Origin: an uncultured Candidatus Binatia bacterium
Lineage (GTDB): Bacteria; Desulfobacterota; Binatia; Bin18
NCBI GenBank assembly: GCA_965214605.1
Contig: OZ243961.1
Location: 1,280,001-1,344,000, forward strand
Length of the DNA: 64,000 bases
Direction: 5' to 3'
In this document: in pieces, positions 1 to 64,000 of the stretch
Layout of the letters: every line of letters begins with the position of its first letter
Position numbering within the stretch: the first letter of the stretch is position 1
Translations under genes and position numbers: made by a program
The notes under the pieces: model-generated
Told to the model about the DNA's origin: nothing
Database searches by the model: none
The model's input: the letters and a program-made list of their open reading frames with translations, nothing else

Positions 1-2099
1 CCGTTTGGTGGCTGACGCAAGCCGAGTTTTTCGAGCACGGCTTTGAAACGTTCACGATCTTCAGCTCGGTCTATGGAGTCAGGGCTCGTCCCCAAGATAG
101 GTACTCCGGCTCGCTCAAGCGGCACAGCCAATTTGAGCGGCGTCTGACCGCCAAATTGCACAATCACCCCAAACGGCCGCTCGACCCGCACAATACTCAA
201 CACGTCCTCAAGCGTGAGCGGCTCAAAGTACAGTTTATCCGAGGTGTCGTAATCCGTGCTCACCGTTTCCGGGTTACAGTTGACCATAATGGCCTCAAAC
301 CCATCATCCTTAAGAGCAAAAGAAGCGTGAACACAGCAGTAATCAAACTCTATGCCCTGACCGATCCGGTTGGGTCCGCCGCCCAAAATCATCACCTTGC
401 GGCGCGTGGTCGGTCCAGCCTCGTCCTCGCCCTCATAGCTTGAATAGAGATAGGGAGTGTGGGCCACAAACTCGGCAGCACAGGTATCGACCGTTTTATA
501 CACCGGCCTAATAGCGTGCTGTTCGCGCAATCGGCGCACCTCGGCTTCGCTGCGGCCGGCTAGTTCGGCCAAGCGATAATCGGAGAAGCCCATCTCCTTG
601 GCCGCTCGCAGCAGGTGGGGCCGCTCAAGAGCGAAGGGTGAGGCCTGCAGTTCTGCCTCAAAGTCGAGAATTTGGACAAGATTGTCCAAGAACCACGGAT
701 CAATCTTCGTAATCTGATACAGCTCCTCAACCGCCATGCCCAAGCGCAGCGCCTCAGCCGCATACCACAGGCGGTCGGCCCTGGGCGTGCGAAGATAGTC
801 ACGGATGTGCCGGAGAAGTTCTTGGCGGCTCTTAGACTCTGGGCTTTTGACTCTTGACTTTTCAAACCGCTCGTCCAGCCCATAGCTGCCGATTTCCAAG
901 GACCGGAGCGCTTTCTGCAACGCCTCTTTAAACGTCCGACCGATCGCCATGGCTTCGCCGACCGATTTCATCTGCGGTCCGAGCACGCTGTCAGCCTGGG
1001 GAAACTTATCGAAGGTAAAACGCGGCATTTTGACCACGACGTAGTCGAGCGTCGGTTCGAAACTAGCCGGCGTTTCGCGCGTAATGTCGTTCGGAATCTC
1101 GTCGAGCGTATAGCCGACCGCCAGCTTGGCCGCAATCTTGGCGATCGGAAAGCCGGTCGCTTTGCTAGCCAGGGCAGACGAGCGTGAGACGCGCGGGTTC
1201 ATCTCAATGACAACCATCCGGCCGCTATCAGGGTCGACGGCAAACTGGATATTTGAGCCGCCAGTATCGACCCCAATTTCACGGATAATCCGCAGGGCCG
1301 CATCCCGCATGAGCTGATACTCTTTGTCGGTCAGGGTTTGGGCCGGCGCAACGGTAATCGAATCGCCGGTATGAACGCCCATGGGATCGAGGTTTTCAAT
1401 CGAACAGATAATGACGACATTGTCGTTGGTGTCGCGCATGACCTCGAGTTCAAATTCTTTCCAACCCGCGATCGACTCTTCGATCAACACCTCAGTGCTG
1501 GGAGAGCTATCCAACCCCCACTCGACCAAGCGTCGAAAGTCGTCAAGAGACTCGACGATACCACCACCGGCCCCACCCAAGGTCCGCGACGGGCGGACAA
1601 TCAGCGGCAGACCGAGTTGGTGCAACACCTGCTGTGCCTCCTGGTAGGAGTGGGCATAGCCGCTCCGCGGTAGGTCGAGCTGGATACGCTCCATAGCGGC
1701 CTTAAAGAGGTCTCGGTCTTCGGCTTTTTTAATCGCCGGCAGCTTGGCGCCAATCAGCTCAACCCCATAGTGGTCGAGCACCCCAGCCTCGGCTAGGCCT
1801 ATGGCAAGATTGAGCCCAGTTTGACCGCCGATGGTCGGCAACAGTGCGTCGGGACGCTCGTGGGCGATAATCTTTTCCAGGACTTCAAGCTGCAGCGGCT
1901 CAATGTAGGTCTGATCGGCAAACTCCGGGTCGGTCATAATCGTAGCCGGGTTCGAGTTAACGAGAATGACCCGATACCCCTCGGACTTGAGCGCCTTGCA
2001 AGCCTGGGTGCCGGAGTAATCGAACTCGCACGCCTGGCCGATAATAATCGGCCCGGAGCCAATCAGGAGAACAGAGGCGATGTCGGTTCGTTTAGGCAT
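1..2099 (-). CDS. carB: Carbamoyl-phosphate synthase large subunit (5' part; runs off the window start)
   Basis: Not in the ORF track because it is truncated. Read manually from ATG 2099: [60 protein letters not shown], later [32 protein letters not shown]. Lies directly downstream of carA. Confidence 0.97.
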
Positions 2100-2134
2100 G
2101 AGTTTTTCCTGGCCGCTTGCGACTAGACGTCGAC

Positions 2135-3268
2135 CTACCCTCTTTTGTAGTGGTCCATTAAGGCGGTGAAGCGGGCAAAGACATAGCCCGCGTCGTGTGG
2201 CCCCGGGGATGCCTCGGGATGGTATTGGACAGAAAAAAGCGGATGCTGGATGTGCCTCAGTCCTTCCGCCGTCTGATCGTTGAGGTTGACATGGGTAACC
2301 TCGGCCCGCCCGTCTAACGAGGCGATGTCAACACAAAAGCCGTGGTTTTGGGAGGTAATTTCAACCTTTTGGGTCGCCATGTCCATGACCGGGTGATTGC
2401 CGCCGTGGTGACCGAACTTGAGTTTGAAGGTTGTGCCTCCCAGCGCCAGTCCCAGGATCTGATGTCCCAGACAAATCCCAAATATTGGGACCCGCCCAAT
2501 CAGAGCGGCCACATTGCGTTTGGCATACGGCACCGCGTCAGGGTCTCCAGGACCGTTCGACAGAAAGACGCCGTCAGGTTTGAGAGCCAAGACCTCTTGG
2601 GCTGGCGTATGGGCCGGTACGACCCGCACCCGGCAGCCAGCCGCCACGAGCTGACGTAAAATGTTGAACTTCACGCCGTAATCGTAAGCCACGACAGAAA
2701 AGGACTGATCTCTCCCCGTTCCTTCTGTGTTGCTGTAGCCCGAGCCAAGTTCCCAGAGCCCCTGCCACCAGTCGTAGGGCTGGGCACAGGTCACCTCTTT
2801 GACCAGATCCCGACCCTCTAAGCCTGGCGCTGCCCGAGCTTTGGCCACGAGCTGCTGGGGATCGAGTTCAACGGTTGAAATAACGGCTTGTTGGGCACCA
2901 TAATCGCGGATGTGGCGAACCAGCGCACGGGTGTCAATACCCTGAATGCCGACAATATTGTGCTCGGCCATATACGTGGCAAGGCTCTGTTGGGCCCGCC
3001 AACTGCTCGGTCGGTGCCAATATTCCTTAACAATAAAGCCTTCGACAAACGGCCGACGGGATTCAACGTCTTCAGGATTGACACCCACGTTGCCAATCTC
3101 GGGATAGGTCATGGTGACAATTTGACCCTTGTAAGAAGGATCGGTTAGAATCTCCTGGTAACCGGTCAGCGAGGTATTAAACACCAGCTCGCCGACCGCT
3201 TCCCCCTCAGCGCCAAAGGCGGTTCCGTGGAAAACCGTTCCGTCCGCAAGGGCAAGCAGGGCTTTCAT
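2135..3268 (-). CDS. carA: Carbamoyl-phosphate synthase small subunit
   Basis: [36 protein letters not shown] (catalytic Cys), [14 protein letters not shown]. Start placed at ATG 3268 (MKALLAL). Confidence 0.97.
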
Positions 3269-3332
3269 AATCAACAAGAGTCAGTCTGCGTTGATGAGGG
3301 ACGCTCCCAACTTCTCAGCAAGCCGCCACACT

Positions 3333-4658
3333 CTATCCTCTTTGACCTTTGATCGTATGACTTTGGACATGTCTTCCATCATACACGACCTGTCCGTTCA
3401 CCAATGTCAGCATTGCTCTGCCCTTCATGTCTTGGCCAACAAAAGGCGTGTTTGTACTTTTTGAGTGCAACCTGTCTGCGACAACGGTCCAAGACTGATT
3501 GGGATCAAAAACTACCACATCGGCGGGTGCGCCAACCGACAGGCTCCCGTAGGGCAAGTGGAAGATCCGGGCCGGATTCCAGCTCAGCTTCCGAACCGCC
3601 TCACTCAGAGACAGAACGCCAGCCTCGACCAGGCCCAAGGTTAGCGGCAGGGCTGTCTCTAAACCGACGACGCCGTGGGCCGCGCGTTCGAACGCACCAG
3701 CTTTGTCATTCCGATGATGGGGCGCATGATCGGTGGCAATGGCATCAAGCGTCCCATCGCGCAGGCCTTCTCGCATGGCTTCGACATCTGCGGCCTGCCG
3801 CAATGGCGGAGCCATCTTGGCGTTGGTCTGATATGCCTCTACAGCCTCTTCGGTCAGGCTGAAATGGTGTGGCGCAACCTCGGCGGTGACCGGCAGACCG
3901 TCTTTTTTGGCCTGACGAATGAGGTCGATCGAGCCACGGGCGCTGACGTGGGCCACATGGATATGCCCGCCGGTCAGGCGGGCAAGGGTCAAATCTCGGG
4001 CAATCATCACCTCTTCGGCCGCATTAGGGACCCCCTTACGTCCCAGACGGGCGGCAGTTGGCCCCTCGTTCATACTGCCTCCGGCAGACAGGGTGAGATC
4101 TTCCTCGTGGACGCTGATGGGAAGCTGTAAGTCCGCGCACCACTCAAGGGCCCGGCGCATCAGCTCGGCGTTCATCACCGGTCGGCCATCATCGGAGACC
4201 GCCACAATCCCGGCTTCGCGCATCTCACCGAGCGGGGCTAAGCTTTCGCCTTTGAGCCCGACCGACAGGGCTCCGATAGGCAACACCCGAGCCAGGTTTG
4301 CGGTCTGAGCTCTGTCGATAATAAAGCGAGTGACGGCACTATTATCGTTGACCGGATTGGTATTGGCCATGCAGGCGACCGTGGTAAACCCGCCCGCCAC
4401 TGCGGACTGGGCACCGGTCCGGACGGTTTCTTTGTACTCATAGCCCGGCTCACGAAAATGCACGTGGAGGTCGATAAAACCAGGCGCAACAACCCACCCC
4501 CGGGCGTCCACATCCAGAGCGTCCACACCGGACAGCTGAGCGACGCTCTCGGGCGACTCCACGCCTCGGATACGCCCATCCTCAATCACAAGGTCAGCTG
4601 GCGCATTCATATTGTTGGCCGGGTCAATCAGGATTCCGTTACGAACGACAACTCTCAT
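3333..4658 (-). CDS. pyrC: Dihydroorotase (class I, long form)
   Basis: PGFIDLHVHFREPG, MANTNPVND, SDDG, HEED, ATDHAPH. Start ATG 4658 follows AAGGAAGAG. Confidence 0.95.
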   Translation of the reverse strand: MRVVVRNGILIDPANNMNAPADLVIEDGRIRGVESPESVAQLSGVDALDVDARGWVVAPGFIDLHVHFREPGYEYKETVRTGAQSAVAGGFTTVACMANTNPVNDNSAVTRFIIDRAQTANLARVLPIGALSVGLKGESLAPLGEMREAGIVAVSDDGRPVMNAELMRRALEWCADLQLPISVHEEDLTLSAGGSMNEGPTAARLGRKGVPNAAEEVMIARDLTLARLTGGHIHVAHVSARGSIDLIRQAKKDGLPVTAEVAPHHFSLTEEAVEAYQTNAKMAPPLRQAADVEAMREGLRDGTLDAIATDHAPHHRNDKAGAFERAAHGVVGLETALPLTLGLVEAGVLSLSEAVRKLSWNPARIFHLPYGSLSVGAPADVVVFDPNQSWTVVADRLHSKSTNTPFVGQDMKGRAMLTLVNGQVVYDGRHVQSHTIKGQRG

Positions 4659-4725
4659 CGGGCTGCTCTCCTTCCACAAGGGACGCTCCGGTGCGATCCT
4701 GCGGTCAAGAGACAGACATGGCGAT

Positions 4726-4763
4726 AAAAAAAGGCCCCCTTGACAGTGCAAGGGGGCCTTTTT
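4726..4763 (-). terminator. Intrinsic terminator/attenuator hairpin upstream of pyrC
   Basis: Minus strand AAAAAGGCCCCCTTG-CACTGT-CAAGGGGGCC-TTTTTTT: GC-rich stem followed by a U tract. Confidence 0.85.
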
Positions 4764-4832
4764 GAATATCACAATAGAACAAGGGTGCTCACCCGTCCTC
4801 ACCTCTATAAGGCTGGCTCAAGAATCCATTTC

Positions 4833-4861
4833 GTCTTAACCGGCTCCACCTGATGTGTCAA
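4833..4861 (-). promoter_or_regulatory. Sigma70-type promoter for the pyrC-carAB leader
   Basis: Minus strand TTGACA (4861-4856), 17-bp spacer, TAAGAC (4838-4833). Confidence 0.6.
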
Positions 4862-4908
4862 GCGGCCCGCCCGCAACATCTCCCTGGCCACAGGACCCCA
4901 CCCCCTTG

Positions 4909-5568
4909 TTATACTGGCCACTGTTCCATTCGGTACGACATCTCCCAGAAGAGGCACTCATAGCGCGCACTGCGACAAAAGACATCGACCAACTGTTCGG
5001 GCTCGGTTTTCCCGGCATAGCCATCGAGGAGTTCACGCAGCCACGCGGCCAAGGAGGCAAACTCTTCAGACGCGTACATATCAATCCATTTTGCGTAAAA
5101 CGGTGCATCAGCCGGTTTGCCGCGCCGAGCCAATGTCTGGCCAATCTCGGCATAGCTCCACTGGCACGGGAGCAGAGCCGTAATGGTTTCGGCCACGTCG
5201 CCGAGCGAGGCCACCCGCAACAGATGGCTGGTATAAGCCGAAGTCGTGGGCGCGGCCTGGGTAGCAGCCAACTCCTTAGCGGTAATGCCGCACTCGGCCG
5301 CAAATTCACGGTGCAGGGCCATCTCGCGGTTGAGCGTGGCGTCTAAGAGATGGGCAAAGCGGGCCATGGTCTCAAGACTCGGCGCTTTGGCCGTGGCCAG
5401 TGCCAAAAGACGGCTGTATTCAATTAAAAAGATATAATCTTGGCGCATATAGAAACGAAATTTTTCCAAGGGCAGAGAGCCGTCACCAAGAGACCTCACA
5501 AAAGGATGGGCGAGCAATTGTTGCCAGACCGGGGCCGCGGCTTGGTACAGTTGGTGTGTCAGTGTCAT
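4909..5568 (-). CDS. tenA: Thiaminase II / TenA family protein
   Basis: HPFVRSLGDGSLPLEKFRFYMRQDYIFL, LLPCQWSY (catalytic Cys), YAKWIDMY, YECLFWEM. Confidence 0.93.
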   Translation of the reverse strand: MTLTHQLYQAAAPVWQQLLAHPFVRSLGDGSLPLEKFRFYMRQDYIFLIEYSRLLALATAKAPSLETMARFAHLLDATLNREMALHREFAAECGITAKELAATQAAPTTSAYTSHLLRVASLGDVAETITALLPCQWSYAEIGQTLARRGKPADAPFYAKWIDMYASEEFASLAAWLRELLDGYAGKTEPEQLVDVFCRSARYECLFWEMSYRMEQWPV

Positions 5569-5738
5569 GCCGCTTAAGGTATAAAGGAATATCGAATCCA
5601 GCTAGGGGGTCCCTCTAGATCGAACGGACCGACTTAGGCTATATACAGGGCAAGAGGTGATCATCCATCACATACATCGAAGAGAGCGAAAGAATAGCAC
5701 GATTACCTTTTGAAGACCCGACTACAAAGGAGGAGCGT

Positions 5739-5933
5739 ATGCCACAAGTTATCGGAGGAGAAGCCACGACCATGGATACGGAGCAATGGAGCTGCGGCGA
5801 CTGCACCGAGGCCGGTCAAGAGTATAAAGAAGAAGAAGCAAAAGTGATCCTGCACAGCGTCAGCGCCCACCGGGCGTTTGAAGTCAAACGGGATACCGAA
5901 AACAAGGTCGTCCGAGCCGTGCCCAAAGGCTAG
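5739..5933 (+). CDS. Small hypothetical protein with CxxC...HxxxxH putative zinc-binding motif
   Basis: Strong RBS AAAGGAGGAG just before the ATG; WSCGDC...LHSVSAH; followed directly by a terminator hairpin. Confidence 0.7.
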   Translation: MPQVIGGEATTMDTEQWSCGDCTEAGQEYKEEEAKVILHSVSAHRAFEVKRDTENKVVRAVPKG

Positions 5934-5952
5934 TTCTCACAATGAAGCCGTT

Positions 5953-5981
5953 GGCCCACCCGGGTTCAGGTGGGCTTTTTT
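5953..5981 (+). terminator. Intrinsic terminator of the small ORF
   Basis: GCCCACC-CGGGTTCA-GGTGGGC-TTTTTT. Confidence 0.75.
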
Positions 5982-6799
5982 CGGCCTCGCTGCACGCCCG
6001 AGTCTTCCTGCTTCCGCCAGTACCACAAAAACTCTTTATTGCCCTTGGCGCCAAGGACCGGCGATTCAATCAGCCCCCTGGGCGCCAGTCCCCAATCTAC
6101 GGCTTGGGCCTGCAGTCGGTTCACGACCTCCGTGTGTAGAGCTGGATCTCGAACGATCCCGCCCTTCCCGACCCTGCCCCTCCCGACCTCGAACTGGGGC
6201 TTAATCAGCGCGATGCCGCATCCGCCTGGCGCGAGCAGCGTGATGACTGCCGGGATAACAGTCGTGAGCGAGATGAACGAGACATCAATGACGCTCAGAC
6301 TGGGCTGGACACGCAGGAGAGCCGGGTCAAGGGTACGGATATTTTGGCGCTCAATAGTCACGACCCGTGGATCTTGGCGCAGCGACCAGGCTAGCTGCCC
6401 ATAGCCGACGTCAACGGCAAAAACCCGCGCCGCGCCGTTCTGCAGCAAGCAATCGGTGAATCCGCCGGTCGAGGCACCGACGTCAAGAGCGGTCCGTCCC
6501 GAGACATCCAGGGCAAAGGCTCGCAGCGCGGCTTCCAACTTGAGGCCACCACGGCTGGCATAACGCGGGAGGGCGTGGTCTTTGATGCGGACGCGAGCCG
6601 CGCTATCGACCAGGGTACCAGGCTTGTCGACACGCTGCTCGTTGACCACAACGGCACCGGCCATGATGAGCCGCCGGGCTTGCTCACGGCTGGGGGTCAG
6701 GCCGCGGTGAGCGATGAGCACGTCGAGGCGTTCGCGCCGGGATGCGTATTTGTGAGCAGACACAATGTGGACAAAGAGGTAAAGAGCGCTATCCGTCAC
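5966..6799 (-). CDS. tlyA: TlyA-family rRNA 2'-O-methyltransferase (S4 + FtsJ-like domains)
   Basis: RERLDVLI (S4), YASRGGLKL, LDVGASTGGFTDCLLQ, DVSFISL, LIKPQFE, GAKGNKEFL. Confidence 0.95.
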   Translation of the reverse strand: MTDSALYLFVHIVSAHKYASRRERLDVLIAHRGLTPSREQARRLIMAGAVVVNEQRVDKPGTLVDSAARVRIKDHALPRYASRGGLKLEAALRAFALDVSGRTALDVGASTGGFTDCLLQNGAARVFAVDVGYGQLAWSLRQDPRVVTIERQNIRTLDPALLRVQPSLSVIDVSFISLTTVIPAVITLLAPGGCGIALIKPQFEVGRGRVGKGGIVRDPALHTEVVNRLQAQAVDWGLAPRGLIESPVLGAKGNKEFLWYWRKQEDSGVQRGRKKPT

Positions 6800-7701
6800 G
6801 TCTGGACAGGTACAGCTCGGTCGACGATCAGGTGACAGATCTGACGCAGCGGTTCAGCCATAGGCCCAAAGCGATCAAGGGCCGAGAGCGCGTCCTCGTG
6901 CAGCTGACGCGCCAAGCGTTTGGCCTGGTCAAGACCGATGGCGGCCGGATAGGTGGCTTTGTGCAGCTCGGCATCGCGGCCCTCGCGTTTGCCTGTTTTT
7001 TCTGTGCCGCCTTCGATATCCAGAATATCGTCCGTCACCTGAAAGACTAGGCCGATCGCTGTCCCATAGTGGTCCAAACTTTCGTATTGGCGTGGGGTGG
7101 CTCCGCCCAACAGCCCTCCAACTCGGACCGCGGCACGAATCATCGCTCCGGTTTTTCTGGTATGAATCGCCTCAACGACAGCACGGGTCGGTTTTTTCCT
7201 TTCAGCCTCAAGGTCTAGCACCTGTCCGCCCACCATGCCGCCGGCACCGGCCGCAGAAGCGACCTCGCGCAGCGCCTGAAGCGCCGCCTGCCCCCTCCGA
7301 GGGACGGCGAGCGCGCCTTCGGCCATCACCCGAAAAGCCTCGGTCAGGAGCCCGTCACCGGCCAAGATCGCCATGCCTTCGCCAAACACCACGTGACTAG
7401 TCGGTTTGCCACGCCGCAGGTCATCGTCATCCATGGCCGGCAGATCGTCGTGGATTAAAGAATAGGCGTGGATCATCTCCAGGCCGCACGCAAACGGCAG
7501 GACCGGTTCGAGTTGAGCACCGAGCGCCTCGGCACTGGCCAGGGCTAATATCGGACGAATACGCTTGCCGCCGGAGAACAGGCTGTAGCGCATGGCGCGG
7601 TCCAACGCCTGGGGCGGTTTCCCAGCGGACGGAGCAAGAACGGCTCTAAGCGTCCGGTCAACCAGTCGCTGGCGTTCTTTCATGTAATGAGCCAGATTCA
7701 T
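6796..7701 (-). CDS. ispA: Polyprenyl (farnesyl/geranylgeranyl) diphosphate synthase
   Basis: GGKRIRP, IHAYSLIHDDLPAMDDDDLRRGKPT, FQVTDDILD. Confidence 0.95.
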   Translation of the reverse strand: MNLAHYMKERQRLVDRTLRAVLAPSAGKPPQALDRAMRYSLFSGGKRIRPILALASAEALGAQLEPVLPFACGLEMIHAYSLIHDDLPAMDDDDLRRGKPTSHVVFGEGMAILAGDGLLTEAFRVMAEGALAVPRRGQAALQALREVASAAGAGGMVGGQVLDLEAERKKPTRAVVEAIHTRKTGAMIRAAVRVGGLLGGATPRQYESLDHYGTAIGLVFQVTDDILDIEGGTEKTGKREGRDAELHKATYPAAIGLDQAKRLARQLHEDALSALDRFGPMAEPLRQICHLIVDRAVPVQT

Positions 7702-7952
7702 CAGTCCTCGTTCTCTTCTTGGTCTTCGGTGGGCACGGATTGGAGCTGGAACACGCCGTCCTGATTGCGGCTCAGCACCTCAAGGCGCTTCTCAACCTCG
7801 GCCAGCTTCTCGCCCAGATGGCGGACCAGACCGGCTCCTTCCTCAAAAGCCCCCAGGGCGTCCTCAAGCGACAGATCTCCGGTTTCCATTCGCTCCACAA
7901 TCCCTTCCAAATCGTGCAGCCCGGCCTCAAACGTTTTTGGCGGCTCTTTCAC
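7701..7952 (-). CDS. xseB: Exodeoxyribonuclease VII small subunit
   Basis: TFEAGLHDLEGIVERMETGDLSLEDALGAFEEG; lies between xseA and ispA. Confidence 0.93.
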   Translation of the reverse strand: MKEPPKTFEAGLHDLEGIVERMETGDLSLEDALGAFEEGAGLVRHLGEKLAEVEKRLEVLSRNQDGVFQLQSVPTEDQEENED

Positions 7953-7956
7953 CCCG

Positions 7957-9198
7957 CTAGTCCCCCTTCTGCGTCTGCTCTATGCGGGCAATCGCTTCTC
8001 CTGTGGCAAACATCAGGCGGACACGATCGCCGGGCCTGACCTGTCGAGCGTCAACAACCACTCTCCCCGAGGGAATCGTCCGCGTGAGACTATAACCTCG
8101 GCCTAAGACCGCCAAGGGGCTCAGGCTGCTCAAGGCGGTGCTCAGCTCTTGGAGCCGGGCCTGGGCTCGCTCGCTCCGGCGTTGGAACGCGCCCCGCAAG
8201 CGCACGGCCAAGGCCTGGAGCTGATTGTGTCGGACACCGAGGTCGTGGTGTGGATCGCGGATACGTTGGCGCAAACTTAACACCGCCTGACGCCGCAAGC
8301 TAATGTGGCGCTGCATAGCCATGACTAAGGCCTGCGCCTGGACGCTGATGTGGGCTTGCAACTCGTCCCAGCGTGGCATCACTATCTCGGCCGCAGCGGT
8401 CGGGGTCGGGGCACGCCTATCGGCAACCAAATCAGCGATACTGAGATCAATTTCGTGTCCCACCGCCGCCACTACCGGGATCTCAGAGGCGGCAATGGCG
8501 CGGGCCACCACCTCGTCATTAAAGGCGCTCAGATCCTCCCGTGATCCGCCACCCCGCCCGACAATGATGACCTCGGCCTGGGCGTGCTCATTCAGATCTT
8601 GGATACCGGCCGCAATCTCGGCCCCTGCTCCGGCTCCCTGAACCTTTGTTGGCCGGAGTAGGACGTGGGTGTGCGGACAGCGCTGGTAGACAATAGTCAA
8701 AATATCGTGAATAGCGGCTCCGGCCTGGGCGGTGACCACCCCTACGTGGCGCGGAAAAAACGGCAGGGGTTTTTTCCGCGCCGCGGCAAACAGTCCTTCT
8801 GCCGCCAGAGCGGCCTTCAGCTGTTCAAACGCCAGCTGTTGCGCTCCAACTCCGCGTGGCTCCATAATTGAGGCGTACAGCTGCATATCGCCACGCGCCG
8901 GATACAACCCGATACGCCCCCGAATAATGACCTCTAAACCGTCTTCGGGCCGAAAACGTAGCAGTCCGGCCTGGCCTCGGAACATGACGCAGCGCAGCTG
9001 GCTGGTCTTATCCTTGAGGGTGAAATACTTATGGCCCGAGGACGGGCTGCGCAGCCCCGAGATTTCTCCTGCCACCCACACCTCATTAAAGTCAGCTTCC
9101 AACACGTTCTGGATCTGGGATGTCAGCTCGGACACAGACAGGATGGGGGCGTGAGACTGCCGGTCAGCCCAACCGCGGGGCGTCGCAGAAATTGCCAT
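7957..9198 (-). CDS. xseA: Exodeoxyribonuclease VII large subunit
   Basis: VWVAGEISG, SGHKYFTLKD, GRGGGSREDL, AVGHEIDLSIADLVADRRAPTPTAAAE, LSPLAVLGRGYS. Confidence 0.96.
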   Translation of the reverse strand: MAISATPRGWADRQSHAPILSVSELTSQIQNVLEADFNEVWVAGEISGLRSPSSGHKYFTLKDKTSQLRCVMFRGQAGLLRFRPEDGLEVIIRGRIGLYPARGDMQLYASIMEPRGVGAQQLAFEQLKAALAAEGLFAAARKKPLPFFPRHVGVVTAQAGAAIHDILTIVYQRCPHTHVLLRPTKVQGAGAGAEIAAGIQDLNEHAQAEVIIVGRGGGSREDLSAFNDEVVARAIAASEIPVVAAVGHEIDLSIADLVADRRAPTPTAAAEIVMPRWDELQAHISVQAQALVMAMQRHISLRRQAVLSLRQRIRDPHHDLGVRHNQLQALAVRLRGAFQRRSERAQARLQELSTALSSLSPLAVLGRGYSLTRTIPSGRVVVDARQVRPGDRVRLMFATGEAIARIEQTQKGD

Positions 9199-9205
9199 CG
9201 ACCGC

Positions 9206-10615
9206 TTACTCTTGCCCGCCTAGGGCCTCAACGGCAGCAACGGTTGTCTTGGGCATGCCCTGCCAAGATTTGAGCAGGTCCAGGGCTTTATCAAGCTGCG
9301 GATCTTTGCCCAGCTCGCCCTCTTTGATTGCTTCCTGAGCCGCCGAAGCATCGGTCGTCGGAGACGGCAGAGGGGTGGCCTCATCCGGTACCTTAATATT
9401 TTGGATCGGGGTTGGCACTGTTTCTTGGGGCGCAGTACTGTCAAAGTGACCACGCAGATTTTCCTCTCGAATATCCCGGAGCCGCCGGGTGGCGGCGACT
9501 TGATCGGGCAGGACATTCTCAACGATATAGTCGGGTTTGACGCCGGTAACCTGAATCGAACGGCCGTTCGGCGTATAATACATAGCGGTGGTCAGACGCA
9601 GGGCAGCACCGTTTTCTAGGGGCAAAATGGTCTGGACCGACCCCTTGCCAAAGGTCTGGGTGCCTATGATTACCGCCCGATCGTGGTCTTGGACGGCGCC
9701 GGCCACAATCTCGGACGCGCTAGCACTCCCGTTATTGACCAGCACGACCAGGGGCAGTTCGGTATGTCCGCCAGAGCGAGCGATATACCTCTGCTGCTGG
9801 TTATCGAGCCGGCCTTTGGTATACACGATCATACCGCTGTCGAGAAAGACATCGGCCACCTTGACCGCCTGACTCAGCAGTCCTCCGGGATTGCTGCGCA
9901 AGTCGAGCACGAGTCCTTTGAGTCCCTGACTGTCCTGGCTGAAGCGAGCGATCGCGTCTTCAAGATCGGCCGTGGTCCGGTCCTGAAACTGGGTTAGGCG
10001 GACATAGCCATAGCCCGGCTCTAAGAGTTTTGATTTAACACTCTTGATTTTGATCACCTCACGGATCAGCGAAATATCAATAAAGCGGTCGACCCCTTCG
10101 CGTCGCACGGAAATCGTCACCTGACTGCCCTGCGGGCCACGCATCTGCTTGACCGCCTCGAGCAGGGTCATGTCTTTGGTCAGTTCTCCGTCGATCTTGA
10201 TGATTTGGTCCCCGGCTTTAACCCCGGCACGATGGGCCGGGGTATCCTCAATCGGGGAGACCACGGTCAGCAGACCGTCACGCAGCGTAATCTCAATGCC
10301 TAATCCGCCAAAACTGCCCTCGGTGTCAACCTGTAACTCACGGTATAAATCGGGAGTGAGATAGGCACTGTGGGGGTCGAGGGCACTCAACATGCCGTCA
10401 ATCGCCCCCTCGACCAGTTGGTTGGTTTTCACCTCTTGGACATAGTTTTTCTGCACGATGGCCAGCACATTGGAGAACGACTCCAGGCCTTCATAATCCT
10501 CGCGCCCAACAGCCGCAACACGGTTGAGACCGTGGCTGCCGAGCAACACTGTTCCAACACCGAGCGTCGTGATAAGCAGGCTGACAACGATCCTTTTTCG
10601 CCAGTCGTGTATCAT
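9206..10615 (-). CDS. ctpA: C-terminal processing protease (S41A, PDZ)
   Basis: LDPHSAYL, FGGLGIEI (PDZ), LDLRSNPGGLL, SASASEIVAGA, TFGKGSVQ. Start ATG 10615 follows AAAGGGG. Confidence 0.93.
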   Translation of the reverse strand: MIHDWRKRIVVSLLITTLGVGTVLLGSHGLNRVAAVGREDYEGLESFSNVLAIVQKNYVQEVKTNQLVEGAIDGMLSALDPHSAYLTPDLYRELQVDTEGSFGGLGIEITLRDGLLTVVSPIEDTPAHRAGVKAGDQIIKIDGELTKDMTLLEAVKQMRGPQGSQVTISVRREGVDRFIDISLIREVIKIKSVKSKLLEPGYGYVRLTQFQDRTTADLEDAIARFSQDSQGLKGLVLDLRSNPGGLLSQAVKVADVFLDSGMIVYTKGRLDNQQQRYIARSGGHTELPLVVLVNNGSASASEIVAGAVQDHDRAVIIGTQTFGKGSVQTILPLENGAALRLTTAMYYTPNGRSIQVTGVKPDYIVENVLPDQVAATRRLRDIREENLRGHFDSTAPQETVPTPIQNIKVPDEATPLPSPTTDASAAQEAIKEGELGKDPQLDKALDLLKSWQGMPKTTVAAVEALGGQE

Positions 10616-10765
10616 GCGTGCCCCTTTCTCAGTCCACCCTTTCCAGATCCTTGTCCTCACAGACTGAGGTCTCCATGAGCATAGCATACTCATCGGACGC
10701 CGGTATAGAGCTGTGGGAGAGCAGGACAGGCCCGCCATGGCTGCACGGACAAGGTTCAGAGATCG

Positions 10766-11332
10766 CTACGGCCGCAGCGGCATCTGTTCGCCGGGCGTGC
10801 CAGCACCCGTCGGCGGTATCCAGACTCCGTGCTGAATGAGTCCCAGGACGGCGGCGATAGACTCAGGACTAGCCCAATTGTTGTAGCCGATGTGGTGGTG
10901 CACAATCATGCCTTGGCGATCAATCAGAAAGGTTTCAGGATAGCCGGTCACCCCATATTTCTTACCAACTTCTCCACGTACGTCTAACAAGACCGGGAAG
11001 GTATAGCCGCCTTCGGTCAGATACGCTAACACCGTGTTCTGACCATCTACGTCTTGGCTGATAGCCAGCATCATAAAATCTTCACCCTGGAGCTGGCGGT
11101 AGAGCGTTTGCATGGTCGGCATTTCTTTCCGACACGGCGGACACCAGGTTGCCCACACATTGAGAAAAACGACCTTGCCCTTCAGCTGTGACAAACGCAC
11201 GACTTGGCCGTGGATGTCAGGCAACACAAAATCTTCGGCAACTTTCGGTAAATTCGACCCAGAGGGCATGAGGGTGAGCAGGACAAATCCACCTCCCAGC
11301 ACGACCAAGCCAAGGACGAGCCATTTTCTCAT
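10766..11332 (-). CDS. TlpA/ResA-family thiol-disulfide oxidoreductase
   Basis: N-terminal TM anchor, LNVWATWCPPCRKEMP, YGVTGYPETFLID. Start placed at ATG 11332. Confidence 0.9.
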   Translation of the reverse strand: MRKWLVLGLVVLGGGFVLLTLMPSGSNLPKVAEDFVLPDIHGQVVRLSQLKGKVVFLNVWATWCPPCRKEMPTMQTLYRQLQGEDFMMLAISQDVDGQNTVLAYLTEGGYTFPVLLDVRGEVGKKYGVTGYPETFLIDRQGMIVHHHIGYNNWASPESIAAVLGLIQHGVWIPPTGAGTPGEQMPLRP

Positions 11333-11343
11333 CCAGCATTCTC

Positions 11344-12102
11344 CTAGCGGGCGGCGCCAGCAGATCTGAGCAGCATACAGGCACCAAAGGCAACCAAGGG
11401 GATACTTATCACCTGGGCTAGAGAAAGTCCAAACAGTAATCCGGGGTTGATACGGACAAATTCCAGCCCAAAACGGGCCAGTCCGGCCAAAACCAAATAC
11501 CCCCAAAATAAGCTGCCGGGCCGATGGACGGTGCTGCGGCGCTGCCACAAAAAGATGAAGATGAGGCAATAGGCGACCAATTCGTAGAGGGGTGTGGGAT
11601 GAACGGCCACCCCCGGTGGATGTGGCCACCCGATAACCGCCTCGCTATACACCACGCCCCAGGGCAAATCGGTCGGGGGGCCCCAGTCGCCGTCGCCGGC
11701 CAGATGGCAGCCCATACGCCCAATACCGTGGCCCAACGCGATGGCCGGAGCAGTAATATCCATCGTCCGCAGCCAGGGCAGCTGATAGCGCCGGATACAC
11801 AGGCTCACCCCGGCAATGCCGCCTAGCAGACCACCGTACCAGATAAATCCGGCACCGGTGAGGATAAGAGCCCACGGATCGGCCACAAATACCGGCCAGG
11901 TATCGAGAATAAACAACAGGCGAGCGCCGACCAGACCGCCCGCGGCCGCCCACAGCACCAAACTCGAGGCTAGGTCTGGATCTCGGCCCTGGCGTTCTAA
12001 CTCCTTTCTGATCACCCAGCCCGCTACCACAAAGCTGAGCGCCATCATCACTCCATAGCTGTAAATGGTCACGGGTCCGAGGCTGAAGAGAATAGGATGC
12101 AT
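11344..12102 (-). CDS. lgt: Prolipoprotein diacylglyceryl transferase
   Basis: MHPILFSLGP, YSYG, GARL, WYGG, GIGRMGC, HPTPLYE, RFGLEFVR. Confidence 0.92.
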   Translation of the reverse strand: MHPILFSLGPVTIYSYGVMMALSFVVAGWVIRKELERQGRDPDLASSLVLWAAAGGLVGARLLFILDTWPVFVADPWALILTGAGFIWYGGLLGGIAGVSLCIRRYQLPWLRTMDITAPAIALGHGIGRMGCHLAGDGDWGPPTDLPWGVVYSEAVIGWPHPPGVAVHPTPLYELVAYCLIFIFLWQRRSTVHRPGSLFWGYLVLAGLARFGLEFVRINPGLLFGLSLAQVISIPLVAFGACMLLRSAGAAR

Positions 12103-12206
12103 AACCAAATCATAACCAATGGATCGGGGCGATACCAGGCTGGTGTGCTTGTCTCTTGGCTGGGAGTCGGCTAACACTAGGGCGAAGAAGACAGGCCAGG
12201 CATCGT

Positions 12207-12671
12207 ATGCGAGCGGTCATTCAACGGGTGAGTCAAGCCCAGGTTTCGGTAGAAGGGGAGTGCATCGGCCGGATTGAGCACGGTTTAGTCGTCCTATTGG
12301 GCATTCGGGGCGATGACACCCAAGCGCAGGCGGACTATTTAAGCGATAAAATCATCGGGCTGCGTATTTTTTCTGACCAGGCCGGAAAATTCAACCGCTC
12401 GCTGCTCGACGTTGGGGGCGAGTTGCTCATCGTATCGCAGTTCACTTTGTATGGAGATTGTCGCAAGGGCCGCCGGCCGTCGTTTATTTCCGCCGCCGGC
12501 GTTGAGATTGCTCGCCCCCTCTATGAGTATTTTGTTGAACGAGCCCGCAGTCGGAACATCCGGGTTGCCACCGGCCGCTTCCAGGCGAATATGGCGGTTC
12601 AGCTAGTGAACGACGGCCCGGTGACGATCATCCTAGATAGCGACGAGCGCCGGGCCAAGGCTGGCGGCTGA
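12207..12671 (+). CDS. dtd: D-aminoacyl-tRNA deacylase
   Basis: [35 protein letters not shown]. Confidence 0.96.
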
Positions 12672-12693
12672 CACGCTTATTTGTGAGGGGACT

Positions 12694-13173
12694 ATGCCAA
12701 AGGCTGGATTTTGGGCAATTGACGCCACCCGCAAGATTAGCTTTGGGAAAGACGGCTGGTGGTACGCCAATGACGAACGGATCGAAAACCGTCGCATTAA
12801 CCTGTTGTTCAGCCAACATCTGTGTCGGACTGAAGACGGCCGGTATCAAATTGTTCTGGGTCGGGACACCGCCATGGTTGAGATTGACGATACGCCCTAT
12901 GTTGTGACGGCGCTCGACGGCGATCTCAATCATGGCCTCAGAGTCCGCTTAAACGATACCAGCGAGGAAGCTCTTAGTCCGGACACGCTGTATATCGGAC
13001 CGGACAACGTGGTGTACTGCCGGGTCAAAGGACACGCCCACCTCGCCCGTTTCACCCGTCGGGCTTACTATCAGTTGGCGGCTTACATTCAGGAAGAGCC
13101 CGAGACAAGAGCGTTTGTCCTGCGCCTCAATGATGCCGCCTACCCCATCCCTTTCGTCGACGGCGGCCAATAG
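12694..13173 (+). CDS. DUF1285-like hypothetical protein
   Basis: GKDGWWY, VEIDDTPYVV, LARFTRRAYYQLA resemble DUF1285. Confidence 0.7.
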   Translation: MPKAGFWAIDATRKISFGKDGWWYANDERIENRRINLLFSQHLCRTEDGRYQIVLGRDTAMVEIDDTPYVVTALDGDLNHGLRVRLNDTSEEALSPDTLYIGPDNVVYCRVKGHAHLARFTRRAYYQLAAYIQEEPETRAFVLRLNDAAYPIPFVDGGQ

Positions 13174-13218
13174 TGTTGAGCCCTGGGCAGTCACGATTGG
13201 CCGCCGCCCCACACGCCT

Positions 13219-13671
13219 ATGCACATTGTCTTTGTTGAGCCCGAGATTCCGCCCAACAGCGGCACCACCGCACGTCTGTGTGCGGCGACAAACACGGGCT
13301 TTCATCTGGTCGGCCCCCTTGGCTTCTCTCTTGAAGACCGCTATCTCAAGCGGGCGGGCTTAGACTACTGGCCGTATGTCGAGGTGCAGACGTATACGGA
13401 GTGGAACGAATTTCTCCAGCATCGGCCCGCCGGACGGCTGTTGGCTTTCTCGGCCCGGGCGAGCGAGCCCTACACCCGGGTCAGCTATCGACCCGACGAT
13501 CTGCTAGTTTTTGGCAGTGAGACGCGCGGGCTGCCGGAATCTATTCGGACTGAGCTCGCCCAGTCTCTGTATACGATTCCAATGCCCGGCCAACACGTCC
13601 GCAGTCTGAATCTGTCCAACGCTGCGGCGATCGTGCTGTATGAGGCCCTCCGGCAGTTCGGCCAGGCATAG
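13219..13671 (+). CDS. trmL: tRNA (cytidine34-2'-O)-methyltransferase, SPOUT family
   Basis: PEIPPNSG, LKRAGLDYW, FGSETRGLP, RSLNLSNA. Confidence 0.95.
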   Translation: MHIVFVEPEIPPNSGTTARLCAATNTGFHLVGPLGFSLEDRYLKRAGLDYWPYVEVQTYTEWNEFLQHRPAGRLLAFSARASEPYTRVSYRPDDLLVFGSETRGLPESIRTELAQSLYTIPMPGQHVRSLNLSNAAAIVLYEALRQFGQA

Positions 13672-13674
13672 CAT

Positions 13675-14700
13675 AGATGAGGGTGCGCCCGCCGAGGTGA
13701 CAAACCCGATTTTTATCGCGTTTGACGCCACGCCGGCCGATCAAGCCTTGATGGCAACTCGGATTAACACCCGCGGGAAGACCCCCTGCTACCACAACAA
13801 CGCCGGCATTGCCTCGGCCTTTGCCCGGCCGGCCTATGGCAAGCTTGAGACTGACGGCGTGCCAGCCCAGATCCCCCTTATACACGGTGGCCGGCCCGTC
13901 CCGGCAAGGCTTCCGACAGCCTGAATTCTATGGACTGTGACTGTAGTGAGCATTGCCGCCTCGGGCATAGAGATGTCATTTTCTTCAAACACGGGTATGG
14001 CCGACTACCTGCTCATTGCCCACAAACACCGTCAAGCCAAGTCAGACGCTGCGCCCGAAACGGCCCGCTTCATCTCCCTCAAACACCGCTCGCAGGGCTT
14101 CGCCTGCGCCGGTGAACTCTCCAGAAGCATCTCCGCCGCCATCATCCGGCGTTTTGAGGACAGCCCCTGCGGTGACACACGCCTGACGATCGGAGATGAA
14201 CCGGTTAAGGAGATGTTGACCGCTCCATGCCTCACCACCGATGGTGGGCAGTGGGGAACAGTTCGGCGGTTGGATTCTGTGCGTAAACCGCCTACGCCCT
14301 TGCTCACTCGCAGCTCTGGCTGCCGTCCACTACCCTATATCACTCCAACTCCCAACCGCTCGCCGTTGTTATCACTGAGGAGGCAAGCGTAGGCGGTCGA
14401 GCATAACAGCACCTCAGTGTTGGCGACACACGTTTTGCTCCTACCTTTAGGGCAGCTCGGCACTCGGCCTGCAGTCCCATGAGTGGAAGCCAATCGTCAA
14501 CATGCCGGACGTGGGACAACACCGATACGAGCAGCGGAGACCCCGCCCGTCCTATACTTCCGCGCCTGCTCGACCGCCGCGTCGTGTGTAACCTGAGCGG
14601 TTTTACCGATCACCTTTGCACTAAGGACGCGCAGCGTTGGCCGATAAGCCCACAGACAGCTCTGACGCTCGGCCAAGGCGGCTCCAGAGGCGCCTTGGCC
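13675..14700 (+). pseudogene. Decayed fragment of a large N6-adenine DNA methyltransferase / type IIG RM-like gene
   Basis: Colinear protein-like pieces in shifting frames: EGAPAEVTNPIFIAFDATPADQALMATRINT..CYHNNAGIASAFA..YGKLETDGV; MSFSSNTGMADYLLIAHK; NSQPLAVVITEEASVGGRA*(TAA 14404-14406); RLLDRRVVCNL. Resemblance to the C-terminal half of this family is from memory. No start or NPPF motif remains. Confidence 0.6.
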
Positions 14701-15497
14701 TGATCCCCAACCGCTCTATGGAGCGATTTTTCGCAGGTGGAATCGGCTCCGTCCTCGACCTAGTCAACGAAGACCATATCGCCACAGCCCTTGAACTGGC
14801 TGGCGAGGACCCCAAGACCAACGAGCACTATAGGCTGTCCTACAGCGTTAGGTATCGCATTCGGTCTGTCGACGTTCTATAAGGCACTCTCTAGACAGAT
14901 TGCCTAGCTGTGGTTGCTGGCTTTGGGGCTACGGTGTTCGGCATGAGCGGGAGGAGTAGCCATGAATGAGCCTTTCACGGACCCCCATTCGGACAAAGCT
15001 GGTGAACGCCTTTCGGACTCCCCACCGTGTAGTTGTTCTCCGGGGGGCATTGCCAGACGGACCAGCCTCTTCCTGGAGGAAGTGTAACCCTAATATCTGT
15101 CCATCCGTAGATACTTTTTCGAGCGCACGGCACTCTGATCTATATTTAATAACCTCACGTCAATGTCCCCCCACAGGCAACCTTTCGGCCGGCATCCACG
15201 AACCGGCTCAAAAACCGCCGGTTGCGGGCCATAAGAAGGCCGCCGGCCAGGCGAGGATAGCCAGGCCCGGCGAGCACGCACAGGCTGACCGGCCGGCCGC
15301 CAGCGTCTCGCCGGCTGGCGTAATCACAGGCCCGTCTGCAGCGCTGCGCCAGCTCATCTGTCATGGGCGGCCGTGGGGCGTCCGGGTAGGCTACCGCGCG
15401 GATGGCATCAGCCCTATCGTGTCGCTTGACCCAAGCGGCACGGCGGCGGCAGAAGCCTCATGTCCCGTCCCACAGCAGCCAGTAATCGGCACAGCGA

Positions 15498-16004
15498 TCA
15501 GCGGTCAGCGGTCTCCGCAAGCAGGTCCATCCGCTTGAGCTCAGCCAAGATATTGGCCCGGTGGCTCGCCGCCCAATAAATTCGCTTGCACCTGGGACAA
15601 CGACGAAAGGCAGATTGGGTAGACCACACATAGTTCGGGACAAGAGTCTGGACTTCAGCCTTGGGGACCGCCTGCAGGGCTTGATTACATTCCACACAGC
15701 GGCTCAATAAGGCACCCGTGACGTCGAGCTGGAGCGTCTCAACAACCTGTTTGAGCTGCTGCCGAAAATGGTCGGGCTCAATAAAGACGCAGGCTGAAAC
15801 GCCTTTGGCACGGAGAAGACGGGTATTGCGCGTCAGGATCATGCGTCCTTGGCGCCGGCCTGCGTCGAGCAGGCCAGCCGGTGTCAGTTGCGGCAAATAG
15901 AGTGTGTCATAGCCTAAGATGCGGAGCCAGCGGGCGAGTTTACCGACCGTGCGATCAGCCAGAAATTGTATAGACTGAGGAGAGTGACGTGGAAGATGCG
16001 ACAT
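15498..16004 (-). CDS. Mut7-C RNase domain protein (PIN-like + Zn ribbon)
   Basis: FLADRTVGKLARWLRILGYDT, ILTRN, SRCVECN, RCPRCKRIYWAASH. Confidence 0.9.
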   Translation of the reverse strand: MSHLPRHSPQSIQFLADRTVGKLARWLRILGYDTLYLPQLTPAGLLDAGRRQGRMILTRNTRLLRAKGVSACVFIEPDHFRQQLKQVVETLQLDVTGALLSRCVECNQALQAVPKAEVQTLVPNYVWSTQSAFRRCPRCKRIYWAASHRANILAELKRMDLLAETADR

Positions 16005-16171
16005 AATACCGACCGAAAGGCCGACCAACAGCCCGACAGATGTTCGGGTTTCAGACTAGGCGAACAGCCACGAGCTGACAAGCGTCAGCGTCCTTTTTAT
16101 GAGGGCGCTGATCGTGCTAAACGCAACGCAAAACGTAGGGGGAAAAGCATCGGGCCCACCAAGGAGAATTT

Positions 16172-16813
16172 ATGGAAGAGCATATTACGTTTCCAGTTGG
16201 GACTATCAGCCTCGAAGGACTCTTCTCATCACCGTCCACCGCCCCGTCTATCGGCGCGGTGATCTGTCACCCACACCCACAGTACGGCGGAGAGATGCGC
16301 AATAATGTTGTCTCTACGTTGACCCTCGCCTTTCAGGAAGCCGGAATCGCCACCCTACGCTTTAATTTTCGCGGGGTGGGACAGAGCGGCGGCAGCCACG
16401 GTGAGGGAGAGGCTGAAATCGAAGACGTCAAGGCGGCCGTCACCGATCTGCTCAAACGTCAACCGGTGTCTACGGTTGTCGTTGCCGGTTATTCATTCGG
16501 CTCGGTCGTCGGGCTGCGGGCGGGAGCTGAGGATGAGCGGGTGCATACGCTTATCGGCGTGGCCTTACCGATCGGCTTTCGTGACCCGTCGTTTCTGCTG
16601 ACAGCCAAGAAGCCAACACTCCTGGTCAGCGGGGATAATGATAATTTCTCCCCTATCTCCGGACTGCAAGAACTGGTCGAAAAAATGTCCGACCCAAAAA
16701 AGCTGGTAGTGCTAGCTGAGGTTGACCATTTTTTCTGGGGACAGGAAAGCGCGGTTGCCCGGGCCGCGGTAGAGTTTTTACGGCAGCAGGAAAAGTCAGG
16801 AGCCCGTGCCTGA
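16172..16813 (+). CDS. Alpha/beta hydrolase
   Basis: CHPHPQYGGEMRNNVV, RFNFRGVG, GYSFGS nucleophile elbow, DHFF; RBS AAGGAG. Confidence 0.92.
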   Translation: MEEHITFPVGTISLEGLFSSPSTAPSIGAVICHPHPQYGGEMRNNVVSTLTLAFQEAGIATLRFNFRGVGQSGGSHGEGEAEIEDVKAAVTDLLKRQPVSTVVVAGYSFGSVVGLRAGAEDERVHTLIGVALPIGFRDPSFLLTAKKPTLLVSGDNDNFSPISGLQELVEKMSDPKKLVVLAEVDHFFWGQESAVARAAVEFLRQQEKSGARA

Positions 16814-17983
16814 CCACGACAGACTGAGCCGAGAGTGCGAGGAGAAAAGATCAGGGCTCTTCAACCGCCCGGCGGTAGGGATGACGTCTTCATGAGACAG
16901 GACGAGGCGGAAAGAAGCGGGCGGATGGACCGCTAGCTCAAGCAGGGCACTGACACCACGGAACGGATCCGCCGCTCTCTCGGCCGCCTGGGCCATTGCC
17001 GTCAGTGCACTTGGCAGATCTTTCCCCGCCCGGCCGGTCTGCTGGTAGACCTGCTCAAAAAGCCCCAGCTCTCGCCTATAGACGAGCTGATTGAGCAGTA
17101 TAGCGTTGTTGAGTTTGCCCGAGGCAAGCCCGGCCATGGGGTGAGTCGGTCCGGCTAGCGCCCGATACTCGGCTTGGAGTTCGGCAAACAAGGCTTCCCG
17201 TTGGCTGAGCTTGTCGGACTCGGGAAGAGACGAAGTGTACAGCGCGACCAAACGCTCGGTCGCCTGGGCCAAAAACTCGGACAGCCGCAGCTCCCACCGC
17301 CAACGCGCTTCGGCCTGGCGGGTGAGCGCGGCACGTTGGCCGCGTTCCTGGGCAAAAAAGACAATTGCAGCCCGATGCCCGGCAAAATTGGCCAGGGATT
17401 CGTTAAACGCCGTGTGTCCGGCTAGATAGAACGTACTGTGGAACAATTCGTGAAAAATCACATTGACCAGCGTTGCCGCATCATAGTCCAGCAGATGCGG
17501 CAACAGCGGATCGTCAAACCAGCCCAGGGTACTAAAGGCCGACGCTTTGCGGATAGCGGTATCGTAGCCTTGGGCTTCGAGGCTGCGCGCGTCTGCCAGG
17601 GCCAACCTTTGATTGAAATAGCCCTTGTAGGCCACACGGCCGATAATCGGGAACCACCACGTATACGGCTCAAGACGAGTCCGCGGGGCCGCAGTCAGCA
17701 CATGGACGATCGGCGGGCGGCTGACTTCGGTCAGGCTGGCGTAGCTACCGCCAACGTTGAAACCTAATTCACGTTCGGCAAAGGCACGGACACGCAAGAC
17801 GAGTTGCAGCTTGTGACGCGTGGCAGGAGCAAGATCGGACCGTCGTAAGATGTCGCTGATAGGACGGCGATGCCAGAGAATTTTAGCCTCTTCATAGCCG
17901 ACCCTGAGGACATAGACCGGCGAGCAGGCAGACAGCAGCGTCAGGCATACGAGCCAGCCCCACTCCGGGCCCATACGCTTCAT
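16796..17983 (-). CDS. Putative zinc aminopeptidase lipoprotein (DUF2265-like)
   Basis: Lipobox LSAC, WWFPIIGRVAYKGYF, AFSTLGWFDDP, IFHELFH (HExxH), FNESLA. Confidence 0.85.
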   Translation of the reverse strand: MKRMGPEWGWLVCLTLLSACSPVYVLRVGYEEAKILWHRRPISDILRRSDLAPATRHKLQLVLRVRAFAERELGFNVGGSYASLTEVSRPPIVHVLTAAPRTRLEPYTWWFPIIGRVAYKGYFNQRLALADARSLEAQGYDTAIRKASAFSTLGWFDDPLLPHLLDYDAATLVNVIFHELFHSTFYLAGHTAFNESLANFAGHRAAIVFFAQERGQRAALTRQAEARWRWELRLSEFLAQATERLVALYTSSLPESDKLSQREALFAELQAEYRALAGPTHPMAGLASGKLNNAILLNQLVYRRELGLFEQVYQQTGRAGKDLPSALTAMAQAAERAADPFRGVSALLELAVHPPASFRLVLSHEDVIPTAGRLKSPDLFSSHSRLSLSWSGTGS

Positions 17984-19818
17984 TCTGTCTCCCTACCAGA
18001 CAGCCCGTCGCTCTCAGCCGAACGCACCGGCTGAGGAAACCGCCCGTCGGGCTCTTTGCCTGTGTACTGCAGCTGGTACAGACGCCAATAGATCCCACGG
18101 ATCTGAATCAGTTCCTGATGGCTGCCCATCTCGCGCAACTGGCCCTTGTGCATGACTAGGATACGGTCAACGTTTTGAATGGTAGAAAAGCGATGGGCAA
18201 CCACCAGGGTGGTCCGGCCTTCCATCAGCCTGGTCAGAGCGTCTTTAATGAGGAGCTCGGTCTCTGGATCAACACTCGACGTCGCTTCGTCCATGACCAA
18301 GATAGCCGGATCGTAGGCTAGGGCTCGGGCAAAGGACAACAGCTGGCGCTGGCCAGCGGACAGATTGGAGCCGCGTTCGTACAATTGTTCGGCATAGCCC
18401 TTGGGCAGTTGGCGGATAAAGCTGTCGGCATGCACCGCTTGCGCAGCCCGCTCTAGGGCTGCCGGCGAAATATCGGCCCGTCCCAGGCTGATGTTGGTAG
18501 CGATATCTCCAACAAAGAGAAACACATCCTGGAGAACCGTGCCGATGTGCCGCCGCAAGACCTTAAGATCCCACTCCCGGACATCGACTCCATCGATCAA
18601 AATCCGTCCCCGTTGGACGTCGTAAAAGCGACTGAGCAGCTTGCTCATCGTTGTTTTACCCGCACCGGTCGCGCCGACAAGGGCGATTCTTTCACCGGGT
18701 TCGAGCGTAAAAGAGATATCCCGCAGGACCCAGTCTTCATTGTTATAGGCAAACCAGACGTGGTCAAACACAATCTGGCCCCGGACCCGCTGAGGTCGGT
18801 GGGGAGTGTCAGGAGAGGTGATTGTCACCGATGTATCTAAGAGTTGGAACACCCGCTCAATAGCGCTCAGGGCAGACTGTAGGGTCGTATACTTGCTACT
18901 GAACTCCCGCATCGGCACAAAGAGTTTTTGTATATAGTCGACAAAGGCAACCAGAGTGCCCAGGGCGACAACCCCACTGCCGACCTGCCCCGCGCCGTAC
19001 CACAACATCAGCGCAATCGAGATTGAGCTGGCCGCCTCTACCACCGAGAAGAGGGTGGCATCGTAGATGTTTGAGAGATGGTTGGCGTCGCGGTGGTCAC
19101 GGTTGCGCTGCTCAAATTCGACAAACAGCTTTTTTTCCTGGGCAAAGAGGTGGGCCACCATAATACCGGAAATCGTTTCTTGTAAAAAAGAGTTAATCCG
19201 AGCCAGCCGTTCCCGAATCGTCCGATAGTTCTGCCGGGTCCGGATCCGAAAGAAATTCAGGACCAACAGCAGCGGCGGCACTAAAAGCAACGCTATCACA
19301 GCCAGCTGCAGATCAAGCATCAGCATAATGGTGACGATCCCGACCATGGTCAGCACATCCATAAAGATGGTCAGCGTGCCAGCAGAGAAGGCTTCGTTGA
19401 TGGCGTCCACATCGGTCGTCAGGCGGGTGACGAGGCGGCCGACCGGGGTGCGTTCAAAAAAGCGAGCGGGCAGCTCCTGCAGATGGGCGAATAGGTCGCG
19501 GCGAAGATCGGCCAGACTGCTTTGAGCCATGAGCATGGTGGCGTGAAACTGGATATAGAAGAAAATGAACTCACCGACCAGGGCGCCGGCAAACAACAGC
19601 CCGGCCAGAGCCAAGCCTTCGGAGTTGCCCTGAGTCATATATTGATCGACGGCGAGTTTCAGGAGGTAGGGTTGGGCTAACACAAAGGCGGAGGTCAGTG
19701 GTAAGCAAACTAAGGCCAGGATAAACCGCGCCCGGTAGGGACGGACGTAGTACCACAAACGCCGGAGCAGGGTCAGGTCGTATGTTCTGCCCAGTTCTTC
19801 TTCGCGCTGCACATCCAT
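17980..19818 (-). CDS. ABC exporter, fused TMD-NBD subunit B (MdlB/YheH-like)
   Basis: GATGAGKTT, LSAGQRQL, ILVMDEATSSVD, VAHR. Confidence 0.92.
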   Translation of the reverse strand: MDVQREEELGRTYDLTLLRRLWYYVRPYRARFILALVCLPLTSAFVLAQPYLLKLAVDQYMTQGNSEGLALAGLLFAGALVGEFIFFYIQFHATMLMAQSSLADLRRDLFAHLQELPARFFERTPVGRLVTRLTTDVDAINEAFSAGTLTIFMDVLTMVGIVTIMLMLDLQLAVIALLLVPPLLLVLNFFRIRTRQNYRTIRERLARINSFLQETISGIMVAHLFAQEKKLFVEFEQRNRDHRDANHLSNIYDATLFSVVEAASSISIALMLWYGAGQVGSGVVALGTLVAFVDYIQKLFVPMREFSSKYTTLQSALSAIERVFQLLDTSVTITSPDTPHRPQRVRGQIVFDHVWFAYNNEDWVLRDISFTLEPGERIALVGATGAGKTTMSKLLSRFYDVQRGRILIDGVDVREWDLKVLRRHIGTVLQDVFLFVGDIATNISLGRADISPAALERAAQAVHADSFIRQLPKGYAEQLYERGSNLSAGQRQLLSFARALAYDPAILVMDEATSSVDPETELLIKDALTRLMEGRTTLVVAHRFSTIQNVDRILVMHKGQLREMGSHQELIQIRGIYWRLYQLQYTGKEPDGRFPQPVRSAESDGLSGRETE

Positions 19819-21557
19819 CAGAGTTCTGCCAGTTCCTGTTCGAGTGTCTGCTGCTGAAAGAGTTCGGCGTAGAGGCCGCCTCGGGCAACTAAGTCTTTGT
19901 GCGAGCCCGTCTCAACAATACGTCCGTCGTCGAGCACAACAATTAGGTCGGCATGACGGACCGCAGAGATACGGTGCGAAATCATAATGACCGTCTTGTC
20001 CCGCGTTGAGTCACGCAACGCGCGCAGGATGGCCCCTTCAGTCCGGGTATCAACACTCGACAGCGCATCGTCGAGGACTAGGATCGGAGGATCAGCCATC
20101 AGGGCCCGGGCTAGGGTCGCGCGTTGTTTTTGGCCGCCGGACAACGTGATCCCGCGCTCCCCAACAATCGTATCATAGCCCTTGGGTAGGGCTTCAATCT
20201 CGTGACCGATGCTCGCCACCTCGGCCGCCCACTCGACCTGATCAAGGTCAACCGTTGGCAGGCCAAAGGCGATATTGTCTTTAATGCGAGTCGAAAACAG
20301 AAACGGATCTTGGGGAACAAAGCCGATACAGCGACGCAAAGCCGCCAGAGAAAACGTCCGAATATCTCTGCCGTCAATACGAATCGACCCGTTGCTGACG
20401 TCGAACAGACGCGGCAGCAGATGTACCAGGGTACTTTTTCCCGAACCCATCCGACCGACCAGAGCGACTGTGGACCCGGCCGATACGGTGAAGGTGATAT
20501 CGTGCAGCACTTGACGGCCGTTGTCAGGAGTGTGATAGGCAAAGTCAACATGATGAAAGTCAATGTCCCCTCTGAGCGCCTGACTCACTCTCTCATCAGA
20601 GCCGTCAACAATCGCGGGCTGCACGCAAAAGATACCATCGAGGCGCTGCAGAGCGGCCCTTCCCCGCTGCAAAATAGACACCAACCAGCCCAAGGCCATG
20701 GTCGGCCAGGCCAACAGGTGTAAATAGCCCATGAAAGCGACTAAATCGCCCAGGCTCAATCGGCCAGCGATGACTTGGGCCCCGCCGTACCACAGGATGA
20801 CCAACAGGCCGAGTCCGGACACGCTTTTCATCAGCGGCGGAAACAGTCCTCGTACCCGAGCCAGGGCGATACTGTCCGCCTTAAAGCGGGCGTTCAATTT
20901 GGCAAACTCCTCGTTCTGCCAGTCCTCACGGACATAGGCGCGCACAACGTGAATACCGCTGGCACCTTCCTGGACCCGGGTCGAGAGATCAGCCAAGCCT
21001 TCTTGGACACGCAGGGTCCGGACCATGATCTGACGGCTCATCACCCGAACAAAGATGATCATCAGTGGGTAAGGAGCCAGGGCCGCCAAGGTCAGGCCAG
21101 GGTCCATGGCAACCATAGCCGAGATGCCGTACACGTAGTACACGGGGGTGTTCAGCACATTCAGAATCCCCAGCCCCAGCAGCAGACGGACCGCATTCAC
21201 GTCGTTCACAAAACGTGACATCAGATCACCGGTAAAGTTGCGCTGGTAGTAACGTAAAGACAGCTTCTGTACGTGCGCGAACAGATCGTTACGCAGCTCA
21301 TACTCAATGTCGCGGCCGACATTAAAGATCAGGAAACGAGAAAAGGCGCGGACTACGCTCAGAATCAGAGCCACGCTGATAACAGCGGCAACCGACAGGC
21401 TAATGTCAAAAAAGGGGAGCCCCTGCTCAATGCCTTCAACCGTGCGTTTGAGCAAGAGCGGAATGGACATCGCCAAGCTAGCGGTGACCAATAGGCAGAG
21501 GATACCGCGCAGATACCGGTAGCGGTAACGAAAAATATAAGTCCAAAGACGATGCAT
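19818..21557 (-). CDS. ABC exporter, fused TMD-NBD subunit A (MdlA/YheI-like, degenerate Walker B)
   Basis: GRMGSGKST, LSGGQKQR, ILVLDDALSSVD; translationally coupled to subunit B. Confidence 0.92.
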   Translation of the reverse strand: MHRLWTYIFRYRYRYLRGILCLLVTASLAMSIPLLLKRTVEGIEQGLPFFDISLSVAAVISVALILSVVRAFSRFLIFNVGRDIEYELRNDLFAHVQKLSLRYYQRNFTGDLMSRFVNDVNAVRLLLGLGILNVLNTPVYYVYGISAMVAMDPGLTLAALAPYPLMIIFVRVMSRQIMVRTLRVQEGLADLSTRVQEGASGIHVVRAYVREDWQNEEFAKLNARFKADSIALARVRGLFPPLMKSVSGLGLLVILWYGGAQVIAGRLSLGDLVAFMGYLHLLAWPTMALGWLVSILQRGRAALQRLDGIFCVQPAIVDGSDERVSQALRGDIDFHHVDFAYHTPDNGRQVLHDITFTVSAGSTVALVGRMGSGKSTLVHLLPRLFDVSNGSIRIDGRDIRTFSLAALRRCIGFVPQDPFLFSTRIKDNIAFGLPTVDLDQVEWAAEVASIGHEIEALPKGYDTIVGERGITLSGGQKQRATLARALMADPPILVLDDALSSVDTRTEGAILRALRDSTRDKTVIMISHRISAVRHADLIVVLDDGRIVETGSHKDLVARGGLYAELFQQQTLEQELAEL

Positions 21558-21637
21558 GGCAGACTTGCCTCACCATAGCGACGTGCACTAGGAGCGGCAA
21601 GAGGACAAAGACGGGGGGTCGTGGCCGGCGACTTTCT

Positions 21638-22918
21638 TCAATCCTCTGTCCACTGCTCTAGGCGCATCAGCACGCCAACGAGTGCCCACAGCACGATACT
21701 CACCTCAGCATCGCCAAAGTTGTGCTGGGTCAGCCCGCCGATGAGAAAGCCGACGATACTGAGCAGAATGCCTAGGGCGCAGCTCTTGAGCGGCTCGGAC
21801 GACAGTCCGGTATAGAGCCGCCAGCCTTTGCCCAGGATGACCGCAATCAGGGCCGCAAAAGCGACGAGTCCCAGCCATCCACCATCCACCCACAGTTGCA
21901 GAAAGGTATTGTGGGCGTGGGCGTCGGAATTCCCGGCCCGCCCGGCTGGGGCGACCTCTGGATACTGGGCGTAGTAGGGGCCGCGGAACTGTTTATAGTT
22001 GCCGTAACCCCAGCCGAACAGCGGGCGGTCCCGGATCATGACGAGATTGGCCTGCCAGATGCGGCTGCGGGCAAGGTTTACCGGCGCGTTCAGGTCAAAA
22101 ATCTCACCGGCCCGCTCCCGTACCCCGTCTCCAGCACTGAGCAGCAACACCGCGCAGAGACCGAGCACCCCAAACGCCCCAGCAAGCGCCCGCCTGCCCC
22201 TCACCAGACCGGCCAGCACGAGCACGCTGGCATAGGCGATCCAGACGCCTCGGGTCAGGGAGAACAGCAGAGCCAGGACCATCAGTCCCCAGCCCACCCC
22301 CAGCGCGGCTCTTTTGCGCCAGTTGAGGGCTGGAGCCAAGAGAAAAGCCGTGACCAGAGACAGGGGAAACAGCAGATTGTGGGCGTAGGTGATGCTAGAC
22401 GAAAAAAGCCCTGCGGTCCGAAAGCCCTTTTGACTACCCAGCCAGAAGGTGGCCAGGTTTGACTCCTTGCCGACTAACTGGCGTGCCAGATCAAGGCCGG
22501 TGTAGTGCTGAACGATCGCGTAGGCGGCTAGCACGGCCGCGGTTGTTATGACCAATCTGATGAGCTGGACGGCGCATCGGCCGCTATCAATCAAGACATA
22601 GGCGACAAAAAAGGCTCCCACCAGCCACAGTTTTCGATAGACAGATAAAGAGTGGAGCGGGTCTGGGCCCAGCAGACTCGACAGCAGCAGGGCACCTAGA
22701 AACAGCACTAGGACCGGATCGAGAGGCGTGCGCGGGACGGTATGTGTCCGCCAGCAGTAGTAGGCTCCCACGCCCAGCATGATGCCGAGCAGGGTCTGCT
22801 GAATGGCGATTGCGGTGCACAGACTGATGAAAAAGAGCGCCAGGCCGATACGGACACTGCAATCAACCCATGTCCATCCCACGGTTTCTTCCAGCTCTTT
22901 GCCATTTGTGGGGTGCAT
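21638..22918 (-). CDS. O-antigen ligase / O-oligosaccharyltransferase family (Wzy_C) membrane protein
   Basis: Multiple TM segments, SLTRGVW, RSRIWQANLVMIRDRPLFGWGYGNY, HAHNTFLQ. Confidence 0.88.
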   Translation of the reverse strand: MHPTNGKELEETVGWTWVDCSVRIGLALFFISLCTAIAIQQTLLGIMLGVGAYYCWRTHTVPRTPLDPVLVLFLGALLLSSLLGPDPLHSLSVYRKLWLVGAFFVAYVLIDSGRCAVQLIRLVITTAAVLAAYAIVQHYTGLDLARQLVGKESNLATFWLGSQKGFRTAGLFSSSITYAHNLLFPLSLVTAFLLAPALNWRKRAALGVGWGLMVLALLFSLTRGVWIAYASVLVLAGLVRGRRALAGAFGVLGLCAVLLLSAGDGVRERAGEIFDLNAPVNLARSRIWQANLVMIRDRPLFGWGYGNYKQFRGPYYAQYPEVAPAGRAGNSDAHAHNTFLQLWVDGGWLGLVAFAALIAVILGKGWRLYTGLSSEPLKSCALGILLSIVGFLIGGLTQHNFGDAEVSIVLWALVGVLMRLEQWTED

Positions 22919-22921
22919 GCT

Positions 22922-24394
22922 TCAGGCGCTGCCCTGTCGGGTCAGCACGACCTTAATCGTATCGGCCAGAATACGGATATCGAGCCACACTGAATAGTTG
23001 TACATATAAGCCAGGTCGTATTTCAGCTTGTATTCCGGGGTAGTGTGGTATGCGCCGTTGATCTGGGCCAATCCGGTCAGACCGGGTTTGACCTGGAATC
23101 GCTCGGCATAGCCCGGTACACTGCGCAGGAAGTCCTTGACAAACTCGGGCCGCTCGGGCCGGGGGCCAACCAGGCTCATTGTGCCGTTTAGGACGTTCCA
23201 GAGCTGCGGGAGCTCATCGAGGCGACTATCCCTCAGAAAACGGCCGACCCGCGTCACGCGCGGGTCGGCCCGGCTGGTCAGCACCGGCCCGGTCTTGTCT
23301 TCAGCCCGATCGATCATGGTCCGTAATTTATACAGGATAAACTCCTTGCCGTCTTTGCCGACTCGCCGCTGGCGGTACACGATCGGTCCCGGAGAGGTAG
23401 TGACCAGAACGGCCGCGGCCAGGCCTAGGAGGGGGAGACTCAGCGCCAACAGGGTTGCCGCAAAAATACCGTCAAGCACGCCTTTCACGACAAAGGCCGG
23501 ATCGTCGTGTGGATTTTTCAGCGCGTCGACCAGGGGCACGTCATGGAGCCGGACCGAGGCCACCCGTCCGACCAGGATATCATACATCGAGGGGACAACC
23601 AGCACTCTGGGGCGTCTGCCAGCGTTATGCGGGGACGAATCGACCTGCTCACCGGGCTGCGTCGACAGGTCAAGCAGGCGTTCAACAAAGGCGTCTTTCC
23701 AGGTTGTGGAGGCCAGCAGGATAATGTCGTCAACGCGCACGTCATGGACAATCCGCTCCAACTCTGTGGCGTCTCCCAGCCAAGGAACCTCCAGATCTTC
23801 CCAGGCACTGTTCCAGGCTGGCTGGCCATTCAGACCGGAGAGGCTGACCAGGCCCACAATCTCAGGTCGGGGTCGCACCGCCGGCAGAACATTGAGAAAA
23901 GCTCGCGCCTCCTTTGGCGTACCAACCAGTAAAATCCGCAACGGGCGGAGCCGTCCTACCCGGCGCAGGATGCCAAGGCGCAGGGCGCCGATCATCGCCG
24001 AGTTGAAAAACCAGAAGAGCACCAGCACTGAACGGGGAAAAAAGAGATCGCCCCGAAAAAAATACCATGCCGTGGTCAGCAGCAATTGCAACCCACCGGC
24101 GGCTATGGCCCGGGGGAGGACCCGAGCTCGCAGCTGGAAGGTCTGCAGATCGTAGAGACCCAGAAAGTATAAAACAAATCCTTGAGTGACGAGAAGAAAG
24201 AGGAGAGGATGGTGCACTTCGATCAGGCGCTCAGCCGGCAGCAGCTCAGCGGTGAAGGGCAACGGCAGCACAAACCGGAAGGCAAACGCCATTCCGTACG
24301 CCCCGCCGACACACACCAGGTCAGCGGCCAACAGTCCCAACAGTCCCAACAGTCCCAACAGCGGCGTTGGGGACCGGAGCGTGCGGCTCCTCAC
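22922..24394 (-). CDS. Undecaprenyl-phosphate hexose-1-phosphate transferase (WcaJ/WbaP-type initiating enzyme)
   Basis: N-terminal TMs; YKLRTM, DPRVTRVGRFLRDSRLDELPQLWNVLNGTMSLVGPRPERP, KPGLTGLAQ. Likely GTG start at 24394 (GGAGG RBS; overlaps the upstream stop). Confidence 0.92.
   Translation of the reverse strand: MRSRTLRSPTPLLGLLGLLGLLAADLVCVGGAYGMAFAFRFVLPLPFTAELLPAERLIEVHHPLLFLLVTQGFVLYFLGLYDLQTFQLRARVLPRAIAAGGLQLLLTTAWYFFRGDLFFPRSVLVLFWFFNSAMIGALRLGILRRVGRLRPLRILLVGTPKEARAFLNVLPAVRPRPEIVGLVSLSGLNGQPAWNSAWEDLEVPWLGDATELERIVHDVRVDDIILLASTTWKDAFVERLLDLSTQPGEQVDSSPHNAGRRPRVLVVPSMYDILVGRVASVRLHDVPLVDALKNPHDDPAFVVKGVLDGIFAATLLALSLPLLGLAAAVLVTTSPGPIVYRQRRVGKDGKEFILYKLRTMIDRAEDKTGPVLTSRADPRVTRVGRFLRDSRLDELPQLWNVLNGTMSLVGPRPERPEFVKDFLRSVPGYAERFQVKPGLTGLAQINGAYHTTPEYKLKYDLAYMYNYSVWLDIRILADTIKVVLTRQGSA
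24328..24361. repeat. 9-bp tandem repeat (CCAACAGTC, 3 full copies plus 7 bp) encoding LLG-LLG-LLG
   Basis: ccaacagtc ccaacagtc ccaacagtc ccaacag read directly. Confidence 0.9.
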
Positions 24395-25278
24395 CCATGC
24401 CTCCGGACCCGGCTGCATGATTGGGCAAGCCGCGCGTAGAGCTTTTTGCGAGACAGCAGGTAGCCGTGCTTCCAGAAAAAATAGCCGACGCCCCACATGT
24501 GTTTCCACATCAGGCTAGACCAGAGCGAGCGGGTCTGGCGCCGCTCCTTGTGCACAACGACTGCCTCAGGGTTATACACCACCCGCCAGCCAAGCTGTTG
24601 CAGCCGCAGACACAGATCAACGTCCTCCGGGCCATAGAAAATATGTTCGTCAAGCATCCCTACGGTGCGGAGGGCACTGCAACGGATAACCTGACAGGCA
24701 CCGATCACGTAGTCCACATCACGGATCGTATTGTGATCCCAGTCGGCCATTTCAGACGCGCGGACGATTTTTTGCGCCGCCGCTGAGGGTAAACGCCGGG
24801 CCAGTTTATCGGACAAGGTCGGGAACAGCCGACAGGAGAGCTGCAGTCCACCGTCGGCAGTGGTCAGTTTAGGTCCACACAGCCCAACCTCAGGCTGTGT
24901 TTCCATATAGCGGATGAGGGAGTCCAAAGCCCCTGGCTGAACAATCGTGTCGTCGTCCAGAATAATGACATAGTGCCCGTGCGCCAAGCGGAGGCCTTGA
25001 TTGCGAGCCGGGGCAACACCGCGGTTTCTCGCGTTACGCACCAGCCGCGCGGTGGGTAGGGTCTTTTGGATAAGGGCACAGGTCTGATCCTGTGAGCCGT
25101 TATCGACCACAATGACCTCACCAGGAAAGGTGCGCAGCCCTTGGGTTAGAGAGGCCAAGCAGGTTGCAATATGCTGCTCGGAATTCCAGGTCAGGATCAC
25201 AACCGAAACGGTGACCTCTGTCGGCTGCGTGTGGACCGCCGCGGGCTTGGAATGAGTTTTAGGATTCAGGCAGCTCAT
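24391..25278 (-). CDS. GT2 glycosyltransferase (WbbL-like)
   Basis: VSVVILTWNS, VVDNGSQD, NRGVAPARNQG, ILDDD, YGPEDVDLCLR. Confidence 0.9.
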   Translation of the reverse strand: MSCLNPKTHSKPAAVHTQPTEVTVSVVILTWNSEQHIATCLASLTQGLRTFPGEVIVVDNGSQDQTCALIQKTLPTARLVRNARNRGVAPARNQGLRLAHGHYVIILDDDTIVQPGALDSLIRYMETQPEVGLCGPKLTTADGGLQLSCRLFPTLSDKLARRLPSAAAQKIVRASEMADWDHNTIRDVDYVIGACQVIRCSALRTVGMLDEHIFYGPEDVDLCLRLQQLGWRVVYNPEAVVVHKERRQTRSLWSSLMWKHMWGVGYFFWKHGYLLSRKKLYARLAQSCSRVRRHG

Positions 25279-25329
25279 GGTGTTTTCCGTGGGGAGCAGC
25301 CGACGCCTGATGGGTGCATCTTTCCAGAC

Positions 25330-26706
25330 CTATCGCAGTAAGACCCGCTCAACACTCTCCTTGACCGGCAGGAGCCGTTGTATCTTCTTGTCCAACACCG
25401 CCCGTGTTGTTGGAGACACCAGTCTTCTTAGCAGCGCCTGCAAGCGCAAATAGCGTACTGTCCGCGCCACTCGGAGCTGGCCGAGGCGCGCATCGGGCAC
25501 GGGACGGGGCTGATGTGTATGCAATTCCCTCGCCTCCCGGAGCAAGGTCACCATACGCTCACCCATTTGATCAAGGTGAAAATGCTGCCTGATCCGTTGG
25601 ATTGCGGCTTGGCCGAGGGCCGCCCGGCGTTGGGGGTCACCGAGGAGACGAGCTAGGATATTCGCGTATTGACGCGCTCCAGTCTCTGTATCTGTTCCAT
25701 GACGGGCGGGGTTCGGCGACACCAGCACCCCGCACTCCGGAGTGAGGAGTTCCCGCTGGCCACCCACATCCGCCCCAACAACCGGCAGTCCACACGCCAT
25801 GGCCTCAAAGATCGACACGGCAATCCCCTCCCACCGAGAGGGCAAAAAAAAGATATCGGCCGCCACCATCAGGTCCCGAATCCGTGTATTTGAAACCGCC
25901 CCCAGCAAACGCACTTGGTCCACTAAGTCGGAGGAGCTGACACGGCGCTGCAGCCGAGTAAATTCAGGCCCATCGCCCGCTACCACTGCCACAAAGCGCT
26001 CGGTGCCGGCCTTCAGGTGCCGGAGGGTCTCCAGAAACAGGTGCGGCTGTTTCTGGGCGCAGATACGTCCTGCATACAAGATGATCGGGAGCCGGAGGGC
26101 GTCTCCTTGACTCCGTTCAGCACCGGCCAGCAGCTCACGACGAACCCGCTTCCGCCGCTCAAGGTCGGGCTGCCATTCGACCGGATCAATATTGGTGTAA
26201 CATACCCGGATGCGCCCAGGGTCGGCTCCACGGTCAACCATCCATCTCCGCAGATAGTCAGAAGAGACAAGTTGCAAGTCGAGCAAGTCTTGGTGTTCAA
26301 TCGACATCCGGGGGTATCCACCCCGTTTCCAAGCCTGCTCTTCCATGTGGCAAAAACCGACAAACGTCACGTCCGGACACTCGGCACGCAGGTACGGCAG
26401 GAGCAGATAGCCAAGTTCGCTATTGGCAATCAGCACAACATCGACTCGCCGCGTCTGAATCAACTCCCGGAGAAAAGCCGGATAGTCCGCCATCCGTCGC
26501 TGGCGGTCGAACAGAAAAATGTCTTGGCTATAGCGGGCAAACCGGGCAAACCAAGGGTGGGCGGAGGGCAAAGTCGTTGCTATTAAAACCTGCCATCCCC
26601 ACTGGCGTAACTGCCGGAGCAGGTCCAGATTAAACTTGTCCGCCCCACCCATTTCCAACCAAGGCACGAGCAATAAGAGGCGGGGGGGAACAGTGTCATC
26701 TGTCAT
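25330..26706 (-). CDS. GT4 glycosyltransferase
   Basis: GGADKFNLD, YAGRICAQKQP, FLPSRWEGIAVSIFEAMACGLPVVGADVGGQREL. Confidence 0.92.
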   Translation of the reverse strand: MTDDTVPPRLLLLVPWLEMGGADKFNLDLLRQLRQWGWQVLIATTLPSAHPWFARFARYSQDIFLFDRQRRMADYPAFLRELIQTRRVDVVLIANSELGYLLLPYLRAECPDVTFVGFCHMEEQAWKRGGYPRMSIEHQDLLDLQLVSSDYLRRWMVDRGADPGRIRVCYTNIDPVEWQPDLERRKRVRRELLAGAERSQGDALRLPIILYAGRICAQKQPHLFLETLRHLKAGTERFVAVVAGDGPEFTRLQRRVSSSDLVDQVRLLGAVSNTRIRDLMVAADIFFLPSRWEGIAVSIFEAMACGLPVVGADVGGQRELLTPECGVLVSPNPARHGTDTETGARQYANILARLLGDPQRRAALGQAAIQRIRQHFHLDQMGERMVTLLREARELHTHQPRPVPDARLGQLRVARTVRYLRLQALLRRLVSPTTRAVLDKKIQRLLPVKESVERVLLR

Positions 26707-26920
26707 TGGCTGTAGGTACCGAGCAGGGTGAAAGGTATTCCATCCATGTTATGCCACACCCGGCTACAGCGTGATAGCCCCGCATCACCCCTCTTCTCCC
26801 TCGGCTCCCGACCATCTTTCCTTTCCTGTTGGCTTTTGATACATGCTTGGGGCTGATGAAAGATTTTGTAAAGATCAGTGACGGAGACAGCTCCAACTGA
26901 GTCGCGATCGGAAGAGGGCT

Positions 26921-27160
26921 ATGCAGAGAAGAGGGCTATTCCTTTTTATTTTGCTATGGACGAGTGTCGTCTGTCCACGGGCTGCCCACGCCTATTTAGA
27001 TCCAGGCAGCGGCAGCATGCTGTTGCAGCTCTTGCTCGGGGGTGTGGCTGGTCTGGCCGTTTTGCTCAAGCTGTACTGGCAGCGTTTCCTCCTCTTGTTC
27101 GGTATGAACCAAGCGGAAGACTCGGCAAGCGAAGACGCGCAATCTGCTCAGCAGGAGTAG
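26921..27160 (+). CDS. Small membrane protein with signal peptide and YLDPGSGS motif
   Basis: RBS GGAAGAGGG. Signal peptide ends AAHA, then YLDPGSGSMLLQ, a TM helix and an acidic tail. Preferred over the overlapping N-terminal extension of ORF 26878..28677. Confidence 0.8.
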   Translation: MQRRGLFLFILLWTSVVCPRAAHAYLDPGSGSMLLQLLLGGVAGLAVLLKLYWQRFLLLFGMNQAEDSASEDAQSAQQE

Positions 27161-27195
27161 TCCTACCGGCTTACGGTTCGGCTCAGACGTGTCCC

Positions 27196-28677
27196 ATGTC
27201 TCCTCCTGATGCGCTCAGGTCTGAACGCGGCTCGTTTCGCGACCGCACGAGCCGCGTTTTTTATCACGCGGACACTGTATTGCGAGCGCTGACCGCCCCA
27301 GCCTTGGTCGACTGGAATCAGCTCACCTCAACCACCTTCTTTCAGCGCCTGCACAGCGCTGGAAAGATTGTCCGGACCGAACAGGTTGATCCGCTTTATT
27401 TCTGCGGTACCACCCCTGAATTTGCCTCATCAGAGCGCCCATCTCCCACGGGCACAAGCCCCTGGGTCGCCACCCTCAAACACCAAAAGATCCCATTTAT
27501 TTCCTATCCGTACGAATGGTCGTTTGGTATGCTCAAAGATGCCGCTCTATTACAGCTGGAGTTGCTTCAGGTCGCATTAGCCGAGGGCATGATTCTCAAA
27601 GACGCCTCGTCTTTCAATGTCCAATGGGTCGGCAGCCGACCGATTTTTATCGACATCCCCTCCTTTACCCGTTTGACGCCCGGAACCCCGTGGGTTGGCT
27701 ATCGGCAGTTCTGTCAATTATTTCTGTTTCCGCTCCTTCTCCAAGCGTACAAAGACATCCCCTTTCAACCCTGGCTGCGGGGGAGTCTTGAGGGCGTTTC
27801 TCCCCAGGACTGCCGTCAGTTCATGTCGGTCCGTGACCTGCTGCGGCCGGGCGTGTTCGGCCACGTGTATTTGCAAGCCAAGGCCCAGGTCCGGTATGCC
27901 GACTCTGGCCAGCAACCTCTTCAGGGCAAACCCGGCCGTCAACAGAACCTCAAACATGCTCTGCGCAAGGCGGGCTTTCATACGGCTTTGATTCAAGCCA
28001 ATGTCAGTCGTTTGATGAAACTTATCCAGCGTCTGAGCTGGAACCGGGCGCGCTCAACCTGGGTAGAGTATACCCATCACCTTCCATACACGGAGGGCGA
28101 ACAGGCCCAAAAAGCAGATTTTGTCCGCCGTGTGATCCACTCGCGGTCTTGGTCGATGGTCTGGGATCTTGGCTGCAACACGGGCACCTTCTCACGTCTT
28201 GCGGCTCAAAACGCCACCACGGTCGTCGCCATGGACGCCGATGCCCTTGTCATAGAACGATTCTACCAAGCCTTGAAGACAGACGGGGAAACCTCGATTC
28301 TCCCCTTGGTCAGCAATGTGGCCGATCCGGCGCCAAACCTCGGCTGGCGGGGAGCAGAGCGCCAAGCCCTCGACCAGCGCACCCGACCAGACCTTATTCT
28401 GAGTCTGGCCCTCATTCATCATCTGGTGATCGGGGCCAATATTCCTCTGTACGAATTCCTCGTCTGGCTAGCGGGCTTCAAGGCTGCGGTAGTCATTGAG
28501 TTCATCACTCGCGAGGATCCCATGGTCCAGACCTTGCTCCGGCACAAAGACGACCACTATGCGGACTATGAGACAGCATATTTTGAGCGCTGCTTGTCCG
28601 CCGCTTTTACCATCAGGGAGCGTCATCTCTTAGCCTCGGGTACACGCATCTTATACTATGGTGAGCCGAAAACCTGA
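27196..28677 (+). CDS. NoeA-like protein: N-terminal kinase-like region fused to a class I SAM methyltransferase
   Basis: GSFRD, ISYPYEWSFGMLKDAA, LKDASSFNVQW, IFIDIPSF; SAM motif VWDLGCNTG, LALIHHL. Start placed at ATG 27196. Confidence 0.8.
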   Translation: MSPPDALRSERGSFRDRTSRVFYHADTVLRALTAPALVDWNQLTSTTFFQRLHSAGKIVRTEQVDPLYFCGTTPEFASSERPSPTGTSPWVATLKHQKIPFISYPYEWSFGMLKDAALLQLELLQVALAEGMILKDASSFNVQWVGSRPIFIDIPSFTRLTPGTPWVGYRQFCQLFLFPLLLQAYKDIPFQPWLRGSLEGVSPQDCRQFMSVRDLLRPGVFGHVYLQAKAQVRYADSGQQPLQGKPGRQQNLKHALRKAGFHTALIQANVSRLMKLIQRLSWNRARSTWVEYTHHLPYTEGEQAQKADFVRRVIHSRSWSMVWDLGCNTGTFSRLAAQNATTVVAMDADALVIERFYQALKTDGETSILPLVSNVADPAPNLGWRGAERQALDQRTRPDLILSLALIHHLVIGANIPLYEFLVWLAGFKAAVVIEFITREDPMVQTLLRHKDDHYADYETAYFERCLSAAFTIRERHLLASGTRILYYGEPKT

Positions 28678-31216
28678 ACGCCGTCCAGCGCGTCAGCAAA
28701 AAGTCGTGGAGAAGGGAGAGACGGGCTGGACGGCCAGCCTGCATGTCTTTGTCCTCGTGGGCTTTGCCGTTGCTCAGCCCCTCTTTGACCTGCTGGCACG
28801 CCAGGCGGAGTTTTTTATCTTCCGGCAGGCCACCTCGGGAGACATTACCGCTCTCGTCGTGATGCTTTGCGTGCTCCTCCCGCTCGGCTTGATAGGCGTG
28901 GAGGGGATTATCGGTCTATGCAGCCCCCGGCTGAGACGTTGGGCCCATGGAGCAATTATTGCCGGAGGAGTGGCGGCAACGGTTTTACCTGCTCTCCATC
29001 CCATCAGTGCTTTGCCGGGCTCTCTACTCGTTGCCGGAGCGTTCCTGCTCGGAGGGATGACGGCGCTGGGGTATGCCTTTTTTCCGCCCGTCCGGCTGTT
29101 CTTCAGCCTGTTGTCCCCGGCTGTGCTGATTTTTCCTAGCCTCTTTGTCTTTACCTCGCCGGTCTTTCGAATTGTCTTTCCGACTGACCCTTCCATTCCG
29201 GTTGAGCGCCTACACATTGCAAACCCACCGCCTATTGTTTTTATTATTCTGGATGAACTCCCCCTGACCTTGCTGCTTAACGAACACCACCAGATTGATG
29301 CGGCCCGCTATCCCCATTTTGCAGCTCTGGCACAGCACGCAACTTGGTTTCGCAATACCACCACCGTCAGTGCCTCAACTTCTCAGGCTGTTCCAGCCAT
29401 TCTGACCGGCCAGTACCCCGTCCCCCAGCAACTACCACATGCGACCGACCACCCACATAATTTGTTTTCACTGCTAGCTGGGCTGTATGACCTCAACACG
29501 TTTGGCGCGCTGACCCAGCTCTGTCCAGCTTCCCTGTGCACGCAGCACCGGAGCGCGGTGTGGCAGCGTCTCCCCTCCCTGCTGTCCGACCTAGCCGTTG
29601 TGTATCTCCATCTGCTCCTGCCACAGGACCTCCGAGCCAGCCTTCCGACTATTTCTCAAAACTGGGGACATTTTATCAATGCTCCAGAGCCGCACGACCG
29701 TAGAGCTGCCCAGTTAAAACTTCTTGACAAAATGATGCGCCACACCCTTCTCAGCGACCGCCGCCAGCAGGGACTGGACTTCATCCAAGCCATTCGGGCA
29801 GCAGACCAGCCGCATCTGTATTTTTTTCATTTCCTTCTTCCGCACGCTCCTTATAACTACCTCCCGTCCGGAAAGGTTTATACACAAGAAGGAGGAGTTC
29901 CTGGCCTGCCTGCCAAAGGTCAGCGGTATGTTGACGACACCCAGGGAGTGTTGCAGGTCTACCAACGCCATTTACTCCAGGTCGGCTTTGTTGACACATG
30001 GCTGGGAGCACTGTTGAGCCATCTCCAAGAAACAGGTCTGTATGACCAGACTCTGCTGGTCATTACCGCCGACCACGGAGTCAGTTTTCGGCCGGGCGAT
30101 TTGCGTCGCCTCCCTACCCAGACAACGTTTCAAGACATCATGCCCGTCCCCCTCTTCATCAAAGCCCCCTTTCAACGAGACGGCAACGTCAACGATCAAC
30201 CGCTGGAAACCATTGATATTCTTCCAACACTTGCAGATATCCTTAGGGTGAAGCTGCCTTGGGAGATTGATGGCTGCTCGGCATTTGATCCGTGCTCCGA
30301 ACGGATTCGCCGGATTTACTCATCATCGGGCAACCCCTTGACCTTTCCGGGCTTAGCTCAGGCTCTAGAACGAGCCGTCCAACGCCAACACCGCCTATTT
30401 GGCTCCGGGCTCCCCTTCCCAACCGCACCTAGTAGCCCCTTGTTAGGCAAACACCTCAAAGAGTTCGGCAGTATCGGAGCAACCAATGTGCGGATTGAAA
30501 TTGATCGGCCCGATCGTTTCACCACCGTGGATCTCCGGTCAGACTTTGTTCCCGCTTATATCAGCGGCTTAATCTCTCCCCAATCTCGTAGTGACCAGCC
30601 CGTCTCACTTGCCGTAGTGGTCAATGGTACGATTCAAGCGGTGACTCAGCCCTGGGGCGTTCCAATCCGAGGCCGGCATGGGTTCTGGTCGGCCACTGTC
30701 CCGGAGACCGCTTTTCAAACCGGCCGGAATACGGTTGAGGTCTTTGTCGTTTCCAATGTCGCAGGACAAATTACCCTGGCTCGTGCACCCGAAACACACT
30801 ACCGCCTGGACTCGGCCGACCAGACCGAAGCGTTGGTGTCGGCCGATGGCTCTTCCATACCTATCGTTCCCCAAGCCCTCCGAGGCTATATTGAGACTCC
30901 CCAGGTTTCTGAGCACACTGTCTTGCTCAAGGGTTGGGCGGTTGATGAAAAACATGCCCAATCGGCCGAGCAAATTCTTATTTTTCTGAACGGAACATTT
31001 TACCACGCGGGTCCAACAGCTGTCTCTCGTCCAGAGATTGCAGAATGGCTTGAACAGCCCGCTTTTGCCACCTCAGGCTTTCGCTATACCTTTCCAGCCG
31101 AGCCTTTTGTTGGCAGTGGGACGCCTGAAGTGCGGGTCTTTGCCGTCTCCGGCAGTATCGCTTCGGAACTGCGCTACATTGAGGGGTATCCGTGGAAGCC
31201 GTCGGTCCAATACTGA
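28658..31216 (+). CDS. Membrane-anchored sulfatase-fold (alkaline phosphatase superfamily, LtaS/EptA-like) protein with C-terminal Ig-like domains
   Basis: About 5 N-terminal TMs; IILDELP, SASTSQAVPAILTG, PHAPY, ITADHG, DILPTLAD; C-terminal GWAVD...RPEI...SGF domain. Confidence 0.8.
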   Translation: MVSRKPERRPARQQKVVEKGETGWTASLHVFVLVGFAVAQPLFDLLARQAEFFIFRQATSGDITALVVMLCVLLPLGLIGVEGIIGLCSPRLRRWAHGAIIAGGVAATVLPALHPISALPGSLLVAGAFLLGGMTALGYAFFPPVRLFFSLLSPAVLIFPSLFVFTSPVFRIVFPTDPSIPVERLHIANPPPIVFIILDELPLTLLLNEHHQIDAARYPHFAALAQHATWFRNTTTVSASTSQAVPAILTGQYPVPQQLPHATDHPHNLFSLLAGLYDLNTFGALTQLCPASLCTQHRSAVWQRLPSLLSDLAVVYLHLLLPQDLRASLPTISQNWGHFINAPEPHDRRAAQLKLLDKMMRHTLLSDRRQQGLDFIQAIRAADQPHLYFFHFLLPHAPYNYLPSGKVYTQEGGVPGLPAKGQRYVDDTQGVLQVYQRHLLQVGFVDTWLGALLSHLQETGLYDQTLLVITADHGVSFRPGDLRRLPTQTTFQDIMPVPLFIKAPFQRDGNVNDQPLETIDILPTLADILRVKLPWEIDGCSAFDPCSERIRRIYSSSGNPLTFPGLAQALERAVQRQHRLFGSGLPFPTAPSSPLLGKHLKEFGSIGATNVRIEIDRPDRFTTVDLRSDFVPAYISGLISPQSRSDQPVSLAVVVNGTIQAVTQPWGVPIRGRHGFWSATVPETAFQTGRNTVEVFVVSNVAGQITLARAPETHYRLDSADQTEALVSADGSSIPIVPQALRGYIETPQVSEHTVLLKGWAVDEKHAQSAEQILIFLNGTFYHAGPTAVSRPEIAEWLEQPAFATSGFRYTFPAEPFVGSGTPEVRVFAVSGSIASELRYIEGYPWKPSVQY

Positions 31217-31244
31217 CAGAAGTAGGCATAGAGCAATATGGGCT

Positions 31245-33554
31245 TCAGTTAGGCTGGCTCCGTCCCACCAAGAAACGCTTCAGCGTATCTTTTAGCGCGA
31301 TGCACCACCGCATATTGTAGTTTACGGCAAGCCGATAAGACGGCATCAAGAGACGCCGGAGGACAAAATAGGTGCGGGTCTGCCACGGCAGCCCAGCACT
31401 CTCAACAGGCGAAAGGCGAGGCGTGGTGGATTTTGCTTGTCCACGCTCCTGCCACAACTCCTCAGCCACGCTCGCCAAGCGGGTATACTCGACCGCTTGG
31501 CTGGCGCATATTCGGGCCAGACCGAGATGGGGAATGGGACGCGGCTGTGTTGTATGCCGGTGTTGGGCTTCTCGAAAGAGCTGCTCCAGCCGCTTAGCCA
31601 ACTCCTCTAACCGGAATGCGGTCTGTATCCGGCGGCGACCAGCTTGGCCCATGCTGTAGCGACGTTCAGGCTGTGCGATGAGCTCAGCCAGGGCGGCAGC
31701 GTAGGTCTCAGCTTCGGCCTCCGGTGTCGTGCGGGGAATCAAGATGCCGCACTCTGGCGTGACAAGTTCCCGCTGGCCACCCACGTCAGCCCCAACAATG
31801 GGCAGCCCACAGGCCATCGCTTCATAGAGAGACAAAGCAATCCCCTCCCACTGTGAAGGCAGAAAAAAAATGTCTGCCTCCGCCATCAGCCGACAAACGG
31901 AGTCGTTTGGGACGGCGCCCAGCAGCCGAACATGCCTGCCAAGCCCACGGCGTTTGATAAAGCCGCCCAACCAGTCGGCGTCAGGCCCATCGCCAGCTAC
32001 CACGGCCGCCCAGTTTGTCGTGGTCCGGTCAAGACAGACTAAGCTCTGGGCAAAGACGCGGGGCTGCTTTTGCTCGCAAATACGCGCCACGTACAGCAGG
32101 AGAGGCGTATTGTCGGCAATGCCTAGTTCGTGCCGGACAGACGTCCCGTTCTCCGTCGCTGTCGGCCGCCATTTTTCCGCATCAACGTTGGTATAACACA
32201 CCCGGATACGTTCAGAATCGGCTCCGCGCTGTTCCATCCAATGGCGAAGATGCTGCGACGAAACAATGTTAAGATCAAGCACGTCTTGATATTCAACGGC
32301 AAAACGCGGATAGCCGCCACTCTTCCAGTCTTCTTCCTCCATATGGCAGTAATCGACAAAGGCGACCCCCGGACACCGGGCTCGGAGATAGGGCAAGAGA
32401 AGATAGGCAAGCTCACTATTCGAGACCATCACCACAGAGATCTGGCGAGAGTGGATCAGGTAGCAAAGGAAACGCGGATAGTCCGTGAGGCGCAAAAAAT
32501 GGTGTAAGATAAAAACATCGGGGGTGAAATGGGCAAACTGTGGCCACCAAGATGACTCTCCGGTTAAGGTGGTGGCGATGGACACTTCCCAGCCCTGACC
32601 GGTCAACAGTTCCAAGACATCGAGATTAAATTTATCAGCGCCACCAACCGTAAGCCACGGCAGCAGCATCAGGAGGCGCGGTTTGTCCTTCTGCAGACGA
32701 TTGTCCCACAGGTATTCATCCGCTATTGGCGTATACGCCCGATGCCCTTCCGGCTGGACGTGTGGAAATTTCCCAGCCCACAGCTGGGGATAGCGCCGTT
32801 GGAGTTGGCCCTTGACCTTCTGTGGCTTGTTCCAGTGAGCCCAGCGATCCTGATGTGACTCGCGTCGCCGATACCAATCCAGATACTCTGGCAGCGTCCC
32901 TCCCCAATAGCCCCGGCTGGCACATCGCAGCCAAAAATCCCAATCCTCAAATCCTCTCCGAAAATTTTCATCATACCCGCCAACCGCGCCATGGACCGCT
33001 GTCTGGACCACACTGGTAACCGCGACACTATTTTCTTCCAAAAAGGCTTCCCCATTATGAAAACCTTGCTGCCACAAATACGTCTGCGCCTCAAAGCCGA
33101 CAGTATACCCCTTCACAAACGCATACTCAGGATACGACTCTAGAAACCACAGACACTTCTCAATGGCGGTTGGTTCCAACAGATCGTCGCTGTCGAGTTG
33201 GACCACATATGGAGTCCGGGCCGCCTGAAAACCGCTATTGCGGGCGGCACTCAGGCCACGATTGTGGTCATGGTCGATCACACGAATCCGTGTATCCCGA
33301 TTGCGATATTCGTCGAGTAAGGCCAAGGCGTCAGCTTGGGTCGAACCATCATTAATAATGAGCCATTCCCACTGCTGGAATGACTGACGCATGATGGAGC
33401 GAGCAGTCTCATGAAAAATCGCCCCAGTGTTGTAAAAGGGTGTCACAATGGTCGCCGCCGGAGGGACGGTCGGGTCAGCCGGCCCATAGTCATAGACAGG
33501 ACGCTGGTCCGACGCCGGCGTATTTGCATAATCAGGATTTTTCGGATCAATCAT
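31245..33554 (-). CDS. Bifunctional GT2 + GT4 glycosyltransferase
   Basis: IINDGS, NRGLSAARNSG, LDSDD, FEDWDFWLR (GT2); GGADKFNLD, FLPSQWEGIALSLYEAMACGLP (GT4). Start ATG 33554 is coupled to the upstream stop. Confidence 0.92.
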   Translation of the reverse strand: MIDPKNPDYANTPASDQRPVYDYGPADPTVPPAATIVTPFYNTGAIFHETARSIMRQSFQQWEWLIINDGSTQADALALLDEYRNRDTRIRVIDHDHNRGLSAARNSGFQAARTPYVVQLDSDDLLEPTAIEKCLWFLESYPEYAFVKGYTVGFEAQTYLWQQGFHNGEAFLEENSVAVTSVVQTAVHGAVGGYDENFRRGFEDWDFWLRCASRGYWGGTLPEYLDWYRRRESHQDRWAHWNKPQKVKGQLQRRYPQLWAGKFPHVQPEGHRAYTPIADEYLWDNRLQKDKPRLLMLLPWLTVGGADKFNLDVLELLTGQGWEVSIATTLTGESSWWPQFAHFTPDVFILHHFLRLTDYPRFLCYLIHSRQISVVMVSNSELAYLLLPYLRARCPGVAFVDYCHMEEEDWKSGGYPRFAVEYQDVLDLNIVSSQHLRHWMEQRGADSERIRVCYTNVDAEKWRPTATENGTSVRHELGIADNTPLLLYVARICEQKQPRVFAQSLVCLDRTTTNWAAVVAGDGPDADWLGGFIKRRGLGRHVRLLGAVPNDSVCRLMAEADIFFLPSQWEGIALSLYEAMACGLPIVGADVGGQRELVTPECGILIPRTTPEAEAETYAAALAELIAQPERRYSMGQAGRRRIQTAFRLEELAKRLEQLFREAQHRHTTQPRPIPHLGLARICASQAVEYTRLASVAEELWQERGQAKSTTPRLSPVESAGLPWQTRTYFVLRRLLMPSYRLAVNYNMRWCIALKDTLKRFLVGRSQPN

Positions 33555-36027
33555 TGGGCTCAGTCTCTGAAGCTGGAAATGGCTGAGCGGGATTGACAAT
33601 TTTTAGAAACCGACCGAGGCGTCCCCAAAAACTCTCCTGCCAATGCTCGGTCTGTGCCTGCCAATACTCGGCCTGCGCCTGCCAATGCTCGGCCTGCGCC
33701 TGCCAGCTCTCCCATTGTCCTTCTAGCCACGCCTTCCCCGTTTCCAGCTCACCAATCCAGACACGTTGCTGCTCCACCACCCGCTCCTGCTCCTCGGCTA
33801 GTGCCTGCCAGCGCCGCCACTGATCTTCCAGCCACCCCCGTCCCCTATCGAGCTGAGCCGCCCACTCCCGTTGTTCCAATATCGCTTCTACGGCCTCGGC
33901 CAAGAGTTGAGCCTGGCGCGTCTCACTTCTGCGTTGGGCATAGTACGAGACAGCCGCGCGCATGGCTCGACCACACTCTTCCACCCCCCGTTCGTATTGA
34001 TAGTCGTGCGAAGCATTGTCCGCGTGCCAGCGGTAGCGCACCAAGGTATCGTGGATAAAAGCGACCCGTCCCTCAATACACAGCTTCATCCACATCTCAT
34101 AGTCGCAGGCATAGCCGAGCGCTTCATTAAAGCCGCCAACCATATCGAGTTGTTCCCGCCGGACAACCACGGTCGACGCGCAGATACACTCCCCGTGCAG
34201 CAACAGTTTGCGAAAATATGCCTCGCCCTCTTCCACAAAATCCACCTCCGCTTTTTCTATCCAGTCACTCAAACGGCTAGGCGCTCTGGCTTCTACAATG
34301 GGTTCTGCCCTCGAATGCACTAGGCTCAGATCGGGCTCACTCTCAAACAGGGCCATCTTGCGCGCCAGGTTGTCGGCCAACATTACATCGTCCTGATGAA
34401 ACACGCACACATACTCGCCCCGCGCCAGCTCGACAGCCGTATTCCAATTCGCCGGAATACCTCGCCGCTGGGAATTCTGATAGACGCGAAGACGGGGGTC
34501 GTCAAACTCCTGGAGAAGCTTCAGCGTTCGATCGCTTGAGCCGTCATCGACTGCCACAACTTCAAAATCGGTATAGCTCTGCTGCAGCACACTCCGCACC
34601 GCTTCAGCTACATATGCCTCACCATTGTAGGTCGGCAGACAGACGCTCAAGCGTGGCCGGGCCAAGTCAGGCGATGTATCTCTGAGTTGGCGAGGTGCAG
34701 CCGGACTGGAGAGGGTCGGAGCTTGACGTGATGACCCCGACCCGTCCGGCATCGCGGTAGGAACGCCTGAAGGCGGGACGGAGCGTGGGCCAGACCGTTC
34801 CAGCACGGCTTCATAGGTCTGCTCGACATCCCGGGCGTAGGTGTCGGCATCGCGCCAGACAAACCGGGCTGACTTGAGTCCAGCCAGCAGGGCCGGCTCG
34901 TCCAGAAGACGCCGCAGACACCGCCGCAGCGCGTCGGCATTCCCCGGCTCAAACAGCAATCCGTTATGGCCATCGTGGATGAGTTCGGGCAGGGCCCCCC
35001 TGCGGGCGGCAATCACCGGCAGACCGACCTGGAGAGCCTCACGGGCGACCAGGGAAAACGTTTCTTCACAGATTGAGGGGATGATGCACACATTATGCCG
35101 GGCCAGAATGGCCGGGAGTTCAGAACGATCGTAGACGCCTCCCCAATGGACAGACAGGTCGGCTGCGGCCTGGCGGAGCTGGTCTATGTACGCCTGCTTG
35201 GACGCCAGTCCAACCCCATAGAACGAGACCTGCGCCTGCTCGGCGGGCAGACCTTTGAGCGCGTGCAGCAACACCTGCGCACCTTTGTGCGGCAGCAGAG
35301 CTCCAATACACAGCACCCGTAGGGTCGGCTCCGCCTCCCCCTCATCTGATCGGTCTGGAACAGAACGGGACAGGGGGGGCAGCCCAGGGGCAATTATTTG
35401 GAGCCGATCGTGTAAAAAAGGGAAGTCATTCACAATCCGCCGGGCCAGAAAGGCGGACGGAACAATAACCTGACGGGGTCCCTGTAGAACTTGAGTCATA
35501 CACGCAAAACGATGACGGACGTCTTCGGCTGGGGCAACATCGTGGAGACACCCAACGCACCGCTCGCCGCGTTGCGGTCCGGGACAGAGTTGGTCGTCCC
35601 GGTCAATCAGGTGCACCAAGTGACAGGCAAAAAAGAAATCGTGCAGGCTCAATACCGTGGGGTAGCCAAGGGTGGACACACAGGGAACGAGGCTGGCTGA
35701 CAGATGGGCAATATGCTGAAAATGGACGATATCGGCCCGACAGCGGTGTAAAAGCTGGCGAAAGATGTCATGGAAAAAGGGATTGTCGTAGCGTAAACGA
35801 AAGGACATTGTCCGGGTATAGTTATTCACAATGCGGATAATCCGCAGCCCGTGCTCATCCTGCTCTTCTTGGAGGCTGCATTCCGCACGGTCGGGCGCAA
35901 AGGTCCGCGCCACAATCGTCACCTGGTGTCCACGTGCCTGGAGAGCGCGGGACAGCTCCAAGGTCAGGATCTCAGTCCCGGCCCTCTCCTGTGGGGGAAG
36001 TCCGTGCACAACTTGGACAATCCGCAT
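33547..36027 (-). CDS. Bifunctional GT4 + GT2 glycosyltransferase with Trp-rich coiled-coil C-terminus
   Basis: AGTEILT, PSICEETFSLVAREALQVGLP (GT4); Pro/Ser linker; LPTYNG, VDDGSSD, HQDD (GT2); heptad-repeat tail. Confidence 0.9.
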   Translation of the reverse strand: MRIVQVVHGLPPQERAGTEILTLELSRALQARGHQVTIVARTFAPDRAECSLQEEQDEHGLRIIRIVNNYTRTMSFRLRYDNPFFHDIFRQLLHRCRADIVHFQHIAHLSASLVPCVSTLGYPTVLSLHDFFFACHLVHLIDRDDQLCPGPQRGERCVGCLHDVAPAEDVRHRFACMTQVLQGPRQVIVPSAFLARRIVNDFPFLHDRLQIIAPGLPPLSRSVPDRSDEGEAEPTLRVLCIGALLPHKGAQVLLHALKGLPAEQAQVSFYGVGLASKQAYIDQLRQAAADLSVHWGGVYDRSELPAILARHNVCIIPSICEETFSLVAREALQVGLPVIAARRGALPELIHDGHNGLLFEPGNADALRRCLRRLLDEPALLAGLKSARFVWRDADTYARDVEQTYEAVLERSGPRSVPPSGVPTAMPDGSGSSRQAPTLSSPAAPRQLRDTSPDLARPRLSVCLPTYNGEAYVAEAVRSVLQQSYTDFEVVAVDDGSSDRTLKLLQEFDDPRLRVYQNSQRRGIPANWNTAVELARGEYVCVFHQDDVMLADNLARKMALFESEPDLSLVHSRAEPIVEARAPSRLSDWIEKAEVDFVEEGEAYFRKLLLHGECICASTVVVRREQLDMVGGFNEALGYACDYEMWMKLCIEGRVAFIHDTLVRYRWHADNASHDYQYERGVEECGRAMRAAVSYYAQRRSETRQAQLLAEAVEAILEQREWAAQLDRGRGWLEDQWRRWQALAEEQERVVEQQRVWIGELETGKAWLEGQWESWQAQAEHWQAQAEYWQAQTEHWQESFWGRLGRFLKIVNPAQPFPASETEPND
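33636..33706. repeat. 21-bp tandem repeat (3 copies plus a partial) encoding WQAQAEH-type heptads
   Basis: cctgccaatgctcggtctgtg / cctgccaatactcggcctgcg / cctgccaatgctcggcctgcg / cctgccag. Confidence 0.9.
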
Positions 36028-36056
36028 ACGATATCCTCTCTAGTTCCTCTACCCGG

Positions 36057-37028
36057 CTACTGTCGTTTGATGTAGGCTTGGTGTGAGAACCGTGCTTGGA
36101 GCCACTCTGGTAATGTCTGCGCCCGCTCACCAAACCACACCCCCAACTGGGCGGCACAATGCCAGCCAAGCGCGGGGAGCGCCCAGCGACACACGACGCG
36201 GGCCTTGGGCCGCCGTTGTTCCTGAGCCCAGAAGGCCAAGTCTGTTCGGGCGTGACGAACAGCCGTCTGCAAACACGTGATCAGGCAGCTCTGCATCAGC
36301 GGTCCCGCCTCCTGACGCAGAGCTGCGGTATGATCAAAGTGGCGACGGAAATTCGCCCACGGTCCATAACCATGCGAATGATAGACGACTGAGTCTGCAC
36401 AATAGGCAGTCTTATACCCGGCTTCAAGGACCTTCTTGGCCCACAGCTGATCTTCGCCAAACTCAACCTCAGGCAACGGGATTTGGCTCCAGATGTGGTG
36501 ACGAATGACAGAGCTGACGTTAGTAAAAAAGTAATAAAAAGCCGGATTCCGCGCATAGACCGGATTATCGACCAGGCTATTGGTGCGGGAGTCTCGCATT
36601 CCAGACAACTCCTCTTGGACGATCCGTCGCCATTCCATCGGATGACAGCTCGGACGTGGCACGTGGCGACTATAGGCACCGGCAATGAGCGGATCAACCA
36701 GGAGGGGTGCAAGCAGCTTGTCCAGCCAATTGGTATTGGCTGGGGTGGCGTCTTGCGTGAGAAAAACCAGATAGTCGCCCCGGGCGTATGAAGCCGCCAA
36801 GTTTCGGGTACGCCCATGACCAAATGTTTGGGCCGGAATCCGCATGATACGGACTGCGTGCTCTTCAAGGATGGACAGGGTCTGATCTCGCGATCCAGAA
36901 TCAACGGCGATGATTTCAGCCAATCGAAAATTTCCCTGCTGCTCTTGGATGCGCCGCAAGATTGCGCCAAGGTAGCGTTCGCCGTTTTTTGTCACGAACA
37001 GAATAGACACGCTCGGACAATCCGTCAT
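36057..37028 (-). CDS. GT2 glycosyltransferase (rhamnosyltransferase-like)
   Basis: VDSGSRD, FGHGRTRNLAA, FLTQDA, FGEDQLWA, VYHSH. Confidence 0.88.
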   Translation of the reverse strand: MTDCPSVSILFVTKNGERYLGAILRRIQEQQGNFRLAEIIAVDSGSRDQTLSILEEHAVRIMRIPAQTFGHGRTRNLAASYARGDYLVFLTQDATPANTNWLDKLLAPLLVDPLIAGAYSRHVPRPSCHPMEWRRIVQEELSGMRDSRTNSLVDNPVYARNPAFYYFFTNVSSVIRHHIWSQIPLPEVEFGEDQLWAKKVLEAGYKTAYCADSVVYHSHGYGPWANFRRHFDHTAALRQEAGPLMQSCLITCLQTAVRHARTDLAFWAQEQRRPKARVVCRWALPALGWHCAAQLGVWFGERAQTLPEWLQARFSHQAYIKRQ

Positions 37029-37234
37029 GAATCGGCCCTTTACCCAGAGGGACGCCGTCTCCCCGACTCTCTCCTTGGAGGGGCATCACTCTGTGCAGCG
37101 TCCATCTTACCGACAAACAGGAACAGTAGTGTCGGGCCATGCCCACATTCGGTTGACGGCCTCCTGTATTTTTTTCGGCCCGGCTAGTAATAATCTCCCG
37201 CTGAGCATGCATGTGCCGGCGAAGGCGATCCTCT

Positions 37235-37833
37235 TTACGGATTGGACTGCTCCACAGCCGTCTCCACTTTCTGCGAAAATAAAAGCGGAGCAACGGCAAA
37301 AGGAGTGGCCGTGCGGTTTGTGTACGTTACTTCGAGACCGGCATGCCGGCAGACGACTTCAAGCAGCTCGGGATGATAGCAGCGTACCTGCTCAGGATCA
37401 CGCCGAAATCCAAAGAGCTGCATGCGGATCGATTCGGGATTAGGCACGACAATCACCACAGTTCCGGCTAGCTCGACACGCGGGACAATCAGCTCAAGAC
37501 ACCGCAGGACTTGGGCAACAGGCAGATGCTCAGGAAAATGTGAGCAGAAGACCCCGGCATAAGTCTCGGTCGGCTGCTCCAGGAAGGTGAGGACATCTTG
37601 TGCCATCACCTCCCAGCCGTGCCGTCTCACCCAGGCCACCACCGCCGGGTTACGCTCAATGCCAATTGCAGGAATCCCCTGCTCGGCCAACAGTTCTAAG
37701 GAAAATGCCTGAGCCACACGCCAGGTCAAGTACCTTCTGACAGCCCTGGAAATAGGAGACATAGCCGGCCTGCATGTTGCGGTCGGTCACGCAGCACGAA
37801 TTCATAGGTGGAGTAATTAAAGCGCTCTGCCAT
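37235..37833 (-). pseudogene. Frameshifted class I SAM methyltransferase
   Basis: From ATG 37833 MAERFNYSTYEFVLRD, then a second frame GYVSYFQGCQKVLDLACGSG (motif I), then a third frame LELLAEQGIPAIGIERN...FCSHFPEHL...VPNPES. At least two frameshifts; the 3' end is uncertain. Confidence 0.75.
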
Positions 37834-37909
37834 AGTGGACAACCAAGACCTATGCGAGCCCAGCCACTCTATTGAGGAGGGGTGACAGATGCAATTTCTC
37901 CCCGATCCT

Positions 37910-38692
37910 TCACTCTTTGTCTCTTCCCTTCCCATGGGCTTGTTGTACGCGTTTCAGCTCCTGTTGGAGCCGCGCTATTTTTTCGTCTTTTTGCAACAAC
38001 CGATCATAGGCGACGTGCAGCATGTTGACCGGATAACGAGGCTGCTCTTCCTCACTCAGCTCTTCGCCGAGGAGACGAAACGGGTCATGACCTAGCCGGG
38101 GAGAAATTTCCTGGGTTAAAGTGCCCGAAAGCGTCCGCACGCGCCGGTCAAGCCGGTCGAGGTGGGGATGCTGGGCTTGCGCTTCAGCATCCCCCCTGAG
38201 CCCAGCCTTTATTCCAATCCCAACCAAAGAGTGGGGAAACGCGGGCAAACCTTGGATATACACCCGGCGCGGCGAAAAGCGCTCCAACAGCATGTCAAAT
38301 CCCTGCGGCGCAAAGCGCCAATAATCGGCCGGGTGTTCGTGCACGGGATAGTCCATCGCGGAACTGATCACCACCAAACCGCCGGGCTTGAGCACTCGAA
38401 ACACCTCGGCCATGGCCTGGAGCGGATTTCTCACATGCTCCAAGGTTTCCAACATCAGAACGATCCCAAGTGTGTCCGACGCAAACGACAGCCGATGCAC
38501 ATCTTCGATCCGGTCCACCCCGGGTCCAGGCCGCATATCACAACCGGTATAATCAGCGTCCACAAATAGCGGTCGCAGATCCGCCGAGGCCAACTGCCCT
38601 TCAACGCGTAAGGCCCCAATCTCCACAATGGGTTGGTGAAGCGTCAGCGTCTCGGATACGACCCGGACAAACTCTCTGATATTCCCGCGCAT
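37910..38692 (-). CDS. Class I SAM methyltransferase with C-terminal coiled-coil
   Basis: VEIGA, YTGCDMRPGPGVD, ETLEHV, HPADYWRF; tail LLQKDEKIARLQQELKRVQQ. Confidence 0.85.
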   Translation of the reverse strand: MRGNIREFVRVVSETLTLHQPIVEIGALRVEGQLASADLRPLFVDADYTGCDMRPGPGVDRIEDVHRLSFASDTLGIVLMLETLEHVRNPLQAMAEVFRVLKPGGLVVISSAMDYPVHEHPADYWRFAPQGFDMLLERFSPRRVYIQGLPAFPHSLVGIGIKAGLRGDAEAQAQHPHLDRLDRRVRTLSGTLTQEISPRLGHDPFRLLGEELSEEEQPRYPVNMLHVAYDRLLQKDEKIARLQQELKRVQQAHGKGRDKE

Positions 38693-38722
38693 CGTTTGTG
38701 TGTTTCCTTCCCTAGTATGTCA

Positions 38723-39574
38723 TTAGAGGTGATCCGCGAAATAGCCTTTGCACTCGGCAAAGACCCGTTGGGCCAGGCCGAGCAGGATCAGAGATAGGAT
38801 AAGGGGGTACAGGACCCAATTCCAGGTCACCTGCTCAGGAGTCAGAATAAGTGCCCGATAGAGGGACAGGATGGGAGTTAAGGGATTCCAGACCAGGAGG
38901 GGCTGTAGAGCTTCGGGCACCATCCGGATGGAATACAGGACGGGAGACAGGAAAAACCACACGGTAAATAGCGCCCCGGTCAACTGGGACACATCCCGCA
39001 GAAAGACATTGGCTGGAGACAACAGCAGGCCGAGTGAGACGGCCAACAGCAGTTGGAGCAGAAACGGAATCACCAGCAGGCCGACGGCCACAGGAGAAAT
39101 CCCACCCTGCCAAATACCCACCCCAATAAGCATCAAACAAAAGCCGACCGCATGACTGAGAAAGCTCGAGACAACCGCGGAGAGGACTAAGAGTTCAGAA
39201 GGAAACTGGACGCGCTTCATCAGCTGTGCGTTCTCGACAATGACCGTCACTGAACGTAGACAGGCGTCCTGAAACGCCAGCCAAGGCCACAGGCCACAAA
39301 ACAAAAACGGCACAAAGTCGACCTCTTCGACCTGAAAGCGCACTCGGTAAATCACCCCAAAGACAAACGCATACAAACCCAGCAGGATAAACGGCTGGAC
39401 GAGACTCCACACCGCGCCTAAACTCGTCCCCACAAAGCGCGCCGTCACATCACGTACCATCATCTGGTGCAACAGCGCCCGGTGCTGCACGGCCGTGCGT
39501 CCCAGCCCAAATGGGTTGGCCCCAGCCAGCGTGGTGATAAAAATCCTGCAACGCAGGCCAGTGATACCAGTCAT
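38723..39574 (-). CDS. wzm: Polysaccharide ABC transporter permease (start uncertain, probably downstream of 39574)
   Basis: RDVTARFVGTSLGAVWSLVQP, LWPWLAF, KRVQFPSE, RDVSQ, WFFLSPVLY, WNPL. Confidence 0.9.
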   Translation of the reverse strand: MTGITGLRCRIFITTLAGANPFGLGRTAVQHRALLHQMMVRDVTARFVGTSLGAVWSLVQPFILLGLYAFVFGVIYRVRFQVEEVDFVPFLFCGLWPWLAFQDACLRSVTVIVENAQLMKRVQFPSELLVLSAVVSSFLSHAVGFCLMLIGVGIWQGGISPVAVGLLVIPFLLQLLLAVSLGLLLSPANVFLRDVSQLTGALFTVWFFLSPVLYSIRMVPEALQPLLVWNPLTPILSLYRALILTPEQVTWNWVLYPLILSLILLGLAQRVFAECKGYFADHL

Positions 39575-40417
39575 ACGGGTAATCTCGAATATACTGCTTG
39601 AGCAAGCCGATCAGAACAAACAGGGTTTCACCTAACTCCGTGACCCGACACGGCTCCTCAAACGACAACTCCCAGTGATGATCTGTCCCAACCCTGCCGA
39701 AAAAGGGCACAATCGTCGCCCCGCTTCGCGCTGCTGTCGACAACAAGCCAGTGGGAAACCGAGCCAGCCGACCAAAAAACTCGACTTCCTTCCACTCTTT
39801 GATACCCAAGAACTCGGGCACTACATCAAGAAGCGCCCCCACCATGCCCTCTAGGTTGGGCACCCGTTTTCCGTTTCCTTCCTCCAGTAAAAATAATTTC
39901 TCGCTCCATGAGCCGCGCAATATGCTTAAACCGCGGTCGACTAAACGTATAGTGCACCCAGCCTTCTAGCTCCCGCACCCGCGAGAGCGGCATAGATAGT
40001 AGATGGGCCGCCAAGCCGTGACTCTGCAAATATGGAAAGATGAGGGAACCACCACCAAAATGGAAGGTGAGTAGGATCACACCCCGCTTCTCGGCTACGG
40101 CAGCACAGAGTCGCTCTTCTCCCGCCACCCGCACCCATCGCTGTCATCGTTGCCACGAATGAATCCGAGGGGCATACGCATCAATCCGGTCGCGTGCCAT
40201 TATCTCAAAGAATTTTTCTCCCATGTCCGCCGCTAGCAGCTCCTCTGGGTTGGAGCACCTGGGCCGCATTGGCCCGGATCAGCGCACACAGCTCAGGATA
40301 GTGCCAGGCTTCTAGCCGCCCCCAGGCTTGGGCTAGACGGTAGGCTGTCGGGAGGGGGAAAGACGCCGCTAGCGGGAGATACACCCCATATCTCAACCCA
40401 TCTTCTCTATTATTCAC
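39450..40417 (-). pseudogene. Fragmented lipid A late-acyltransferase-like (LPLAT) gene
   Basis: Pieces in several frames: PLPTAYRLAQAWGRL; VRVAGEERL..RGVILLTFHFGG; LLDV..VEFFGRLARFPTG..ARSGATIVPF; IRDYPYDWYHW. Frameshifts and an internal stop are present. Confidence 0.75.
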
Positions 40418-40440
40418 GCCTCGACTATATGCTCTAACGG

Positions 40441-41634
40441 CTAGGTCTCCCAGGCATGGGGCAAGAAACACAGACCGAGTTCTCGATTTTCTCCGCGCAC
40501 GGAGAACTCGCGCTCGACCGTGTCAAACACCCGCAAGCCGGCACTATCCATCGCGTGCGCTCGAAGGACATAACGTCCGGGCAGGAGACTGAGCTGGGGC
40601 AGGATATAGTCAATCTGGTGGACGCGTCCCTCAAGGTGCCGAGGAACCGCCCCGTCCATATCAGAAGCTACCCCATAGACCGGGACGAAATCGGCTCGGA
40701 CAATGCCAATGAGGATCACCGGTGGCTTGGTCTCACCCGTCCCGGCCTCAACCCTGACCCGTGCCCGGAACGGCTGTCCAAAATAGAACTGTGAGGTTTC
40801 TTGGGCGTGGCCGTTCAGCAGCCGGACATCGACTACCCGATTCTCGCCCGCGGCGCTCGGGCTTGAACGAGCGGACGTCTCGCCGTTCTCTTGGGCTTCG
40901 ATGAAATCCGCATACTCCTGGACCACGCTTGACGCAGCCCCTAGTAAGCGGACCTGGCCGCGGTGCAGCCACACGGCTTTGCCGCAGAGTTTCTTGATCT
41001 GGTAGGTATTGTGGGCGCAGAAAATCAAGGTTCCGCCATTCGACAGAAAGTGCTCCATCCGGCGAATACACTTTTTTTGGAACGCCTCATCCCCAACGGC
41101 AAGCACTTCATCGGTAATAAGGACATCCGGCTCAACGCAGGTCGCTAGGGCAAAGGCCAGCCGTACCGCCATGCCGGAGGAGTACGTTTTGAGGGGTCGA
41201 TCAATAAAATCGCCAATATCGGCAAACTCGACAATCGCTGGCAGGCGTTCCGCCATCTCTTCCCGGCTCAGACCCATCAATGCCCCGGACAGCGCCAAGT
41301 TTTCACGCCCGCTATACTCGGGATGAAAGCCAATACCGAGTTCAAGCAGAGCGCTGATCCGGCCATAGCTCTGGACGTGTCCCTCAGAAGCTCGGGTGAC
41401 TCCGCACAGGAGTTTTAGCAGCGTGCTTTTTCCTGCCCCATTCTCTCCAACAAGACCCCAAGTATCGCCTTGGTAGACTTGTAAGGATACATTGCGGACA
41501 GACCAGAACTCCTCAGAAAAGCGCCTTCGCCCCAGCCATAGCACTTCCTTCAAATGGTCAAGGTGACGCTGGTATAGCCGATAAGACTTACCAAGCCCGT
41601 GGGCTTCGACCAACAACCGCGGCTGTGAGTTCAT
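40441..41634 (-). CDS. wzt: Polysaccharide ABC transporter ATPase with C-terminal Wzt_C domain
   Basis: GENGAGKSTLLK, KTYSSGMAVRLAF, DEVLAVGDEAFQKKC; beta-rich C-terminal domain ending LLPGRY...LPHAW. Confidence 0.93.
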   Translation of the reverse strand: MNSQPRLLVEAHGLGKSYRLYQRHLDHLKEVLWLGRRRFSEEFWSVRNVSLQVYQGDTWGLVGENGAGKSTLLKLLCGVTRASEGHVQSYGRISALLELGIGFHPEYSGRENLALSGALMGLSREEMAERLPAIVEFADIGDFIDRPLKTYSSGMAVRLAFALATCVEPDVLITDEVLAVGDEAFQKKCIRRMEHFLSNGGTLIFCAHNTYQIKKLCGKAVWLHRGQVRLLGAASSVVQEYADFIEAQENGETSARSSPSAAGENRVVDVRLLNGHAQETSQFYFGQPFRARVRVEAGTGETKPPVILIGIVRADFVPVYGVASDMDGAVPRHLEGRVHQIDYILPQLSLLPGRYVLRAHAMDSAGLRVFDTVEREFSVRGENRELGLCFLPHAWET

Positions 41635-42105
41635 TGGCGGGACGACGAAGAACTCGTCATTGCGGTAGCAGCTTGATCAGAGAGACAGTCAGACCGGTCG
41701 CCAAAATAACGCTCACCAGAACCGTGCGATGCCTTTCCGCATTTGCTGGCAGGCGCCTTCATCGTGGCCCCGCGACTGGAGCCCAGCCCCTAGGGGTCAG
41801 AACTTGCGGATCTTGCTGCGTGGTTGGCATGTGGCCCCTCTGCGTTTCCAACACCGTCAGCCGCTTGTTCTTGCCACAGCGCGTCCGCCCATGGCGGGGC
41901 GGGGGATGGGCTAGATTTGCTCCTTGGGCCGATACCTGTGCTTCACTCATAGTGCTTGCCTCTTCAATCAGCTATGGTCTGATTTATCCGAAAACAGGGA
42001 TGAGCACAAGGTGAGACTCTTCAGGGCATCATTTAGGGTATCCTTGGTCTCTTTCGCAGGCAAAAAGATTGACTTTACTCCTCAGAAATTGATAAGCTGA
42101 CGAAG

Positions 42106-42600
42106 ATGCGCCACAGGCCGATAAGGCTCCTTATTCCCAGGATTCTGGCTTTAAGCATGGTTGTTGCCGCCGTGCCTGCCTGTATAGGCTCTAAGGCTTC
42201 TTCACCACCAAGGTCGGCACAGCCGGCGCCGGAAGCCGCCCCAAAAAGTTTGCAGACTCGGTTTGAAGAATACTGGCAAGCCAGGATCCAGAACAACCTG
42301 CAGCTCGCCCTCCAGTATGAACATCCTGGGCAGCAAAAACGGTTCGGAGAGGAAGACTTACTCGCACGCCTACGCTCAGGCGTCGCAATCAAAGAAGTTA
42401 CTGCTGTTGATCCTCAGGCTTTGCAGCCCGATCCAAATGCGCAAGAGGCGAAGATTGACCTTAGTCTCAAATATGAGTACAGATTACCCTTCGGAGGCGA
42501 CCGAGCACTCATTTCCACCTTCGTTACCGACTCCTGGCGGAAAGAGCAGGGAGTATGGTACCATATTCTTAAAGTCAGGAGGGCTCCGAGGAAAAAATGA
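42106..42600 (+). CDS. Hypothetical lipoprotein
   Basis: Signal peptide with lipobox-like VPAC and a Pro-rich tether; LQTRFEEYWQAR...DSWRKEQGVWYH suggests an NTF2-like fold. Confidence 0.7.
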   Translation: MRHRPIRLLIPRILALSMVVAAVPACIGSKASSPPRSAQPAPEAAPKSLQTRFEEYWQARIQNNLQLALQYEHPGQQKRFGEEDLLARLRSGVAIKEVTAVDPQALQPDPNAQEAKIDLSLKYEYRLPFGGDRALISTFVTDSWRKEQGVWYHILKVRRAPRKK

Positions 42601-42651
42601 CCCGTAGTATCCAATTTTGCAGGCATCAGGCTTGCACAATCATGATTATGC

Positions 42652-42680
42652 TTGACACGTAAATTCGAGTTCGCTATACG
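42652..42680 (+). promoter_or_regulatory. Near-consensus sigma70 promoter for the surface-protein gene
   Basis: TTGACA (42652-42657), 17 bp, TATACG (42675-42680). Confidence 0.65.
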
Positions 42681-42848
42681 CTGACAGATTCCTGTGATGA
42701 GGACAGTGAAAGGGGGTGGTTTTCAGGGTAGGACATGGGGCACTGGACTTTTAGGCGGGAATGCACTACAAAGACGCAACCTTACACTTTGCTCTCAAAG
42801 CCTGTTCCAAGCTTTGAGGCAGGCTGTCTTGAAGGGAGGACAGACGGA

Positions 42849-44162
42849 ATGAAGCAAGTATTTGGAAAATATGTCCTGGTCACTGCGTACGCAGTCCTCG
42901 CGTTATTTTTCACCACCTGGCCCGCGCAGGCACAAGAGGTCAGCATGAGCGGGGTGGCTGACCATCTGCTCTTCGGCTACTGGACGACAGAAGATCGAGA
43001 CACACTTGTTGCCGTCCACGCGCCGCTTGGGGTTATGAGCAATCGTGGCGACGAAGGGAAGAATATCGTTAAGATCACTGTTCGCGATGGCGGTGCACCG
43101 GGATTTGTTGACGACACCGAAGGTGCCGAGGTTTCGGAGGCCGAGTCGCTAACAAGTTTTGATATCTGTCTCACCCCAGGCGATTCATGGACGGCAGCTA
43201 TCACCTCTGACGGAGAAGACTCGTCCGCGCTTGTGGTCGTAGACCCTGGTGCTTGTGACGAAGATGTAGTCCAAGTCTCCCCAACACGTGAAGCGCCAAA
43301 TCCCCGACAAACACCGGAGCCGGGGGAGCGTGTCCCATTTGCTGGCACTGCCGGTTTTTTTGAGGCCTCCACCAGAGCAGATGCAATGGTTTTCAAAGAG
43401 GTGCCTGAAGAAATTATTGCTACAAGTTCAAGTGAGAGTACTCGGCTGCAGAGACGTGAGCAACCGAGTGATCCCGCCCCGCTTACGGGAACAGTCTATA
43501 TAGTCTCTCCTATGTACGGATTTTCGTCAGCCTACACTGCTACTGGGGTGACGGGATGCTCTGCGGGGTACTGTACGGCTACAGAGATCAATACGGCCCT
43601 ACTAGCACAGAACAAGATGCTACTGTTAGGTCGTTGGAGCGCTCTCGACATCATAGGCGCAGAGACAGAAATCATACTGACCTTCCCTGGCACGAATCAT
43701 CTGAATTTTCAGACCGTAACAACAGAGGGCGACCCGGAAGCCAACACAGACCCGGTGAGCATGCTTATCTTCAAAGACGACTCGGCGGCGCGTCCAGAAC
43801 CTCTGACGGAAATCATGCTGGATCAAGCGGTTAACAAGTGTACTTTTACGGACGATGGGATGATGATGGGCAGCAGCACGCTTAACTGTAATAACGGGAT
43901 GACGATGGAGGAGCTGGAGGATATGGAGGAAGGGGCATTCCGGATCTTTAACAACACTGAGTACGATCTATCCACCGACCCCCAAGAATTTGGCACGGAA
44001 TCCGCAGGGGACTTTAGTGAGGCAGGTCAAGCGCCTGCTGAGGCGCTCGCCGTTATAGGGACTGTCCTCCAGGCCTTTGAGGTCGATAGCCCTAACACCT
44101 ATGACCAATCCTTCTCGATGCAGTGGTCTAGCGACCAAACGCCGGCTAACACTACTGACTAA
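42849..44162 (+). CDS. Secreted acidic cell-surface (S-layer-like) protein
   Basis: RBS GGGAGG; Sec signal ending AQA; D/E/T-rich and Lys-poor; LLFGYWTT..DTLV..FDICLTPGDSWTAAI resembles proteobacterial cell-surface protein N-termini (from memory). Confidence 0.7.
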   Translation: MKQVFGKYVLVTAYAVLALFFTTWPAQAQEVSMSGVADHLLFGYWTTEDRDTLVAVHAPLGVMSNRGDEGKNIVKITVRDGGAPGFVDDTEGAEVSEAESLTSFDICLTPGDSWTAAITSDGEDSSALVVVDPGACDEDVVQVSPTREAPNPRQTPEPGERVPFAGTAGFFEASTRADAMVFKEVPEEIIATSSSESTRLQRREQPSDPAPLTGTVYIVSPMYGFSSAYTATGVTGCSAGYCTATEINTALLAQNKMLLLGRWSALDIIGAETEIILTFPGTNHLNFQTVTTEGDPEANTDPVSMLIFKDDSAARPEPLTEIMLDQAVNKCTFTDDGMMMGSSTLNCNNGMTMEELEDMEEGAFRIFNNTEYDLSTDPQEFGTESAGDFSEAGQAPAEALAVIGTVLQAFEVDSPNTYDQSFSMQWSSDQTPANTTD

Positions 44163-44201
44163 GTCTCGCTGCCCCTAACTCCTGCTTGGCTCCTGGTCAG
44201 T

Positions 44202-44236
44202 AAAAAAAGGGAGAGGAAGTTCCTCTCCCTTTTTTT
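44202..44236. terminator. Bidirectional intrinsic terminator
   Basis: Perfect inverted repeat AAAAAAAGGGAGAGGA-AGT-TCCTCTCCCTTTTTTT between the convergent surface-protein gene and gspD. Confidence 0.9.
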
Positions 44237-44592
44237 ATGGGCAAATCCCTAGCTGCACATAGACCTACTACAGGCCGTCAAGATTGTAGGGGGGACCTGA
44301 ACAGATTGGTCTTGTCTTTGAGGGCTTCCATAGGGTCCGACATGGCAGCGTGCTGCTGTTCTCCGACAGGGTTACCCGCTGCACTGTGTCACCGCCACGG
44401 TGGACACCAACGATAACAGCTGCAAAGAGTCAACCACCCCGCTTTCCCCCTCTTAACTAGGGGGAGGCGCCTACAGGTGGTATGTAATCTCAATTTCCAG
44501 GCTAGGGTGATAGAGAGACGCCTTCAATACTCGGTCATCACGGTGGTGTCCCTGCCGATGACTTCTGACATGCTTCTAGGGGGTAAGGCTGA

Positions 44593-46854
44593 TCATGGCG
44601 TGGTTCCCGGAGGAGGCGGAGCGGATGACCTGACGGGTGGCGACAGAGGGGACGGGGTTGGCTTGTGTAAAATACGGCTGTCTAGCAGCTCTTTAAGACT
44701 CCGAATGCGCCCGGTAAATTCCTCGCTGACCGTGCGTAATTCCTGACGGTCCCGAATCACATGCGGCGTAATCAGAATGATCAATTCGGTGCGGTCGACC
44801 TTTTCTGTATCCACCCGAAACAGACGGCCTAAAACGGGCAGATTCATCAGATACGGCACTCCCCTGCGGTTGCGTCGTATCGTATCGTCAATAATGCCTC
44901 CCAAAACCACCGATTCTCCATCCTGTACCACCACCGTTGTCTCGGCTTCTCGTGAGACAAAGCTGGGCGAGTTGGTGCGCCCAAACTCCGCATTGCCGAC
45001 TGTGCTCACCTCTTGGCGAATCTCAAGATTGACCAGACCTGCAGAGTTGATCTGAGGTAGAATCGTCAAAATCTTGCCTGTCTCTCGATATTGGATGCTG
45101 TTGACGGTCCGTGCGGTGTCGGTTAGGGAGCTAGTGGACGTTGAGGTCAAAATCGGTATTTCTTCACCAATCAAAATATTAGCTTCCCGATTGTCCGCAG
45201 CAATCACATGCGGGGTGGCGAGAACATTGACCTTTTGCTTGGTTGCCAAGGCATTGAGCAAGACCAAAAATTTGTCGCGATCAGTCAGAAAACCAAATAT
45301 CCCCTGCGAGCCAAGATTAACGGCTCGCTTTGATGCGCCGAGCAAGGCGTTATTGCCAATACTTAAGCTCGTAGTCCCGGGAGGTTCTCCGGTGGCAACC
45401 CCACTCCCATTCCCCCCGCCGCTCGTACCGAGCAAGCGACCAAGTCCTCCCTGCGATAATGCATATTCGAGTCCAAAAACGAGATCATCAATCAATTGAA
45501 TTTCGGCAATAATAGCTTCAATGAGTACCTGTCGGGGAACAATATCAAGCTTGCGTAAGACATCCCGGATCATCGCATAATCGCGCGGTGTAGCCAAAAT
45601 AATTAAGGAGTTGGTAATCTCATCGGCAACAATCCGGACTTCTTCTTTAAAAACCGGCTTTTCCCCTTCCTGGGGAGCCAATACAACACTCTGGGTTCCG
45701 CCCCCATCCCTGGTTCTATTCCTACGTCGCCCACTGCGGCCGCTCCCAAATCCCATACCATCACGGCTATCGTTCCGGTCACTGCTGCCAATATCACTTC
45801 CCCCGTTTTCTGAGTCACTTATGCTCCCCGAGCCAAGATTCCCGGATGACCCAAAGTCCTGATTGCGGCCCTGGCGATTTCCGCCGCCACCGCTTCCGTA
45901 GAGATCGCCTAAAATGTTGGCCAGATCAGCTGCTTTGACGTTTTCAACGGCATACACCTGCACGATTCGCCCACCCCCTTTTTCTGGAGGAACATCAAGA
46001 AGCTGAATCCATTTTTCGACGTGGGTAAAAATTTCTGGATTAAAGGCAATGACCACAACCGAATTGAGTCGAGCCAGAGGAATAACAAAAACCCCATGTC
46101 TCGCTGCCTCCTCGGTGACAATGACTCCATACGGTTCAAGCACGCTGGACAACTCCTCGCCAAGATCTTCGACATTGGCGTGCTCAATCCGATACACCTC
46201 GGCGTGGAGGTCGTGAAATGTATCTGTATCAAAAACCCCCACCATCTGTCTGAGACGGCGCACATTTGAGGCTAGGTCAGAAATGACAACCAGATTAGCG
46301 CGTGGATAGGCCAGGATATCACCACCTGGTGAGACAAACGGCTGGAGGATTGTGGCCATCTCTTCAGCAGCAACGTACTCCACCTTGACGAGTTCGATGA
46401 CGAACGCATCCTCATCTCTCAGCTTCTGGGAGGCCGCACGGTTTTTGGGTATAACTGCCTTGGTTTTTGCCTCTCCGACCGGGGCAATATGGTAGATATC
46501 GCCAACGCGGTTTGCAGCCACTCCGCTGCTTCGCAAAATCTGGTGAAAAAGGGGAAACAGGTCGCGACGCGGAATATCACTGGTCGTTCGAATGGTGACC
46601 TGGCCCTGGACACGTGGATCAATCGTATAGTGAATACCTAGGGCTGTGGCAATGCTGTGAATCACTTCGCGGATATCAGCGCCTTCAAAATTGAGCCGAA
46701 CGGCCGCTCCGCTGTCGGGTGAGTTGCTCTGAGCGGCGGCAGGAGGGACTAGGGCCGTATTCCAAAAGATACTGCCGACCATGACGGCGATGCTCAGCCC
46801 GCGGAGCGCGGTAACGGACTGCCTGTTGAGGGGTATATCATTTGTTTTGCTCAT
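44593..46854 (-). CDS. gspD: Type II secretion secretin
   Basis: LNFEGADIREVI (N0), IVADEITNSLII, LDIVPRQVLIEAIIAE, TELIILITPHVI; Gly/Ser-rich N3 insert. Confidence 0.93.
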   Translation of the reverse strand: MSKTNDIPLNRQSVTALRGLSIAVMVGSIFWNTALVPPAAAQSNSPDSGAAVRLNFEGADIREVIHSIATALGIHYTIDPRVQGQVTIRTTSDIPRRDLFPLFHQILRSSGVAANRVGDIYHIAPVGEAKTKAVIPKNRAASQKLRDEDAFVIELVKVEYVAAEEMATILQPFVSPGGDILAYPRANLVVISDLASNVRRLRQMVGVFDTDTFHDLHAEVYRIEHANVEDLGEELSSVLEPYGVIVTEEAARHGVFVIPLARLNSVVVIAFNPEIFTHVEKWIQLLDVPPEKGGGRIVQVYAVENVKAADLANILGDLYGSGGGGNRQGRNQDFGSSGNLGSGSISDSENGGSDIGSSDRNDSRDGMGFGSGRSGRRRNRTRDGGGTQSVVLAPQEGEKPVFKEEVRIVADEITNSLIILATPRDYAMIRDVLRKLDIVPRQVLIEAIIAEIQLIDDLVFGLEYALSQGGLGRLLGTSGGGNGSGVATGEPPGTTSLSIGNNALLGASKRAVNLGSQGIFGFLTDRDKFLVLLNALATKQKVNVLATPHVIAADNREANILIGEEIPILTSTSTSSLTDTARTVNSIQYRETGKILTILPQINSAGLVNLEIRQEVSTVGNAEFGRTNSPSFVSREAETTVVVQDGESVVLGGIIDDTIRRNRRGVPYLMNLPVLGRLFRVDTEKVDRTELIILITPHVIRDRQELRTVSEEFTGRIRSLKELLDSRILHKPTPSPLSPPVRSSAPPPPGTTP

Positions 46855-47653
46855 CCTGCTCCTTAGCCCGGGCTGCACGTCGCTCGCGGGCGCGTTGGCG
46901 GCGGATTTCGCGCAGCCGACGTTGGAGCTGGCGAATATTTTGTCGAATGGTTACGGCTTCGTCTTGATCGCTGCCGGTAGGGACCTTTTTGACACGGGTA
47001 CCCGCTTGCTCGCCTGAGTCTGCTGCTGCTCCAAGAATGAGTGTTGAATCAGTCCCACGGGTTGAATTCTGCGTGTCGGGCTGTGATCGTTCTTGTTCCG
47101 CTGTCTGAGAATTCGCTTGCTCCTGCGAGCGGGCGGGTACGATGCGCGGAGCCTTTGCTGCATCGGTGCTCTTTTGGGTATTCAGGCGCAGGCTGACTTC
47201 CCGCCCCTCTGCCCCAAAGGCAAGCGTTGCTTCCGCATGGGTAAGGTGGGCCAGATGATAGGAGTCGAGCGTGTCGCCAGACCTCACCCGTGTGACTTTC
47301 CCGCCTTTGGAGGAATCAGCAAACAGCGCCTCATGGCGGTCGCCGACGATGAAGACACCAACAAGGCTCAGATGGTCGGGCGGCGGAACAGTGGGGGGAG
47401 GCTTTGCCGGCGGCCTGCGGGCATTCTCCGTCCTGCGACTGGGAGCAAAGAGATTTTTAGCGGTAATCACCCCGACTAGCTTCTTTCCCGCCGCTGGGCC
47501 GGCCTGGGGAAAAGATGGAAGCGCGGTGTTAAGGTCGGGAGATGGTTCGGCCATAATGGGGGGACGGGTATAAGCCCAGGCTAAAAATGCTTGCCAGGCG
47601 AGCCCACAGACCCCGAGCAGTAGTATCATGTGAATAAAGCGTCGTATCCGCAT
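46838..47653 (-). CDS. GspC-like T2SS protein (TM + HR domain, coiled-coil tail, no PDZ)
   Basis: N-terminal TM, KNLFAPSR, LSLVGVFI..EALF..VRSGDTL; directly upstream of gspD. Confidence 0.65.
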   Translation of the reverse strand: MRIRRFIHMILLLGVCGLAWQAFLAWAYTRPPIMAEPSPDLNTALPSFPQAGPAAGKKLVGVITAKNLFAPSRRTENARRPPAKPPPTVPPPDHLSLVGVFIVGDRHEALFADSSKGGKVTRVRSGDTLDSYHLAHLTHAEATLAFGAEGREVSLRLNTQKSTDAAKAPRIVPARSQEQANSQTAEQERSQPDTQNSTRGTDSTLILGAAADSGEQAGTRVKKVPTGSDQDEAVTIRQNIRQLQRRLREIRRQRARERRAARAKEQDEQNK

Positions 47654-47665
47654 CGTTTGCTCACT

Positions 47666-48301
47666 TTAGAAAGTGTCAGCGTGTTGCATCACTCCCCCAA
47701 CGGTGAGGGTGATGGTCAGTGGTTTCCGGAGTTGGGCGGGCTCTCCACGACGCGATCTGCGGCGACGGGCACGTCGCCTGCGGCTCTTAGAGGTGTTCCG
47801 TATCTCCAACGTGGAAACGGACAGGAGCCAGTTGCCGTATTCGATCCCGGCCAAAAACTTGGCAACTGCGGATAATTCGCCGCGTAGTGTCACCTGGACC
47901 AGCGCTTTGCGAAAGTCGCCGATTGTCTGCTCTTTCATGACCTGGGTTGTGGCAAGTTCAAGATTGCTTTGGACAGCAAGAGTCTGTATCCGTTCCTGGA
48001 GTCGGGCGGCTGCCAGGGACGATGTCGTCTCCGGAATGAAACGAGTTTGAAGAGTGGTGAACTGCTGACGTAAGGCTTCGACATAGTTCGCAACTTGAGG
48101 GGCACTGTCTTGTCGCTCACGCATGTGGCGGACTCGATCGGCTGCTTGCTCAATGCGCTCCTGCAAACGCTGGACATGGGCTCGATAGGGATTAATCACG
48201 CCAAAACGAATGACAACCAACACCAGAAACGCTCCAGCCGCCCCAGCCAGAAGACGTTCCCGCTTTGATAAATGCTGCCAGAGGTGGACTAGTCGCCGCA
48301 C
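47666..48301 (-). CDS. gspM: T2SS inner-membrane platform protein GspM
   Basis: WQHLSKRERLL + TM + coiled-coil + ferredoxin-like domain; GTG start at 48301. Confidence 0.75.
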   Translation of the reverse strand: MRRLVHLWQHLSKRERLLAGAAGAFLVLVVIRFGVINPYRAHVQRLQERIEQAADRVRHMRERQDSAPQVANYVEALRQQFTTLQTRFIPETTSSLAAARLQERIQTLAVQSNLELATTQVMKEQTIGDFRKALVQVTLRGELSAVAKFLAGIEYGNWLLSVSTLEIRNTSKSRRRRARRRRSRRGEPAQLRKPLTITLTVGGVMQHADTF

Positions 48302-49710
48302 GGGTGGACCACCTGCGCGCCTAGGGTGAAGGTTTCCCCTTGGGCCGTTGTCGTAAACGGGGCCTTGGGAGCAACGTTTTTCAGACACTCGAGTTGGTTG
48401 AGGACCGTCACCAACTCTGACGCGGGCTTGGTCCTTGCCACCCCGCTCAACTCGATGCTTCCAGCTCTATATTGAAAACTGGTGAGATACATATCGGCTG
48501 GGATTGTGTCCGCCAGACGCCGTAGGAGGGGCAGGAGACGTTTATTCATCTCTAAATTGAGGACAGTGATTTGTCCTGCGAGGAGGTCGGCCTCAGATTG
48601 CTGCGCCAGCACCTGATCAATCTCTGGATTGAGCGCTTCGACCTCTTTGGTCAGGACGTTTAGCACGCGGCGGTTTTGGACAATAATGCCAACCGCCCAG
48701 GTAAGACCAAGGATAAAGATGAGACTCACCAAAACCAGGGTCAGGGCTGACAGACGTTTTTCTCGCTGCGCACGACTCGTGAGGGGTAAGACATTGACCC
48801 CGCTTGTCTCCTCCCCCACCGCTTGGACTGCCGCCCCAAGAGCCGGCAGGACAGCTGGGGAAAAACCCGATTCCGGGACTCCGCTAAAACGAGTGGTGGC
48901 GAGAGCGCTGAGATCATGCTCGGTATTAACCGCATAAGGCAGCTGGCCGTTTGTCCCCCAAGCAAAAAGGGGAGTTTCATCGGGGGAGGCACCCGGCAAA
49001 TTCCGCGTGACACCTTGGGCCACCAGATCGCTGAAAACATCCGGCTCAGCGGCGTGTTGGGTGGAAAACAGATGACTGGCCACCAGTTGTTGTCTCTGAA
49101 TAAAACTCAATTCCAGTTTATCGTCTTCTGGTCCGATAACCACACACGAGTTGCTAGCCGCCGGGACGCACGACAGCAAGACGCTGATTCGGGCACAGCT
49201 ACTAATTGTAACCATTTGGGGGCGAAGTTCGACTTCTGAGAACAGGGTCAGAAGGTCATCGACCTCACTTCGAGGCACGCAGAACAGGGCAACTCCGAGA
49301 CGTCTGTCTTCACCACCAACTGGGTAGGTGAGATAATCGTAATAAATCTCTTCTTTTGGAAATGGAAAGAGCCGCTCGACTTCGTAACCAATGACGTTCT
49401 CAAGAGAATCCCGAGCTGCCTCAGGGAGTGTCAAACGGCTGACACTTGCCGTTTGTCTGGGTAGAGACAGGACCACCTGATCTGGGTTGATCTCTGCATC
49501 ATTCAGAAATTCCTTCAGCCCCTGTCGACAGGCATCCAAGCGTTCTCGGCCTGATTCGGGCAGGGAGACCGTCCGCACCTGCCGTACGTTTACCTGCAAG
49601 AAGCGCTTGGCTATGGACACCAAACTCATCTCGCGCGGACCGATCCCAACTCCTAACCCGTCGAGATAATCAATCTTGGCCAGCTGTTGAAATGTAGCAG
49701 TTAGATCCAC
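48289..49710 (-). CDS. gspL: T2SS GspL (PilM-like cytoplasmic domain + PilN-like periplasmic domain)
   Basis: LTLPEAARDSLENVIGYEVERLFPF, VNVLP + TM, IPADMYLTSF..IELSG. Likely GTG start at 49710. Confidence 0.78.
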   Translation of the reverse strand: MDLTATFQQLAKIDYLDGLGVGIGPREMSLVSIAKRFLQVNVRQVRTVSLPESGRERLDACRQGLKEFLNDAEINPDQVVLSLPRQTASVSRLTLPEAARDSLENVIGYEVERLFPFPKEEIYYDYLTYPVGGEDRRLGVALFCVPRSEVDDLLTLFSEVELRPQMVTISSCARISVLLSCVPAASNSCVVIGPEDDKLELSFIQRQQLVASHLFSTQHAAEPDVFSDLVAQGVTRNLPGASPDETPLFAWGTNGQLPYAVNTEHDLSALATTRFSGVPESGFSPAVLPALGAAVQAVGEETSGVNVLPLTSRAQREKRLSALTLVLVSLIFILGLTWAVGIIVQNRRVLNVLTKEVEALNPEIDQVLAQQSEADLLAGQITVLNLEMNKRLLPLLRRLADTIPADMYLTSFQYRAGSIELSGVARTKPASELVTVLNQLECLKNVAPKAPFTTTAQGETFTLGAQVVHPCGD

Positions 49711-49804
49711 CCCACCCCTCACCACCACGTCTTGACGCGAAGAGAGTGTCCGTCGTACTGTCTTCTCCAATCTTCACTCTTCGGGGCAGAGCGGACAAAA
49801 GGCA

Positions 49805-50266
49805 TTAGCTGTTCTCCCAACTGAGAATATCCCCGCCTTCGTCGCTTCCCCCGGCTATGCCATCAGCACCGTAGGAAATAAGATCATAAGCTTCTTGTTC
49901 GCCAGGATTGCGATAGACATACTGATTACCCCACGGATCTTTCGGCACATTTTTTTTGAGATATGGTCCGTCCCAGCGGTCAAGACCGACCGGACGGCGG
50001 CGTAGCGCATCGAGGCCTTCCTGAGAATTTGGATAGCGGCCAACGTCAAGACGAAACATATCGAGCGCGGCGCCCAAGTTTTCAATCTGGGCTCGGGCGG
50101 CGTCTCTTTTTGCCGAATCCACTCGCCCAATATAGTTGGGCGCAACCAGGGCGACTAAGAGTCCGAGAATGACCATTACGACCAACAGTTCAACTAAAGT
50201 GAAACCGGCCCGGGTCAGCCCAACCCGGCCAGCGGAGATACGCCCCCTGGAGTGCCCTTTTCTCAT
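49805..50266 (-). CDS. gspG: T2SS major pseudopilin
   Basis: G|FTLVELLVVMVILG, LDMFRLDVGRYP, WDGPYL, DPWGNQY. Confidence 0.95.
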   Translation of the reverse strand: MRKGHSRGRISAGRVGLTRAGFTLVELLVVMVILGLLVALVAPNYIGRVDSAKRDAARAQIENLGAALDMFRLDVGRYPNSQEGLDALRRRPVGLDRWDGPYLKKNVPKDPWGNQYVYRNPGEQEAYDLISYGADGIAGGSDEGGDILSWENS

Positions 50267-50332
50267 CGTTCATTAGCCCCCTTCACAATAAAAGAATCTG
50301 GCGCGGCTTCACATCCCCAAGAGAGAGAAACA

Positions 50333-51565
50333 TCAGAATGAGACATTATTGACGCTAAACAGGCCTAACAGCATAGCAATGACCACAAAGCCGACAATAA
50401 GCCCCATCGTCAAAATCAACACCGGCTCGACCAATGAGGTCAAACGCCGCAGCTGGTTCCGGGTATCCTTTTCATAATACTCGGCGACCTGTATTAACAT
50501 CTCGTCAAGCTGTCCGGTTTCTTCACCAACACTCACCATCTGCAAGGCCAACGACGGAAAGACACCACTTGCAGCCAAGGGTCCGGCAATACCCTCTCCT
50601 TCTTGAACCCCAACCCGCACGTCTGTGAGGGTACGACTGATAACCCGATTGCCCACCACCTCCTCAACCAGTTCCATCGCCTGGAGGAGAGGCACTCCGC
50701 TTTTGAGCAGAGTGCCAAGTGTCCGGGCAAAGCGGCCAACCTCGCGTTTTTGCAGTAATTGGCCAATGAGCACTATCCTCAGACTCCAACCATCCCACGT
50801 CAAGCGTCCCTGAGGGCTTGCAAGATAGCGCCACAGTCCGGCCCCACAGGCTGCCACACTCAGGGCCAGGAGCCACCAATAGTCACGAATGAAATGACTC
50901 ACCACCAGCAAGAAGCGGGTTGAGGCCGGTAGTGCTTCACCCATATCTTCGAATAACACCGCAAATTTCGGCAACACGAAGGTAAACATAAGGACAATGG
51001 CCGCCCCACCAGCACAAACCAGGATAGTTGGATAGGCCAGCGCGGATTTCACTTCATCCTGCACTTCTTGGGCACGCTCTACATACTCGGCCAAACGCGT
51101 CAAAGCCGTATTGAGAAAGCCCCCTAACTCACCGGCCTTAACCATATTGATATACAGCGGAGGAAAAATTTTTGGATACTCAGCTAGGGCTTCGGCTAAG
51201 GATTTCCCCCGCTGCACGTGGCGCAGGATCTGCTCAATCGCTTGGTGAAATTCGGCCTTTTTGGTCAATCCGGTCACAACCGACAGCGCTCGGTCAAGCG
51301 GGAGGCCGGCAGACAGCAACGCTGCCAGCTCCTGGGTCATTAGTAACAAATCCCGCTGGCGTACTCTACCTCGCCCTGGCAGAGTGGGGAGCGTCGGAGA
51401 CAGACCGGTCAGCTTACCCGCCGTCTGGCTCGGCAGGTCTATCTTTAGGGGCAGATAGCCTTGGTCATGCAAACGCGAAACGACCATTCGCTCTGCGCCG
51501 GCGTCCATGACTCCCTTGATAATTTTCCCTTGGGGGGTTGTCGCCTGATAGTGAAATTGTGGCAT
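50333..51565 (-). CDS. gspF: T2SS inner-membrane protein F
   Basis: LLSAGLPLDRAL, MVKAGELGG, ALAYP, LLKSGVPLL, VGEETGQL, LVEP. Confidence 0.93.
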   Translation of the reverse strand: MPQFHYQATTPQGKIIKGVMDAGAERMVVSRLHDQGYLPLKIDLPSQTAGKLTGLSPTLPTLPGRGRVRQRDLLLMTQELAALLSAGLPLDRALSVVTGLTKKAEFHQAIEQILRHVQRGKSLAEALAEYPKIFPPLYINMVKAGELGGFLNTALTRLAEYVERAQEVQDEVKSALAYPTILVCAGGAAIVLMFTFVLPKFAVLFEDMGEALPASTRFLLVVSHFIRDYWWLLALSVAACGAGLWRYLASPQGRLTWDGWSLRIVLIGQLLQKREVGRFARTLGTLLKSGVPLLQAMELVEEVVGNRVISRTLTDVRVGVQEGEGIAGPLAASGVFPSLALQMVSVGEETGQLDEMLIQVAEYYEKDTRNQLRRLTSLVEPVLILTMGLIVGFVVIAMLLGLFSVNNVSF

Positions 51566-51615
51566 GTGCGTCTTAAAATCTTAGAGGGTAACAAAAATCG
51601 AGTCAAGGAGCAGAC

Positions 51616-51643
51616 TTGACACGATGGGCAGGTGTGTTAGGTT
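51616..51643 (+). promoter_or_regulatory. Promoter upstream of the orphan 5S rRNA
   Basis: TTGACA (51616-51621), 16 bp, TAGGTT (51638-51643). Confidence 0.5.
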
Positions 51644-51662
51644 TGGACCAACATAAAAATTC

Positions 51663-51780
51663 TCCTGGTCTCAATGGCGGAGGGGCCACACCCGTTCCCA
51701 TACCGAACACGGCCGTTAAGCCCTCCAGCGCCGATGGTACTGCCTCCTGTGGAGGTGGGAGAGTAGGACGAGGCCAGGGG
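51663..51780 (+). rRNA. rrf: 5S ribosomal RNA (stand-alone)
   Basis: CCTGG...CACACCCGTTCCCATACCGAACACGGCCGTTAAG...GCCGATGGTACTG...GGGAGAGTAGGACG...CCAGG; helix I ends are complementary. Confidence 0.95.
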
Positions 51781-51805
51781 GTTTTCTTGACCTGACCCAG
51801 GCCAG

Positions 51806-51877
<72 letters not shown>

Positions 51878-51925
51878 CTGCCTTTTTGATACCGCAGCCA
51901 CGACCTTCTACATCCCGGGATCCGT

Positions 51926-52132
51926 ATGGCACCTAGTACGCCGTGCCCAACCTGCCGCAAACCCGCTCCCTGGCAGGCCAACCCCTTTCGCCCTTTTTGC
52001 TCAGAGCGTTGCCGGACTATTGATCTTGGGGCATGGGCCGACGAATCTTACCGCATTCCGGGCGACCCGGCCGAGCCACAAGCGGAATCAGGCAAGTCTG
52101 TCCAACACCACCCGCCCGACAAGCCGCACTAG
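51926..52132 (+). CDS. yacG: DNA gyrase inhibitor YacG
   Basis: [33 protein letters not shown]. Confidence 0.93.
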
Positions 52133-52145
52133 TCATTAGTCTCCC

Positions 52146-52949
52146 ATGCCAATCCACCCTACCGCGGTCGTTGATCCTCGAGCAGAGATTGCTCCCGAGG
52201 CCCACATCGGGCCGTATGTCGTGATCGACGGCCCTGTCCGAGTGGGATCCAGAACCCGCGTGCTGGCCCATGCCGTTCTCAGCGGCTGGACAGAAATTGG
52301 TGAGGACAATGTTATTCATATGGGAGCGGTCGTTGGCCATGAGCCACAAGACCTGTCCTACGCCCAGCAACAAACTTTTCTCAAGATCGGTCACCGCAAT
52401 GTCTTTCGGGAGCACAGTCAGGTCCATCGGGGAACGGCCGAAGGCAGTACCACCGTTGTTGGGGACGATAATTACCTGATGCAAAACGCCCACATCGCCC
52501 ATAACTGTCAGATTGGAAATCGGACGATTATTGCCGGCGGCGCCCTCCTCGCCGGCTATGTGCAGGTCGCAGACCGCGCCTTTGTGTCCGGGAACTGTGT
52601 GGTGCACCAATTTGTCCGGATCGGGAGCTTGGCCTTGTTACGGGGGTTATCGCGGACCAGTCGCGATGTTCCACCGTTCTGCATCATGGATGGCACCCAC
52701 ACGGTCAGAGCTCTCAATCGGGTGGGCCTACGTCGGGCCGGTTTCAGCCAAGAGCGAATTCAAGCCTTACACACCGCGTTTGGCCGTCTGTTTCGGCAAA
52801 AAATCAATCCGAAACGTGCGGCTGAGGCCCTACGTCAGGAGCCCTGTACACCAGAGGTGTTGGCCTTGCTCGACTTTATCCAACAGTCTGAACGGGGAGT
52901 CTGTTTTGGTCCGCACCAAGCGCAGCGGGGAGAATCCGCCCCGGGCTGA
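52146..52949 (+). CDS. lpxA: Acyl-ACP--UDP-GlcNAc O-acyltransferase (LpxA or paralog)
   Basis: IHPTAVVDP, hexapeptide repeats, EPQDL, HRGT, AHIAHNC, VHQF, DVPPF, LNRVGLRRAGF. Confidence 0.9.
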   Translation: MPIHPTAVVDPRAEIAPEAHIGPYVVIDGPVRVGSRTRVLAHAVLSGWTEIGEDNVIHMGAVVGHEPQDLSYAQQQTFLKIGHRNVFREHSQVHRGTAEGSTTVVGDDNYLMQNAHIAHNCQIGNRTIIAGGALLAGYVQVADRAFVSGNCVVHQFVRIGSLALLRGLSRTSRDVPPFCIMDGTHTVRALNRVGLRRAGFSQERIQALHTAFGRLFRQKINPKRAAEALRQEPCTPEVLALLDFIQQSERGVCFGPHQAQRGESAPG

Positions 52950-52956
52950 ATCTACA

Positions 52957-53029
52957 AGGCGGCGACCGGATTTGAACCGGTGAATGGCGGTTTTGCAGAC
53001 CGCTCCCTTAACCACTTGGGTACGCCGCC
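52957..53029 (-). tRNA. tRNA-Cys(GCA), CCA not encoded
   Basis: Minus strand GGCGGCG...GCGGT-CTGCAAA-ACCGC...GGTTCAAATCC..CGCCGCC-T. Confidence 0.95.
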
Positions 53030-53100
53030 ATAGGAAAGCAGGCATCGCCGGCCACCCTATCTGTCCTGGCCATGGATTGCAACACCATCACAGGCGTCCC

Positions 53101-53129
53101 TTGACTTCGATTCAGCGGCGACATAGGTA
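53101..53129 (+). promoter_or_regulatory. Putative sigma70 promoter of the pur operon
   Basis: TTGACT-17 bp-TAGGTA; a divergent TTGCAA-17 bp-TAGGGT precedes tRNA-Cys. Confidence 0.45.
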
Positions 53130-53214
53130 CACGGGAGAGTGACACAGACCCTGAAGCCGCCAAACAACGTAGCTCGCTCGCGCTTCAGTTCCCACCTGTC
53201 GTCCTGGTATCAGC

Positions 53215-54513
53215 ATGATTGAACGCTATACCCGCCCGGTTATGGGCCAGATTTGGTCGGAAGAAAACAAATTCGCCAAGTGGCTAGAGGTGGAGCTGTT
53301 GGCCTGCGAAGCCTTAGCAGAGGATGGCCAGATTCCGCGCACGGCGGCGGACCAACTCCGCCAGCGGGCAGCTCTGAATCTTCCCCGCATGCGGGAGATC
53401 GAGGCCGAGGTCAAGCACGATGTCGTTGCTTTTGTGTCTTCTGTTGCCGAACCGCTTGGTGAGCCTGGCAGGTATCTGCACTTGGGCCTGACCTCATCGG
53501 ACGTCATCGACACCGGTTTCGCCGTCCAGCTGTGTGAGGCGACCGACATCTTGCTGGCCGATGTTCAAGCCTTGTTAAGAGTCCTCAAACGGCTCGCCCA
53601 AGAGCACGCCCATACTCTGACAATCGGCCGTACCCATGGCGTCCACGCCGAACCCATCACCTTTGGCCTCAAAGCCGCCCACTGGTATGCTGAGATGTGG
53701 CGCGGCTATACGCGCCTGAGCCAGGCGCGCCAGGACATCGCGTATGGCAAAATCTCAGGTGCGGTTGGGACGTTTGCCAATATTGACCCAGAGATTGAAG
53801 CCTTTGTGTGTCGTCGGCTCGCCCTGCGGCCAGAACCGATTTCCACCCAGATTGTGCCCCGCGACCGTCACGCGGCGTTCTTCTCGACCCTGGCCTTGAC
53901 CGGCAGTTCGCTGGAACGGATTGCGACCGAGGTGCGCCACCTGCAGCGCACCGAAGTCTTAGAAGTCGAAGAACCTTTTAGTCCCGGCCAAAAGGGCTCT
54001 TCAGCCATGCCGCACAAGCGCAACCCGTGGCAGTTGGAAAACGTGTGCGGTTCCGCTCGCCTGCTGCGTGGCTATGCCCTGTCGGCCTTTGAAAATATCT
54101 CTCTGTGGCATGAACGTGATATTAGCCATTCTTCGGTCGAACGGGTCATTGGTCCGGACGCGACCATCTTGCTCGACTTTATGCTCGCCCGACTGACTGG
54201 CATTCTTGACCGGCTGGTCATTCACCCGGATCGGATGCGTGAAAATATGATGACCCTGGGCGAGATGATCTACTCCGAGCATCTCCTGCTGGCTCTGGTC
54301 CGAAAAGGGGTCGCCCGCGATGACGCCTACCGTTGGGTACAGCGTAACGCTATGCAGGTGTGGGAGACGGGTGTCTCCTTTGCCGCTGCGGTGCGCCAAG
54401 ACCCGGACATTGGCGACCTGCTCAGCCCTGCGGAGATTGATCAACTGTTTGATGTCCAACACGCGCTCAGACATGCCCAGACTGTCATTGAACGTGCCTT
54501 GCGCCAATCCTAG
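53215..54513 (+). CDS. purB: Adenylosuccinate lyase
   Basis: MIERY, HLGLTSSD, GRTHGVHAEP, GSSAMPHKRNP. Confidence 0.97.
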   Translation: MIERYTRPVMGQIWSEENKFAKWLEVELLACEALAEDGQIPRTAADQLRQRAALNLPRMREIEAEVKHDVVAFVSSVAEPLGEPGRYLHLGLTSSDVIDTGFAVQLCEATDILLADVQALLRVLKRLAQEHAHTLTIGRTHGVHAEPITFGLKAAHWYAEMWRGYTRLSQARQDIAYGKISGAVGTFANIDPEIEAFVCRRLALRPEPISTQIVPRDRHAAFFSTLALTGSSLERIATEVRHLQRTEVLEVEEPFSPGQKGSSAMPHKRNPWQLENVCGSARLLRGYALSAFENISLWHERDISHSSVERVIGPDATILLDFMLARLTGILDRLVIHPDRMRENMMTLGEMIYSEHLLLALVRKGVARDDAYRWVQRNAMQVWETGVSFAAAVRQDPDIGDLLSPAEIDQLFDVQHALRHAQTVIERALRQS

Positions 54514-54525
54514 GGCAACTTTTAT

Positions 54526-54774
54526 ATGCTGTTGGCAAAAGTCTACGTGACCCCCAAAAAAGCGATTCTCGATCCCCAGGGCAAAGCGATTGCGGCCTCG
54601 CTGCACGCCCTCAACTATACCGAAGTCAGTGATGTGAGGATGGGCAAATACTTGGAAGTCCATCTCGACGATCTGACGCCGGGCCAAGCCCGGCAGCGGG
54701 TTGAGGAAATGTGTCAGCGGCTTTTGGCCAACCGAATCATTGAGGACTTTCGCTTTGAGTTGGTCGAGGAGTAG
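54526..54774 (+). CDS. purS: FGAM synthase subunit PurS
   Basis: ILDPQGKAI, VRMGKY, LLANRIIEDF. Confidence 0.95.
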   Translation: MLLAKVYVTPKKAILDPQGKAIAASLHALNYTEVSDVRMGKYLEVHLDDLTPGQARQRVEEMCQRLLANRIIEDFRFELVEE

Positions 54775-54780
54775 CACATA

Positions 54781-55467
54781 ATGAAGTGGGGGGTGGTCAC
54801 CTTTCCCGGTTCAAACGACGACCGAGACGCGGTGTACTGCCTAGAGACGGTCCTGGAACAACAGGTCGTCTCGTTATGGCACAAGGACCGCGACCTGCAC
54901 GGCGTGGACGCGGTGGTCCTGCCGGGTGGATTTTCGTACGGCGATTATCTGCGCTGCGGTGCCCTGGCCCGCTTCTCCCCGGTCATGCAAAGTATTATCG
55001 CGTTTGCCAAAGCCGGCGGACCGGTTCTGGGGATGTGTAACGGCTTTCAGATTTTGTGCGAGTCGGGGCTCTTACCAGGAGCCTTGGTCCGCAATCAGTC
55101 CCTGCTGTTTATCAGCGACTGGGTCTGGATTCGGGTCGAAAATGCCCGCACGGCGTTTACCTCCACGTGTCGGGCGAGCCAGATTCTACACCTGCCGATT
55201 AAGCACGGCGAGGGATGTTATGTCGCCGACGCACAGACCCTGCAGGCGCTTGAAGACAACGGCCAAATCGTCTTTCGTTATACCACCTCAACAGGTGCCG
55301 TCGAGGCCAGCGCGAACCCCAATGGATCACTGAACAATATCGCGGGGATTACCAATCGGCGGGGCAATGTCGTTGGCCTGATGCCCCATCCTGAACACGC
55401 CGTCGAATCGCTCCTAGGCGGAGAAGACGGTCGCTGGCTGTTCGACCGTGTATGGGAGAGGCGTTGA
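54781..55467 (+). CDS. purQ: FGAM synthase glutaminase subunit
   Basis: [28 protein letters not shown]. Confidence 0.96.
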
Positions 55468-55481
55468 ACGCCTGTATAACC

Positions 55482-57704
55482 ATGCCGTCCTACACCACCC
55501 CACCAGTGACGCTCCGACTCGCCCAAGATCATGGCCTGACCGACGCCGAATACGAGCGCATCGTTCAACTGCTGGGTCGTACGCCGAGCTTTGAGGAGTT
55601 GGGAGTCTTTTCGGTCATGTGGTCTGAGCACTGCAGCTATAAAAGCTCCCGGCGATTTTTGCGCCACCTGCCGACCACGGGACCGGCTATTCTCCAGGGT
55701 CCGGGCGAAAACGCGGGAATTGTCGATATTGGTAACGGGCTGGCCGTGGTGTTTAAAATTGAGAGCCACAACCATCCCTCGTTTATCGAGCCCTACCATG
55801 GTGCGGCAACTGGCGTAGGCGGGATTTTACGCGATGTGTTTACTATGGGGGCCCGGCCGATTGCCTCGCTCAACTCGCTGCGTTTTGGCGCTCCCACACA
55901 CCCGCGCACGCCGTATTTAGTGAAAGGGGTAGTGGCCGGTATCGGCGGCTATGGCAACAGTGTCGGCGTGCCGACCGTTGGCGGTGAGGTATACTTTGAC
56001 CCTGGCTATAATGGCAATATTCTGGTCAACGCCTTTACCTTGGGTGTGGTCAAAACCGACCGAATTTTTCGCGCCCGGGCGGCCGGAGCAGGCAACCCCG
56101 TCATCTACGTCGGCTCACGCACTGGCCGAGATGGGATTCATGGGGCCAGTCTGCTCGCCTCACGTGAATTTGACGCGCGTTCAGAAGAACTGCGGCCGGC
56201 CGTGCAGGTCGGCGATCCGTTTACCGAAAACCTATTAATCGAGGCCTGTCTCGAGCTTATGCAGCGGGATTTGATCGTAGCGATCCAGGACATGGGAGCG
56301 GCCGGCTTGACCAGTTCATCGGTCGAAATGGCTGGCCGGGGGGGGACCGGCTTTTTGCTCAATCTAGACGCCGTTCCCACCCGCGAGAACGGGATCAGCC
56401 CCTACGAACTGTTACTGTCAGAGTCCCAAGAACGTATGCTGCTCGTAGCCAAGGCAGGCTGTGAAGAAGAAGTCAGGGCTATTTTCTCTGGCTGGGATTT
56501 ACCCGCCGTTGTTGTCGGCCAGGTTACCGATGACGGCCTGTTCCGAGCCGAGTGGCGGGGTCGAGAGGTGGTCCGTATTCCGGTCTCGGCGCTGACCGCC
56601 GAGGCGCCGGACTACGAGCGTCCGGTCCAAAAACCGGACGATCTCGACCAGCGTCAGGTGCTCAAGCTAGCAAGCCTCCCCCTGCCGAGCGATTACAACG
56701 CCGTTCTGTTACGGCTCCTAGGTTCGCCGAATCTAGCCAGCAAAGAATGGGTGTATCAACAGTACGATACGCTGGTCAGTGGCAATACCGTTGTCCAGCC
56801 CGGCTCGGATGCGGCCGTGCTGCGCATTAAAGGGACCACGACTGGTATCGGCCTGAGCGTCGACTGCAACAGTCGTTACTGTGCCCAAGACCCGTATCGC
56901 GGCGCGCTGATCGCCGTGGCCGAGAGCGCACGCAACCTGGCTGTCAGCGGCGCTCGCCCGCTTGCCCTGTCCGACTGTCTGAATTTCGGCAACCCGGAAA
57001 AACCCGAAGTAATGTGGCAATTCCAGCAGGCCATTGCCGGTATACGGGACGCGTGTCAGGCGCTTGGCCTAGCCGTTGTCAGCGGTAATGTCAGCTTTTA
57101 TAACGAAACTGAAGGTCGGGCTATTCCGCCAACGCCGACTGTTGCCATGGTCGGCATCCTAGCGGATATCAACCAACGGTTGACCCAATGGTTTAAGCGG
57201 CCGGGAGATGTGATCGTCTTGCTCGGCGAGACCCTAGAGGAGCTAGGCGCCAGTGAGTATCTGGCCCTGATTCATCACCGGGTGGCAGGCCGACCCCCTC
57301 AGCTTGACCTCGATCGCGAAAAACGCCTCCACCAGCTGTGTCTCGACGCCAATGCGGAAGACCTGCTGTCTTCGGCCCACGACGTTGCCGAGGGCGGCCT
57401 AGCCGTGGCGCTGGCCGAGGCGTGCATTAGCGGCCCGGCCACTCTCGGTGCTCGGGTACGTCTTTCGGATTCGCTGCGTCTCGACGCTCAACTGTTTGGC
57501 GAAAGCCAGTCCCGAGTACTCGTCTCATTACCCACTGCAAAGCTGGCTCGACTCCAAGCTCTGACCGAGGCAGCCGGCCTGCCGTGCGTCGTTCTAGGCC
57601 AGGTCGGCGGAAGCGTGTTGGAGCTGACCGGGAGTATACGCCTGCCGGTAGCCCAACTCAAACACGAATGGCGGACCGCTCTGGCCCGGCACGTGGAACT
57701 GTGA
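55482..57704 (+). CDS. purL: FGAM synthase subunit PurL
   Basis: [41 protein letters not shown]. Confidence 0.97.
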
Positions 57705-57750
57705 GGCACGAGGTCTGAGGCGGAGGGCACGCGGGCCGAGAGGAGGTTCC

Positions 57751-59223
57751 ATGCCGGACACACACACACTGAGCCAACGTGCTCAGCAGCAGGCCCCGCG
57801 TGACCGCTCTGATCGTTTTCATGAAGAGTGCGGCGTGGTCGGTATCTATGGCCACCCCGACGCGGCCAATCTTGCGTATCTGTCGCTGTACGCCTTGCAG
57901 CATCGGGGGCAAGAATCGGCCGGTCTTGTGTCGTCCAACGGCCAAACCCTACTCGCCCATCGCGGGCTCGGCCTGGTCGCCGATATTTTTGACGAACGAC
58001 AGATCCGTCGCCTGGAGGGCAGGAGCGCCATCGGCCATAATCGCTACTCTACCGCTGGCTCGACGATTCTCAGAAATACCCAACCGCTGGTAGCCCGCTA
58101 CACCTACGGCTCGCTGGCGGTTGGTCATAACGGCAACCTGGTCAACGCCAGCGAGCTGCGGTTACGTTTAGAACGGCAAGGCTCAATCTTTCAGTCAACA
58201 GTCGACACCGAGGTAATCCTGCACCTCATTGCCGGTGCTCAAACTCCGACCCTGGTTGACCGGATTATCGAAGCCCTAGCTCAGCTGCGTGGGGCGTATT
58301 CCTTGGTGTTTCTGACAGAAAACGCCATGATTGCCGCCCGTGATCCCTACGGTTTTCGTCCGCTCGTGTTGGGCCAGATTAAGGAGGGGGAAAGAGAAAC
58401 CGCGGTCGTTGCCTCAGAAACCTGCGCCTTCGACCTGATTGGCGCCAGCTATGAACGGGAAGTCGAGCCGGGCGAGGTCGTGTTGTTTACGCAGCGCGGC
58501 CTACAGTCGTACAAACCCTTCCCGCGTGAACCGCTCTCCCGGTGTGTGTTCGAGTATATTTATTTCTCCCGACCCGATAGTACACTGTACGGTAAGAGTG
58601 TCTACCAGGTCCGACAAGCTTTCGGGCGTCAACTCGCCCGCGAGGCTCCAGCCGAGGCCGATATCGTCATCCCAGTCCCGGACTCTGGCGTGCCGCCGGC
58701 GCTCGGTTATGCCCAGGAGATAGGCCTACCGTTTGAGATGGGTTTGATTCGGAATCACTATGTTGGCCGCACCTTTATCGAGCCCCGCGACGCCATCCGC
58801 CATTTTGGTGTCAAGATCAAGCTCAACGCCCAAAATGACGTCTTGCGCGGAAAGCGGGTTGTTGTTGTTGACGACTCGATTGTCAGGGGCACGACGAGCC
58901 TCAAGATTATCACCATGATTCGCAATGCCGGAGCGCGTGAAGTCCATATGCGGATTAGCTCTCCACCAACGGTCGGCCCGTGTTACTATGGTGTTGATAC
59001 GCCCAAGCGAGGCGAGTTGATAGCCGCCAACCAAGACGTTGAGGATATTCGGCGCTATATCACGGCCGACAGCCTCTCCTATCTGAGCGAGGCCGGTCTG
59101 TATATCGCCCTCAAAGAGTCGCAGACCGGTTTCTGTGACGCCTGCTTTACCGACCGCTACCCGATCCCGATCGGGGAACGGCCCAAGGGCAGCCAGCTGG
59201 TGCTGTTTGAACTCGATCGCTGA
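57751..59223 (+). CDS. purF: Amidophosphoribosyltransferase
   Basis: Propeptide then EE|CGVVG, LQHRGQE, GHNRYST, VVVVDDSIVRGTT; Fe-S cysteines present. Confidence 0.97.
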   Translation: MPDTHTLSQRAQQQAPRDRSDRFHEECGVVGIYGHPDAANLAYLSLYALQHRGQESAGLVSSNGQTLLAHRGLGLVADIFDERQIRRLEGRSAIGHNRYSTAGSTILRNTQPLVARYTYGSLAVGHNGNLVNASELRLRLERQGSIFQSTVDTEVILHLIAGAQTPTLVDRIIEALAQLRGAYSLVFLTENAMIAARDPYGFRPLVLGQIKEGERETAVVASETCAFDLIGASYEREVEPGEVVLFTQRGLQSYKPFPREPLSRCVFEYIYFSRPDSTLYGKSVYQVRQAFGRQLAREAPAEADIVIPVPDSGVPPALGYAQEIGLPFEMGLIRNHYVGRTFIEPRDAIRHFGVKIKLNAQNDVLRGKRVVVVDDSIVRGTTSLKIITMIRNAGAREVHMRISSPPTVGPCYYGVDTPKRGELIAANQDVEDIRRYITADSLSYLSEAGLYIALKESQTGFCDACFTDRYPIPIGERPKGSQLVLFELDR

Positions 59224-59236
59224 GGGCTTGGCCCCG

Positions 59237-60835
59237 TCACCCGTCGCTAACCCGCACGACAGTATCCCGATGCCAGTGGCGGTCGTCAGGCTGCGGATAA
59301 TCCAGAGTTGAATGCAAACCCCGACTCTCCCGGCGCAGAAGGGCACATCGAATAATCAGCTCGGCCACAGTGGCTAAGTTCCGCAGCTCTAGCCCATCGC
59401 CGGTCACCAGAAAGTTCCAATAATAGTCCCGAATCTCGTCCTGAATCAGCCCAATCCGACGCTGCGCACGGGCCAGACGACGGTCGCTGCGCACAATGCC
59501 GACGTAGTTCCACATCAGGCGGCGAATCTCCTCCCAGGTCTGGGTCACCACGACCATTTCATCACTATCGACCGCCTGACCCGGGTTCCAGTCAGCAAAT
59601 GGTGGGCTCGGCTGCCGATCGGTGGCCAGCAATTCCCGGGCATGGACAAAAACTCGATGGGCAAAGACGACGGCTTCGAGCAGAGAGTTGGACGCGAGCC
59701 GGTTGGCCCCGTGCAGACCGGACATGCTGACCTCACCGGCCGCGTATAAACGTCGGATCGCGGTTGCGCCGTTCAAGTTAATGACCACACCTCCACACAT
59801 ATAGTGAGCCGCGGGGACGACCGGAAGCGGATCAGTGGTGAGATCAAGGCCGTACTCAAGACAACGTTGGGAGATGACCGGAAAGCGCTGGCGCAAGAAA
59901 TCCGCGTCGCGGTGACTGATATCAAGGAAGACCGACTCAAAGCCGTGCGTCTTCATTTCCCGGTCAATCGCCCGCGCCACAATGTCGCGGGGGGCAAGCT
60001 CGGCCCGCTCATCGTAGTCGGCCATAAACGCCGTGCCATCCGGACGGCGTAAAATCGCTCCCTCTCCCCGTAAGGCTTCAGAAATCAAAAATGACTTCGC
60101 TTGGGGATGAAACAGACAGGTCGGGTGAAACTGAAAAAATTCGAGATTGGCGACCGGTGCGCCGGCCCGATAGGCCATTGCCACACCGTCGCCGGTCGCC
60201 ACATCGGGATTGCTGGTGTACAGGTAGACCTTGCCCGCTCCTCCGGTGCATAACACAGTGACCCGGGCGGTAAACGTCGAGACCCGGTTGGTCTCAAGAT
60301 CAAGCACATAAGCTCCCCAGCACTCTTTGTCCGTCGGCCCACCGGTCGTCAGCAGATCAATCCCCATATGCTTCTCAAGAATACGAATATTGGTCCGGCG
60401 ACGAACGGCGTCGACCAGGGCACGGATAATTTCCTGACCGGTGGCATCAGCCGCATGGAGGATACGACGGTACGAATGGCCTCCCTCAAGGCCCAGATCA
60501 TACTCCTTAGCCCGGCTCCCGTTGCCCCTTCGACGCGAAAAGTTGGTGCCCAACGCAATCAGTTCCCGAATCCGCTCCGGCCCCTCACGGACAACGGTTT
60601 CGACCACCTTCGTATGACAGATTCCAGCTCCGGCCTTCAGGGTATCACGCGTATGGGCGTCAAAAGAATCATCTGCACTCCAGACAGAGGCAATACCGCC
60701 CTGGGCGTAGGCGCTATTACTCTCCGGGAGGCGGTCTTTGGTGACAATTGTAACCGAGCTGTGGACGGCCGCTTTGAGGGCTAGACTTAAGCCGGCAACG
60801 CCGCTGCCGATAATGAGATAGTCGCTTATATCCAT
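59237..60835 (-). CDS. nadB: L-aspartate oxidase
   Basis: IIGSGVAGL, SAYAQGGIA, QFHPT, PAAHYMCGG, GLHGANRLASNSLLEA, ESRGLH. Confidence 0.95.
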   Translation of the reverse strand: MDISDYLIIGSGVAGLSLALKAAVHSSVTIVTKDRLPESNSAYAQGGIASVWSADDSFDAHTRDTLKAGAGICHTKVVETVVREGPERIRELIALGTNFSRRRGNGSRAKEYDLGLEGGHSYRRILHAADATGQEIIRALVDAVRRRTNIRILEKHMGIDLLTTGGPTDKECWGAYVLDLETNRVSTFTARVTVLCTGGAGKVYLYTSNPDVATGDGVAMAYRAGAPVANLEFFQFHPTCLFHPQAKSFLISEALRGEGAILRRPDGTAFMADYDERAELAPRDIVARAIDREMKTHGFESVFLDISHRDADFLRQRFPVISQRCLEYGLDLTTDPLPVVPAAHYMCGGVVINLNGATAIRRLYAAGEVSMSGLHGANRLASNSLLEAVVFAHRVFVHARELLATDRQPSPPFADWNPGQAVDSDEMVVVTQTWEEIRRLMWNYVGIVRSDRRLARAQRRIGLIQDEIRDYYWNFLVTGDGLELRNLATVAELIIRCALLRRESRGLHSTLDYPQPDDRHWHRDTVVRVSDG

Positions 60836-60995
60836 GGACCGCCCCATTGCTGTCATGTCAATACCACAGAGTCAAGGCAGGAAGTGGAAGGGACAGGAAA
60901 TTGACCTGGAACAGAAAATTGCTTATGTGGGATGCTGTTGTGCTGGTCAGGTGAACGATGATGACCGCCTCATCAGGAAGAGTGCGTCACTCACT

Positions 60996-61673
60996 TTGTC
61001 AACGAGAAAAATTGTGTCACATGTGCCCAATCTGCTGAGTCTCTTCCGTATCGCTCTGATCCCGTTGCTGATGTACTATCTGACCGACCCTGGGCCGAGT
61101 GCCGGAGTCTGGGCGTTTTGTATTTTTTTTGTGGCCAGTTGGACAGACTACTTTGACGGTTATATTGCCCGTTTACAGGGTCGGACCAGTACCCTGGGCA
61201 AGTTGCTCGACCCCCTGGCCGATAAACTTTTGGTGATGGCTGCCCTGATTATGCTGCTCAGCCTTGACCGTTTTCCACGGGTTCCAGCCTGGCTAGTTGT
61301 CCTGCTGATCGGACGAGAGATTGCGGTTACCGGGCTGCGCGGCATTGCAGCCGGTTCAGGGGTAGTTATTGAAGCCGAAGCGCTCGGCAAGTACAAAACC
61401 CTATGCCAAATCTTTGCCGTACACAGTTTGATCCTGCACTACACCTATTGGGACATCGATTTTCATCTCACGGGGATGTATTTTCTGTGGATCTCGGCCC
61501 TGTTCAGCCTGTGGTCCGGACTTGAGTATCATCTCAAGGTCATCCGAGAGCTTTCAGCCAGCCGTTCGGTGCCCCGAGACCGACAGGACCAGCCGACTCG
61601 GCAGAATCCTGGGAACACGTATACGAACAGTCAGGTCGATGGACGCCACGTCCGACACACTGACCCAGCCTAG
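60996..61673 (+). CDS. pgsA: CDP-diacylglycerol--glycerol-3-phosphate 3-phosphatidyltransferase (start uncertain)
   Basis: PNLLSLFRI, TDYFDGYIAR..LGKLLDPLADK, GREIAVTGLR. Confidence 0.92.
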   Translation: MSTRKIVSHVPNLLSLFRIALIPLLMYYLTDPGPSAGVWAFCIFFVASWTDYFDGYIARLQGRTSTLGKLLDPLADKLLVMAALIMLLSLDRFPRVPAWLVVLLIGREIAVTGLRGIAAGSGVVIEAEALGKYKTLCQIFAVHSLILHYTYWDIDFHLTGMYFLWISALFSLWSGLEYHLKVIRELSASRSVPRDRQDQPTRQNPGNTYTNSQVDGRHVRHTDPA

Positions 61674-61693
61674 CTAAGCGATGAGAGAGCGAC

Positions 61694-62701
61694 ATGCGGG
61701 TTTTAGTCACCGGAGCTGCCGGTTTCATTGGATTTCATGTTGCGGCCCGCCTGCTTGCCCGTGGGGACTCAGTCATCGGCCTAGATAATATCAACGCCTA
61801 CTACGATGTCCGCCTGAAACAAGCCCGACTGGCCCAGCTCAGCCACCAGGCTCGCTTCAGCTTTCATAAACTCGATCTAGCCGACCGGGCAGGCATGGCC
61901 GAGCTGTTTCAGCATTACCGCCCGGAGCAGGTCGTCCACCTGGCCGCCCAGGCCGGCGTCCGCCACTCGCTGACGAATCCGCACGCCTATGTTGAGAGTA
62001 ACCTGGTCGGCTTTCTGAATGTTGTCGAAGGCTGCCGGACGATTCAGACTGTCCACCTGGTGTATGCCTCGAGCAGCTCAGTATACGGGGCGAACACAAC
62101 GAAGCCGTTTTCGGTCCACCACAATGTCGACCATCCGATTTCCCTGTACGCCGCGTCCAAAAAAGCCAATGAACTGATGGCCCATACGTATAGCCATCTA
62201 TATGGTCTGCCGACGACCGGTCTGCGGTTTTTTACTGTATACGGTCCGTGGGGCCGTCCGGATATGGCCCTGTTTGTGTTTACCCGCGCCATTCTGGCTG
62301 GCGATCCCATAGCGGTCTTTAACGATGGCCGGATGCGACGTGATTTTACCTACATCGACGATATTGTCGAGGGCGTAATCCGCGTGCTGGATAGCGTTGC
62401 TCAACCGAACCCGGCCTGGTCTGCTCAGGCGCCCGATCCGGGCACCAGTTCGGCGCCTTACCGTCTGTATAACATCGGCAACGGTCAGCCGGTCGAACTG
62501 CTGGACTTTATCTCCGTACTAGAGGAGTGCCTGGGCCGCCCAGCAAAAAAGAAGTTTCAGCCTCTGCAGGCCGGCGATGTGCCAGAAACCTACGCCGACG
62601 TGGACGATTTAGTCCGCGCCGTCGGCTTTCGGCCGGCCACGCCGCTGCGCGAGGGCATTGCCCGGTTCGTGGAATGGTACCGAGGATACTACCAGGTGTA
62701 A
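61694..62701 (+). CDS. NAD-dependent epimerase (UDP-glucuronate 4-epimerase-like)
   Basis: [32 protein letters not shown]. Confidence 0.92.
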
Positions 62702-63004
62702 GAGGGACTCATCCTGGTGGAGTCTGGGATTTCCCTCGCACGGGAAAACGTCCCAGCGTTCTCGATCTTCTCTGTGTTCCGAACAGTCGCTGCGATTCCA
62801 CATCATCCTCGCATAGCGGTCCATTCATAACGGCAGGACCGCTCTCAGAGATCACCCTTAGTCCTCTCTCCAGAAGAGCCGACTTGTCTACTCCGGCGAC
62901 AAGAAACACCTCCCTCCCATCAAACCCCAGCCCCGCTGTAACCGCCCGTGGCGCCTCAGAGCATCTCACGAGGGAGAAATCGCAGCCCTCGACAGTGTGG
63001 AGAC

Positions 63005-63295
63005 TTATGACGGGCTTCCCGACCCGTCCTGGTCCGGTGCTAGGGTGACAAGCGCCAGGGCGTGAATCATTCCACCCATCTCGTCAGCCAGCGCTGCATA
63101 GACCATGCGGTGCCGCTGCACCCGGGTTTTTCCGGTAAACAGCGGCGACACAATGCGCACCCGGTAGTGCCCGCCGCCCGAGGTCGCCCCTGCATGACCG
63201 GCGTGCAGGGCGCTCTCGTCTTCAACCGAGACTTCCAGCGTTTCAAGGTGGAGGCGGAGGAGCTGTTCGATTTTCTGCGCAGTGTTCATATTCAT
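63005..63295 (-). CDS. bolA: BolA family protein
   Basis: EDESALHAGHAG, GGHYRVRIVSPLF, QRHRMVYAAL, IHALAL. Confidence 0.92.
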   Translation of the reverse strand: MNMNTAQKIEQLLRLHLETLEVSVEDESALHAGHAGATSGGGHYRVRIVSPLFTGKTRVQRHRMVYAALADEMGGMIHALALVTLAPDQDGSGSPS

Positions 63296-63305
63296 AGACG
63301 CCGGC

Positions 63306-64000
63306 TCAGGTATTCTGACGGCCCGTGATCGAAGGAAAAACCGGACGCCGGCGCTCCTGCAGGGCAGCCAGTCCCTCGCCGACATCTTTGCCAAAGAACC
63401 CCAGCATTTCCAGTGCCAGTGAGTAGTCAAAGGAGGTTGCGGCAGCATTGCGCAGCCACTGGTTCAAGGACAGCTTGGTCCAACGGATCGCCTGCTGGGC
63501 GCCGTTGGCCAGCTTTGTGGCCACCTCCATCGCCTTTGGCATCAGCTCGTCGTGGGGAACGACCATGCTGATCAAGCCGATCCGTTCGGCCTCTGTGGCA
63601 TCCAACATATCACAGGTCAGCAGGTAGTACTTGGCCTTGGCCATACCGATCAACAGGGGCCAAATCGCAGCCGCATGATCGCCGGCAGCCACGCCCAGTC
63701 TGGTGTGGCCATCGGTGAACTTGGCCTTTTCGGAGGCGATGCTGATGTCGGCCATCAGCGCTACCGCCAGCCCGGCACCAACCGCCACGCCGTTAATGGC
63801 CGAAATGATCGGCTTATTGCAGTTGATCATATTGTGGACAATGTCGCGGGCCTCTTTCATCGTCTGCGACACCACGTCGAGGTTGCCCATTGATTTTTCA
63901 ACAACCTCAAAATCTCCTCCGGCCGAGAAGGCGCGGCCGGCACCGGTAATCACGGCAACCCTGATGTCGTCATCCTCGGCAATATCAAGCCACACCTTGC
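63306..64000 (-). CDS. Enoyl-CoA hydratase/isomerase family (5' end beyond the window)
   Basis: TGAGRAFSAGGD, KPIISAINGVAVGAG, GHTRLGVAAGDH. Confidence 0.9.
   Translation of the reverse strand, partial: KVWLDIAEDDDIRVAVITGAGRAFSAGGDFEVVEKSMGNLDVVSQTMKEARDIVHNMINCNKPIISAINGVAVGAGLAVALMADISIASEKAKFTDGHTRLGVAAGDHAAAIWPLLIGMAKAKYYLLTCDMLDATEAERIGLISMVVPHDELMPKAMEVATKLANGAQQAIRWTKLSLNQWLRNAAATSFDYSLALEMLGFFGKDVGEGLAALQERRRPVFPSITGRQNT

Follow-up and report, generated by a model that had tools for sequence, protein, structure and literature searches.

A gene set that is very widespread in bacteria, and that the alfalfa symbiont Sinorhizobium carries as noeA-noeB, is represented by three co-directional plus-strand genes in a 64,000-nucleotide stretch of DNA from an uncultured Candidatus Binatia bacterium (the window); its probable role is envelope modification. 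In the ORF list the cassette is flanked by minus-strand glycosyltransferase genes (25330-26706 and 31245-33599), bearing out an earlier sequence-only reading of three packed genes set opposite to their glycan-gene surroundings. Gene 1 (26921..27160) is an ORF for a 79-aa single-pass micro-protein. Gene 2 (27196..28677), assigned by ORF and homologue alignment, encodes a 493-aa NoeA-family protein that combines kinase-like and class I SAM methyltransferase parts, and gene 3 (28658..31216), assigned by ORF and Pfam, an 852-aa polytopic alkaline-phosphatase (AP)-superfamily protein with a Thr nucleophile. The gene 2 ORF as listed spans 26878-28677 in a plus-strand frame; its start was placed at the ATG at 27196, giving 493 aa, because the N termini of 27 aligned homologues agree on this position. 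A gap of 36 nt separates the stop codon of gene 1 from the start of gene 2, and the end of gene 2 overlaps the start of gene 3 by 20 nt, both signs of an operon. Reading of the sequence places a Shine-Dalgarno-like purine-rich stretch, GGAAGAGGG (26910..26918, plus strand), just 5′ of the gene 1 ATG; no sigma-70-like site was found on the plus strand of the 214-nt divergent intergenic region. Around the cassette the window encodes an initiating sugar transferase, five glycosyltransferases, Wzm (38723-39574) and a Wzt (40441-41634) that carries a Wzt_C domain (E 4.8e-10), the last two in the same gene cluster as the cassette, and a separate 260-aa methyltransferase adjoins Wzm (37910-38692).

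The gene 1 product runs from a signal-peptide-like N terminus through a YLDPGSGS motif and one hydrophobic helix (residues 30-53 by hydropathy) to a basic, then acidic tail. The N terminus (residues 1-24; 26921..26992) comprises MQRRG, a hydrophobic core and a terminal AHA, and is followed by the motif (residues 25-32; 26993..27016), with a predicted position on the outer side of the membrane. The transmembrane helix (residues 33-53; 27017..27079) contains Gln36 and the small-residue run G40-G41-x-A43, and the predicted cytoplasmic tail (residues 54-79; 27080..27157) begins KLYWQR before turning acidic. Among 55 aligned peptides Y25 and D27 of the motif and G41 of the helix are invariant, and G31, S32, Q36, G40 and A43 are at least 90% conserved. 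A long N terminus is present in 39 of 76 peptides, 33 of which have a hydrophobic core there; the other 37, mostly from Actinomycetota, have at most ten residues ahead of the motif Tyr. This Tyr is directly preceded by Ala in 65 of the 76. The 15 residues C-terminal of the helix carry net positive charge in 68 of the 76, indicating that the micro-protein is oriented N-out, C-in, with the Tyr-x-Asp...Gly-Ser motif predicted at the outer face and the basic tail in the cytoplasm.

When all 1291 six-frame segments of the window were compared with a profile of the peptide, one matched (E 1e-24), the next best reaching E 0.14. At E≤1e-3 the family comprises 12,651 representative clusters, the best 150 matches all being 61-135 aa long, and we found no Pfam or NCBIfam model for it. 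At least three TagF-like CDP-glycerol glycerophosphotransferases (PF04464; 398-449 aa) among 8000 candidates bear an N-terminal module like gene 1, in which AYLDPGSGS stands between a signal-like segment and a single transmembrane helix, all ahead of the TagF-like domain. In these proteins the module is joined to the enzyme and, unlike gene 1, does not retain the helix Gln and Gly-Gly.

Gene 2 was predicted to encode a cytoplasmic enzyme, its product having no transmembrane segment, and has more than 6318 homologues at E≤1e-5. Its AF2 model (pLDDT 73, pTM 0.80) returned both methyltransferases and protein kinases in Foldseek, the kinase matches being PknG, PAK4, ROCK2, CaMKII, PKA, Tyk2 and GAK at E about 2e-4 to 7e-4. 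Together, sequence and model indicate a protein-kinase-like domain at residues about 1-290 (27196..28065; GSFRD, R30, LKD136xxxxN141, FID153IPSF) and a class I SAM methyltransferase domain at residues about 291-493 (28066..28674), with DLGCNTG as motif I. Within the N-terminal half, R30 and the DxxxxN...D set formed by D136, N141 and D153 are invariant in 28 sequences; this half matched no Pfam family even at E≤10, and the C-terminal part gave weak Pfam matches only (Methyltransf_23/12/25/11, E 4e-4 to 2e-2). The available text of PMC9758233 makes the same kinase residue assignment for Lani_1194 and reports the ion-pair Glu of the kinase-like domain as not identifiable.

Against the PDB, the top four methyltransferase matches of the 28-sequence gene 2 profile were chains of WbdD (E 0.0011-0.0018), covering WbdD residues 57-181. 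WbdD of E. coli O9a is a kinase and methyltransferase that makes a methyl-phosphate cap, and like gene 2 it pairs a class I methyltransferase with a kinase fold in a single chain. The match is marginal, at E about 1e-3, and takes in motif I and the LALIHH segment. The two proteins have their domains in opposite order, with the methyltransferase at about 57-181 in WbdD and about 300-490 in gene 2, and the AF2 model of gene 2 ends with the methyltransferase fold, lacking a WbdD-type C-terminal coiled coil. WbdD is not known to have a peptide or AP-fold partner. The kinase-methyltransferase architecture proposed for gene 2 from the letters alone is thus upheld by the Foldseek matches to both folds and by the invariant residues, with WbdD as the closest solved methyltransferase by sequence profile.

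Gene 3 matched Pfam Sulfatase (PF00884, E 3e-24) over residues 193-529. By hydropathy and AF2 (pLDDT 85.4, pTM 0.80), residues 1-175 (28658..29182) form a basic N terminus and a membrane domain of about five helices (23-48, 60-88, 90-113, 121-141 and 143-166), the first with an invariant P41. Residues about 190-545 (29225..30292) form an AP/sulfatase-fold catalytic domain containing D199, E200, T241, H391, H396, D472 and H473. Of 52 homologues, D199 is kept in 50, E200 in 46, T241 in 49, H391 in 50 and D472 and H473 in 51 each, and Thr241 aligns with the formylglycine Cys of the solved phosphonate monoester hydrolase 4upk. Residues about 600-848 (30455..31201) are modelled as two all-beta, sandwich-like domains of unassigned family (strands 606-709 and 715-837), which had no Pfam match; homologue lengths fall into two groups, about 700 aa and about 830-850 aa. 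Alignment, conservation of the catalytic set and the AF2 model agree with the earlier proposal of a Thr-type AP-fold membrane protein and identify gene 3 as a polytopic membrane enzyme whose AP-fold domain, predicted to face outward, has a Thr nucleophile and a complete metal-ligand set.

EptA, LtaS, OpgB and BcsG resemble gene 3 in that about five N-terminal membrane helices precede an outward AP fold with a Thr nucleophile and metal ligands. Gene 3 differs from them in its extra C-terminal beta domains and from the EptA/LtaS type in its Foldseek ranking, which is led by S1 sulfatases and soluble phosphonate monoester hydrolases (E 1.5e-13); EptA and LtaS were absent from its 50 best matches. 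NCBIfam scores fell far below cut-off for both LtaS (21.8 versus 970) and YejM (15.7 versus 825). The structure and these scores suggest that a hydrolase role fits the fold as well as a transferase role.

The linkage of the three genes holds across phyla. Of 80 related loci, drawn from many phyla, 76 have the peptide gene immediately upstream of the gene 2 homologue and on its strand, and an iterated profile detected an AP-fold ORF, usually directly downstream, in 69, confirming the conserved co-occurrence that the sequence-only reading had proposed as its own check. Together with the unique profile match in the window, this arrangement makes the cassette more than a chance association. A contig end cuts 7 of the 11 loci lacking an AP-fold ORF; the other four, where such an ORF would have fitted, contain gene 2 with the peptide, and in three loci genes 2 and 3 are present but the peptide is not. 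In 47 of the 80 loci a close gene 3 homologue comes next downstream, on the same strand, and in 1 more it overlaps; elsewhere the nearest AP-fold ORF is upstream divergent (8), downstream convergent (5) or upstream on the same strand (4). The same order and strand occur in Binatia, Nitrospirota, Acidobacteriota, Actinomycetota, Planctomycetota, Bacteroidota and Proteobacteria, while other neighbours vary.

On pSymA of S. meliloti the order is nodL, a 71-aa AYLDPGTGS peptide ORF, noeA and noeB. NoeA is a full-length homologue of gene 2 (32% identity, 97% coverage, E 4e-53); the unnamed 71-aa ORF (...VPAHA-YLDPGTGSMLVQ...) directly precedes it and AP-fold noeB directly follows, which substantiates the noeA-noeB link drawn earlier. 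Gene 3 (852 aa, two extra beta domains) and NoeB (553 aa) belong to different AP subfamilies, with a BLASTP E of 0.032 and the HFLxPHxP segment alone aligning, and Pfam detects Sulfatase neighbours that phmmer misses with gene 3 as query. By these comparisons the AP-fold partner is drawn from different subfamilies across loci, so that linkage is to fold and function and not to one lineage. The window copy lies in a polysaccharide cluster and not behind a nod box. [quoted passage not shown]

As a kind, the cassette is already known, though uncharacterised. A 2022 survey (PMC9758233) describes the kinase-methyltransferase family with its two conserved neighbours, a small protein in 65% and an AP fold in 38% of 816 neighbourhoods, and for the Lani_1193/1194/1195 unit of Legionella anisa it reports a kinase-like part joined to a methyltransferase, as in gene 2, so the label of an undescribed system has to be dropped. 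Entries in its supplement report SignalP6-predicted Sec cleavage for most listed Legionella homologues of Lani_1193; from size, position and predicted signal peptide, the gene 1 family is probably the Lani_1193 family. Our additions are the invariant Tyr/Asp/Gly outer-face motif and N-out topology, the size of the micro-protein family and its lack of a Pfam or NCBIfam model, its use as an N-terminal module on TagF-like enzymes, and the swapping of the AP-fold partner between subfamilies.

We tentatively propose, at somewhat under an even chance and with every chemical step inferred, that the three genes form a self-contained, membrane-spanning envelope-modification module, the same as the small ORF, noeA and noeB of S. 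meliloti, that adds a phospho-substituent to an envelope component. Gene 3 would act like EptA, LtaS or OpgB, loading its own Thr with a phospho-headgroup drawn from a lipid donor in the membrane and then handing this group to an acceptor outside the membrane. At the inner face, gene 2 would use WbdD-like chemistry, phosphorylation then methylation, to make or regenerate the donor of gene 3 or to mark the same target before export, and the micro-protein would be a membrane-integral subunit linking the two sides. The acceptor would likely be the polysaccharide of the surrounding ABC-transporter-type cluster in the window and some common envelope component in most other genomes. Methyl phosphate, while unproven, is the single most likely substituent; that part of the sequence-only reading is plausible, and its interpretation overall is partly supported. 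Glycan decoration as a general role did not hold up: a homologue of any window glycan gene lies within 8 kb in only 10 of the 80 loci, and when 219 neighbours from 45 of these 80 were assigned to Pfam families, Sulfatase alone recurred strongly. Weighing against the proposed module are the kinase Foldseek E of only about 1e-4 on a pLDDT 73 model with no identifiable ion-pair Glu, the marginal WbdD match with its reversed domain order, the scarcity of glycan loci, the three loci without the peptide and four roomy loci without an AP-fold neighbour, and the soluble hydrolases and sulfatases nearest to gene 3.

In E. coli cellulose modification, BcsE is cytoplasmic, BcsF a small single-pass membrane peptide and BcsG a membrane transferase of the AP fold. 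The cassette has this three-part layout; BcsE itself binds c-di-GMP and is no kinase-methyltransferase. DltX, a small membrane carrier in teichoic acid D-alanylation, is tiny and single-pass, comes first in its operon and has an invariant outer-face Tyr; its motif is C-terminal and carries an acyl group. Gene 1 is similar in size, outer-face Tyr and operon place, without homology, and a carrier role for it is hypothetical. Such a role would make the micro-protein a substrate or covalent carrier, its invariant Tyr or a Ser loaded with a phospho-substituent by the AP-fold enzyme, either as end product or as an intermediate passed to an envelope polymer as DltX carries D-alanine. The invariant Y25 and D27 and nearly invariant G31 and S32 at the predicted outer face, the gene 3 catalytic domain on that same predicted side, and the rank of the peptide as the most tightly linked partner are consistent with this, as are the DltX mechanism and the modification of proteins (pilin, flagellar rod) by AP-fold transferases. 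We nevertheless consider it unlikely: fusion of the module to three cytoplasmic TagF-like enzymes better fits a membrane anchor or docking module, three loci dispense with the peptide, and the cytoplasmic kinase-methyltransferase is left without a role.

The setting of the window copy invites a window-specific, WbdD-type chain terminator, a reading close to the earlier sequence-only one: on the cytoplasmic side gene 2 would add a methyl-phosphate cap to a lipid-linked polysaccharide, the Wzt C-terminal domain would read the cap for export, and gene 3, in the periplasm, would edit or move the phospho-group. In E. coli O9a, Wzt_C domains are what binds the terminal caps; in the window, Wzm and Wzt share the cluster, WbdD is the best PDB match to the gene 2 methyltransferase domain, and the closest relatives (L001-L003) also adjoin glycan genes. 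Yet a Wzt homologue occurs in 1 of the 80 loci and a Wzm homologue in none, gene 2 lacks the coiled coil, the methyltransferase beside Wzm could be the terminator instead, and the outward-facing peptide motif is left without a role, making this account improbable. Unrelated housekeeping genes are the cassette's neighbours in most loci, which would also suit lipid housekeeping, with the AP-fold enzyme hydrolysing or remodelling a phospholipid or lipid-linked phosphate in the outer leaflet, the kinase-methyltransferase recycling or re-methylating the product in the inner leaflet, and no polymer being modified; given such neighbours, the substrate would have to occur in nearly all bacteria. The promiscuous phosphodiester and phosphonate hydrolases nearest to gene 3 fit this, but most gene 3 homologues have one or two extra extramembrane beta-sandwich domains, suggesting a larger ligand, and in S. 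meliloti the phenotype is one of host-specific symbiosis, not of defective growth (PMC4053727), leaving this account doubtful too. That the three are neighbours without shared function is very unlikely, as their order and strand recur across many phyla while other neighbours vary.

The three genes of the cassette lie on the forward strand between glycosyltransferase genes carried on the reverse strand (25330-26706 and 31245-33599). Gene 1 (26921-27160), an ORF encoding a micro-protein of 79 amino acids with the motif YLDPGSGS, has a purine-rich stretch just 5′ of it at 26910-26918. The frame of gene 2 is open from 26878, and its start was assigned to the ATG at 27196, in agreement with the N-termini of 27 aligned homologues, which gives a NoeA-like protein of 493 amino acids. 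Gene 3 (28658-31216) encodes an 852-aa membrane protein of the alkaline-phosphatase (AP) superfamily. Genes 1 and 2 are spaced by 36 nt, and genes 2 and 3 overlap by 20 nt. Among the 1291 six-frame segments of the window, the peptide profile and the AP-fold profile each found a single match (for the peptide at E 1e-24, with the next best at 0.14). Promoter and terminator scans returned no more signals than in shuffled sequence, and an Rfam search gave no match within or near the cassette. Open reading frames, strands and profile matches confirm the three-gene anatomy described in the earlier, sequence-only reading. For the window alone this is an ordinary result: the cassette occurs once more, in this case within a cluster of polysaccharide genes.

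When one genome per species was scanned, gene 2 had 586 relatives; the 80 loci retained span Binatia, Nitrospirota, Acidobacteriota, Actinomycetota, Planctomycetota, Bacteroidota and Alpha- and Gammaproteobacteria. A peptide ORF lies directly upstream of the gene 2 homologue, on the same strand, in 76 of the 80, the exceptions being L016 (where gene 2 is 5′-truncated), L032, L034 and L045; these peptides were located by profile, and a plain motif regex misses about a quarter. Directly downstream, 41 loci carry a close homologue of gene 3 (phmmer E<1e-40), and at three further gene 3-adjacent loci (L050, L058 and L066) the adjacency is masked by a frameshifted gene 2. Twenty loci have no AP-fold neighbour by phmmer with gene 3, and 12 of these have adjoining membrane genes of the Pfam Sulfatase family. 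The iterated AP-fold profile found a match in 69 of the 80 loci (only short fragments in L014 and L023), an upper estimate in that such a profile may catch unrelated soluble sulfatases (L039, L073); seven of the 11 loci without a match end within 600 nt of gene 2. When at least 250 aligned residues are required, the nearest AP-fold ORF is on the same strand downstream in 47 plus 1 loci and upstream in 4, in opposite orientation upstream (divergent) in 8 and downstream (convergent) in 5, further off in 2 and absent in 13. In six actinomycetotal loci (L010, L054, L067, L071, L075 and L076), a single pair of peptide and gene 2 has two gene 3 homologues in its vicinity. Other neighbours are variable, 440 of them falling into 325 clusters. 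Pfam annotation of 219 neighbours, drawn from 45 of the 80 loci and counted in two sets of 107 and 112, identified Sulfatase as the sole strongly recurrent family (13 of 107 and 19 of 112); Phosphodiest, an AP-superfamily model that also matches gene 3, appeared 6 and 10 times, and no glycosyltransferase family exceeded 4 per set. The peptide and AP-fold counts bear out the three-gene co-occurrence that had been proposed as a test, and the three genes are inherited as a unit.

The proposal that this is an undescribed system was wrong. The gene 2 family and its two conserved neighbours already appear in PMC9758233 (Sci Rep 2022), and the cassette corresponds to noeA-noeB. In that paper, the Legionella anisa counterpart of gene 2, Lani_1194, represents a kinase-like family presented as new, in which Arg replaces the catalytic Lys and Asp, Asn and Asp are conserved; a methyltransferase is fused in 94% of about two thousand homologues, and across 816 neighbourhoods the small hypothetical protein Lani_1193, the probable counterpart of the peptide, accompanies it in 65%, and Lani_1195, a NoeB homologue of AP fold that resembles EptA/YejM, in 38%. 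The authors describe a conserved functional unit of unknown role. The window shows the four features of the NoeA/Lani_1194 family that were compared: full-length NoeA homology, an atypical kinase site, a C-terminal class I SAM methyltransferase, and an upstream small ORF together with an adjoining AP-fold gene. Our literature search found Lani_1194 named in PMC9758233 and nowhere else, and found none of four motif strings.

Gene 2 aligns with S. meliloti NoeA at 32% identity over 97% of the query (tblastn against features annotated noeA, E 4e-53), and its matches fall on 65 plasmid records, 57 of them from Sinorhizobium. On pSymA (locus L081), nodL is followed first by a 71-aa ‘hypothetical protein’ and then by noeA and noeB. 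The small ORF, at 3748-3963 of that locus, overlaps the noeA start by 23 nt and reads ...VPAHA-YLDPGTGSMLVQ..., placing it in the AYLDPGTGS family; the classical nod-box n5 operon of S. meliloti contains a fourth, unnamed gene, which encodes the micro-protein. NoeB (553 aa) and gene 3 have only the segment HFLxPHxP in common (BLASTP E 0.032). As far as our searches show, the new elements are a definition of the micro-protein family with its topology and size, its identification as the unnamed gene of the nodL-noeA-noeB operon, a near-universal AP-fold partner with swapping between subfamilies, and TagF-like fusions of the peptide module.

Gene 2 encodes a cytoplasmic kinase-like/methyltransferase enzyme. 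Its first 290 residues have no match in NCBIfam or, even at E<=10, in Pfam, and class I methyltransferase signals in its C-terminal part are weak in Pfam and NCBIfam. In 28 aligned sequences, G12-S-F-R-D16, R30, K135-D136, N141 and D153 (within F-I-D-I-P-S-F) are invariant, as is the methyltransferase motif I, D324-x-G-C-N-x-G330 (DLGCNTG). The kinase site is atypical: Arg (R30) stands in for the beta-3 Lys, and D136, N141 and D153 are the catalytic Asp, Asn and Asp. The active-site residues of Lani_1194 are assigned in the same way in PMC9758233. A Foldseek search of the PDB with the AF2 model (pLDDT 73.0, pTM 0.80) found methyltransferases and also the kinases PknG, PAK4, ROCK2, CaMKII, PKA, Tyk2 and GAK (E ~2e-4 to 7e-4). 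A profile of the 28 sequences returned WbdD as its four best PDB matches (E 0.0011-0.0018), over a region that runs from motif I through the LALIHH segment and corresponds to WbdD residues 57-181. Because the invariant residues, the Foldseek kinases and methyltransferases, the Pfam signals and the WbdD profile matches agree, the kinase-like and SAM motifs ascribed to gene 2 from the sequence alone hold.

The comparison with WbdD that accompanied them stands in part. Profile matches give it some sequence support, and both proteins unite kinase and methyltransferase domains, but the domain order is reversed in gene 2 and the C-terminal coiled-coil ruler and membrane-binding end of WbdD is absent, the AF2 model ending with methyltransferase strands (471-491) without a long C-terminal helix. 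The Wzm/Wzt context of the WbdD type is present in the window; a Wzt homologue occurs in 1 and a Wzm homologue in 0 of the 80 related loci. The gene 2 family is large and well conserved: among 8000 candidates scored, at least 6318 proteins belong to it at E<=1e-5, and gene 2 is about 60% identical to proteins whose source names indicate distant groups. In P0111 (778 aa), gene 2 carries repeat insertions. Two longer proteins matched gene 2 among 8000 candidates scored: P0276 (1014 aa) is a full gene 2 preceded by an unassigned N-terminal region with hydrophobic stretches, and P0277 was rejected as an artefact since it looks like low-complexity sequence translated in the wrong frame from gene 2 into a sulfatase gene.

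The product of gene 3 is an AP-fold enzyme of the Thr type that faces outward and is anchored by five helices. Residues 193-529 match Pfam Sulfatase (E 3e-24), phosphonate monoester hydrolases are the solved structures that it matches best in sequence (4upk, E 2.9e-22), and Foldseek places the core nearest phosphonate monoester hydrolases and S1 sulfatases (E 1.5e-13). Thr241 (S-A-S-T-S-Q-A) aligns with the formylglycine Cys of 4upk; the formylglycine motif Cys/Ser-x-Pro-x-Arg is missing, with S-A-S-T-S-Q-A-V-P opposite T-N-P-C-G-P-S-R-A of 4upk. Across 52 gene 3 homologues from related loci, D199 is conserved in 50, E200 in 46, T241 in 49, H391 in 50, D472 in 51 and H473 in 51. The AF2 model (pLDDT 85.4, pTM 0.80) runs from a basic N-terminus through about five membrane helices (23-166) to the AP core, and hydropathy agrees in placing a multi-helix membrane part N-terminal to the AP-fold domain. 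It also contains two all-beta domains, 606-709 and 715-837, for which Pfam at E<=10 gave a chance-level Ig-like match and nothing else.

The modelled arrangement, a multi-helix N-terminal membrane domain followed by an outward-facing AP-fold domain, is shared with proteins of the EptA/LtaS type, as are the Thr nucleophile and the Asp/Glu/His metal ligands (T241, D199, E200, D472 and H473). EptA and LtaS are absent from the 50 best Foldseek matches, and gene 3 scores 21.8 bits against a cut-off of 970 with the curated NCBIfam model for LtaS and 15.7 against 825 with that for YejM. Because the helices and the Thr set match and the curated models and Foldseek do not, gene 3 has a layout and nucleophile of the EptA/LtaS kind, yet stands outside those families. 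At the related locus L079, the downstream AP-fold protein (9457-12486, 1010 aa) has a weak match to GDPD, glycerophosphodiester phosphodiesterase (E 9.8e-6), which hints at a glycerophosphate-type substrate.

The micro-protein spans the membrane between the gene 2 and gene 3 proteins. Pfam and NCBIfam hold no family model for it, and its ESM Atlas neighbours are all named ‘hypothetical protein’. A profile search of 1.84 billion representatives gave 12,651 matches at E<=1e-3 and 3,890 at E<=1e-10, the 150 best all being 61-135 aa long. Y25, D27 and G41 are invariant in 55 aligned homologues, and G31, S32, Q36, G40 and A43 are at least 90% conserved. Of 76 peptides (that of the window and those of 75 loci), 39 have a long N-terminus, with a hydrophobic core in 33 of them, and 37, mostly from Actinomycetota, have 10 or fewer residues ahead of the Tyr; Ala directly precedes the Tyr in 65, and the 15 residues after the helix carry net positive charge in 68. 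By these N-terminal, pre-Tyr and charge statistics the peptide fits a predicted N-out, C-in topology with the motif at the outer face of the membrane, and in diderms it may be cleaved just ahead of the Tyr. In the supplement of PMC9758233, SignalP6 predicts a Sec signal for most of the Legionella small-neighbour homologues among the entries considered, with the cleavage site at 19-20, 21-22 or 27-28.

Among 8000 candidates scored, the peptide profile matched four longer proteins. One, P0271, is a long reading frame with the peptide at its end; the others, P0272, P0273 and P0274 (398-449 aa), are TagF-like (PF04464) and carry an N-terminal signal-like segment, AYLDPGSGS and one transmembrane helix. 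The TagF domain acts at the cytoplasmic face. That three TagF-like glycerophosphotransferases carry the module fused shows that the AYLDPGSGS-helix unit can anchor enzymes of phospho-polymer synthesis in the membrane. Prediction of a complex between gene 3 residues 1-560 and peptide residues 22-79, with their own alignments, scored 0.31, 0.40 and 0.07 in separate runs, a median of 0.31 against a mark of 0.32, and controls scored 0.00-0.01, values that favour neither binding nor its absence. The peptide resembles DltX-like covalent carriers in the invariant Tyr at its predicted outer face, a likeness for which no homology is claimed.

In the predicted topology the Tyr/Asp motif, Gln36 and Gly-Gly-x-Ala of the peptide would be out of reach of gene 2, so that their partner would lie in the membrane or outside it. 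Gene 3 is the only conserved candidate for that partner. In the mechanism that is most likely, gene 2 would phosphorylate and then methylate, making or regenerating a lipid donor or marking a target, gene 3 would transfer the phospho-headgroup of that donor to an acceptor beyond the membrane, and the micro-protein would couple the two. The glycan methyl-phosphate mechanism of the sequence-only reading is a reasonable guess. In the window, the polysaccharide of the surrounding cluster would be the natural candidate acceptor; a polysaccharide of this type cannot be the acceptor in general, because homologues of the window's glycan genes lie within 8 kb in only 10 of the 80 loci, including the closest relatives L001-L003. 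A more ambitious proposal would make the micro-protein, through its invariant outer-face Tyr/Asp and its Gln/Gly-Gly helix, an obligate third subunit physically coupling gene 2 to gene 3, as a transferase, in a trans-membrane relay of a new kind that adds methyl phosphate or another methylated phospho-group to envelope molecules in thousands of species, and would equate this with the missing noeA/noeB function; we consider it rather unlikely that all of this is correct.

With at least 6318 gene 2 relatives and 12,651 representative peptide clusters, the module is very common; it is found in both diderm and monoderm phyla, and in a model symbiont its genes have a genetic phenotype. S. meliloti is a ready test system for the cassette. 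The identity of the product would explain the noeA/noeB host-range phenotype and might add a new envelope modification.

The cluster around the cassette encodes an initiating sugar transferase, several glycosyltransferases, a separate methyltransferase, Wzm and Wzt with Wzt_C. Adjoining genes at 37910-41634 on the reverse strand encode the 260-aa methyltransferase (Methyltransf_11), Wzm (ABC2_membrane) and Wzt with its Wzt_C domain (E 4.8e-10), a group that suggests ABC-transporter export of a polysaccharide bearing a cap; independently of the cassette, this methyltransferase is a candidate for the terminator. The 826-aa protein encoded at 33547-36027 (reverse strand) has GT4 and GT2 domains and ends in a Trp/Gln/Ala/Glu-rich repeat, WQAQAEHWQAQAEYWQAQTEHWQ, that looks like a coiled coil. 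Chain-length rulers are known from ABC-transporter-dependent O-antigen systems, and by analogy the repeat could be one. The same cluster as Wzm and Wzt includes a Wzy_C (O-antigen ligase-like) protein and a Bac_transf initiating sugar transferase (21638-24508, reverse strand), and two ABC_membrane/ABC_tran exporter genes (17980-21557) lie just upstream of these. Elsewhere in the window, ORFs of 150-475 aa without a Pfam family at E<=1e-5 lie at 42735-44162 (+), 12694-13173, 13937-14392 and 14966-15538 (+). At 51664-51878, a 5S rRNA gene (87.8 bits) precedes tRNA-Gly(CCC) and has no adjoining 23S rRNA gene; the next gene upstream, on the opposite strand, belongs to type II secretion.

Follow-up and report, generated by a model that had tools for sequence, protein, structure and literature searches.

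The nodL-noeA-noeB operon of S. meliloti is reportedly given as three genes in the title of the 1995 paper by Ardourel. Plasmid pSmeSM11c carries a 71-amino-acid ORF that reads MPIIMSVVGFLILSIVPAHA before YLDPGTGS; it has nodL (Mac/Hexapep, 183 aa) on one side and the NoeA homologue on the other, and a protein with a Sulfatase domain follows. This ORF is unnamed; it belongs to the same family and occupies the same position as the small gene described here, which was found in a stretch of 64,000 nucleotides from an uncultured Candidatus Binatia bacterium (the window). The S. meliloti ORF is kept in 61 plasmid records, some of which list it as 'hypothetical protein' beside 'noeA: nodulation protein NoeA', and no assignment of a function to the small ORF was found in the literature searched. 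In Legionella, passages of a pan-kinome survey (PMC9758233) describe Lani_1194 as a NoeA-like kinase and report that, of 816 neighbourhoods of this kinase, 65% contain a homologue of Lani_1193 and 38% one of the NoeB-like Lani_1195. Judged by gene order only, Lani_1193 is probably a member of the small-protein family.

A functional parallel is offered by WbdD of E. coli O9a, which is described in passages of PMC3482155 as a kinase/methyltransferase that caps the polyprenol-linked O-antigen and whose membrane-associated function needs its own non-catalytic C-terminal region. The NoeA-like protein likewise joins a protein-kinase-like domain to a class I methyltransferase, and glycosyltransferases, an ABC-2 permease and a Wzt protein with a Wzt_C domain are encoded in the same window. 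By analogy, the role of the non-catalytic region of WbdD may be taken by the small protein. The architecture methyltransferase-kinase-coiled-coil, as given in those passages, is however not that of the NoeA-like protein, in which the kinase precedes the methyltransferase and no coiled coil occurs, and the membrane element would here be a separate polypeptide. Moreover, Wzt/Wzm homologues occurred within ±6 kb in none of 80 related loci (the best 80 of 502), and the ABC-transporter context is thus specific to the source window.

The layout of the small protein is also that of M13 procoat, with a cleavable leader, a short acidic outer segment, one transmembrane (TM) helix and a basic cytoplasmic end, and leaderless N-out versions are known from the Pf3 coat protein; the small-protein family has both forms. 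In 2 of the best 80 loci a YidC-like gene instead lies directly downstream of the small gene. There is, however, no sequence relation to either coat protein, and the small protein accompanies enzymes in a cellular operon rather than forming part of a virion. LPXTG, PEP-CTERM and GlyGly-CTERM sorting signals share with it the order of conserved motif, hydrophobic helix and basic residues, but the motif of the small protein is preceded by a leader or by 3-6 residues alone, and there is no cargo domain. No sortase- or exosortase-like gene recurred near the small gene when the neighbours in the best 80 of 502 loci were clustered.

The small gene and its family

The positions of the small gene, the segments of its product and the two downstream genes are given in Table 1. 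The spacing between GGAAGAGGG and the ATG of the small gene is 2 nt, which is rather short. A scan of positions 26500-27400 yielded no promoter-like site on the + strand and no terminator-like site, the results being at or below shuffle expectation. No second copy of the small gene was found in the genome; the only other match (E 0.64) lay inside an unrelated frame of 410 codons.

Table 1. Positions of the small gene, its segments and the downstream genes in the window
Feature	Position	Strand	Description	Basis
Purine-rich Shine-Dalgarno-like GGAAGAGGG	26910..26918	+		Read from sequence
Small membrane protein gene	26921..27160	+	ATG start, 79 aa, stop included	ORF, homologues and pN/pS
Predicted Sec-type leader	26921..26992	+	Residues 1-24 (MQRRG, hydrophobic core, AHA)	Sequence and family pattern
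Predicted extracytoplasmic N-terminal motif	26993..27016	+	Residues 25-32, YLDPGSGS	Conservation
Predicted TM helix	27017..27067	+	Residues 33-49	Hydrophobicity scan and conservation in 248 proteins
Predicted cytoplasmic juxtamembrane stretch	27068..27103	+	Residues 50-61, K-L-Y-W-x-R-h-x-x-h-F-G	Conservation
Acidic/polar tail	27104..27157	+	Residues 62-79, length and sequence both variable	
NoeA-like protein	27196..28677	+	493 aa, N-terminal kinase-like and C-terminal class I SAM methyltransferase	Homology and AF2
NoeB-like membrane enzyme	28658..31216	+	852 aa, N-terminal hydrophobic segments, sulfatase/alkaline-phosphatase fold, extra C-terminal region	Pfam

In the original prediction the small gene was regarded as masked by a longer ORF (26878..28677). 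This ORF of 599 amino acids is present as a mechanical ORF only and is not the real downstream gene. Alignments with homologues of the NoeA-like protein begin within residues 1-13 of its 493-aa form, so the true start of that gene is the ATG at 27196, which the small gene does not overlap. The small frame was matched at E<=1e-11 in 80 of the 80 fetched loci (best 80 of 502), while the 106 extra codons of the 26878 frame gave weak shadows alone, with a best E value of 5e-6. For 40 codons compared with 12 relatives, pN/pS was 0.19-0.41 in the small frame in all 12 comparisons. The corresponding ratio in the 26878 frame was 2.0-8.7 in six comparisons, and stops occurred in the other six relatives. 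Selection acts on the small frame, not on the 26878 frame, and the prediction of a real gene was thus confirmed. The statement that this gene is hidden was correct only in part: the masking by the longer ORF fell away, but one database gene call (P0019), on a contig of 4.3 Mb, is truncated to 47 amino acids and begins at Met33, so automated calling can drop both leader and motif.

The small ORF is short and weakly annotated, as the 47-aa call illustrates, and in many loci its translation is coupled to that of the next gene. Such properties would also suit a chance ORF, or a translated leader whose sole effect is to tune expression of the downstream gene. The amino acid sequence is nevertheless kept across many phyla at saturated synonymous sites with the low pN/pS values given above; both explanations are already contradicted by these values and by the homologue counts, and are given practically no weight.

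Homologues of near-equal length numbered 454 at E<=0.01 among 458 candidates. Cluster representatives matching the small protein numbered 10,225 at E<=1e-3 and 2,509 at E<=1e-10, and the best 150 of them were all 66-135 aa long. The phyla represented include Binatia, Nitrospirota, Acidobacteriota, Pseudomonadota, Actinomycetota, Planctomycetota, Chloroflexota, CPR and others. Pfam-A and NCBIfam contained no curated family model matching at E<=0.1, all 30 of 30 neighbours in the ESM Atlas were 'hypothetical protein' with no Pfam family in common, and a PDB profile search gave a chance TM match only (E 7.5) and no homologue with a solved structure. A literature search by motif strings found no published description. 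The small protein represents a large conserved family that has neither a name nor a family model. A lipoprotein, a prepilin-like leader and YidD were rejected as identities, since inspection by eye showed no lipobox Cys, no G|F motif and no YidD-type Cys motif, respectively.

Conserved motif and predicted topology

The small protein shows the layout given in the original prediction, with AHA at residues 22-24, Y25 followed by LDPGSGS, a hydrophobic helix and an acidic tail. By heuristic criteria that include the -3/-1 rule its N-terminus has the elements of a signal peptide (basic MQRRG, hydrophobic LFLFILLWTSVVC and PRAAHA before the Tyr). Among 248 motif-bearing members, the residue at -1 before the position of Tyr25 was Ala in all 248, and that at -3 was Ala in 223, Val in 15, Ser in 7 and Thr in 3. 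A hydrophobic leader, itself of variable sequence, was present in 242 of the 248. This family pattern fits the predicted signal peptidase I site, and the leader is most likely removed after Ala24 in the source organism.

The leader is not a feature of the whole family. Of the 80 best loci out of 502, 26 were flagged as leaderless, about 22 of them clearly; these relatives belong to Thermoleophilia/Solirubrobacterales and, in two cases, to Acidobacteriota. Their proteins start, for example, with MTTVL-AYLDPGSGS and retain the motif without a leader. A free N-terminal Tyr, which according to the original prediction is exposed by cleavage, is therefore not a universal requirement. Since leaderless relatives keep the motif, Ala24 is also part of the motif and more than a cleavage residue.

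The homologues keep A-Y-x-D-P-G-x-G-S, as was to be expected from the original prediction. In the 248 proteins A24, Y25, G31 and Q36 are invariant, D27, L39, G40, G41 and A43 are conserved in at least 98%, P28 and G29 are nearly invariant, and S32 is kept in 237. Position 30 is Ser or Thr in 222 and Ala, Asn or Gly in 26 of these proteins. Distant members vary at position 29 or 30, where Arg or Ile may occur (AYLDPRTGS, AYLDPITGS, AYLDPGIGS). The conserved residues of the TM helix in the same set are Q36, L39, G40, G41, A43, G44 and V47, and positions 36, 39/40, 43/44 and 47 share one helical face. Beyond the helix K50, L51, Y52, W53, R55 and also G61 are mostly conserved. Lys and Arg are missing from the five commonest residues at each of positions 25-49 and dominate positions 50 and 55. 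The previously predicted N-out/C-in topology is consistent with this charge distribution, because the basic residues of positions 50-61 fit the positive-inside rule.

The NoeA/NoeB neighbourhood

The small gene leads a three-gene module that encodes the small protein, a NoeA-like protein and a NoeB-like protein. The synteny counts refer to a selected sample, the best 80 of 502 loci, retrieved with the pattern AY[LI]DPG[ST]GS; motif invariance within these 80 loci holds by construction. A NoeA-like gene was present in 72 of the 80 loci, in 70 of them downstream and on the same strand. The gap between the two genes had a median of 4.5 nt in the 66 loci with an assigned start, and overlaps of 1, 4 or 8 nt occurred in many loci. 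Sulfatase-like ORFs were detected in 62 of the 80 loci by jackhmmer, a count that may take in matches to the N-terminal membrane region only, as in L077, and in 34 by plain tblastn. Fifty-two of the best 80 loci had full flanks of at least 4.5 kb on both sides; among these, a NoeA-like gene was present in 49, a sulfatase-like gene in 49 and both in 47. The original prediction had assigned the motif to the sulfatase-fold enzyme rather than to the kinase/methyltransferase, a preference that this equal synteny does not bear out. Fifty-four of all 80 loci had both a sulfatase-like ORF and a NoeA-like gene on the same strand whose start was assigned; 32 of these showed the order small-NoeA-NoeB.

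When the survey was seeded from the NoeA-like protein, the small ORF was found directly upstream in 6 of 8 other loci of the same phylum, the upstream region being cut off in one of the two misses. No other neighbour recurred in more than 11 of the best 80 loci according to a blastp clustering, in which NoeA-like and sulfatase-like ORFs were partly merged (overlapping long ORFs in GC-rich loci) and which was used only for this question. Two loci (L011 and L052) carry a NoeA-like gene and no sulfatase-like gene within full flanks, and L024 and L065 are without a NoeA-like gene. The small gene also occurs in phosphonate/glycerophosphate decoration clusters with PEP mutase, TPP decarboxylase-like, Fe-ADH and Glyphos_transf genes. 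Identity matrices of 44 loci correlated with r values of 0.77 for the small protein versus the NoeA-like and 0.73 versus the NoeB-like protein; the partial r values were 0.50 and 0.37, and these phylogeny-confounded figures do not distinguish between the partners. Neither enzyme was found fused to the small protein. Four 'longer' matches, two of the small protein and two of the NoeA-like protein, look like over-extended or frameshifted gene calls.

Compared with the S. meliloti locus that is annotated noeA in some records, the NoeA-like protein is 32.7% identical over 97% (E 7e-53). Its Pfam methyltransferase matches were under the cut-off. The AF2 model had a pLDDT of 91.5, and residues 1-285 modelled alone had a pLDDT of 89. 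Fold searches with the whole 493-aa model returned methyltransferases only; the kinase-like fold emerged from residues 1-285 alone, for which 50 of the 50 structure matches listed were protein kinases (Z 8.6-10.4). Residues 286-493 matched methyltransferases with Z scores of 15-17.7. R30, D136, N141 and D153 are shared by all of 59 sequences, with Arg replacing the catalytic Lys, a pattern that agrees with passages on the NoeA-like kinase in PMC9758233. Neither a leader nor a clear TM segment was seen in the 493-aa protein by sequence, hydrophobicity or model.

The NoeB-like protein matched Pfam Sulfatase (3.1e-24) at residues 193-529, and its best PDB sequence match was the phosphonate monoester hydrolase 4upk (2.9e-22). 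Four hydrophobic stretches lie within residues ~25-175. A Thr (T201 of the NoeB-like alignment, where it is near-invariant; STSQAVPAILTG in the window protein) occupies what we take to be the nucleophile position by alignment to the sulfatase motif CxPxR. The N-terminal membrane region showed a mean column identity of 17% and no invariant TM residue.

Possible roles of the small protein

It is tentatively proposed, with somewhat less than even confidence, that the small protein serves the NoeA/NoeB module as a non-catalytic membrane subunit with N-out/C-in topology. Removal of the leader after Ala24 would leave about eight outer residues (YLDPGSGS), one TM helix, and a basic/aromatic stretch with the acidic tail in the cytoplasm. 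The NoeA-like kinase/methyltransferase would be cytoplasmic, and the NoeB-like protein would be a membrane-bound Thr-type enzyme of the alkaline phosphatase superfamily with its catalytic domain outside. The cytoplasmic stretch of the small protein may then hold the soluble kinase/methyltransferase at the membrane, the site of a putative lipid-linked glycan substrate, while the helix and outer motif could bind the membrane enzyme, other copies of the small protein, or both. The lack of an anchor of its own in the NoeA-like partner supports a subunit of this kind. The loci with one enzyme only (L011, L052, L024 and L065) or with a YidC-like gene count against it. A simple tether might occasionally be fused to its partner, so the lack of fusions weakens the proposal too, and a pure tether would leave the outer motif without explanation. 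In addition, the NoeB-like TM region is poorly conserved in comparison with the small protein; this is not what tight TM-TM packing would lead one to expect and suggests self-association or a lipid ligand instead.

AcrZ, MgrB and PmrR are small proteins that act on larger membrane proteins, and the small protein might likewise be a partner or regulator of the NoeB-like enzyme only, on which its motif and helix would dock; its linkage to the kinase/methyltransferase would then reflect operon co-expression alone. Most of the invariant residues lie outside or in the membrane, where the NoeB-like enzyme is the only other member of the module. Of the 8 loci that lack a NoeA-like gene, 5 (L024, L028, L054, L065 and L077) contain a sulfatase-like ORF, which directly flanks the small gene in all of these except L054; in L059, L074 and L030 the gene directly after the small gene is the sulfatase-like one. 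This explanation is nevertheless considered rather unlikely: the cytoplasmic segment K50-G61 is conserved as well, L011 and L052 have the opposite gene content, translational coupling is to the NoeA-like gene, the phylogeny-confounded partial correlation is the lower one for the NoeB-like protein, and the TM region of that enzyme is poorly conserved. A self-assembling TM oligomer or a lipid-carrier-binding element that helps to present or translocate the substrate was judged less probable still. Here the Q36/G40/G41/A43/G44 face would drive homo-oligomerisation or bind an invariant lipid, for example a polyprenyl-phosphate head group at the PGSGS turn. The single conserved face with a polar Gln and small residues suggests such contacts, the gene persists with differing enzyme sets, and the small protein is far more conserved across phyla than its NoeA-like and NoeB-like partners, as is expected of an invariant ligand or a self-contact. 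The idea rests, however, purely on the conservation pattern, with neither a solved homologous structure nor a precedent in the family.

Some membrane phosphoform transferases modify Ser or Thr of pilin or flagellar proteins, and Tyr25, Ser30 or Ser32 could in the same way accept a phospho-linked group from the NoeB-like enzyme. The invariance of Y25, the frequencies of Ser/Thr at position 30 and of S32, the location of the motif always within about six residues of the mature N-terminus, the putative Thr nucleophile and the decoration clusters would suit such an acceptor or shuttle. But a free Tyr amino group is unneeded, as is clear from the leaderless forms, position 30 is not always Ser or Thr and distant members have Arg or Ile at 29 or 30, and a stoichiometric acceptor from a single small gene would be unusual logic. 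This covalent role, which the original prediction had offered beside a docking motif, gained no support and is very unlikely. An extended form of it, in which the three genes would constitute a trans-membrane phospho-transfer device, is the more improbable of the two: the kinase/methyltransferase would put a methyl-phosphodiester on a lipid-linked glycan in the cytoplasm, and after export the Thr-nucleophile NoeB-like enzyme would draw on this activated diester to move the phospho-glycan to Tyr25 or a Ser of the N-terminal motif with loss of methanol. If this were true, the polymer would be membrane-anchored via a tiny protein and not via a lipid.

No other protein accompanies the NoeA/NoeB pair as constantly as the small protein does, and its family of thousands across bacterial phyla is sometimes mis-called, as in the 47-aa truncation, or absent from annotation tables. 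For mutagenesis, the invariant outer motif of eight residues offers an unusually well-defined target. According to passages of PMC9048898 and PMC9758233, the biochemical role of NoeA and NoeB in Medicago host range has been open since 1995. The classic nodL-noeA-noeB operon contains a fourth conserved ORF, and polar or deletion mutants and complementation constructs that were made without considering it may have to be reinterpreted. Work in vitro on NoeA-like proteins would have to include the small protein if the kinase/methyltransferase depends on it for activity or location.

Reading frame of the small gene

The original prediction placed a small gene beneath a longer ORF that masks it. The small ORF was confirmed as a genuine gene, with a pN/pS of 0.19-0.41 in its own frame (40 codons, against 12 relatives) and a large family of homologues. 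The masking ORF of 599 codons, which starts with GTG at 26878 and overlaps the small gene, is real in the mechanical sense only and is not the actual downstream gene. Over the 40 codons its frame gave a pN/pS of 2.0-8.7 in six comparisons and contained stops in the other 6 of the 12 relatives. Relatives of the NoeA-like kinase/methyltransferase begin to align at residues 1-13 of the 493-aa form, which starts with ATG at 27196, while the 106-codon extension of the longer frame gave weak shadow matches in related loci (best E value 5e-6). As the small gene stops at 27160, it does not overlap this next gene. The first copy of a 12-nt direct repeat, spaced 17 nt from the second, runs over the Shine-Dalgarno-like site and the small gene's ATG; the second copy lies within codons 3-7.

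Features in the window and in related loci (positions in related loci, labelled L, are those of the fetched locus)
Feature	Position	Strand	Remarks
Small gene	26921..27160	+	ATG-initiated, 79 residues: MQRRGLFLFILLWTSVVCPRAAHA, YLDPGSGS, MLLQLLLGGVAGLAVLL, KLYWQRFLLLFG, acidic tail
Purine-rich site GGAAGAGGG	26910-26918	+	read from the sequence, ahead of the small-gene ATG
Direct repeat GAAGAGGGCTAT	26911-26922, 26928-26939		
NoeA-like gene	27196..28677	+	493 aa
NoeB-like gene	28658..31216	+	852 aa
Glycan-assembly cluster, first part	31245-41634	-	two ~800-aa GT2/GT4 fusion proteins, a GT2, two methyltransferase-domain ORFs
ABC-2 permease	38723-39574	-	
Wzt ATPase	40441-41634	-	Wzt_C domain
Glycan-assembly cluster, second part	21638-26706	-	GT4, GT2, Bac_transf initiating sugar transferase, Wzy_C/O-antigen-ligase-like protein
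Two tandem full-length ABC exporter genes	17980-21557	-	ABC_membrane + ABC_tran; flank the glycan cluster
Putative aminopeptidase	16796-17983	-	PF10023; flanks the glycan cluster
71-aa small-family ORF	L083 3748-3963		between nodL and noeA; MPIIMSVVGFLILSIVPAHA followed by YLDPGTGS...
Small gene followed directly by full-length YidC-like gene	L033 6085-7862		kinase/methyltransferase absent
The same	L053 6007-7876		kinase/methyltransferase absent
Small gene adjoining PEP mutase fused to cytidylyltransferase, Fe-ADH and sulfatase-family gene	L065 4198-7592		NoeA-like gene absent
The same	L077 4581-6920		NoeA-like gene absent
Small ORF adjoining 'SAM-dependent methyltransferase' and 'LTA synthase family protein' genes	L084 ~2844		Singulisphaera plasmid
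The same	L085 ~4438		Smac51 plasmid; small ORF downstream of methyltransferase

Conservation, leader and topology of the small protein

Of 458 candidates (43-139 aa) in a word-indexed search, 454 reached E<=0.01. A family profile built from 40 of these 454 matched 10,225 cluster representatives at E<=1e-3, of which 2,509 reached <=1e-10, and the best 150 profile matches were all 66-135 aa long. The small protein had no match in Pfam and NCBIfam at E<=0.1 and no meaningful match in a PDB profile search; its ESM Atlas neighbours were all 'hypothetical protein', and the motif strings were not found in the literature searched.

Conservation of the motif YLDPGSGS (residues 25-32) had been proposed as a check, and 248 of 258 proteins of <=140 aa carried it. 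The ten others include P0019, a truncated database gene call of 47 aa beginning at Met33, so automatic gene calling can drop leader and motif. The outer motif is strongly constrained in the 248 proteins: residues -1 and +1 were Ala and Tyr without exception, as was G31, while D27 was kept in 244 and S32 in 237; residue -3 was A (223), V (15), S (7) or T (3). Five variants from distant members found via the partner gene (AYLDPRTGS, AYLDPITGS, GYLDFGSGS, AYLDPGIGS, AYVDPGTAG) all kept Tyr and Asp. The transmembrane helix has one conserved face, shared by positions 36, 39/40, 43/44 and 47 (Q36 in 248, L39 in 244, G40 in 245, G41 in 246, A43 in 245), and the cytoplasmic juxtamembrane stretch is also conserved (K/R at position 50 in 245, W53 in 239, R/K at position 55 in 231).

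The textbook n/h/c leader of the window protein and the -3/-1 rule, which held throughout the family, argue for the predicted cleavage by signal peptidase I before Tyr25. Basic residues clustered after the helix, with none common before it in the 248 proteins, which points to an N-out/C-in topology. The hydrophobic leader was flagged as absent in 26 of 80 related loci; about 22 of these are clear, mainly Thermoleophilia/Solirubrobacterales and two Acidobacteriota. Confirmed AY[LI]DPG[ST]GS matches numbered 502, and the 80 loci are a selected sample, the best of them. Leaderless proteins start with MTTVL-, MHLL-, MEL- or MIYTPL-, then AYLDPGSGS. The motif therefore always lies at the extreme mature N-terminus and Ala24 is part of it; a free Tyr amino group is not universal. 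The pair of forms recalls procoat-type and Pf3-type membrane insertion.

The three-gene module and its setting

The small gene and the NoeA-like and NoeB-like genes form a near-obligate module. A NoeA-like homologue was present in 72 of the 80 loci, in 70 of them downstream of the small gene on the same strand; the gap had a median of 4.5 nt and was within 200 nt in 64 of the 66 with an assigned start, with many stop/start overlaps. The NoeB-like protein was detected in 34 loci by tblastn and sulfatase-like ORFs in 62 by iterative search. Where at least 4.5 kb was available on both sides (52 loci), 49 had the NoeA-like gene, 49 a sulfatase-like gene and 47 both. The order small gene-kinase/methyltransferase-sulfatase occurred in 32 of the 54 loci, out of all 80, with a same-strand NoeA-like gene of assigned start and a sulfatase-like ORF. 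Any other neighbour occurred in at most 11 of the 80. Seeding from the 493-aa protein found it in 9 of 201 genomes of the same phylum, the window's genome counted, so the module is accessory and sporadic; in six of the eight other loci the small ORF came immediately before it, and in one of the two exceptions the upstream sequence is truncated.

The predicted fold of the NoeA-like protein had a pLDDT of 91.5. Residues 286-493 matched class I methyltransferases (Z 15-17.7), among them the WbdD domain (Z 15.8, 20% identity), level with many generic enzymes. Residues 1-285, folded alone (pLDDT 89), gave protein kinases in all 50 matches listed (Z 8.6-10.4), and R30, D136, N141 and D153 were invariant among 59 aligned sequences. 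The protein is a member of the NoeA/Lani_1194 family, as presented in the available text of PMC9758233. It shares 32.7% identity, over 97%, with its S. meliloti counterpart, which some records label noeA. The NoeB-like protein combines N-terminal hydrophobic segments with a Sulfatase domain, and among solved structures the nearest to it in sequence is phosphonate monoester hydrolase 4upk (2.9e-22). A Thr near-invariant in the alignment of NoeB-like proteins presumably occupies the formylglycine Cys/Ser position of sulfatases, judged by alignment to the CxPxR motif. On these features it looks like an enzyme of phosphoryl transfer whose catalytic domain lies outside, resembling NoeB/Lani_1195, a protein with a predicted alkaline-phosphatase fold (PMC9758233, available text).

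A large glycan-assembly cluster lies on either side of the module in the window. Its glycosyltransferases, ABC-2 permease and Wzt with Wzt_C domain are the setting of capping by WbdD, which is described as capping its polymer with methyl phosphate (PMC3482155, available text). A search within +-6 kb detected no Wzt/Wzm homologue in any of the 80 related loci, and this setting is therefore taken as context for the window only. Among loci without the kinase/methyltransferase, L024, L028 and L065 had the small gene beside sulfatase-family genes, and some had phosphonate/glycerophosphate decoration genes there (PEP mutase-cytidylyltransferase, TPP-enzyme, Fe-ADH, Glyphos_transf). The company in L065 and L077 suggests a wider tie to phospho-/phosphono-decoration of surface glycans. 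The YidC-like gene of L033 overlaps the small gene by 4 nt, and both lie among TPP-decarboxylase-like, Fe-ADH, Glyphos_transf and RgpF genes. The small ORFs of L084 and L085 are missing from the available gene tables.

Possible function and the S. meliloti operon

The small protein may be a non-catalytic N-out/C-in subunit that would locate the soluble kinase/methyltransferase at the membrane and would link it with the NoeB-like enzyme or self-assemble. A simple tether merely holding the kinase/methyltransferase there would leave the invariant outer motif unexplained, and searches for longer homologues found no fusions to either enzyme. Conservation of the small protein far above that of the NoeB-like membrane region also speaks against a mere tether and hints that it associates with itself or binds an invariant lipid. 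A less likely reading, the one originally put forward, makes Tyr25 or a motif Ser a covalent acceptor; it appeals chiefly because the NoeB-like enzyme, a predicted Thr-type phosphotransferase, would share the membrane side of the motif. The original interpretation is supported in part: the gene and its conserved motif held up, and the predicted cleavage site and topology fit the family, whereas the leaderless forms take away the need for a free N-terminal Tyr.

The family is also represented in S. meliloti. On pSmeSM11c (L083) the order is nodL (183 aa, Mac + Hexapep), the 71-aa ORF, the NoeA homologue (476 aa) and a 553-aa Sulfatase-domain protein. The accessible literature describes a three-gene operon, with the chemistry of NoeA and NoeB unknown; the 71-aa ORF is missing from this usual nodL-noeA-noeB account. 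Of the 61 plasmid records that keep it, 57 are from Sinorhizobium, 3 from Rhizobium and 1 from Ensifer; some label it 'hypothetical protein'. A Legionella pan-kinome survey places Lani_1193 homologues in 65% of 816 neighbourhoods of the kinase, and its main text does not describe the protein (PMC9758233); by gene order, Lani_1193 is probably a member of the family. The small protein represents a new, widespread, uncharacterised family that accompanies a known enzyme pair of unsolved biochemistry. With a classic model system to hand it makes a solid lead that can be tested, its putative function being that of a membrane subunit.
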